Assembly (NCBI RefSeq): GCF_001306055.1
Contig: NZ_LGHJ01000015.1
Span: forward strand, 1-32,000
DNA from: Bellilinea caldifistulae
GTDB taxonomy: Bacteria; Chloroflexota; Anaerolineae; Anaerolineales; Anaerolineaceae
Direction of reading: 5' to 3'
DNA: 32,000 bases
Position numbers and translations under genes: made by a program. Shown piece by piece: positions 1 through 32,000 of the stretch (position 1 is its first letter; each line of letters starts with the position of its first letter). Under the pieces are notes generated by a model. That model ran no database searches and was not told where the DNA came from. It worked only from the letters and a program-made list of their open reading frames with translations.

Positions 1-369
1 GAGACCTATGCGGCGGATAAAGGCTATGATGACGGCAACAATCACTTCTATTTAGAACTGCACGGCTTACACTCGGCAATTCGCTTGAAAAAGACGCGCA
101 CGCAGAAGAAAGACGCCAACAAAGACAGCTGGCTGGCCTTGGAGCAGACCCAACCGTACCGTCAAGGCTTGAAACAGCGCTACAAAATCGAACGCAAATT
201 TGGGGAAGCCAAACAGTGGCATGGGTTGGGACGCTGCCGGTATTTGGGAAAAATGGGCTTTGCGGTGCAAGCCTTTTTGACGGCGATAGCGCTCAACTTG
301 AAACGAATGGTCAAGCTCCTGTTTGGCGTCGGGTTCAAAACCCCGGCTGGGGCCGCCATCCAAGGGTGA
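1..369 (+). CDS. IS4/IS5-superfamily (DDE_Tnp_1, IS5/IS1182-like) transposase, C-terminal part; the 5' end lies outside the window
   Basis: Frame 1 is open from base 1 (ETYAADKGYDDGNNHFYLELHGLHSAIRLKK...). It contains YRQGLKQRYKIERKFGEAK, the Y-x2-R-x3-E-x6-K signature of IS4/IS5 DDE transposases, then the typical tail AFLTAIALNLKRMVKLL. Stop TGA at 367-369. Confidence 0.8.
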   Translation, partial: ETYAADKGYDDGNNHFYLELHGLHSAIRLKKTRTQKKDANKDSWLALEQTQPYRQGLKQRYKIERKFGEAKQWHGLGRCRYLGKMGFAVQAFLTAIALNLKRMVKLLFGVGFKTPAGAAIQG

Positions 370-636
370 ACTCCCATGCGGAGGGTGAAGTGTCGCTGGT
401 GGTCAAAAATCCAGAAAAAATGGAAGTGAAGAGGTCAAATCAAGATACACAGCCCCTTTATTTTAGGGTGGATACCCCATCGGGTGCGGCTTTTCCACCC
501 CTCAAACAGCCTGCTCGGCGTATTACGCTTGATTTTTCAACTCTCTCTTAAGTCTTAATTTGACAACTGCGTATTTGTGTTTCTTTCAAAAAGTTGTATG
601 ATCAAGTTGTGGGTTGGTTTGTGGAGAGAGGAGGGG

Positions 637-1383
637 ATGATGAAATGGCGGGTTCGGATTTTTGCATGGGCGCTGGCGGCCGGTTTGTTGATTTATGCAG
701 GCGCTTGTAAACCGTCACAGCCGGCGGAGGATGACGTTACATTTTCGGACGAAGGTGAGGGGATAACCGAATCATCTCCCGTTCCAGAGACGGCCGTTCC
801 AACCAGTCGGCCTGAAGCGGTTCCGGAGGGGATGAATCTGGCCGAATGCCCCGGCCGGTTTGGTTTGCTTTCGCTCAAGTTTTCGGCGGATATTGACTTT
901 AACGCCGCCGGGGCTTCTCTTCATCATACCCTGGGCGACGGTGTATTGCTGCTGGAAGTGAGCGAGGATAAGCCACAGGTGATAATTCAATCACAAAATC
1001 CCGTCACCCTGCCGGTAACCATCAACGGCACGGTAGGGGATTGTAGCCTGTCCGGCGAAAGCAGCATGATCGCCAGCGCCAGCGGGTATTGTGAGAACGG
1101 CATTGTTCACCTGATCATCGAGGAAAACTGGCAGTCGGGCAGCGGTGTGTTGACCTGCCCGGATCGAAATCCGGCCAATTTTCCTCTGGTTGGGGCGGGC
1201 AGCATGACTCATCGCGGTGCGGACGGTCGCGGCGAGGTTTTCTACCTCGATTGGGGCTTTTCGGATCAAAACATCGGCTACATGCTGGAAAAACCTTTCC
1301 TTGGGCAGGGCGGTTCCGGTACTCACACCTGGACGCTAATGATGGAGCCTTTCCAGCCGATAATGCCGGTATCTACTCCCTGA
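637..1383 (+). CDS. Hypothetical secreted lipoprotein (no family recognised)
   Basis: ATG at 637 follows a purine-rich GGAGAGAGAGGAGGGG. The N-terminus MMKWRVRIFAWALAAGLLIYAGAC looks like a signal peptide plus lipobox-like Cys. The rest is Gly/Ser-rich with 5 further Cys. The ORF track start at 577 is judged too early. Confidence 0.55.
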   Translation: MMKWRVRIFAWALAAGLLIYAGACKPSQPAEDDVTFSDEGEGITESSPVPETAVPTSRPEAVPEGMNLAECPGRFGLLSLKFSADIDFNAAGASLHHTLGDGVLLLEVSEDKPQVIIQSQNPVTLPVTINGTVGDCSLSGESSMIASASGYCENGIVHLIIEENWQSGSGVLTCPDRNPANFPLVGAGSMTHRGADGRGEVFYLDWGFSDQNIGYMLEKPFLGQGGSGTHTWTLMMEPFQPIMPVSTP

Positions 1384-1391
1384 GGTTAACC

Positions 1392-1427
1392 AAAAGCGCA
1401 TGGTTCCTCCGGGAACCATGCGCTTTG
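1392..1427. terminator. Bidirectional stem-loop between convergent genes
   Basis: Perfect 15-bp inverted repeat AAAGCGCATGGTTCC (1393-1407) / GGAACCATGCGCTTT (1412-1426) with loop TCCG. It is flanked by an A-run upstream and TTT downstream. It sits between the stop at 1383 (+) and the stop at 1455 (-). Confidence 0.6.
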
Positions 1428-1454
1428 ATTGCATGCCATCCCGGCCGAGATGGC

Positions 1455-2384
1455 TCACAGATTGCGCTTTTCGCGGTCGTAGTTCTGACCGAGGAAAGCC
1501 GGCACGCGCGCCTTACGGAAGGTGAGGATCATGATCAGGATGGTGGCGAGGTACGGTACCATCAACAGATACTGATAGGGCAGAGCCAGCCCGATGACCT
1601 GAGCGCGGAAGGCGAGTACCTCAACCCCGGCAAAGAACAGCGAGCCGGTCAGAATGGTCAGCGGACTCCAGCCGCCGAAGAAGGTCAGCGCAATCGCCAG
1701 CCAGCCGCGTCCGCGCGTCATCGCCTCGGTGAAGGTGCCGGTGTACACCATCGGCAGGTAAGCCCCGGCCAGCCCGATCAACGCCCCGCCGAGGATGGCA
1801 GTCCAGTAACGCGCCCGCACGACATTGATGCCCAGACTATCGGCGGTCATGGGATTTTCGCCGACGGCGCGCAATTCCAGCCCGCGCTGGGTGCGATAAA
1901 GGAAGTACCACAGCAACAGGGAAAGCACGATCGAAAAGTACACCAGTCCATTCTGCCTGAAGAGGATCGGCCCCAGCAGCGGAATCTGGCTCAGCAGGGG
2001 GATGGACACTTCCGGCAGGGTGGGGATGAGCGGGGGCGAAAGGGTGATGCCGATGATCAGCTTGGGCAGCAGGGTGGACAGGCCGACCCCGATGAAGAAC
2101 AGCGAAAGTCCGATGAAAAACTGATTCATCTTCAACGTGGTGGTGAAGTAAGCCAGCAGCAGTCCAAATACAGCGCCGGCCGCCATGGCTGCCAGCATAC
2201 CCACAAAATTGTTACCGACCTGATAACTGACCAGAAATCCCAATGATGCGCCCAGCAGCATGATGCCTTCCTGAGCCACGTTGAAAATGCCGGTGCGTCC
2301 ACCCAGCATGGTGCCCTGGCTGGCCAGGACAAACGGCACCATCGAAAGCAGCACCAATCGCAAGAAGGTGATCAGAGTTTCCAT
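1455..2384 (-). CDS. ABC transporter permease, BMP/nucleoside (CUT2-type) system, NupQ/RnsD-like
   Basis: 309-aa polytopic membrane protein resembling RbsC-family permeases. AGGAGG lies 7 nt upstream of the ATG. It is last in a minus-strand operon with a second permease, an ATPase and a BMP binding protein. Confidence 0.9.
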   Translation of the reverse strand: METLITFLRLVLLSMVPFVLASQGTMLGGRTGIFNVAQEGIMLLGASLGFLVSYQVGNNFVGMLAAMAAGAVFGLLLAYFTTTLKMNQFFIGLSLFFIGVGLSTLLPKLIIGITLSPPLIPTLPEVSIPLLSQIPLLGPILFRQNGLVYFSIVLSLLLWYFLYRTQRGLELRAVGENPMTADSLGINVVRARYWTAILGGALIGLAGAYLPMVYTGTFTEAMTRGRGWLAIALTFFGGWSPLTILTGSLFFAGVEVLAFRAQVIGLALPYQYLLMVPYLATILIMILTFRKARVPAFLGQNYDREKRNL

Positions 2385-2390
2385 GTTGTT

Positions 2391-3401
2391 TTACCTCCTG
2401 CGTACCACATCGGAAAGTAGGACGAAGAGCAGTACCAGCGCTTCGACGATGAAGACCATCTCGACCGGGATCATCAGGGTGCGCTGCATGGCGCTGGCGC
2501 CGACTTCCAGCACGGCGATGAAGAACGCCACAAAGGGCACAGCCAGATTGTTCCCGCGGGCGATTAACCCGATGATCAGCCCCAGCACCAAAAAGTTGGA
2601 CTGCATGCCTTCAATCAGACGGCGGTGAACGCCGGCGACTTCAATGGAACCGGCCAGCCCAGCCAGCGCTCCGGCCAGCACCAGCGAGAACACGAACATG
2701 CGCCCGACATGGATGCCGAACACCTCGGCGGCGCGCGGATTTGCACCGGTGGCAACCAGTTCGTAACCGCCGGTGGTGCGGCTGGTGTAGATGTAGATGC
2801 CGGCTGCCACCAGTACCGCCAGGATGATGCCGGAGTGCAGCGGCGGGTTGTTGATCAGCATGGGCAGCCAGCCGCCTTGCCCGATGGGGATGGTAGTGGG
2901 GTGCCCGGCAGTGGTATCGCGCCACGGGCCGGTAGCCACCAGATCAATTACCGCAAAGGATACGAAGTTAAGCAGGACGGTGGTCAAAATTTCATTCAGT
3001 CCAAAGCGGTAGAGCAGCCAGGCCGGGATCAGTCCCCAGAACGCCCCGGCCAGCACCCCCGCCAGAATGACCATCGGCAGGAGCAGCACCGGCGGCAGGT
3101 CGGAGAAGGTAATCCCCACCGCGGCAGCAGCGATCCCGCCGACAATCATCTGACCTTCGCCGCCGATGTTGAATTTACCGGCGGTCAGTGGGACGGTAAA
3201 AGCCAGCGCTTGCAGGGTCAGAGGGATGAATTTGAGCAGGGTCTGGATGAAGCCGTTGGGGGTGCGGAAGGAGGTCAGCAGGATGGTCTGGTAGGCACGC
3301 CCCACGTCAAAACCCATCGCCGCAATGAAGATGCCCACTGCTGCGAAGGCCACGGCAATGGCGATTAGATAAGGGAGGATGGTTCGTCCAAGAGCCTTCA
3401 T
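2391..3401 (-). CDS. ABC transporter permease, BMP/nucleoside (CUT2-type) system, NupP/RnsC-like
   Basis: Polytopic membrane protein (…FNIGGEGQMIVGGIAAAAVG…). ATG at 3401 is preceded by GAGG with a 5-nt spacer. The alternative GTG at 3416 overlaps the upstream TGA (GTGA). Confidence 0.88.
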   Translation of the reverse strand: MKALGRTILPYLIAIAVAFAAVGIFIAAMGFDVGRAYQTILLTSFRTPNGFIQTLLKFIPLTLQALAFTVPLTAGKFNIGGEGQMIVGGIAAAAVGITFSDLPPVLLLPMVILAGVLAGAFWGLIPAWLLYRFGLNEILTTVLLNFVSFAVIDLVATGPWRDTTAGHPTTIPIGQGGWLPMLINNPPLHSGIILAVLVAAGIYIYTSRTTGGYELVATGANPRAAEVFGIHVGRMFVFSLVLAGALAGLAGSIEVAGVHRRLIEGMQSNFLVLGLIIGLIARGNNLAVPFVAFFIAVLEVGASAMQRTLMIPVEMVFIVEALVLLFVLLSDVVRRR

Positions 3402-3412
3402 TGTTACCTCAC

Positions 3413-4974
3413 TCACGGGGTTGCCGGTTCAGTCGAGCGGATACCGCTCATCAGCCGGCCAATGGCGTATTTATCGAACGCTTCGCGCGGCAGGATGCCC
3501 AGAATTTCGCCGCGGTAGATCACGGCAATGCGGTCGCTGAGCAGCATTAATTCGTCCAGGTCTTCCGAGATCAGCAAGGTGGCTTGTTTTTGGGCTTTGC
3601 GCTGCAGAATTTTCTGGTAGACAAAGTCCATCGAGGGAATATCCAGCCCGCGGGTGGGGTTGTGAGCGACCAGCAAATCGGCGTTCATCGAAAAGGCGCG
3701 CGCAATCATCACCCGCTGAATGTTGCCGCCGGAGAGATTGCCGCCGGGTTCTTCCGGTCCGCCGGTTTTGATGTTGTACTCGCTAATCTGCTCGCGGGTT
3801 TTCTGGTAGACCGTTTTCCAGTTGATGAAGCGGCCGTCGCTGTAGGGCGCTGGCGGTGTACCCCCAGAATGAGGTTTTGGGCAACGCTGGCTTTGGGCAA
3901 AAAGCCGTCGTGCAGGCGGTCTTCGGGGATGTAGGAAAGGCCGCGGCGCAGCCGTTCAGCGACCGGCAAACCGGTGACGTCTTTGCCGTTTTGTTCGATC
4001 TTGCCACTGGTGGGCGGCACAATCCCGGCAGCCACCTCGGCCAGTTCGCGCTGACCATTACCCGCCACGCCGGCGATGCCAAAAATTTCCCCCGGAAAGA
4101 TATCAAAGGAAACATCTTTGAGACGCGGCACACCCTCTTTGCTGATCAGGTTGACCTGACTGAGACGCAAGATGGGGGCTGCGGTGGTATCCACCTCGCC
4201 AAAAGTTTTGGTGTCGCGCGCAAAATAAACGCTCTTTTCAATGTTCATTTGCTCGCCGACCATGGCGCGCACGAAGACGTCTTCCGAAGCGTCTTTGCGG
4301 TCAAGGGTGGTGATGTTGCGCCCTTCGCGCAGCACGGTGATGCGGTCGCACACACTCAGTACCTCGCGCAGTTTGTGGGTGATGAAGACGATGCTCAGGC
4401 CGTCGTTAACCATCACCCGCAGCGATTCGAACAGGGCATCCACTTCCTGCGGGGTCAGGTTGGTGGTCGGTTCGTCGAGAATCAAAATCTTCACGCCGCG
4501 GTAAAGGGCTTTGAGGATTTCCACCTTTTGGCGGGTGCCAATCGGCAGTGTCGAGATGACCGCATTCAAATCCACCGGCAACCCAAAGCGTTGACACAAT
4601 TCTTCCACTTTTCTGGTTTCCGGTTCCAGTTTCATCGTGTAACGATGGGTGATGCCAGTGCCCAGCACAATGTTTTCCAGTACGGTGTAATTGGAAATTT
4701 GTAAAAAGTGCTGGTGTACCATGCCAATGCCGCGGTTGAGGGCATCCCGCGGGCCGTGAATTTCAATCTTCTCGCCGTTCAGGTAAATGTCTCCCTGATC
4801 TTTGCGGTAAAGGCCGTAGAGGATGTTCATCAGGGTGGTTTTGCCGGCGCCGTTGCCGCCCAGCAGGCCGTGAATCTCGCCGGGCAGCAGTGAAAAGGAT
4901 ACATCATCCAGCGCCACCAGTTTATCGAAAGTTTTACGAATATTCCTTAATTCCAGAATCGGTTGTTTTTCCAT
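3413..4974 (-). pseudogene. Double-NBD ABC transporter ATP-binding protein (NupO/RnsB-like) interrupted by a 1-nt frameshift near 3845-3848
   Basis: The N-terminal ORF 3709-4974 has Walker A GGNGAGKTT and a normal NBD1. It turns to nonsense after ...QNLILGVHRQRP. A different frame then reads YSDGRFINWKTVYQKTREQISEYNIKTGGPEEPGGNLSGGNIQRVMIARAFSMNADLLVAHNPTRGLD..., the ABC signature and Walker B region of NBD2, through to stop 3413. Total span is 1562 nt, one short of a multiple of 3. This may be a genuine pseudogene or a homopolymer (GGG 3845-3847) sequencing error. Confidence 0.8.
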
Positions 4975-4992
4975 GTTCTCCTTCCCTCAGGC

Positions 4993-5185
4993 CTGCGGGG
5001 GCTGTTTACTGGACAGGGCGGATGGCTTGGCTGCGTCGGCTCGCGGCGAGGTAAACTGCTCCATGTCATCCCGACCAAAGGGACACTTGCCAGTGCGGGC
5101 GGGGGTTCTCCCCCAACCTCCGCAACGGCTTTGCGGGAGATCGCCACGCTCGCTGCACTCGCTTATGGTGACGTAAACCGTTTAC
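4993..5185 (+). repeat. Copy (one degenerate plus one good unit) of the GC-rich intergenic repeat family, inside the BMP operon spacer
   Basis: 5118-5182 reads CTCCGCAACGGCTTTGCGGGAGATCGCCACGCTCGCTGCACTCGCTTATGGTGACGTAAACCGTT. This matches the core of the 63-bp array at 8409-9068 and the reverse complement of the 99-bp units at 23185-23489. 5082-5118 matches 8373-8408. 4993-5060 is a diverged unit (CTGCGGGG...GCTCGCGGCGAGGTAAACTG). Confidence 0.7.
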
Positions 5186-5314
5186 ACGACACCGCAGGGT
5201 TATTACGTTGCCCTTTGCCGTGAATGAAGAATTCAGATGCTGCCAAACCATCTATTCTTAACGTGCCAATGAAAGTCCGCTCAGCCTGCCGAGGTCTTCC
5301 GCAGGGGAGTGTGA

Positions 5315-5355
5315 GCAGGGGTTCCTGCCGTTAGAATAGGCGCTGGAACCCCTGC
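5315..5355 (-). promoter_or_regulatory. Intercistronic GC-rich stem-loop downstream of the binding-protein gene
   Basis: 11-bp perfect arms GCAGGGGTTCC (5315-5325) / GGAACCCCTGC (5345-5355) with a 19-nt loop, about 47 nt after the SBP stop on the minus strand. No U-run follows, so it is more likely an mRNA-stabilising or attenuating hairpin than a full terminator. Confidence 0.5.
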
Positions 5356-5401
5356 CCGTATGGATTTTTATGGACGATGAAAGCCGTAACGGCAAAGCAC
5401 T

Positions 5402-6412
5402 TTACTTGATTTCACTGGTATCTTTGACCACTTCGATCTTGCCGGCGCGCAGGTCGGCCAGCAGCGTGTCCATTTCCGCCTGAATTTCGGGGGAAACGTT
5501 CTTCAGCGGGGTTTGCAGGGCAACGCCGGTGGCAAAGCCCAGCGGGTAATAGCCGCCGGTTTCGCCAGCCTGGATTTTGGCGTAAATATCCTTGAGCGGG
5601 CCGGCAAAGTCGTACAGCAGCGAGGTCATGTAGTTGTCGGGGGCGTAGGTGGCCTTGTCGGTGTACTTGGCGGTGACCAGTACCTTGGTGGGTGAGGCTT
5701 TGACCGCCTCGAACAGACCGAACATGCCCAGATTGAGCGAGCCCATGATCACATCGCAGCCCTCGGCAATCAGGGCATCAGCAACCTGACGGGCTTTGGT
5801 CGGGTCGTTGAAATCGCCCGCCCACACGGCCTTGACTTCCACATCCAGCCCAAGGTCTTTGATGGCCTGCTGAACGGCGTGGACTTCGGCATAGGAGAAG
5901 GGCAGCGCTAACCCGCCCAGATAACCGATTTTACCGGTCTGAGTGGCTTTGGCAGCCAGCGCGCCGATGCCGTAGAAGCCGACATGGAAGTTGCGGTCAA
6001 TGAACCACAAATTGGCGGGAGCATCGGCCACCGGAGCATCACCTTCACCGATAAAAATGACATCCGGGAACTGCTTGGCCAGATCAACCGTCTGGGTCAG
6101 GAATTGACCGCCATGCGTCCAGATGATGTTGTAACCGGCATCAATGTACTCGCGCATGACGCGGTCAACATCCGGTACGGCCACACTTTCCGAGTAGGCA
6201 GTCTCAATGCCGGTGGCTTTCTGGAGCTCCGAAATGCCCACATAGGCCAGCGTGTTGTAGTCGGCATCGGTAATTACGCCGGGGAAGATAGCGGCCAGTT
6301 TGTAGGTCTTGCCGGTTGGTTGGGCGGTGGGGGTTGCCGCCGGGGCGCATTGAGCCGCCAGCAGTGCAACCAGCACCAACACGAACACCAGAACGAAACG
6401 ATTCTTACGCAT
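5402..6412 (-). CDS. BMP-family (PnrA/Med-like) ABC transporter substrate-binding lipoprotein
   Basis: 336 aa. The N-terminus MRKNRFVLVFVLVLVALLAAQCAPA gives a signal peptide with lipobox-like Cys. The body resembles the BMP basic-membrane-protein fold (…AAIFPGVITDADYNTLAY…GYLGGLALPFSY…). AAGGAGG is upstream of the ATG. Confidence 0.9.
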   Translation of the reverse strand: MRKNRFVLVFVLVLVALLAAQCAPAATPTAQPTGKTYKLAAIFPGVITDADYNTLAYVGISELQKATGIETAYSESVAVPDVDRVMREYIDAGYNIIWTHGGQFLTQTVDLAKQFPDVIFIGEGDAPVADAPANLWFIDRNFHVGFYGIGALAAKATQTGKIGYLGGLALPFSYAEVHAVQQAIKDLGLDVEVKAVWAGDFNDPTKARQVADALIAEGCDVIMGSLNLGMFGLFEAVKASPTKVLVTAKYTDKATYAPDNYMTSLLYDFAGPLKDIYAKIQAGETGGYYPLGFATGVALQTPLKNVSPEIQAEMDTLLADLRAGKIEVVKDTSEIK

Positions 6413-6468
6413 TTCTTTCCTCCTTAAGTTTTGATGGGATGGGAAAAAACAGGGTGAAGGTGATTCTT

Positions 6469-6496
6469 ATTGTACTCTTTTGAGATTGTCTGTTAA
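6469..6496 (-). promoter_or_regulatory. Candidate sigma-70-type promoter of the BMP ABC operon
   Basis: On the minus strand: TTAACA (6496-6491), a 16-nt spacer, then TACAAT (6474-6469). It lies in the only AT-rich patch upstream of the SBP gene, about 57 nt before the ATG. This is pattern-based only. Confidence 0.3.
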
Positions 6497-6544
6497 TTAC
6501 GAATTAAATAAAAAATTGGGGACGTTCTTCCTGAATCAGGTCTG

Positions 6545-6650
6545 TTTGGGGCAGGGCGGGAGATTCCCCTGCAGTGGCGAGTTTCGCTCACGCTCGGGGT
6601 GACGTGAATAAGGACATGTCATTGTGAGCCGCCCTCAGGCTGTGTGGTAA
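6545..6650. repeat. Degenerate member of the same repeat family in the divergent SBP/GH13 intergenic region
   Basis: GGCGGGAGATTCCCCTGCAGTGGCGAGTTTCGCTCACGCTCGGGGTGACGTGAATAAGGACATGTCATTGTGAGCCGCCC. It shares GCGGGAGA...CGCTC...GGTGACGT with the 63-bp unit, and GTCATTGTGAGC with the GACATTGCGAGCGAGC motif at 23189. Identity is clearly lower than for the other loci. Confidence 0.35.
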
Positions 6651-6769
6651 TTTCCCGCAGAGCCGTCGGGGAGGCAGGGGCACAACAGGGGCAGTTCACC
6701 GTCGGGAGAGTGCCGGTTTGATGGTAAAATCCACCCATCCCCGTGTTTATCAAGGAAGGAGAGGGAAGG

Positions 6770-8236
6770 ATGACCGCTTCTTTTATCACACCCGAGTGGG
6801 TTCAAGACGCTGTCTTTTACCAGATTTTTCCAGACCGGTTTGCTGCCAGCCCCATTTTGGAAAAGCCGAACAACCTCGAAGCGTGGGACGCTCCGCCGAC
6901 CCCTCACGGCTTCAAAGGCGGTGACCTGCTGGGTGTGGCGGAGAAACTGGATTATTTGCAGGATTTGGGCGTGAACGCCATTTACTTTACGCCGGTATTC
7001 CAATCGGCTTCCAATCATCGCTACCACACCCACGATTATTTTCGGGTTGACCCGTTGTTAGGTGGAGATGCTGCCCTGCGGCGCTTATTAAAGGAAGCCC
7101 ACCGCCGAGGCATCAAAATTGTGCTGGATGGCGTCTTCAATCACGCCAGCCGTGGGTTCTTCCAGTTCAATCACATTCTGGAATGCGGGGCGCAGTCACC
7201 CTATCTGGATTGGTTCCGCGTAAAGGGTTTTCCCCTGAACGCTTACCAGGGCAAACCCAACTACGACTGCTGGTGGGGGCTGGCGGCTCTGCCGGAGTTC
7301 AACCATCAAAATCCGCAGGTCAGGCGTTTCATCTTCGATGTGGCGCGCTACTGGCTGGAACAGGGCATTGACGGCTGGCGGCTGGATGTGCCCTTCTGCG
7401 TGGATGATGACCGTTTCTGGCAGGAATTTCGGCAGGTGGTCAAGCAGACCAATCCCGATGCCTACATCACCGGTGAAATCCCGTGGGATGCCGAGCGCTG
7501 GCTGCAGGGCGATCAGTTCGATGGGGTGATGAATTACCTGCTCACCTACGCCTGCTGGGGATTCTTCGGCGGCGAGAAGATGGATAAGGAACTGGTCGGC
7601 CACTGGTACGAACACGGCCCGCAGTACTTTACGCCGCAGGCGGATCGGTTTGCCGAAAACGTCAGGGCGTTGTTGAAGAAGTATCCCCGCCCGGCCGTGC
7701 AGTCCCAGTTGAATCTGCTGGATAGCCACGATACCGCCCGGTTTCTTTCCATCGCCGGGGGAGATAAGCGGCTGCAACGGCTGGCGGCGCTGTTCTTATT
7801 CACTTATCCGGGCGCACCCTGTATTTATTACGGCGATGAAATCGGGCTGGAAGGCGGCAAAGACCCCGACTGCCGGCGCGCTTTCCCGTGGGATGAAAAC
7901 CGCTGGGACAACGACCTGCGCGATTTTTACAGGACGCTGGCCGGCCTGCGCCATCAACATGCCGTACTGCGTCACGGCTCATTTGAGGTGCTGTATGCGG
8001 CCGGACAGGTGTTGGTTTACCTGCGGCAGCAGGAAGGGGAGGCAGCGGTCATCGTCATCAACCGCTCGGCGGCTGCTTCGTTTGAATTGGATTTACCGGT
8101 AACGGATGTTCTGCCGGAGGGGATGGCTTTTCGGAATGCAATCGGGCAGGGAGGCGCTGCGGTTGGAGAGGGGCGCTTGCGCGGGTTGACTCTGCCGCCG
8201 CTTTCGGCGGCTGTATTGCTGCCGGGCAATGGATAA
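6770..8236 (+). CDS. Glycoside hydrolase family 13 (alpha-amylase superfamily; neopullulanase/cyclomaltodextrinase/alpha-glucosidase-like)
   Basis: ATG at 6770 follows GGAAGGAGAGGGAAGG. All four GH13 conserved regions are present: DGVFNHAS (I), GWRLDVPF (II, nucleophile Asp), ITGEIPWD (III, acid/base Glu) and [10 protein letters not shown] (IV). The N-terminal [16 protein letters not shown] is typical. No signal peptide is seen. Confidence 0.9.
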
Positions 8237-8408
8237 CCGGTGAGCGGACGGGTTTGAAGCCGCGATTTCAGCCCAGAGAATAACTTGAGGTTGGGATAAG
8301 TTTGCTCGTGTTAAGCCGAATGCAGCGGCGCTAGCGCCGCCCTATACCACTTAATATCACCCCAAGAGCAGCGACACTTGCCAGCGCTGGCGGGGGTCCC
8401 CCCCAGCC

Positions 8409-9068
8409 CTGCGGGAGACCGCCACGCTCGCTGCGCTCGCTCGCGGTGACGTAAACCGTTATGGAACGGCTCTGCGGGAGACCGCCACGCTCGCTGCGCT
8501 CGCTCGCGGTGACGTATACCGTTATGGAACGGCTCTGCGGGAGACCGCCACGCTCGCTGCGCTCGCTCGCGGTGACGTAAACCGTTATGGAACGGCTCTG
8601 CGGGAGACCGCCACGCTCGCTGCGCTCGCTCGCGGTGACGTAAACCGTTATGGAACGGCCCTGCGGGAGACCGCCACACTCGCTGCGCTCGCGGTGACGT
8701 AAACCGTTATGGAACGGCTCTGCGGGAGACCGCCACGCTCGCTGCGCTCGCTCGCGGTGACGTAAACCGTTATGGAACGGCTCTGCGGGAGACCGCCACG
8801 CTCGCTGCGCTCGCTCGCGGTGACGTAAACCGTTATGGAACGGCCCTGCGGGAGACCGCCACGCTCGCTGCGCTCGCTCGCGGTGACGTAAACCGTTATG
8901 GAACGGCTCTGCGGGAGACCGCCACACTCGCTGCGCTCGCGGTGACGTAAACCGTTATGGAACGGCTCTGCGGGAGACCGCCACACTCGCTGCGCTCGCG
9001 GTGACGTAAACCGTTATGGAACGGCCCTGCGGGAGACCGCCACACTCGCTGCGCTCGCTCGCGGTGAC
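8409..9068 (+). repeat. Tandem array: 11 head-to-tail copies of a 63-bp (or 59-bp) unit
   Basis: CTGCGGGAGACC recurs at 8409, 8472, 8535, 8598, 8661, 8720, 8783, 8846, 8909, 8968 and 9027. Consensus: CTGCGGGAGACCGCCACGCTCGCTGCGCTCGCTCGCGGTGACGTAAACCGTTATGGAACGGCT. There are no unique spacers between units. Confidence 0.95.
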
Positions 9069-9209
9069 ATTAATCCAATGAACGCCGCGCCGCCTGACGG
9101 CGACATCTCCCTCGAATTGTTTGCGCAGCGGGCGGGGCAAAAACCCTTCCAAAACAACCAATCATCCGATTAATCAATTCATTTGACGTTCAAAAACAAC
9201 CCGTTTTTC

Positions 9210-9238
9210 TTGACTCTCTCATCAGATTATGCTATATT
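9210..9238 (+). promoter_or_regulatory. Candidate sigma-70-type promoter of the Opp/Dpp-type ABC operon
   Basis: TTGACT (9210-9215), a 17-nt spacer, then TATATT (9233-9238), in an AT-rich stretch about 160 nt upstream of the SBP start codon. Confidence 0.45.
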
Positions 9239-9261
9239 GCTTGCACTTTCCATCCGATTTA

Positions 9262-9331
9262 TTTACAATTAGGATAGTTGTAAACTCACAGATGCGCAGC
9301 GGATTCCGTCCAAATCCGCAGACTCTGTGAG
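9262..9331 (+). promoter_or_regulatory. Structured leader / possible operator upstream of the large binding-protein gene
   Basis: Inverted repeat TTTACAA (9262-9268) N9 TTGTAAA (9278-9284). It is immediately followed by a nested hairpin: CTCACAGA (9285-9292) ... TCTGTGAG (9324-9331), enclosing GCGGATT (9299-9305) / AATCCGC (9313-9319). Confidence 0.3.
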
Positions 9332-9395
9332 CCGTCAAAATCGGAGGAAAGCCTCTGATCAATCATCCTAAATCCCATATAGAAGGAGGAGAAAC

Positions 9396-11957
9396 ATGAA
9401 GCGTTATACACTTCTGGTCGTTGGACTGTTGGTCATTGCCAGCATGGTCCTTTCGGCCTGCCAGCAGGGCACTCAGGTGGTGACCCAGGTGGTGACGGAA
9501 GAAGTCGAAGTGGTCAAGACGGTTGAGGTCGAAAAGACCGTTGAAGTCGTCGTGACCCCCGAACCCACCCGCGTTGACCGCAACGGTGCCTGGGTGGACA
9601 CCATCGTCGTCGTTGAGGAGCCGAGTGCGGATGCGGCGGTAACCCGCTTACAGAACAAGGACATTGATCTGTATGCCTTCACCGTCAGCAATGCGGAAGT
9701 GGCCGCCAAGGTTGCCGCCAGCCCCGAACTCAAATCGGAGCGCACGTTCGGTTCCTACAACGAATTGACCTTCAACCCGGCTGGCCCCATCTTCGAAGGC
9801 ACCGGCAAACTTAACCCCTTTGCCGTGCCGGCCGTTCGCGAGGCGATGAACTGGCTGGTTGACCGCGACTACATCGTGCAGGAAATCATGAAGGGTCTGG
9901 GTGTCCCGCGCTACACACCGTTCAACGTGGCCTCTTCGGACTATGCCCGCCTGGCGGAAGTCGTGCGCAAAGTTGAGTTGAAGTACGCCTACGACAAAGA
10001 AAAAGCCCAGCAAGTCATTTCTGCGGAAATGGAAAAATTGGGCGCGACACTTGTGGACGGCAAGTGGCAGTACAACGGCGAACCGGTTGAAATCATCGTC
10101 CTGATCCGTGTTGAAGACGAACGCCGCCAGGTTGGTGATTACGTCGCCAATCAACTGGAAGATATTGGCTTCACCGTGACCCGCGATTACAAGACCTCCG
10201 CCGAAGCCTCGCCAATTTGGATCCGCGGTAATCCCAATGACGGCAAATGGCACGTCTACACCGGCGGCTGGATCACCACGGCTGTACCGCGCGACCTGGG
10301 TGACAACTTCTCGTTCTTCTACACCAATCGTGGTTTGCCGCAGCCGTTGTGGCAGGCCTACACCCCCAGCGAGGAATTCGACAAAGTCGCCCTCGACCTG
10401 GAAAACCGCGCTTACAAGACCATTGAAGAGCGCACCCAATTGATGGGTAAAGCGCTCGAACTGGCGCTGCAAGACTCGGTGCGCGTCTGGCTGGTCGACC
10501 GCGCCAGCATCACCCCCATGCGGGCTGAATTGCAAGTGGCTTCCGACCTCTACGGCGCTGTTTACGGCTCGCAGTTGTGGCCGTACACCATCCGCCGCGA
10601 AGGTGAAGTGGGCGGCTCCGTGACCGTCGCCATGCCCAGCATCCTCGTCGAGCCGTGGAACGCCCTCAGCGGTACCAACTGGATCTACGACCAGATGCTG
10701 ATTCGTGGCACGGGCGAATACGGCCAGGTGTACGATCCGTTCACTGGTCTGACCTACCCGAACCGCATTGAGAAAGCCGAAGTGGTGGTTCAGGAGGGCC
10801 TGCCGGTTGGCAAGACCCTGGACTGGTTGACGCTTGAATTTGCTCCGTCCATCGAAGTACCGGGCGACGCCTGGGCCGACTGGGATGCCGAGCAGCAGCG
10901 CTTCATCACCGTGGCTGAGAAATTCCCCGAAGGCACTACCGCCCTGCGCAAGAGCGTAGTCTATTACCCGGCTGACCTGTACGAAAAGGTCAAATGGCAC
11001 GATGGCAGCCCCTTCTCCGTGGGCGATGTGGTGATGGGCATGATTCTCACCTTTGATCTTGGTAAGGAAGCCAGCCCCTACTACGACGCTTCTCAGGTGC
11101 CGACCCTGGAGTCCTTCCTGTCGTCCTTCAAGGGCGTCAAGATCGTCTCCACCGACCCGCTGGTCATCGAGACCTACTCCGACCTGTGGAATCTGGATGC
11201 TGAGCTCAACGTGAGCGACTGGTGGCCGTTCTACGCTCAGGGTCAGGCGGCCTGGCATGCTCTGGCCATCGGCCTGAAAGCCGACGGCGCCGGTGAAGCC
11301 GCCTTCTCGGCTGCGAAAGCTGATGAACTGCAGGTCGAATGGCTGTCCTACATCTCCGGCCCGACCATTGACATCCTCAAAGCCAAACTGGATGAGGCAA
11401 GCAGTGAAGGGTTCATCCCCTACGCTCCGACCCTCGGTGAGTATGTCAGCGCCGACGAAGCAGCTGCCCGCTACGCCAATCTGGCCGAGTGGTTCCGCCA
11501 GCGCGGTCACTTCTGGATCGGCACGAATGTGTTCTATCTGGAACGCGCCTTCCCGGTGGAAGGTACGGTTGTGCTGCGCCGCTACAACGGTTACTCTGAA
11601 CCGGCCGACAAATGGCTGCGCTTCTCCGCTCCGCCAATCGCCGAGGTGGAAGTGGATGGTGACGACCGCGTGACCGCCGGTAGCGAAGCCTCGTTCGATG
11701 TCTTCGTGGACTTCGAGGGGCAGCCCTACCCGCTGGCCGATATTGACAATGTCAAATATCTGGTCTTCGATGCCAACGGTGAACTGGTACTGGTTGGTCA
11801 GGCGGAAGCCGTGGAAGACGGCCTGTTCCAGGTCAATCTGAGCGGTGAAGACACCGGCAAACTGGCGGAAGGCACCACCCGCCTTGAGGTGGTGGTGGTT
11901 TCCAAACGGGTTGCTGTGCCGTCCTTCGCCTCCTTCCAGTTTGTGACCGCCCCGTAA
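9396..11957 (+). CDS. Family-5 (Opp/Dpp/Nik-type) ABC substrate-binding lipoprotein, unusually large (853 aa)
   Basis: GAAGGAGGAG RBS is present. MKRYTLLVVGLLVIASMVLSAC gives a lipoprotein signal. A V/E/T-rich repetitive linker follows (VVTQVVTEEVEVVKTVEVEKTVEVVVTPEP). The body resembles SBP_bac_5, and there is an extra C-terminal beta-rich segment of about 130 aa. It is followed by two permeases and two ATPases. Confidence 0.9.
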   Translation: MKRYTLLVVGLLVIASMVLSACQQGTQVVTQVVTEEVEVVKTVEVEKTVEVVVTPEPTRVDRNGAWVDTIVVVEEPSADAAVTRLQNKDIDLYAFTVSNAEVAAKVAASPELKSERTFGSYNELTFNPAGPIFEGTGKLNPFAVPAVREAMNWLVDRDYIVQEIMKGLGVPRYTPFNVASSDYARLAEVVRKVELKYAYDKEKAQQVISAEMEKLGATLVDGKWQYNGEPVEIIVLIRVEDERRQVGDYVANQLEDIGFTVTRDYKTSAEASPIWIRGNPNDGKWHVYTGGWITTAVPRDLGDNFSFFYTNRGLPQPLWQAYTPSEEFDKVALDLENRAYKTIEERTQLMGKALELALQDSVRVWLVDRASITPMRAELQVASDLYGAVYGSQLWPYTIRREGEVGGSVTVAMPSILVEPWNALSGTNWIYDQMLIRGTGEYGQVYDPFTGLTYPNRIEKAEVVVQEGLPVGKTLDWLTLEFAPSIEVPGDAWADWDAEQQRFITVAEKFPEGTTALRKSVVYYPADLYEKVKWHDGSPFSVGDVVMGMILTFDLGKEASPYYDASQVPTLESFLSSFKGVKIVSTDPLVIETYSDLWNLDAELNVSDWWPFYAQGQAAWHALAIGLKADGAGEAAFSAAKADELQVEWLSYISGPTIDILKAKLDEASSEGFIPYAPTLGEYVSADEAAARYANLAEWFRQRGHFWIGTNVFYLERAFPVEGTVVLRRYNGYSEPADKWLRFSAPPIAEVEVDGDDRVTAGSEASFDVFVDFEGQPYPLADIDNVKYLVFDANGELVLVGQAEAVEDGLFQVNLSGEDTGKLAEGTTRLEVVVVSKRVAVPSFASFQFVTAP

Positions 11958-11980
11958 GGGCTTATCCGAAAAGTCAAATG

Positions 11981-12008
11981 GAGGGGCGAGGGAAACACCT
12001 CGCCCCTC
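11981..12008 (+). promoter_or_regulatory. Intercistronic GC-rich stem-loop after the binding-protein gene
   Basis: Perfect 11-bp arms GAGGGGCGAGG (11981-11991) / CCTCGCCCCTC (11998-12008) with loop GAAACA. It starts 24 nt after the SBP stop and ends 29 nt before the permease ATG. No U-run follows. Confidence 0.55.
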
Positions 12009-12037
12009 TCCTACCTCAAAAAGGATGATGAATTCGT

Positions 12038-13176
<1,139 letters not shown>

Positions 13177-13180
<4 letters not shown>

Positions 13181-14517
13181 ACGCGCTGAAAAATACTTTC
13201 CGTGATATTAGCCAATACCCCTCGGCAGTGCTCGGTCTGGTGATTATTGTGCTGCTGGTCATCTTTGCCGTGTATGCCGTGGTAACCATTCCTTACAACG
13301 AAGCCATTCGGATGTGGCGCGGTGGGGAGGAAATCTGGGGCGACTACCCGCGCAACGCCGCCCCGGCGTGGACGAACTGGTTTTCGGCCAAGAAACTGCC
13401 CGAAACCATCATCTTGACCACCGATGATGAGCGGGTTAAAAAAGAAATTCAGACCGTTGGCAGCAATCAGGAAGTCATCATGCACTATGTTTTTGACTAT
13501 CCGTATGACGACTTCCCGCAGGAAATGATCATCTTCTTCACTTCCAAGTACGATGTCAAGCAGCCCCACATTACCATGAAGTGGGTCACGCCGGACGGCC
13601 GTGAATTGCGCATGAGCCAGATGTCGGTACGCCGTTCGGATCAGTACCGCTTTGAACTGGATGAACGGTTGAAGCGGCGCATCAAGGACATGACCATCAT
13701 ACAAGGTCTGTTTGCTACACCGGACGTGATGCCGCCCACCATTCAAAAGGGACAGTATGAGCTGCAAATTTCAGCCCTGCTGTTTGAACCCAATGCCGAA
13801 GTGGATGCCAAGCTGGTGATTTACGGCAAGGTGCATGGGCTGGCCGGTACCGATCACCTGCGCCGTGATTTGATGGTGGCGATGCTGTGGGGCGCTCCAA
13901 TTGCGCTGTCATTCGGCATTCTGGCCGCCCTCGGCACCAGCGTGTTGAGCATGATCATTGCGGCGGTGGGTTCGTGGTTCGGCGGTGCGGTGGATGAGGT
14001 CATCCAGCGCATCACCGAGGTTAATCTGGTGCTGCCGGTGCTGCCGATTCTGATTATGATCGGTACGCTGTATTCGCGTTCGATCTGGGTCATCCTTGGG
14101 GCGGTAGTTGCCTTGAGTATTTTCTCTTCTTCGATTAAGACCTTCCGGGCGATCTTCCTGCAAATTAAAGAAGCGCCCTATATCGAAGCAGCCCGTTCCT
14201 ACGGCGCCGGAAATCTACGCATCATTTTCAGTTATCTGATTCCACGTCTGATTCCGGTGCTCATTCCGGGCTTTGTCATCGGCATCCCCAGTTATGTGTT
14301 TTTGGAGGCCTCGCTGGCGGTTCTGGGTCTGGGCGACCCGGTGCTGCCGACCTGGGGTAAAGTGATCAACGATGCTCAAGCGCAGGGGGCTTTGTTCAAC
14401 GGGCATTATTACTGGGTGTTGCAGCCAGCGGTTTTGCTGATGATCACCGGTCTGGCGTTCTCGATGCTCGGTTTTGCACTCGATCGGATCTTCAATCCCA
14501 GACTGCGGGGGGTTTAG
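13177..14517 (+). CDS. ABC transporter permease, OppC/DppC-like, with a long extracytoplasmic loop after TM1
   Basis: 446 aa. The C-terminal half resembles an OppC-type permease (…EAARSYGAGNLRIIFSYLIPRLIPVLI…). About 190 aa of soluble sequence follows the first TM. Confidence 0.9.
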
Positions 14518-14524
14518 CACAATC

Positions 14525-15499
14525 ATGCCAGAAAAAACATTACTGCGTGTCGAAGATTTGAAACTCTACTTTCGGGCCACCCGCGGTGTGGTGCAGGCGG
14601 TGGATGGGGTTTATTTCACCCTCAACCCCAACGAAGCGATGGTCATCATCGGCGAATCGGGCTGCGGCAAAAGCTCCATGGCCAAGGCACTGCTGCGTTT
14701 GTTACCCCGCAATGTGCATACCTACTCCGGCAAGGTCTTTCTCAACGGCACGGAATTAATATCCATGTCCGACGAGGAATACCGCCAGCAGATCCGCTGG
14801 CTGAAGATCTCGATGGTACCCCAGGCTGCCATGAATGCCCTCAACCCGGTGTTGCGGGTGGGCGATCAGGTAGCCGAGCCGATGATGGTGCATCACGGCG
14901 TCCGCAAGGAAGAAGCGCTGGTGCAGGCTGCCAACATGTTCCAGCGGGTGGGTGTGCCGGTGGACTTTCTGACCCGTTATCCGTTTGAATTGAGCGGCGG
15001 AATGCGCCAGCGGGCGGCCATCGCCATGGCGCTGGTCACAGCGCCGGATCTGGTCATTCTGGACGAACCGACCTCCGCCCTGGATGTGCTGACCCAGGCA
15101 AACATCATGAACCTGCTCAAGCGCATCAAGAAGGAAATTGCTACCAGTTTCATCCTGATCACCCACGATATTGCCACTTCCAGCGAACTGGCCGACCGGG
15201 TGGGGGTGATGTACGCCGGGCAGATGGTGGAATTGAGCGATGCTCACCGCTTTTTCACCGCCCCGCTGCATCCCTATTCGCAAAAGTTGATGGCCTCGGT
15301 GCCCAAACTGCGTAGCACGGTTGAACCGGAATTCATCACCGGTCAGCCGCCCAGCCTGATCAACCCGCCGACCGGCTGCCGCTTTGCAGCCCGCTGCCCG
15401 CTACGTTTTGAAAAATGCGATCAAGACCCGCCCATGTTCCAGCACCCGGATGGCCGGCAGGTCAAATGCTGGTTGTACGAAAAAGAGGCAAGGAGTTAA
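14525..15499 (+). CDS. ABC transporter ATP-binding protein, OppD/DppD-like
   Basis: Walker [10 protein letters not shown], signature LSGGMRQR, Walker B LVILDEPTSALD, and a C-terminal oligopeptide-type extension (PLHPYSQKL…GCRFAARCP). ATG at 14525 lies 5 nt after the upstream stop. Confidence 0.9.
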   Translation: MPEKTLLRVEDLKLYFRATRGVVQAVDGVYFTLNPNEAMVIIGESGCGKSSMAKALLRLLPRNVHTYSGKVFLNGTELISMSDEEYRQQIRWLKISMVPQAAMNALNPVLRVGDQVAEPMMVHHGVRKEEALVQAANMFQRVGVPVDFLTRYPFELSGGMRQRAAIAMALVTAPDLVILDEPTSALDVLTQANIMNLLKRIKKEIATSFILITHDIATSSELADRVGVMYAGQMVELSDAHRFFTAPLHPYSQKLMASVPKLRSTVEPEFITGQPPSLINPPTGCRFAARCPLRFEKCDQDPPMFQHPDGRQVKCWLYEKEARS

Positions 15500-15501
15500 G
15501 C

Positions 15502-16539
15502 ATGACCGTTCAAGATGCCGTTGTTCAACAGGAAACCTTGTCCGGCGCCGATGCGCTGAGCAATGCTCCGCTGCTGTCCATTCAAAATTTGCGGGTGTGG
15601 TTCGAGCTGCGCCGCTTTGGTTTTGGCCATGCCGGTTATGTCAAAGCGGTGGATGGTGTCAGCTTTGATCTGCAGCAGGGCGAGGCGGTGGCTGTGGTGG
15701 GTGAGTCGGGCTGCGGTAAATCCAGCCTGATGAAGACAATTTTGGGCCTCAACCGTCCCACTGAGGGCGATGTGGTCTTTCAGGGCAAGTACCGCATCAG
15801 TCAAATGGATGCCAAGACCCTGCGCTGGTACCGCCGGCAGGTCGGCTATGTCCAGCAAGACCCCTACGGCGCTCTGCCGCCGTTTATGAACGTCCAGCGC
15901 ATTCTGGAAGAGCCGATGATCGTTGCCGGTATCAGCGACAAGAAGGAGCGGCTGGAACGCATTCATAAAGTGCTGACCGAAGTCAAAATGACGCCGGTGG
16001 AAGAATTCCTGCCCAAATTCCCGCACATGATCAGCGGTGGGCAGCAGCAGCGGGTGGTCATCGCCCGGGCAATGATCCTCGAACCCAAACTGCTGGTGGC
16101 CGATGAGCCGGTTTCGATGCTGGATGCCTCGGTGCGGGTGGAAATTCTCAAACTGCTGCGCGGTTTGCAGGAATCGCACAATCTGGGTGTGATTTACATT
16201 ACTCACGACCTTTCGACGGTGCGCTACTTCTCCGAGCGTATTTTTGTGATGTACGCCGGGCAGATTGTGGAGAAGTCGCCGGTGGATAACCTGTTGCAGG
16301 ACGCCAAACACCCCTACACCCACGCTCTGCTGGCGGCAACTTCGGACCCGGATGCACGCAATGCAGAAACCTTCAAAGAAGTGCCGCCGGGTGAGCCGCC
16401 CAGTCTGGTTAAACCGCCGACCGGTTGCCGCTTCCATCCGCGCTGTCCGCACATCATCCGCGGGGAGTGCGATGTGAACGTGCCGCCCGAATTTGAAGTC
16501 GGCCCCGATCACACGGCGGCGTGCTGGCTGTATAAGTAA
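15502..16539 (+). CDS. ABC transporter ATP-binding protein, OppF/DppF-like
   Basis: Walker [10 protein letters not shown], signature ISGGQQQR, Walker [13 protein letters not shown], and C-terminal KHPYTHALL…[15 protein letters not shown] is upstream of the ATG at 15502. Confidence 0.9.
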
Positions 16540-16548
16540 TCAACAACG

Positions 16549-16755
16549 ATGATGCTCCGCTTGGGTCCAAAGGGAATGATGGCAATCGGCGCCGGGTTGT
16601 TGTTCTTCGGCGCCGCTGCTCCATTCCTGATGATTTTACGCATCTGGGAAACCTCCTTCTGGCTGAGTTTCCTTTCGTATGCGGCTTCGATCAGCGGGCT
16701 GGTAATCGGCTTTTTGGGAATTTTCCTCTACATCCGCATTCACCGGCGGGATTGA
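16549..16755 (+). CDS. Small hypothetical membrane protein (68 aa, two predicted TM helices)
   Basis: It starts 9 nt after the OppF-like stop and ends about 28 nt before a strong terminator. It has two hydrophobic segments (AIGAGLLFFGAAAPFLMIL and LSYAASISGLVIGFLGIFLYI). No clear SD and no recognised family. Confidence 0.4.
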   Translation: MMLRLGPKGMMAIGAGLLFFGAAAPFLMILRIWETSFWLSFLSYAASISGLVIGFLGIFLYIRIHRRD

Positions 16756-16783
16756 GGGATGTAAACGGGTTGCGTTCAACCCA

Positions 16784-16822
16784 TTCAGCCCGCCTTACCC
16801 CACAGGCGGGCTGAATTTTTTT
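16784..16822 (+). terminator. Rho-independent terminator of the Opp/Dpp-type operon
   Basis: Arms TTCAGCCCGCC (16784-16794) / GGCGGGCTGAA (16805-16815) with a 10-nt loop, followed by TTTTTTT (16816-22). Confidence 0.8.
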
Positions 16823-16944
16823 CATCGGACGAACAGAGGGCAAAGTGATTCGACGATGGCGGAAAGCAGCCGGTTGCAGCAGCCTTCCGGCTTTGGTTGC
16901 GGTGAAAAATCCCACAATTCACAACCGGAAAACGCGCCTTTTGG

Positions 16945-18255
16945 CTACAACGGGGGCGGCTGCCAGCCGCCTAGGGTTTGCTCCAGCAGGTGCGCCACTG
17001 CCAGCGCCACATCCTCACGCCACGGGCGGGCGACTACCTGCACGCCAATTGGCATTCCCTCCGGCGAGGTTGCGCAGCGGACAACCACTGCCGGGTAACC
17101 GGTCAGGCTATAGGGCAGGGTATAGGGGATGCGCCCTTCCGGTTGGCCGTGCGGTTGGGCGGGTAATTCGGCTGCCGGAGTCAGAATCACGTCCTGCCGT
17201 GCCATGAATCCGATCATCGCACGGCGGAAGCGATCCCAAATGAACAAATGGCGGGCGACTTCATCGCCATCCAGTTGCGAACGGCTGCTGCTGACCCATT
17301 CCTCATCGTCCTCGGATTCGACTCGCGCCCAATACTGACGGGTGATCTCGTAGGCTTCTTCAATGCGCGGCGGCAGGTTTTCTTCGACCTGTGCCCCGTG
17401 TTCAGCCAGCAGCCGGGCGGCACGCCGACAGGCGGCTGCTGTTTCGGGCGTGGGTTCGGCTTCGGCGTGATGAGTGTAGAAAGCAACCCGCAGACCGTCA
17501 ATTTTTACCTGCCGCCAGTCCGCCAGCGGCATGGGAATGACGCTGGCATCCTGCCAGTCCACCCCGCTGAGAACCGGCAGCACCAGCGCCAGATCCTCCA
17601 CAAAGCGCGCCATCGGGCCGATGGTGGTGCGCGGATCGTTCATGGCGCTGATGAACGGAAAATGACCGGTCAACGGCAGCCGGCCGGTGGTGGGTTTCAA
17701 GCCGGTTATGCCGCAGGCATGAGCCGGTTGCCGGATGCTCCCGCCCGAATCGGAGCCCAGCCCCAGCGGGCTGCCGCAGGCGGCGATGATGGCGGCTTCG
17801 CCGCTGCTGCTGCCGCACGGGCTGTAAGCGGGGTTATAGGGGTTGTGGGTGCGGCCATACACCTCGTTCTCGACCATTACATTGGTCTTTCCCAGCAAAA
17901 TGGCGCCGGCTTGCCGCATCCGGCTCACCACGCTGGCATCTCTGACCGGGATGCGGTTTTTGTACCGGGCTTCTCCGCCGGTACAGGGCAGGCCGGCGGC
18001 ATCAATCCAGTCCTTGACGGTGAAGGGAACGCCGTGCAAGGGGCCAACGGCTTCGCCGCGTGCCAGGGTTGCATCCGCCTTTACTGCCTGCGCCAGGGCT
18101 TCCTCAGCCGACAGAGCAACCACCGCATTTAAGCCGGGATTGACCTGCTCAATGCGCAGAAGGTGGGCTTCAATCACTTCCCGCGCGGAAATTTGCTTCC
18201 GGCGGATGCGCCGGGCCAGTTCCGATGCCGATAGACGGACGATTTCTTCGTTCAA
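16945..18255 (-). CDS. Amidase-signature (AS) family amidase (GatA-like fold, stand-alone)
   Basis: Contains the AS motif …GSSSGEAAIIAACGSPLGLGSDSGGSIRQPA… and the N-terminal …ISAREVIEAHLLRIEQVNPGLNAV… typical of amidases. The start is placed at TTG 18255, with GGAGAG 5 nt upstream. The ORF-track start at 18468 would overlap the upstream gene by 176 nt and add non-homologous sequence. Confidence 0.8.
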   Translation of the reverse strand: MNEEIVRLSASELARRIRRKQISAREVIEAHLLRIEQVNPGLNAVVALSAEEALAQAVKADATLARGEAVGPLHGVPFTVKDWIDAAGLPCTGGEARYKNRIPVRDASVVSRMRQAGAILLGKTNVMVENEVYGRTHNPYNPAYSPCGSSSGEAAIIAACGSPLGLGSDSGGSIRQPAHACGITGLKPTTGRLPLTGHFPFISAMNDPRTTIGPMARFVEDLALVLPVLSGVDWQDASVIPMPLADWRQVKIDGLRVAFYTHHAEAEPTPETAAACRRAARLLAEHGAQVEENLPPRIEEAYEITRQYWARVESEDDEEWVSSSRSQLDGDEVARHLFIWDRFRRAMIGFMARQDVILTPAAELPAQPHGQPEGRIPYTLPYSLTGYPAVVVRCATSPEGMPIGVQVVARPWREDVALAVAHLLEQTLGGWQPPPL

Positions 18256-18292
18256 ATTTTCTCTCCGGAACGTAAAATTGCTTGCTTTGGGA

Positions 18293-21145
18293 TTAGCGTA
18301 CCCGGAATTGAACCGGCTCGGATACGGTCTGGTTGCCGGCCAGATCCACGGCGATGACTTCGAGGCGGTGCTCGCCGCGGCGGGCGTCCCACACCAGCGC
18401 AAAGGGCGGTTGGCTGGTCTCGCCGATGATGCGACCGTCCAGCCGCCATTCCACCCGTGCCAGCCCAACCGTATCGCTGACTTCGGCTTGCAGGGTAATG
18501 GTGGACTGTCCGGTAAATACCTGACCCTCCACCGGGTAGGGAATGCGTACCTGCGGCGGCGTGTTATCCACGGTGACTTGCAAGAGACTGGTCTCGACGC
18601 GCTGATCGCGGCGCACCACCAGCAGGCGGATCACGTACAGACCTTCCAGATTGCGCGTATCCCAGACGGCCAGCCGGCCGTTTTCCACTGGCTGAGTGGT
18701 GCTTTCTTGAATGCTGATCCACGCGGTGGGGTTAATCCCCTGCCCGACCTGAAGGCTGTACGATGCAAATGCCTCTCCGGCGGCTCTGCCGGTGATTTCT
18801 ACCTGACCGCCCACCACGCTGAAGGGGCGCGGCTGGCTGATTTGAGCATTGGGGTTGGGAGAGGGCTGCTGAACCAGATCGTATTCGCTGGGCGGCAGGG
18901 GTAAACCGGCCGTCCGCGCCCACGCCTGAGCCTGCGGCGGCACCACCAGAAAAACGCGTTCTTCCACCAGTTCAGGTGGGGTGAAGACGGTTGCCAGCCG
19001 ACCGGTTTCGCGGTTGATTTGGAAACGGCGGTAGAGCGAATCGATTCCGCCGGGCTGATTGCTTTCCAGAAAGACCTCGTTTACCCGGCTGGGGCAGGCA
19101 TCTCCCGGCAGTAAACCGGAGGGATCGCAGACTTCCACCCGCACGACACCCGGCGGCATTGGCCACGATTGCACCGGCTGATTGCGGTGCAGGTATTGCA
19201 TCAAGGCGTGCCAGATGCCGGCCGCCGGGAAAGCCCCCGGCGTCGGGGCATCCGCAACCTCGCTGCCCAGCCAGACGACTGCCACTGCTTGCGGGGTGTA
19301 GCCGGCTGCCCAGCTCGAACGTCCGCCGGCGGCCTGTCCGCTTTTTGCCGCCGCCGGGCGGCCAATTTCCAGCGGGTTGGGGTAGCCCAGGGTACGCCAG
19401 CGGGCGGCTTCGTCGCTGAATACGTGGTGGACAAGGTAGGCCAGTTGAGCGCTGACCACCGTGCGGCTGGCGGTCTGTTCCGGCATGGAAAGGGGATTGC
19501 CGCTGTAATCTTCCACCCGCAGCACCCAGCGCGGCTGCGGCAGGCCGGTTTCATCGCTGACCACGCCGTTGAGCGTGCCTGAGGCGGCAAATACGCTGTA
19601 CGCATGGGCCAGTTCCAGCAGGGGCAGCGGCTCACCCTCGCTGAGCAGGGTGTCTTCTTCAACCGGCAGGCGGTACTGTTCGATGCCCAGGTTGTGAGCG
19701 GTGGCGGTCAGCGCGGCAGCCCCAATTTGAGCATAGACGGTTCGCAAAGCGGCCCAATCATCGTTGACCAGCGCGCTGCGCAGGCGCAGCGGCCCATCGT
19801 ACTCCTCCGGCGGCTCATCAGCGGTCTCTCCCTCGCCGGTCAGCGGAATGTCCCACACCAGCGTAGCCGGGGAGAGGCCGCGCGCAAAACCGGCCAGCGC
19901 CAGAAACGGATTTTGCAGGCTGCCGGGCGGGTGCGGGCTTTGCTGAGAACTTTCCCCCGCTGGCGAGGTATCCCCGCTGAAAGCCAGCACTTCCCCGTTG
20001 AGCGGGTCGAGGATCACGGCACTGGCCTGCCACACACCGGCGGAGCGGGGGGTGCGCAGGGGCAGGGCCGGCAACAGGCGAGCGGCTTCACACTCGCCGG
20101 AAAGAGCAGCTGGCGGATCGCTCAGGCGTGCCAGTTGGGATTGCATGGTACACACGACCTGGCTTTGCAGGTCGGCGTCCAAACTGGTGATGATGCGCAG
20201 TCCGCCGCGCTCCAATCGGCTGCGACCGAGCCATTCGGCAATGCGGTTGATCACCTGAGCGGTGAAGGCCGGCGCCCGGCTTTCGACCGGCAGCGGTGCG
20301 CGCAATTCCAGCCATGCCTGCCGGGCCTGCTGGTAGGTTGGTTGATCGAGCAGTCCCAGCCCCAGCATGCGCAGCAGGATGGTTTGCTGATTTTCCAGCG
20401 CGGCGGCAGGTGCATCCAGCGGATTGAGAGCGGGTGATTCGAGGGCTGCCAGCAGCAGGGCGACTTCGGCGGGGTTGAGCGCGCTGGCGGGTTTCCCCAA
20501 AAAAGCCTGGGCAGCCGAGTCGGCCCCGTAGGTCAGGTGACCGAAGGGAGCGCTGTTCAGGTACCATTCCAGCACCTGCTCTTTTCCGTATGCGTTGACG
20601 ATTTGATCGCCCAGCAGGCGCAGGCGCAGGGTGCGCTGCCAGCCGGGTGGCTCATCCGGCGGCATCAGCCAGTCCTCTGCCAGCCGCTCGGCCAGCGTGA
20701 CAGGACGGGGGTCGTCCAGGTGGTCCCAACGCACGCCGCTGCGCTGCCAGAAAAGCGGGTCGAACAGGGCAACAACTCCTTCCACCAGCAGCGGGCTGAA
20801 AGCCTCACCGTGGGCCGGGTTAAGGTACAGGTAACGGCGCGTAATTCCCGGATTTTCCAGCGTGAGCAGCACCACCTGCCCGGTACGGTCGTACAGGCGG
20901 GTTGGGCGGGTGAGTGCGCCGTCGTTCGGGTCGAGCAGGCTTTCCAGCGCGTACACCGAGGGCAGGCTGGCGCTCAATTGGGCGTAGAAGAAGGACAACC
21001 CCAGCACCGCCATGCCCAACAGGCTCAAGCCGGCTGCCAGCAGCCCCCACAGACTGCGGCGCGCTCCGTTCAGCAGCCGGGTACGCCGGGCTGTCCGCCG
21101 CAATTGGCGATTTTTGACCAGCAGGATGGTTTCGAGACGGCGCAC
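18293..21145 (-). CDS. Class-A penicillin-binding-protein-like membrane protein (GT51-like and transpeptidase-like domains, catalytic motifs mostly substituted) with C-terminal Ig-like domains
   Basis: An N-terminal TM is present (LWGLLAAGLSLLGMAVLGLSFF). The GT51 core is recognisable (…GKEQVLEWYLNSAPFGHLTYGADSAAQAFLGKPASALNPAEVALLLAALESPALNP). So is the TP core (…VILDPLNGEVLAFSG…PGSLQNPFLALAGFARGLSPATLVWD… and AAKSGQAAGGRSSWAAGYTPQ). The C-terminus looks like Big-type beta domains (VTVDNTPPQVRIPYPVEG…IAVDLAGNQT). GTG start lies 3 nt after the upstream TGA. Confidence 0.85.
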   Translation of the reverse strand: MRRLETILLVKNRQLRRTARRTRLLNGARRSLWGLLAAGLSLLGMAVLGLSFFYAQLSASLPSVYALESLLDPNDGALTRPTRLYDRTGQVVLLTLENPGITRRYLYLNPAHGEAFSPLLVEGVVALFDPLFWQRSGVRWDHLDDPRPVTLAERLAEDWLMPPDEPPGWQRTLRLRLLGDQIVNAYGKEQVLEWYLNSAPFGHLTYGADSAAQAFLGKPASALNPAEVALLLAALESPALNPLDAPAAALENQQTILLRMLGLGLLDQPTYQQARQAWLELRAPLPVESRAPAFTAQVINRIAEWLGRSRLERGGLRIITSLDADLQSQVVCTMQSQLARLSDPPAALSGECEAARLLPALPLRTPRSAGVWQASAVILDPLNGEVLAFSGDTSPAGESSQQSPHPPGSLQNPFLALAGFARGLSPATLVWDIPLTGEGETADEPPEEYDGPLRLRSALVNDDWAALRTVYAQIGAAALTATAHNLGIEQYRLPVEEDTLLSEGEPLPLLELAHAYSVFAASGTLNGVVSDETGLPQPRWVLRVEDYSGNPLSMPEQTASRTVVSAQLAYLVHHVFSDEAARWRTLGYPNPLEIGRPAAAKSGQAAGGRSSWAAGYTPQAVAVVWLGSEVADAPTPGAFPAAGIWHALMQYLHRNQPVQSWPMPPGVVRVEVCDPSGLLPGDACPSRVNEVFLESNQPGGIDSLYRRFQINRETGRLATVFTPPELVEERVFLVVPPQAQAWARTAGLPLPPSEYDLVQQPSPNPNAQISQPRPFSVVGGQVEITGRAAGEAFASYSLQVGQGINPTAWISIQESTTQPVENGRLAVWDTRNLEGLYVIRLLVVRRDQRVETSLLQVTVDNTPPQVRIPYPVEGQVFTGQSTITLQAEVSDTVGLARVEWRLDGRIIGETSQPPFALVWDARRGEHRLEVIAVDLAGNQTVSEPVQFRVR

Positions 21146-21148
21146 AGG

Positions 21149-22993
21149 TCAGGGGGTGGAAAGAGGAGGTGAGGTTGGAGAAGCCGGCTGGGGTGTAAAC
21201 GTGCGGGTGGCAGGCGGCGTTCGGGTGGGGGTTGGTGTGCGGGTGGGCTGGCGGGTTGGGGTGGGTGTAAGGGTGCGGGTGGGCGGAGGGGTATCGGTGG
21301 GGGTGACCAGCACACTTAACTGGCGGCGGGCCTGCTCCAGCCATTCGGCCGGCACAACCTCTTCGCCCAGTTCCAGCAGGCGCTGCCAGTCGTTGATGGC
21401 AGCCCGCACATTGAGCGGTTCGAGGGAAATTGCCCGCCAGTAGTACAGCTGGGCTTTGCGTTCGTTACTGACCGCATCGCCTTCGATTTTGTTGAGCTGG
21501 ATGTAGGCATCTCCGTAGGCTTCCAGCGCCAGCAATGCCCGGCTGCGCCACAGGGCGGCTTCGAAGGAGCGCGGGCGGATGGTCAGGGCGCGGTTGAAGT
21601 CGCTGAGGGCAGCCTGAGCATCTCCGCGATTCAAGTAGAGTTTGCCGCGTTCCATGACCACCTCAAAATTGAGCCGGTCAAGGCGCAGGGCTTCGTCAAA
21701 GACTCGCAGGGCTTTTTCTTCCTCGCCGCTTTCCAGGTAGGCTTTTCCGAGCAGGGCATACACGCGCGGTTCGGGTGGCTGGGCAAAGCGTTCGTAAATC
21801 TCCAGCGGCTCAATGGACTGGCGGTACAGCCCGTTAGCCTGTTGGGCTTCACCCAGTGTCAGGTAAGCCGGCAGGAGCGTTAAATCGAGTTGATTGGCGC
21901 GTTGGGCATCGGCCAGGGCGGCTTCGGCGTTCCCCTGTGCCAGCAGAACGCGGGCGCGGTATTCGTACACCAGCGGGGAGTCGGGCAGCAGTTCGGCGGC
22001 GCGGTCGAGGTTTTGGAGGGCGGCTTCGTAGCGTTCTTCGTTCAGGTCGAGTTGCGCCAGTTCCAGATAGGCCTCGGCCAGATTGGGGTCTAGGCTGAGG
22101 GCGGTTTGCAGGTCTTTGCGGATGTCCTCGATTTTGGGATTGCTGCCCGCCAGCCCGGCGCGCGCCCGCCCTAAAAAGGCCGGGGCAAAGTTTGGGCTGG
22201 CGCGGATGGCTTGATTGTAGGCGTTGAGCGCGGCGCCGATTTGTCCGCTGCGGCGCTCGGCTTCTCCCAGCCAGTAGTACAGGTCGGGGGCGGTGGAGTC
22301 GGCTTCGATTGCCTGCTGGAAGTATTGGGCGGCGCGCGCCCACTCGCCGCGCTCAAAAGCGCGCAGACCGATGGCGTAAGCCTCAATGACGGCGTGGGGA
22401 GTGCGCACGTAGGCGGCGGTGGGGGTGTAGGTGGCCTGTAAACCTTCCCACGGCGGAGTGGGTAACCGCAGGGTTGGGGTGAGGGTTGGCAGACCGGCCG
22501 TCGGCTGACTGGTTTCGGCGATGACCGGCCGGAAGGAGATGGTTGGACGCTGGCTGATTTCGCGCGGACGGAGCAGCTGCGGGGCGAACAAGACCAGCAG
22601 GAAGATGGCAATGACCGCCGCGGCTGCCAGCCCGTAAAGCGCGAGGCGCTTGTAGGAAATTGGCGGGCGCTGGACGGCCGGTTTTTCGATCTTGACCTGC
22701 CACTGACGCCGTTGCAGGCGTGGCGGGACGATGAGGGCCGGGTCGGGCGGCAGCACGCCCAGCAGGGTCAGCCCGCGCCGGGCAGCCTGATTGTTGGGAT
22801 CACGTTTGAGCGCTTCTTTGAGGCAGTAAATTCGTTCTTTGCGGGTTTCCACCACTGCGCTCATCCACAGCCAGTACTGCGGGTTGGACTGGTCGCGGCG
22901 CAGCAGGCGAGTGAGCAGGTCGCGCGCCCGCTGGCGGTCGCCTTCTTCCAGCGCGCGAAAGACTTCCTCGAAAGCCGAGTCGGAAGTGGACAT
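21149..22993 (-). CDS. Membrane-anchored tetratricopeptide-repeat (TPR) protein with a Pro/Thr-rich C-terminal tail
   Basis: 614 aa. An N-terminal soluble TPR-like segment is followed by one TM (LALYGLAAAAVIAIFLLVLFA). Then come roughly ten or more TPR-like repeats (…AEAYLELAQLDLNEERYEAALQNLDRAAELLPDSPLVYEYRARVLLAQGN…). The tail reads TPTDTPPPTRTLTPTPTRQPTRTPTPTRTPPATRTFTPQP. Confidence 0.85.
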   Translation of the reverse strand: MSTSDSAFEEVFRALEEGDRQRARDLLTRLLRRDQSNPQYWLWMSAVVETRKERIYCLKEALKRDPNNQAARRGLTLLGVLPPDPALIVPPRLQRRQWQVKIEKPAVQRPPISYKRLALYGLAAAAVIAIFLLVLFAPQLLRPREISQRPTISFRPVIAETSQPTAGLPTLTPTLRLPTPPWEGLQATYTPTAAYVRTPHAVIEAYAIGLRAFERGEWARAAQYFQQAIEADSTAPDLYYWLGEAERRSGQIGAALNAYNQAIRASPNFAPAFLGRARAGLAGSNPKIEDIRKDLQTALSLDPNLAEAYLELAQLDLNEERYEAALQNLDRAAELLPDSPLVYEYRARVLLAQGNAEAALADAQRANQLDLTLLPAYLTLGEAQQANGLYRQSIEPLEIYERFAQPPEPRVYALLGKAYLESGEEEKALRVFDEALRLDRLNFEVVMERGKLYLNRGDAQAALSDFNRALTIRPRSFEAALWRSRALLALEAYGDAYIQLNKIEGDAVSNERKAQLYYWRAISLEPLNVRAAINDWQRLLELGEEVVPAEWLEQARRQLSVLVTPTDTPPPTRTLTPTPTRQPTRTPTPTRTPPATRTFTPQPASPTSPPLSTP

Positions 22994-23089
22994 GTTATCA
23001 GTTTAGCACAGGCTCAAAGAGCGGGCAAGCCACTGCGGGCTGCGGACGGGTTTACGAAATTGTCAGGGCGGCGGTGTTGCCGGGGAAAA

Positions 23090-23489
23090 CGCCGGTCTCC
23101 CGCAAGGTTGTTGCGGGGGCAAGGGGGGAGATGTCCACCTGCACTGCACCGTACGCAGTGCGGTGCAAGTGTCGCTGAGGCTCGACCTGACATTGCGAGC
23201 GAGCGGAGCGCGGCGGTCTCCGCAAAGCCGTTGCGGAGGTTCGAGGGCGGGAGACCCTTCGCTTCGCTCAGGGTGACATTAACGTCACCACGAGCGAGCG
23301 CAGCGAGCGTGGCAATCTCCGCAAAGCCGTTGCGGAGGTTGGGGGGCGGGAGACCCTTCGCTTCGCTCAGGGTGACATTAACGTCACCACGAGCGAGCGC
23401 AGCGAGCGTGGCAATCTCCGCAAAGCCGTTGCGGAGGTTGGAGGGCGGGAGACCCTTTGCTTTGCTCAGGGTGACATTAACGTCACCGC
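23090..23489 (-). repeat. Tandem array of about 99-bp structured units (3 good copies plus 1 diverged), same family as 8409-9068 but in reverse orientation
   Basis: GGTGACATTAACGTCACC recurs at 23272, 23371 and 23470, an exact 99-bp period. Each unit contains ACGAGCGAGCGCAGCGAGCGTGGCAATCTCCGCAAAGCCGTTGCGGAGGTTGGGGGGCGGGAGACCCTTCGCTTCGCTCAGG. Its reverse complement matches the GCCACGCTCGCTGCGCTCGCTCG(C/T)GGTGAC core of the 63-bp unit. Confidence 0.9.
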
Positions 23490-23621
23490 AAGCCGCCGTC
23501 AGGCAGCGCGGCAATTTCCCCTGCCCAGCCAGCCGGAGGCTTTTAGCCCACGCCTTCCGAAGAAAATCCTTCTCAAAGGTTGGTTTCTTCCCTTGCGTCA
23601 CTTTGCGGTAAAATCATTGGC

Positions 23622-24812
23622 ATGAGCCCCTATCCACCTCCGATTGTCCCCATGTCCTCCCCGGATTTGACCGATGCCGAACGGCAGGCGGTATTGAATG
23701 TGCTGAACACCCCCCACCTGAGCATGGGCGGGCAAATTGAAGCCTTTGAGCAAACCTTCTGCAACTATACCGGCTGGCGTCACGCCATCGGGGTAAATTC
23801 CGGCACGGCCGGCCTGCACCTTTGCGTGCGGGCAGCCGGTATTCAAGCCGGTGATTGGGTAATCACCACCCCGTTTTCGTTCGTCGCCTCGGCGAATGCC
23901 CTGTTGTTTGAAAATGCCGTGCCGGTTTTTGTGGATGTTGAGGAACGCAGCGGTAATATCAACCCGGCCCTGGTTGCCGAAGCAGCCCGTGATTTGATGC
24001 AGGGCGGTAAAGCCGCTCAGCGCTGGCTGCCGCGCCGCGGTCTCCACACTCATCCCAATGGACAATTGAAAGCCATTTTAGCCGTGGATGTATTCGGTCA
24101 GCCGGCCGATTACGACCTGTTGCGGGTCATCGCCGATCAATACGGCCTGCGCCTGATTGAGGATTCGTGCGAGGCGCTGGGCGCCGAGTACAAAGGCCGC
24201 AAAGCCGGCACGCTGGGTGATTACGGCGTGTTTGCTTTCTACCCCAACAAACAAATTACCACCGGCGAGGGCGGAATGATTGTAACCGATGATGACTCTG
24301 CCGGACAGTTGATGCGCGCGTTACGCAATCAGGGGCGCGCCCCGGGGGATACCTGGTTGCAGCACACCTATCTTGGTTACAACTACCGCCTGGATGAGAT
24401 GAGTGCGGCGCTGGGCATCGCGCAAATGAACCGGCTGGAAGAATTGCTCGGCAAACGCCAACGGGTGGCCGATTGGTACCATCAGCGGCTGGTGCAGATT
24501 GCAGGGGTTGAACCGCCCGCTTTGGAGGAAACCACCACCCGCCCATCGTGGTTCGTCTATGTCATCCGGCTGGCGCGCGGGATTGACCGCGCCGCCGTGG
24601 CTCAGCGGCTGGCTGAACGGGGTATTCCGGTGCGCCCGTATTTCCTGCCCATTCACCTGCAGCCCTACATGGTGGAACGGTTTGGATATCAGCCGGGGGA
24701 TTATCCGGTCACGGAGGATTTGGGAGAGCGCGGGCTGGCGCTGCCTTTCTCCGGGGTGATGGATGAGGCCCAGGTAGAACGGGTGTGTGATACGCTTCGC
24801 CAGGTTTTATGA
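23622..24812 (+). CDS. DegT/DnrJ/EryC1/StrS-family PLP-dependent sugar aminotransferase
   Basis: …SSPDLTDAERQAVLNVLNTPHLSMGGQIEAFEQTFCNYTGWRHAIGVNSGTAGLHLCV… and …FAFYPNKQITTGEGGMIVTDD… are recognisable. The second motif contains the PLP-binding Lys of the NKxxxxGEGG pattern typical of the family. Confidence 0.9.
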   Translation: MSPYPPPIVPMSSPDLTDAERQAVLNVLNTPHLSMGGQIEAFEQTFCNYTGWRHAIGVNSGTAGLHLCVRAAGIQAGDWVITTPFSFVASANALLFENAVPVFVDVEERSGNINPALVAEAARDLMQGGKAAQRWLPRRGLHTHPNGQLKAILAVDVFGQPADYDLLRVIADQYGLRLIEDSCEALGAEYKGRKAGTLGDYGVFAFYPNKQITTGEGGMIVTDDDSAGQLMRALRNQGRAPGDTWLQHTYLGYNYRLDEMSAALGIAQMNRLEELLGKRQRVADWYHQRLVQIAGVEPPALEETTTRPSWFVYVIRLARGIDRAAVAQRLAERGIPVRPYFLPIHLQPYMVERFGYQPGDYPVTEDLGERGLALPFSGVMDEAQVERVCDTLRQVL

Positions 24813-25729
24813 GCATGAGCAAGGATGATGAAAGTCAGGTTTTCTTTCCTCCCCGCCGGCGCGGGCTGATCTTTCATCTGTTGCTGGGGTTCGTTCTGCT
24901 GGCTGGCAGTGTCGGCTGCCTGATTCTGGCGTTCAATCAACCTCAGGAGGGGCGCTTTGTGCTGTTGCTGCTGGGCAGCGTGGTGTTGTTCGCCCCTTTG
25001 CCGTGGGTGTTTTACCGCGGCTACGCCCTGATGAACGCTTTTTACCGGCTGGAACGGGATGGCCTGCGTTTGCGCTGGGGCTTGCGTGCCGAGGATATTC
25101 CCCTGCCGGAAATTGAGTGGGTGCGCCCCGCCAATGAACTGGGTTTTAACCTGCCCCTGCCGCCTTTGATTGCTCCCGGCGCCGTTTTGGGCAGCCGGCA
25201 GGTTGCCGAACTGGGTACGGTGGAATTTATGGCTTCGGAAACCGGCGGGTTGTTGCTGGTGGCAGCGCGTCAGAGGGTGTATGCCATCTCCCCGCAGGAT
25301 GGACGGGCTTTCAACCGCGCCTTCCAGCGCATGATCGAGCTGGGCAGTCTGACTCCGCTGCCGCCTTATTCGGCTCAGCCGGCTGCCTTTGCCCGACGGG
25401 TGTGGGATAACCGTCCGGCACGCTGGTTCTTAATTGCCGGGCTGATTTTGACCGTGTTGCTGTTGATCGTTGTGGCGCTGGCGATTCCGTCCCATCCTTC
25501 GGTTTCGCTGGGCTTCGATGCTCAGGGGCAGCCGCTCCCGCCCGTCCCCGGTGAGCAGTTACTGCTCCTGCCGGTGCTGGGCATGCTGATCTATCTGGTC
25601 AATCTGCTGGGCGGCATTTATTTCTACCGGCGCGAATCCGACCGTCCTGTGGCTTTCCTGTTGTGGATAGCCTCTGCGTTTACCCCCCTGCTCCTGCTGA
25701 TTGCCGCGGGGGTTATTTTACTCGGTTGA
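24809..25729 (+). CDS. Hypothetical membrane protein, possible bacterial PH-like (bPH/YdbT-like) domain
   Basis: Its start overlaps the upstream stop (ATGA). Two N-terminal TMs are followed by a soluble segment of about 110 aa (…FYRLERDGLRLRWGLRAEDIPLPEIEWVRP…VYAISPQDGRAFNRAF…), then further TMs. The domain assignment is by eye only. Confidence 0.65.
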   Translation: MSMSKDDESQVFFPPRRRGLIFHLLLGFVLLAGSVGCLILAFNQPQEGRFVLLLLGSVVLFAPLPWVFYRGYALMNAFYRLERDGLRLRWGLRAEDIPLPEIEWVRPANELGFNLPLPPLIAPGAVLGSRQVAELGTVEFMASETGGLLLVAARQRVYAISPQDGRAFNRAFQRMIELGSLTPLPPYSAQPAAFARRVWDNRPARWFLIAGLILTVLLLIVVALAIPSHPSVSLGFDAQGQPLPPVPGEQLLLLPVLGMLIYLVNLLGGIYFYRRESDRPVAFLLWIASAFTPLLLLIAAGVILLG

Positions 25730-25739
25730 GGAAGATGCA

Positions 25740-27071
25740 GTGAGCCTCTCCATTTCCATGATTCAGATTGGGATCGGTTTTGGGCTGGCGCTGATCATAT
25801 CGCTGGCAGCTTACGCGGTACATTCACTCAGCCGCAGCGGAGCGCTGGCCGCCACCCTGTTGGGGACGGCTGTCTTCGGACTGGGCGGGCTGCCCTGGGC
25901 GGTGTTGCTGCTGGGCTTCTTTATTTCATCCAGCCTGCTTTCGCGGCTGTTCCGTCGCCGCAAGCAAAGCGTGGAGGAAAAGTTTTCCAAAGGCAGCCGG
26001 CGGGATGCTGCTCAGGTGGCTGCCAACGGCGGAATTGCCGGGCTGCTGGCGCTGGTCCAGGCTGTTTTTCCCGCTTCGCCCCTGCCGTGGCTGGCTGCGG
26101 CTGCCGCGCTGGCAGCCGCCAACGCCGATACCTGGGCAACCGAATTGGGCGTTCTCAGTCCGACTCTGCCGCGCCTGATTACCACCGGCAAGGCGGTGGA
26201 AAGGGGGACTTCCGGCGGGCTGACGCCGCTGGGTACGTTAGCCGCCCTGGGCGGCGCGGCTTTGATCGGCTTGCTGGCGGTGCTGTTCCCGCCGGCGGAG
26301 GTGATGCTCCCGGCGATGGCTGTTTTTGGTCTGGTCACGCTGGCCGGCCTGCTGGGCAGTCTGGTCGATTCGCTGCTGGGGGCAACCGTACAGGCCATTT
26401 ACACCTGTCCGCAGTGTGCCAGGGAGACCGAACGCCATCCGCTGCATTCCTGCGGCACACCCACCCGGCGGGTGCGCGGCTGGCGCTGGCTGAATAACGA
26501 CGGCGTCAACGCCGCCTGCACGCTCAGCGCGGCAGGAGCGGCGGCGTTGTGCGCCGCTTTGCTTTTACCGGGGAGGATTTCACCGGTTCATTCGCTTCTC
26601 GAAGGAGGTAGTTCGATGAAAATCAGCAGTCCTGCGTTCCGCGATGCAGCCAACATCCCGGCCCGGTTCACCTGTGAGGGGGAGAATCTTTCCCCGCAAC
26701 TGGATTGGAGCGGTGTCCCGGCTGGCGCGCGCAGTCTGGCGCTGGTGGTCAGCGATCCGGATGCGCCCGGCGGTACCTTCATCCATTGGGTGCTGTACAA
26801 CCTGCCACCCCAGACGACCGGTTTACCGGAAGGCCTGCCGACCAGCGAACGGTTGAGCAGCGGCGCGTCCCAGGGGCGCAACGACTTTGGGCGAATCGGC
26901 TACGGCGGGCCGTGCCCCCCGCCCGGCAAGCCGCACCGCTACATTTTCACCCTGTATGCGCTGGATTTAGCCCCCGACCTGCCGGCTGGTTTGAATGCCG
27001 CCCGGCTCAACAACCTGATGCGCGGTCACATCCTCGAACAGGCCTCTCTGACCGGCCTCTATCAGCGTTGA
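25740..27071 (+). CDS. In-frame fusion ORF: DUF92/TMEM19-like integral membrane domain plus C-terminal YbhB/YbcL (PEBP, Raf-kinase-inhibitor-like) domain
   Basis: The N-terminal part has multiple TMs with …DAAQVAANGG… and …ADTWATELG…, typical of DUF92. The C-terminal 151 aa reads MKISSPAFRDAANIPARFTCEGENLSPQLDWSGVPAGARSLALVVSDPDAPGGTFIHWVLYNLP…GYGGPCPPPGKPHRYIFTLYALD, a bacterial PEBP. No stop codon separates them. The start is uncertain (GTG 25740, ATG 25701 or ATG 25758). A perfect SD plus ATG sits at 26601-26618. Confidence 0.75.
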   Translation: MSLSISMIQIGIGFGLALIISLAAYAVHSLSRSGALAATLLGTAVFGLGGLPWAVLLLGFFISSSLLSRLFRRRKQSVEEKFSKGSRRDAAQVAANGGIAGLLALVQAVFPASPLPWLAAAAALAAANADTWATELGVLSPTLPRLITTGKAVERGTSGGLTPLGTLAALGGAALIGLLAVLFPPAEVMLPAMAVFGLVTLAGLLGSLVDSLLGATVQAIYTCPQCARETERHPLHSCGTPTRRVRGWRWLNNDGVNAACTLSAAGAAALCAALLLPGRISPVHSLLEGGSSMKISSPAFRDAANIPARFTCEGENLSPQLDWSGVPAGARSLALVVSDPDAPGGTFIHWVLYNLPPQTTGLPEGLPTSERLSSGASQGRNDFGRIGYGGPCPPPGKPHRYIFTLYALDLAPDLPAGLNAARLNNLMRGHILEQASLTGLYQR

Positions 27072-27122
27072 GTTCCTTCGCCGCCTTCCAAATGTTCAAA
27101 ATTGGCCAGGGGAGGGCCATCA

Positions 27123-28229
27123 TCAGTCCTTATAACCATCCTTGTCGCCTCCCCCTTTACCGGAATTATCGTCATCTCCGCCCTTGCCCGAGTCGTCATC
27201 GGTTGCCTTGCCCGAGTCATCGGATTGGGTGGCGGTGAGGATGGGGCGTGGGGTTGGCGAAGACTGCGGCGTCAGCGTGGCGGTTGAAACGGTGGTTTCG
27301 GTCAGGGTGGGGGTGATAAGGTTGGGGGTAAAGGTCGGCGTTTGGGGCGGGTTCAGGCGGCCGGCGCGCGCGCTGAGCGCCAGAAAGTCATTTTCACCCA
27401 CCCGGATGGCCGTGACCGAAATCGGCTTTCCCACCTCCGGCGTGCCTTCCAGCTCCGCCAGACTGGGCAGGCGCACCCGCACGCCTTCGATGATCCACTC
27501 CTGCTCGGTTTGGGATTGGAGTATGCCGCCGATTGGATAAAGGCGCAGACGCATGTCGGTGACTTCCAAACCCTGCTGGCCGCGCACAAAACCGCGAATA
27601 TCCACATACCCGCCTGCCATCGAACCGGCAGCGGCTTGCAGCGAACCACTGAGGCTGAAATCAATCCCGCCAGCCGACCATTGATCGTAGCCGTCTTGAA
27701 TACGGCGGGTGAGAAATCCGCTGAACTCGACCGGCTGCTCTTTACCGGCAAGGATCAACCGGCGCACTTCTTCCGCCCGGCGCTGATCGAAGGTATCTTC
27801 CAGGGCAATGCGGCCCAGGGCATCCCCGCTCAGCGCCAGCTGGGCCTGTTCCACCGAACGTTTCATCCCATACAAGGGCTGACCGGGCAGGGAGCGGCCG
27901 GAAGCCAGCGCCAGCCCAAAGACCGCCACCAGCACCAGCATCACCGCCGAAAGCAGCAACGGGGCAAACCGCGGCAGGGCAAAGGCACGTTTCGGCTGCC
28001 GACGAGCCTGCCGGGCGGCTTCTTCCAGAAACTGCGCCCGGCTGCGCTGATTCCCGCTGACGGGCGGCAGGTAGAGCGCATTGGCTTGAGCCATGCGGGC
28101 GCTTTCCAAAAGCGGGCGCAGTTCTTCCGCCCGTTCGGGATAATCCGCCAGAATCCTTTCCAGCGGTTCCCCGATTTGCATTCTCTGCAAACATTCTTCC
28201 AGTAATTGAGCGGTCTCGCCGGACTTCAT
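27123..28229 (-). CDS. Putative anti-sigma factor / single-pass membrane protein with extracytoplasmic DUF5667/DUF5666-like region and acidic D-S-G-K tail
   Basis: It starts 3 nt after the ECF sigma stop. A cytoplasmic N-terminus of about 85 aa is followed by one TM (FAPLLLSAVMLVLVAVFGLALA). The external part is helical, then beta-rich, then a Pro/Thr linker. The tail reads DDSGKATDDDSGKGGDDDNSGKGGGDKDGYKD. No ZAS HxxxCxxC motif is present. Confidence 0.7.
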   Translation of the reverse strand: MKSGETAQLLEECLQRMQIGEPLERILADYPERAEELRPLLESARMAQANALYLPPVSGNQRSRAQFLEEAARQARRQPKRAFALPRFAPLLLSAVMLVLVAVFGLALASGRSLPGQPLYGMKRSVEQAQLALSGDALGRIALEDTFDQRRAEEVRRLILAGKEQPVEFSGFLTRRIQDGYDQWSAGGIDFSLSGSLQAAAGSMAGGYVDIRGFVRGQQGLEVTDMRLRLYPIGGILQSQTEQEWIIEGVRVRLPSLAELEGTPEVGKPISVTAIRVGENDFLALSARAGRLNPPQTPTFTPNLITPTLTETTVSTATLTPQSSPTPRPILTATQSDDSGKATDDDSGKGGDDDNSGKGGGDKDGYKD

Positions 28230-28232
28230 GGC

Positions 28233-28808
28233 TTAAGCGCCCCTTTCTAACTGACGGCGCAAGGCCGCCAGGGCTCGATACTGTAAAACTTTCACCGCCT
28301 CGACCGATTTTTGCATCACCCGGGCGGTTTCATGCACCGATAATTCCTGAGAAAAGCGCAATGTCAGCACATGCTGCTGCTCGTCGGTCAACTGCCGAAG
28401 AGCGCGGCGGATCTGATGACGGGTGGCATTTTTTTCGGCTTCCTCCGCCGGGTTGTGACCGTTTGGCAGGTGCTCGTGGTGTTCAATTGGTGTGGTGGGG
28501 TGACGGTAGGACTTGCGGTAAAAATCCTGCACCAGATGATGAGCCGTTCCCAGCAGCCAGGCCCGCAGGTTGTCAATGGTCAGATCCTCTTTTTGGAGGG
28601 CTTTCAACAAACGCAGGAAAACTTCGGCGGTGATATCCTCGCAGGTGCGCGGATCATCCACGCGGTAGGACACATACCGAAACACCTGCGGATAAAGCGC
28701 ATCGTGAATGGCTGTCAGCGCCTGTGGCTCAAATTGCTTAGCCCGCCGGAGCAGTTCGGCGGCTTCTTGTGCCTGACGGTTTTGAGCGGTTGGCGGAGTT
28801 CCGGTCAT
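28233..28808 (-). CDS. ECF-type (group 4) sigma-70 family RNA polymerase sigma factor
   Basis: Region 2 (…LYPQVFRYVSYRVDDPRTCEDITAEVFLRLLKAL…) and region 4 (…LTDEQQHVLTLRFSQELSVHETARVMQKSVEAVKVLQYRALAALRRQL) are recognisable. The start is set at ATG 28808 (MTGTPPTAQNR…). The ORF-track start at 28934 would overlap the upstream gene. Confidence 0.85.
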   Translation of the reverse strand: MTGTPPTAQNRQAQEAAELLRRAKQFEPQALTAIHDALYPQVFRYVSYRVDDPRTCEDITAEVFLRLLKALQKEDLTIDNLRAWLLGTAHHLVQDFYRKSYRHPTTPIEHHEHLPNGHNPAEEAEKNATRHQIRRALRQLTDEQQHVLTLRFSQELSVHETARVMQKSVEAVKVLQYRALAALRRQLERGA

Positions 28809-28930
28809 CAAGGTGTTCTCTGTACTGGGGATATTATACTTCCAGCCGCTGTGAAAAGGGCGCTGCCGGGTGTTGGGAAAAGACCACCCGGCAATCCGCA
28901 CCATCTCACCCGTCCACAGGCAGAAATTAC

Positions 28931-30157
28931 TCACTTGCCCTTTCCTTTACCGTAATCATCATCGCCTTTGCCATAATCATCATCGCCGCCCTTGCCGGAA
29001 TTGTCGTCTCCACTCTTGCCGGAATTGTCATCATCGCCGCTTTTACCGGAATTGTCGTCTCCACTCTTGCCGGAGTTGTCATCATCGTCGCTTTTACCGG
29101 AATTGTCGTCTCCACTCTTGCCGGAATTGTCATCTCCCTGGGAAAGCTCGATCTCGCGCGCCAGATAACTGCCGTCGGCCTGCAAGGTGGCATGGACTTT
29201 GACCATCGCTCCGAGCGCCAGCGCGCCTTTGATTTCGGTATTGGCCTGGGTGCGTACCGTGCGCCCGCCGATTACATACACGCCGTTTTGGATGGACTCG
29301 ATCTTGCCGTAGAATTCCACCTCGCCGCTGACCGGCGCGCCGGGGGTGCTGGTTTTGCCAGCATCATCTCCCTGGGAAAGCTCGATCTCGCGCGCCAGAT
29401 AACTACCGTCGGCCTGCAAGGTGGCATGGACTTTGACCATCGCTCCGAGCGCCAGCGCGCCTTTGATTTCGGTATTGGTCTGGGTGCGTACCGTGCGCCC
29501 GCCGATTACATACACGCCGTTTTGGATGGACTCGATCTTGCCGTAGAATTCCACCTCGCCGCTGACCGGCGCGCCGGGGGTAACGGTTGAACCGCTTTTG
29601 GATGAGTCTTCCGTGGCAATTTTATCCGCCAGCAATTGACCGTTCAGAATGCGTCCTTCCACCTCGACAAAACTTCCCGGGCCGATGCCCCCAGCAATCG
29701 CCGTTGTGGAGGTAATCTGAACCGTAACCGCAGAAATCCGCCAGGCGTCGTTCCCCATCTCTTCCACAAAACCGTAGAATTTGAAACTGCTTGGGGAGGA
29801 AGCCGATAAATCCAGTTTGAGCGATTGAGCATACAGAGAATTATCGGGCAGCAAAACCGCTTTGACCTGAACCCGGTCACCGCGTTTGAGCGCGGAAACC
29901 ACCACCGACTGCTCATCCAGCCGGAAGGTCTGGCCATCCACAACGGCGGATTGGGGATTGATTTGTTCCAGTGTGCCGTTCAGTTCGATGCGTGCCAGGC
30001 GCGTTTCAAATGAAGCCGATTCGGCATTAAGCGGTGCGGCTGCCAGAGGGGTGTTGGCAGCATCCACCGTTGCCGGTGCGCAAGCCGACAACCCCAGCAG
30101 AATGAAGACTGCCAGGACGGCCAGCGTTCCCATCCGAAAATTCGATTGAATGTTCAT
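28931..30157 (-). CDS. Secreted lipoprotein with repeated DUF5666-like beta domains and a (D)DDNSGKSG-repeat C-terminal tail
   Basis: ATG at 30157 has GAGGAG 10 nt upstream. MNIQSNFRMGTLAVLAVFILLGLSAC gives a lipobox. At least four OB-like repeats of the DUF5666 pattern are present (…VEFYGKIESIQNGVYVIGGRTVRTQTNTEIKGALALGAMVKVHATLQADGSYLAREIEL…). The tail reads GDDNSGKSGDDNSGKSDDDDNSGKSGDDNSGKSGDDDNSGKSGDDNSGKGGDDDYGKGDDDYGKGKGK. Confidence 0.85.
   Translation of the reverse strand: MNIQSNFRMGTLAVLAVFILLGLSACAPATVDAANTPLAAAPLNAESASFETRLARIELNGTLEQINPQSAVVDGQTFRLDEQSVVVSALKRGDRVQVKAVLLPDNSLYAQSLKLDLSASSPSSFKFYGFVEEMGNDAWRISAVTVQITSTTAIAGGIGPGSFVEVEGRILNGQLLADKIATEDSSKSGSTVTPGAPVSGEVEFYGKIESIQNGVYVIGGRTVRTQTNTEIKGALALGAMVKVHATLQADGSYLAREIELSQGDDAGKTSTPGAPVSGEVEFYGKIESIQNGVYVIGGRTVRTQANTEIKGALALGAMVKVHATLQADGSYLAREIELSQGDDNSGKSGDDNSGKSDDDDNSGKSGDDNSGKSGDDDNSGKSGDDNSGKGGDDDYGKGDDDYGKGKGK
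29132..29599 (-). repeat. Near-identical in-frame 234-bp tandem duplication inside the DUF5666 gene
   Basis: ATCTCCCTGGGAAAGCTCGATCTCGCGCGCCAGATAACT starts at 29132 and again at 29366. The copies 29132-29347 and 29366-29581 (216 bp) differ at only 2 positions, at about 29171/29405 and about 29245/29479. Confidence 0.9.
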
Positions 30158-30286
30158 GGTGATTATTCTCCTCAATAAAATTTGTGTTTATCTATCCGGT
30201 TAGTCGTATTTTTCCGCGAAAAGTTACGGGCAAGCGAGGGAATGGAACAGGAACATCAACCGGTTTTCTGAGGTACAATTCAGCCG

Positions 30287-30466
30287 ATGAACAACCAGAC
30301 CAATCATCGCCAGAAGCGGTTGTACCTTTCCCTGCTGGCGCTGGCGGTGCTGATTTTGACCCCCTTTGGGTTGTATTTTGCCCTGCAGAGCGGCGCCGAC
30401 CGACTGGCAGCCGTTTTGTTTGCCGTGTTAAGCAGCGGCATTCTGCTGGTGATGTGGAGCGGTTAA
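30287..30466 (+). CDS. Possible small membrane protein (59 aa, two TM); below the ORF-track size cut-off
   Basis: The ATG at 30287 gives MNNQTNHRQKRLYLSLLALAVLILTPFGLYFALQSGADRLAAVLFAVLSSGILLVMWSG*, with stop TAA at 30464-30466. It has a positive N-terminus and two hydrophobic helices. No SD is seen. Its stop overlaps the convergent Mrp stop within TTAA. Confidence 0.3.
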   Translation: MNNQTNHRQKRLYLSLLALAVLILTPFGLYFALQSGADRLAAVLFAVLSSGILLVMWSG

Positions 30467-31530
30467 ACCGGGCGGGGTGGGGTTCGCACGGCTTCGACCT
30501 GCTGAATGCGCTCGACGACTGCGCTCAGTTCCGGCAGGTGAACCTCTTCGGCGCGGCCGCTGTCGCAGCGTTCGCACCATTGCGGGTCAATCGGCAGGCG
30601 TGCCAGCAGTGGCGCGCCGGCCGCCTCGCAAATTTCCGGCGCATGACTGGCCCCAAACACGGCGTATTCGCCGCCATCCGCCGGACAGCGAAAATAACTG
30701 TAATTTTCCACTACCCCCAAAATGGGGATGTGAAGGGTTTGCAGCATGTGAACGGCTTTGCGCACTACCAGCGCCGAAAGTCCCTGCGGGGCGGTGACCA
30801 GCACCACCCCGTTGACCGGCAGGGTGCGCAGTACGGTGAGAGCCGCGTCAGAAGTGCCGGGTGGCAAGTCCACCAACAGGACATCCAGTTTGCCCCACAG
30901 CACCTGAGTCCAGAACTGCTGAATGGTGGCGGAAATCAATGCACCGCGCCAGATCACCGGCTGATCGGCTTCCGGCAGCAACAGGTTGGTGGAAACCACC
31001 CGAATGCCCTGGCGGGTAGTCGCCGGTAAAATGCCCTGCTCGCTGCCGCGCAGTCCGCCCGCCGGCAGCCCGAAGAAATGCGGAATGCTCGGGCCGGTAA
31101 GATCGGCATCGAGGATGCCGGTTTTCCAGCCGCGCCGGGTTAATTCCACCGCCAGCAGGGCGGTCAGCGAGGATTTGCCCACCCCGCCTTTGCCGCTCAT
31201 CACCGCAATGACCCGTTGAACCTGATTGAAAGCGTTGAGTTTGGGTAATTGCGGGGTGGCGCTGGCGATCACGGCGCGGCGTTCTTCATCGGTCATTGTC
31301 CCAAAGGTGATCTCCACCTGTTCAAAACCGAGTGGGCGCAGCACCTGTCTGGCGTTGAAAGCCATCTGATCCTTCATCGGGCAGGTTGGCACGGTCAGCG
31401 CCAGGGTGAAGGACAGTCGTCCATCCCCATGCAGGGTCAGATCGCGTACCATGCCCATCTCGACGATGTTGCGCCCGATTTCGGGGTCAATCACCTTGCG
31501 CAGGGCGTTGAGAATGGCGTCCGTTTCCAT
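30463..31530 (-). CDS. Mrp/NBP35/ApbC-family Fe-S cluster carrier ATPase with N-terminal DUF59 (MIP18-like) domain
   Basis: METDAILNALRKVIDPEIGRNIVEMGMVRDL gives the DUF59 domain. The deviant Walker A is VMSGKGGVGKSS, and the C-terminal region reads …YFRCPADGGEYAVFG…. ATG 31530 overlaps the upstream TGA by 1 nt; an alternative GTG lies at 31533. Confidence 0.9.
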   Translation of the reverse strand: METDAILNALRKVIDPEIGRNIVEMGMVRDLTLHGDGRLSFTLALTVPTCPMKDQMAFNARQVLRPLGFEQVEITFGTMTDEERRAVIASATPQLPKLNAFNQVQRVIAVMSGKGGVGKSSLTALLAVELTRRGWKTGILDADLTGPSIPHFFGLPAGGLRGSEQGILPATTRQGIRVVSTNLLLPEADQPVIWRGALISATIQQFWTQVLWGKLDVLLVDLPPGTSDAALTVLRTLPVNGVVLVTAPQGLSALVVRKAVHMLQTLHIPILGVVENYSYFRCPADGGEYAVFGASHAPEICEAAGAPLLARLPIDPQWCERCDSGRAEEVHLPELSAVVERIQQVEAVRTPPRPV

Positions 31531-32000
31531 CACGCGGCAGGTGGTTGCAGGCGCACGCGCATCACGCAGCGCTGACGCGCCCCAAAGCGGTATTTATAAT
31601 CCTCGCCGCCGCGCATGAAATCAAATTCGCGGTAGCGGTTTTCAATCGCCCAGCGGATGAAATGAGAAAGCAGCACCCAGCCGGGTGAATAATCGTTGAA
31701 ACGCCGGTCAAAACCGGAATTGTACAGCCAGACCTGCTGCAAATAATCGAACGCCAGATAGGCGGCGGCTTTTTCCCCGCCAACTTCCAGAAAGACCAGC
31801 CGCAGGCAGCCCAGATCAAACGAGCATCGAATCATCTCGCGCATGGTCTCGCGCATCAATGGAGTCAGGAAGACACGTTTTTCGTCATCCTGCTCCATCA
31901 GGGCAAACAGGGCTTCGATTTCGGCATCCAGCGCGGCACGTTCACTGACCATGTACCAGCGCGCCGGCGGGCTGAGGGTTTCGGCACGGCGCAGTTTACG
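31530..32000 (-). CDS. GNAT-fold acetyltransferase of the FemAB/CelD/BioF2-like type (Acetyltransf_6-like), C-terminal part; the 5' end lies outside the window
   Basis: The frame is open to the window edge (RKLRRAETLSPPARWYMVSERAALDAEIEALF…). The C-terminal …LEVGGEKAAAYLAFDYLQQVWLYNSGFDRRFNDYSPGWVLLSHFIRWAIENRYREFDFMRGGEDYKYRFGA… matches the family by eye. Confidence 0.7.
   Translation of the reverse strand, partial: RKLRRAETLSPPARWYMVSERAALDAEIEALFALMEQDDEKRVFLTPLMRETMREMIRCSFDLGCLRLVFLEVGGEKAAAYLAFDYLQQVWLYNSGFDRRFNDYSPGWVLLSHFIRWAIENRYREFDFMRGGEDYKYRFGARQRCVMRVRLQPPAA

Follow-up and report, generated by a model that had tools for sequence, protein, structure and literature searches.

Clusters of REP/BIME repeats serve as a 3' barrier or insulator in enterobacteria, and BIME-2 clusters of E. 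coli bind gyrase. The cognate RAYT (Y1/HUH) gene of REPs as a rule has REPs on either side. In Mycobacterium tuberculosis, VNTRs of the MIRU type are direct repeats of 40-100 bp that occupy several intergenic loci and vary in copy number from strain to strain; their shorter unit types are deletion derivatives of the long type. MIRUs are not made of stem-loop palindromes and frequently extend over the stop and start codons of neighbouring genes. Tandemly reiterated clusters of REP and REPIN sequences have also been described (PMC3116915, PMC3733652), and for Pseudomonas fluorescens SBW25 these comprise 'highly ordered tandemly repeated units', some of them carrying flanking DNA, as well as evenly spaced arrays of a single REP type (PMC3116915). 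CGTC-tagged REPs have a stem of 8-9 bp, a loop of 4-5 nt and a CCA tail (Di Nocera et al. 2013, PMC3733652), and head-tail arrangements and clusters are rare or negligible among them (PMC3733652). Here, we analyze an array of directly abutting repeats in a 32,000-nucleotide stretch of the Bellilinea caldifistulae genome (contig NZ_LGHJ01000015.1, positions 1 to 32,000), in the following termed the window. The array is flanked by genes for a GH13 hydrolase and an Opp-type ABC transporter and is, in our judgment, probably a bacterial minisatellite that originated from part of a modular palindromic repeat dispersed in the genus Bellilinea.

TRF called the array (array B, 8409-9068) with a period of 63, 10.7 copies, 95% matches and a score of 1180, and reported in addition a higher-order period of 248 nt (63+63+63+59; 2.7 copies, 96% matches). 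Cutting at CTGCGGGAGACC places the unit starts at 8409, 8472, 8535, 8598, 8661, 8720, 8783, 8846, 8909, 8968 and 9027 with spacings of 63,63,63,63,59,63,63,63,59,59, in full agreement with the original observation. This amounts to eight 63-nt units, including the last one, which is cut at GGTGAC, and three 59-nt units. Each unit runs from CTGCGGGAG, the right half of a central hairpin, through the stem-loop HP3 and GAC to the linker GTAAACCGTTATGGAACGGCT, and the boundary of the 63-nt module is GGTGAC/GTAAACCG. The sequence variants that had been listed for the array were likewise all found, i.e., the four-nucleotide loss linked to CACACT, the deviating last unit (Table 1), GGCC instead of GGCT ahead of the units at 8661, 8846 and 9027, and GTATACC at 8514-8520. 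In two metagenome strains, the last unit has CACGCT. The segments 8438-8685 and 8686-8933 are 99% identical and represent a duplicated block of four units. Among the assemblies compared, the 59-nt variant was found within array B only, where it is clustered. A 26-nt core pattern matched 14 times in the window, while 0.00 matches were expected from shuffles.

The unit had been regarded as an isolated novel sequence. This view has to be replaced: the unit is a truncated module of a dispersed family of REP/BIME-like elements, which has copies at three further loci in the window. The full element comprises about 93-108 nt and consists of TTAAT, a first stem-loop (HP1), the central hairpin (HP2), HP3 and then a linker (GTAAACC or GTTAAT). 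HP1 follows the pattern GTC-A-NNNN-GAGCGAAGCGA-NNNN-T-CTCC, HP2 the pattern CTCCGCAA-CGGCT-TTGCGGAG and HP3 the pattern GAG-A-NNNN-CACGCTCGCTGCGCTCGCTC-NNNN-T-GAC. HP1 and HP3 are stem-loops of the same kind in mutually inverted orientation, the consensus left end of the family is TTAATGTCACC, and the element boundaries (TTAAT/GTCACC and GGTGAC/GTAAACC) are sharp and common to the copies. One complete element (8350-8450) is present at the array B locus, and the 63-nt unit corresponds to the right-hand part of the element, with HP2 in degenerate form followed by HP3 and the linker.

The left arm of this complete element had been described as a leader that recurs at 5082-5118. A related sequence does occur there with an identity of about 80-85%, but it is not matched when no more than 3 mismatches over 29 nt are allowed. 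The arm can be aligned to the left arms at 5065-5118 and, on the minus strand, at 23140-23191. As proposed, GGTGACATTAA at the right end of the array (9063) is identical to the junction of the 99-nt array, where it is found at 23272 and also at 23371 and 23470. The earlier reader had encountered the family only via the shared leader and this junction.

All family loci seen are intergenic, and four of them fall within 50 kb of contiguous B. caldifistulae DNA. Locus A resides between genes for a Bmp-type binding protein and an ABC ATPase, both encoded on the minus strand, and its element is missing from the corresponding spacer of contig L119 from a congeneric Bellilinea sp. Locus C as a whole (23062-23520) contains three 99-nt units and partial copies and sits between divergent TPR and DegT genes. 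Its copy number is the same in GenBank entry DF967971.1, and short-read contigs stop at this locus. As read from the sequence, the changes in the outer pair and in the central hairpin of its tail element are both compensatory relative to the other copies. Locus D, in a divergent Bmp/GH13 intergenic region, is a weak nhmmer match (E 0.0018). Many contigs of related metagenome-assembled genomes (MAGs) carry a copy of the family. A permissive pattern run against the genome collection returned at least 117 matches, which were mostly chance occurrences in GC-rich coding DNA.

Table 1 Coordinates of array B, its flanking features and the other family loci in the window.
Feature	Position	Strand	Description
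Locus A	5065..5185	+	Single complete element, GTCATCC...GGTGAC plus GTAAACCGTTTAC
Locus D	6540..6680	+	Degenerate junction copy; HP3-like arm ending GGGGTGAC, linker, HP1-like GTCATTGTGAG...GGTAATTTCCC
Palindrome GCGGCGCTAGCGCCGC	8325..8340		Perfect, 16 bp; 89 nt past the GH13 stop, outside the repeat element
Left terminus of founding element	8350..8361	+	CTTAAT-ATCACC, which mirrors GGTGAC-ATTAAT (right terminus) in inverted form
Left arm of the sole complete element of the array B locus (earlier 'leader')	8356..8408	+	HP1 of the long type, GACACTTGCCAG... insert
Array B	8409..9068	+	11 head-to-tail units, directly abutting, without spacers
HP3 stem-loop of unit 1 (example)	8418..8447	+	ACCGC (8418-8422) pairs with GCGGT (8443-8447)
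59-nt variant unit	8661..8719	+	4 nt lost from the GCTC/CGCT tract, linked G>A (CACACT)
Two successive 59-nt variant units	8909..9026	+	8909-8967 and 8968-9026
Last unit	9027..9074	+	CACACT with full tract; ends in GGTGAC-ATTAAT (right terminus of the element), not in the internal linker
Second arm variant fragment	9084..9104	+	GCCGCGCCGCCTGACGGCGAC, loop type GCCGCC-TGAC-GGCGGC; followed by ACATCTCCC, the end of a left arm
Sigma-70-like promoter of the opp-type operon	9210..9238	+	TTGACT-17-TATATT, downstream of the array
Locus C tail, further element	23062..23191	-	Outer pair GTCAGG...CCTGAC, not GTCACC...GGTGAC; central hairpin CCCGCAA/TTGCGGG
Locus C	23195..23491	-	Full-length 99-nt units (HP1-HP2-HP3-GTTAAT), three in tandem; oriented opposite to array B

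HP3 spans 37 nt with a 5-bp stem, and its loop in unit 1 measures 20 nt, as opposed to 16 nt in the 59-nt units. Among 21 members of the family, which come from several phyla, 93.3% of the stem cells are paired, a value that none of 500 shuffles reached; slid controls gave 17-65%. Two pairs change on both sides from C-G to U-A (16 cells). The stem of HP1 also shows compensatory changes (ACCCT/AGGGT, ACCCC/GGGGT, ATTTC/GAAAT, ATTGC/GCAAT). Each arm constitutes a stem-loop of its own because HP1 and HP3 covary independently, ATTTC/GAAAT being combined with ACCGC/GCGGT in L129; a long arm-to-arm hairpin as the sole structure is thereby ruled out. The loop of HP3 is nearly invariant across MAGs labelled Chloroflexota, Cyanobacteriota, Burkholderiaceae, Coxiellaceae and Alistipes, and this conservation, together with the covarying stem, hints at protein recognition or function as far as the sequences speak to it.

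Full elements fold better than shuffles (z about -2.0 to -3.65) and form a long hairpin of the REPIN type. The first element is predicted to form a long imperfect hairpin with -62.5 kcal/mol on the minus strand (z -2.96) and -50.2 kcal/mol on the plus strand (z -1.95), and the value for a locus C unit is -42.2 kcal/mol (z -3.65). The 63-nt unit alone, which contains a single arm, folds no better than shuffles (z -1.26 and -0.56) and does not form a hairpin of that type, and neither does the array as a whole exceed its shuffles (z -0.70 and -1.12). These values bear on the idea that the array is transcribed into small structured RNAs or into a spacer-less CRISPR-like or sponge RNA. The regular period, the small hairpins GCGG-GAGA-CCGC and CCGUU-AUGG-AACGG that recur in the predicted fold, and stems in which G-T pairs work only as G-U in RNA (HP3 of locus C, ATTGC/GTGGT) would be in line with it. 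We nevertheless consider an RNA array highly improbable: beyond folding at the level of shuffles, the unit has neither promoter nor terminator, cas genes and spacers are lacking, the unit lengths are unequal, and Rfam remained empty. In numbers, Rfam gave 0 matches at gathering score in the window and 0 at E<=1 for 8230-9400, in line with the earlier remark that the unit was not recognized as a described repeat family.

Related candidates fared no better. No tRNA or tmRNA was found. An array of sRNAs that each have their own promoter and terminator is unlikely, since none occur inside the array, the sole promoter-like site being the opp promoter downstream, and since the fold is at shuffle level. 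A CRISPR was rejected on the grounds that the units abut without spacers and that the window contains no cas domains. Pfam scans of the window revealed no transposase, RAYT-type, cas, rep or par gene. An iteron, parS or other partition site was dismissed because no genes for replication initiators or partition proteins are adjacent; the only gene for a ParA-fold protein in the window (30463-31533) matches the ParA model whose description reads NUBPL iron-transfer P-loop NTPase, and its product has in addition a domain for iron-sulfur cluster assembly (FeS_assembly_P). A phage origin was discarded as well, the single match to a viral contig being a chance hit inside a coding sequence and without the stem. 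In the literature searched, the motif strings and typical translations returned unrelated primer matches only.

The open reading frames on the minus strand of the array had been interpreted as artefacts, and we concur: they match no Pfam family at threshold, and their relatives are open reading frames over related arrays. Their length follows the copy number (198 aa in the window, compared with 233 aa for DF967971.1 and 156 aa for the sister strain introduced below). A coding role was rejected, as the 198-aa frame yields sub-threshold, zero-stretch Pfam noise and has just two database relatives, both spurious array frames. The 233-aa 'protein' over the array in the GenBank gene table is thus spurious, and the same applies to similar calls over other arrays of the family.

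The window has 11 units of array B, as against 13 in DF967971.1, 9 in Ga0226835 and at least 6 in ERZ795108. DF967971.1 is 100% and 99.99% identical to the window over the 17 kb compared, and its 13 units include an aberrant one of 42 nt. Because this near-identical entry carries 13 units, the original figure of 11 copies is correct for the window but not secure; the difference between 11 and 13 could be an assembly error instead of biology. Ga0226835 stems from a sister strain that is about 98.5% identical, with 98.1-98.7% for the flanks of the array. In ERZ795108, the array is located at a contig end, and four consecutive 59-nt units are among the at least six. Four assemblies accordingly present four different unit arrangements, which fits the proposal that the mosaic of 63- and 59-nt units results from unequal crossover or gene conversion (or slippage).

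That the array is not an assembly stutter had been claimed as well. This stands insofar as it never collapses to one or two units, but the claim is weakened by short-read metagenome contigs that break inside the array and by the discrepancy between two near-identical assemblies, one of which has the odd 42-nt unit. The same observations are all that speaks for an artefact, i.e., for one or two genuine copies having been inflated by stutter or over-expansion. We give hardly any credence to this explanation, because a linked 4-nt deletion and base exchange is not a product of stutter; moreover, three independent assemblies traverse 9-13 units with internally consistent variant patterns, and the contig of the fourth enters the array for at least six.

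Copy-number variation is not confined to this locus. An array of the 93-nt type elsewhere, at about 360.7 kb in DF967971.1, differs between strains of about 98.5% identity, with 5.4 copies in one and 2.3 in the other. L128, from a third Bellilinea, carries a 105-nt array and an array with a period of 208 nt, the latter made up of a short module of the 63-nt type with extra DNA, and L129, from another Bellilinea species, carries arrays of the 63-nt short unit at a locus that is unoccupied in B. caldifistulae. Tandem direct repeats whose number is strain-variable at several loci are the hallmark of VNTRs or minisatellites, and array B behaves like a minisatellite because the number of its units varies from strain to strain and even between two assemblies of one strain.

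Three Bellilinea genomes contain tandem copies of the short module without left arm, at loci unrelated to one another, and the recurrence of 63-nt and 208-nt short-module arrays could reflect active, sequence-specific copying besides passive recombination. Such active propagation would proceed unit by unit: the HP2-HP3-GTAAACC module would be mobile, a RAYT-like HUH nuclease or another transposase would recognize the stem-loop with its (C/T)GTC head and insert copies beside existing ones, and arrays would grow by self-targeted insertion. Apart from the tandem occurrence at unrelated loci, the sharp common boundaries of the elements argue for this. So do relatives of the core in other Chloroflexota MAGs (JBBIKK01, JBBITE01, JAIOAQ01). 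These are clear MITEs of about 145 nt (longer in JBBITE01) whose terminal inverted repeats, GTAACTACCTACC...GGTAGGTAGTTAC, match perfectly over 13 bp and which have target duplications of 8 bp, and it follows that the wider family is transposed. As an explanation of array B itself, however, we regard unit-by-unit propagation as unlikely. The window is devoid of transposase and HUH genes, and no RAYT or transposase is among the Pfam labels of the other B. caldifistulae stretches examined, about 85 kb of the 3.7-Mb genome altogether. Loci A-C show no visible target duplication, the 59-nt variant occurs solely in array B and is clustered, and the four-unit block duplicated at 99% indicates local duplication and not insertion from a master copy. 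Furthermore, CGTC-tagged REPs, whose head type comes closest, are reported to lack associated transposase genes (PMC3733652). A more specific version, in which HP3 is the recognition element of a widespread enzyme or binding protein and the 63-nt module is copied head-to-tail, is quite unlikely in our estimate; if true, it would amount to REP-like propagation that yields direct arrays and is distinct from the hairpin transposition of RAYT/REPIN systems.

The entire block is situated downstream of the GH13 stop codon and ahead of the conserved opp promoter. For the GH13 protein, the called product has 488 aa, compared with 497 aa for the reading frame from the first possible start. The palindrome that precedes the array at 8325-8340 proved perfect, as had been claimed; in the sister strain it is imperfect (GCGGTGCT...; GCGGTGCTAGCGCCGC) but still G-U compatible on the plus strand. 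The GH13 transcript may carry this palindrome as a hairpin at its 3' end, although no T-run follows and no terminator-like site was called at this position. On the other side of the array, the GCCGCGCCGCCTGACGGCGAC motif of the second arm variant also adjoins the 99-nt array (23476-23520, minus strand) and occurs in elements of L128 and L129.

The position exactly between the end of a gene and the next promoter is one argument for an array with a function in protein binding, whose stem-loops would bind a nucleoid or topology protein or a regulator and insulate the GH13 gene from the opp promoter. The conserved loop and the covarying stem in distant MAGs point in the same direction, and precedents exist among REP/BIME repeats (PMC2817692). 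We rate this function as very unlikely, however. In the congeneric L119, gene order and the sequence of the opp promoter are the same, but the GH13-opp intergenic region measures 240 nt and contains no tandem repeat and no array. The unit number is free to vary from 9 to 13, and other copies of the family reside in different contexts, i.e., inside an operon (locus A) or in divergent promoter regions (loci C and D). The notion that 63 bp equal six helical turns and would place bound factors on one face of the DNA is rejected, because a phase shift of 4 bp comes with every 59-nt unit and because the number and order of the units vary between strains; helical phasing is destroyed.

We therefore return to the minisatellite as the preferred explanation. 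Its founding step would have been the insertion of an element, or of two adjacent copies, into the GH13-opp spacer. Direct repeats 63 nt apart would then have been multiplied via unequal recombination or replication slippage. The 59-nt variant probably arose by a 4-nt slip in the (GCTC)n tract combined with the linked G>A exchange, and block duplications, as reflected in the four-unit period of 248 nt, together with crossovers may later have shuffled the variants. The array is presumably neutral and would have no dedicated function. At most, by analogy with enterobacterial clusters, its hairpins might provide a 3' barrier or insulate the opp operon from the GH13 transcript.

Our findings do not overturn current understanding, but they have practical consequences. 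Assemblies of Bellilinea and other Anaerolineae are unreliable in such regions because the arrays break short-read contigs and copy numbers disagree. Since several arrays differ between strains that are about 98.5% identical, they are possible VNTR markers, which might be used for tracking Bellilinea populations in anaerobic digesters. The analysis also points to a stem-loop that is conserved across phyla and may have a partner protein.

Among the known systems, CRISPRs share regularly spaced direct repeats with a palindrome, but array B has no spacers or cas genes, its repeat is twice as long, and its variants are length polymorphisms of the repeat. The inverted termini TTAATGTCACC and GGTGACATTAA of the Bellilinea element, in detail TTAAT(A/G)TCACC ... 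GGTGAC(A/G)TTAA(T) at array B and locus C, are reminiscent of MITEs. In contrast to MITEs, target duplications are not recognizable at loci A-C, with spacers in L119 too diverged for base-exact junctions at A and B, no parent insertion sequence is known, and tandem amplification of an internal part is atypical. With MIRUs, the Bellilinea repeats have in common that they are intergenic direct repeats with shorter units of the deletion type and a strain-variable number; a sequence relationship does not exist. The likeness to CGTC-tagged REPs concerns the head, which lies outside the stem and reads CGTC in the reverse complement of HP3 and TGTC, which like CCTC is a listed variant (PMC3733652), in HP1, as well as the prevalence of head-head dimers with a structured spacer and the occurrence in several phyla (PMC3733652). 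A first stem pair of the A-T type is a further common trait; it is A-U in 17 of the 21 members. Stem, loop and tail deviate, with 5 bp, 11-21 nt and CTCC in the Bellilinea family. The inverted pair of HP1 and HP3, which forms a longer hairpin, resembles a REPIN. REP/BIME sequences are likewise short, GC-rich, dispersed intergenic stem-loops that occur in mosaic clusters, and HP3 is a short imperfect palindrome in the typical size range (about 20-60 nt) that forms a stem-loop. The differences are a stem of just 5 bp with a conserved loop of 16-21 nt, three hairpins per element, the head-to-tail repetition of one arm in array B, the lack of a RAYT gene in the roughly 85 kb searched, and a host from the Anaerolineae, for which no such family is described in the literature searched. 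Taken together, the best reading is that of a REP/BIME-like mosaic repeat, an undescribed family of a known kind and not a new kind of genetic system, which extends repeats studied almost only in Proteobacteria to the Anaerolineae.

Array B, the array of 63- and 59-nt units between the GH13 gene and the opp operon of Bellilinea caldifistulae, is likely to be a real, non-coding and strain-variable minisatellite in which one module, the right-hand one, of an undescribed Bellilinea mosaic repeat of the REP/BIME-like type has been amplified locally. When the array was split at CTGCGGGAGACC, the 11 units of the original prediction were recovered with exactly the same starts and spacings. The variants it had described were likewise read in the sequence: the three 59-nt units are 4 nt short in the GCTC/CGCT tract and have CACACT, the last unit has both the full tract and CACACT, GGCC replaces GGCT ahead of units 8661, 8846 and 9027, GTATACC occurs at 8514-8520 and the palindrome lies at 8325-8340. 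Tandem Repeats Finder also reported a higher-order period of 248 nt (63+63+63+59), and the segments 8438-8685 and 8686-8933 share 99% identity. A 26-nt core pattern matched 14 times in the window, with 0.00 matches expected by chance.

The unit core occurs again at two other places in the window, and alignment of the window copies with related copies of congeneric contigs yielded the family architecture. The array unit is a piece of a larger, dispersed element consisting of a left stem-loop (HP1), a central hairpin (HP2) and a right stem-loop (HP3). HP1 is the same kind of stem-loop as the reverse-complemented HP3, so that the full element is a pair of inverted arms with a structured spacer between them. 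Full elements fold better than shuffled sequences (z -2.0 to -3.65); neither the 63-nt unit alone (z -1.26, -0.56) nor the whole 731-nt array (z -0.70, -1.12) does so. The last unit of array B is closed by a proper terminus, GGTGAC-ATTAAT, the mirror of CTTAAT-ATCACC at the left end. Locus D, a copy missing from the original prediction, comprises an HP3-like arm (...CGGGGTGAC), a linker and then an HP1-like GTCATTGTGAG...GGTAATTTCCC.

Repeat family features and array B variants (window coordinates unless a contig is named)
Feature	Position	Content
Locus A	5065-5185	unit core at 5137-5162, one copy
Locus B, complete element	8350-8450	followed by repeats of right part only
Locus B, repeated right part		HP2 right half, then HP3, then GTAAACCGTTAT plus GG
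Array B	8409-9068	63-nt unit, 10.7 copies, 95% matches, score 1180 (Tandem Repeats Finder)
Locus C	23062-23520	unit core inverted in three 99-nt units, 23195-23491
Locus D, degenerate fourth copy	6540-6680	divergent intergenic region between Bmp-type gene and GH13
Left end (family alignment)		TTAAT
HP1 (family alignment)		GTC-A-NNNN-GAGCGAAGCGA-NNNN-T-CTCC
HP1, long version		with GACACTTGC... insert; "leader" of the original prediction
HP2 (family alignment)		CTCCGCAA-CGGCT-TTGCGGAG
HP3 (family alignment)		GAG-A-NNNN-CACGCTCGCTGCGCTCGCTC-NNNN-T-GAC
Linker (family alignment)		GTAAACCG..., or GTTAAT, or both joined (GTAAACCAATTAAT in L128)
93-nt full-unit array, isolate	L136 13469-13973 (DF967971.1, ~125 kb upstream of window)	5.4 copies
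93-nt array, sister strain Ga0226835	L137 13475-13693	2.3 copies
Array B in window		11 units: 63,63,63,63,59,63,63,63,59,59, then last unit
Array B in DF967971.1		13 units: the window's 11, one 63-nt and one aberrant 42-nt unit
Array B in JGI contig Ga0226835_1000077 (flanks 98.1-98.7% identical)		9 units: 63x5, 59x3, last unit
Array B in ENA contig		at least 6 units; entered from the right, four 59-nt units in succession, where the contig ends
Logan contigs		end inside arrays B and C

Support for the stem-loops comes from an HP3 alignment of 21 sequences from the window, congeneric contigs and MAGs labelled Chloroflexota, Cyanobacteriota, Burkholderiaceae, Coxiellaceae and Alistipes. In the 5-bp stem 93.3% of cells are paired, a value reached by none of 500 shuffles; at two positions both bases of the pair change between C-G and U-A (16 cells), and sliding the partner by 1-3 columns lowers pairing to 17-65%. 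On this covariation we take HP3 to be a real stem-loop. HP1 stems behave likewise (ACCCT/AGGGT, ACCCC/GGGGT, ATTTC/GAAAT, ATTGC/GCAAT). Since the HP1 and HP3 stems may differ within one element, each arm forms its own hairpin and not merely half of a long one.

Tandem amplification is characteristic of the family. Besides the 93-nt arrays, the congeneric contig L128 holds a 105-nt array of full units and a 208-nt array whose repeats combine HP2-HP3-GTAAAC with ~145 nt of other DNA. Another congeneric contig, L129, reproduces the layout of locus B, with a complete element followed by 63-nt units without the left arm; their HP3 loop differs (GCCGCC-TGC-GGCGGC), and the site is flanked by a SWIM-domain gene on one side and a small membrane-protein gene on the other. 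The equivalent site in B. caldifistulae has neither array nor family element, and in a contiguous 50-kb stretch of B. caldifistulae DNA only loci A-D were found.

Comparison with the syntenic congeneric contig L119 points to array B as an insertion. Gene order is conserved there (GH13 86% identical), only 240 nt separate GH13 from the opp binding-protein gene, the TTGACT-17-TATATT promoter is the same, the GH13-opp intergenic region has no tandem repeat, and element A is absent. Exact protein matches assign the window to B. caldifistulae, NCBI scaffold DF967971.1 (GCA_001050215.2). This scaffold matches window positions 14713-32000 with 100% and 99.99% identity; the sole gap is 96 nt of a coding tandem repeat (21224-21319) missing from DF967971.1, and array B differs as well. 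Given this near-identity together with both differences, the window probably stems from another assembly, of either the DF967971.1 strain or one almost identical to it. Within the species, array B appears unstable in copy number. Recombination has paired the G/A site with the 4-nt deletion in ways that differ among strains, and 59-nt units were seen in array B only, where they form clusters. A 63-nt short module recurs in L129, and such a module might be actively copied instead of being a recombination product only. We consider this unlikely: the strain-specific variant combinations, the clustering of the 59-nt type and the 99% block identity form a pattern of unequal crossover or slippage, not of master-copy insertion. 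The proposal that six helical turns per unit place a bound factor on one DNA face does not hold, since every 59-nt unit moves the helical phase by 4 bp and the number and positions of these units vary.

The 96-nt indel adds a second case in which near-identical assemblies differ in repeat length. It falls in a TPR-protein gene with an internal 18/36-nt tandem repeat (21191-21301), whose product has 582 aa in DF967971.1 and 614 aa in the window and three metagenome contigs. Nested tandem repeats at 28944-29581 (periods 21, 24, 51 and 234 nt, the last with 1.9 copies at 99% identity) lie inside a DUF5666-domain protein gene (28931-30175, minus strand); they are coding repeat variation and bear no relation to array B. 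An ABC-transporter ATPase gene (3413-4974, minus strand) is split into 421- and 99-aa ORFs in the window and DF967971.1 alike, and encodes a single 520-aa protein in the sister strain and likewise in a congeneric contig, a difference that points to a frameshift, a pseudogene or a sequencing error common to both assemblies.

Array B matched no Rfam family and contains no tRNA, and its interior has neither promoter nor terminator. The window carries no transposase, cas, rep or par genes, and the motif strings did not occur in the literature searched. A match to one viral contig was judged to be chance, and minus-strand ORFs across the array are artefacts. Public gene tables list minus-strand hypothetical proteins here, of 233 aa (L124 6189-6890) and 156 aa (L125 6420-6890); these calls are spurious, and their length follows repeat copy number.

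Outside Bellilinea, the Chloroflexota MAGs JBBIKK01, JBBITE01 and JAIOAQ01 carry the HP1/HP3 pair within a ~145-nt element (longer in JBBITE01), on contigs including L024, L027, L028, L038, L039, L074 and L079, among others. Its ends form a perfect 13-bp terminal inverted repeat (GTAACTACCTACC...GGTAGGTAGTTAC) and it is flanked by 8-bp target duplications (e.g., CTCTGCGC, CAAGAGCA, CTTGCGCT, AAATTATA), features that mark it as a true MITE. A stem-loop GA-TTGC-CACGCTCGCTGCGCTCGCTC-GCAA-TGAC was also found in MAGs assigned to different phyla, where binning contamination is possible: Cyanobacteriota (L042, L054, L062), Burkholderiaceae (L058), Coxiellaceae (L071), Alistipes (L072) and Chloroflexia (L094). 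Its loop is near-invariant, its stem shows compensatory changes (ATTGC/GCAAT, ATCGC/GCGAT), and in many cases an upstream GTCATTGCGAG...GGCAATC arm accompanies it.

Annotation, quality control of assemblies and strain typing can profit from the finding, which also offers a lead toward a conserved stem-loop with a possible partner. In their behaviour the Bellilinea arrays resemble MIRU-type VNTRs. With the CGTC-tagged REP superfamily the family shares a (C/T)GTC head tetranucleotide and an A-T pair at the first stem position; however, its stem has 5 bp instead of 8-9 bp, its loop 11-21 nt instead of 4-5 nt and its tail reads CTCC instead of CCA (PMC3733652), and on account of these mismatches we do not assign it there. 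The nearest described systems are REP/BIME clusters, for which Bertels and Rainey reported REPINs with flanking sequence in highly ordered tandem units as well as evenly spaced arrays of a single REP type (PMC3116915).
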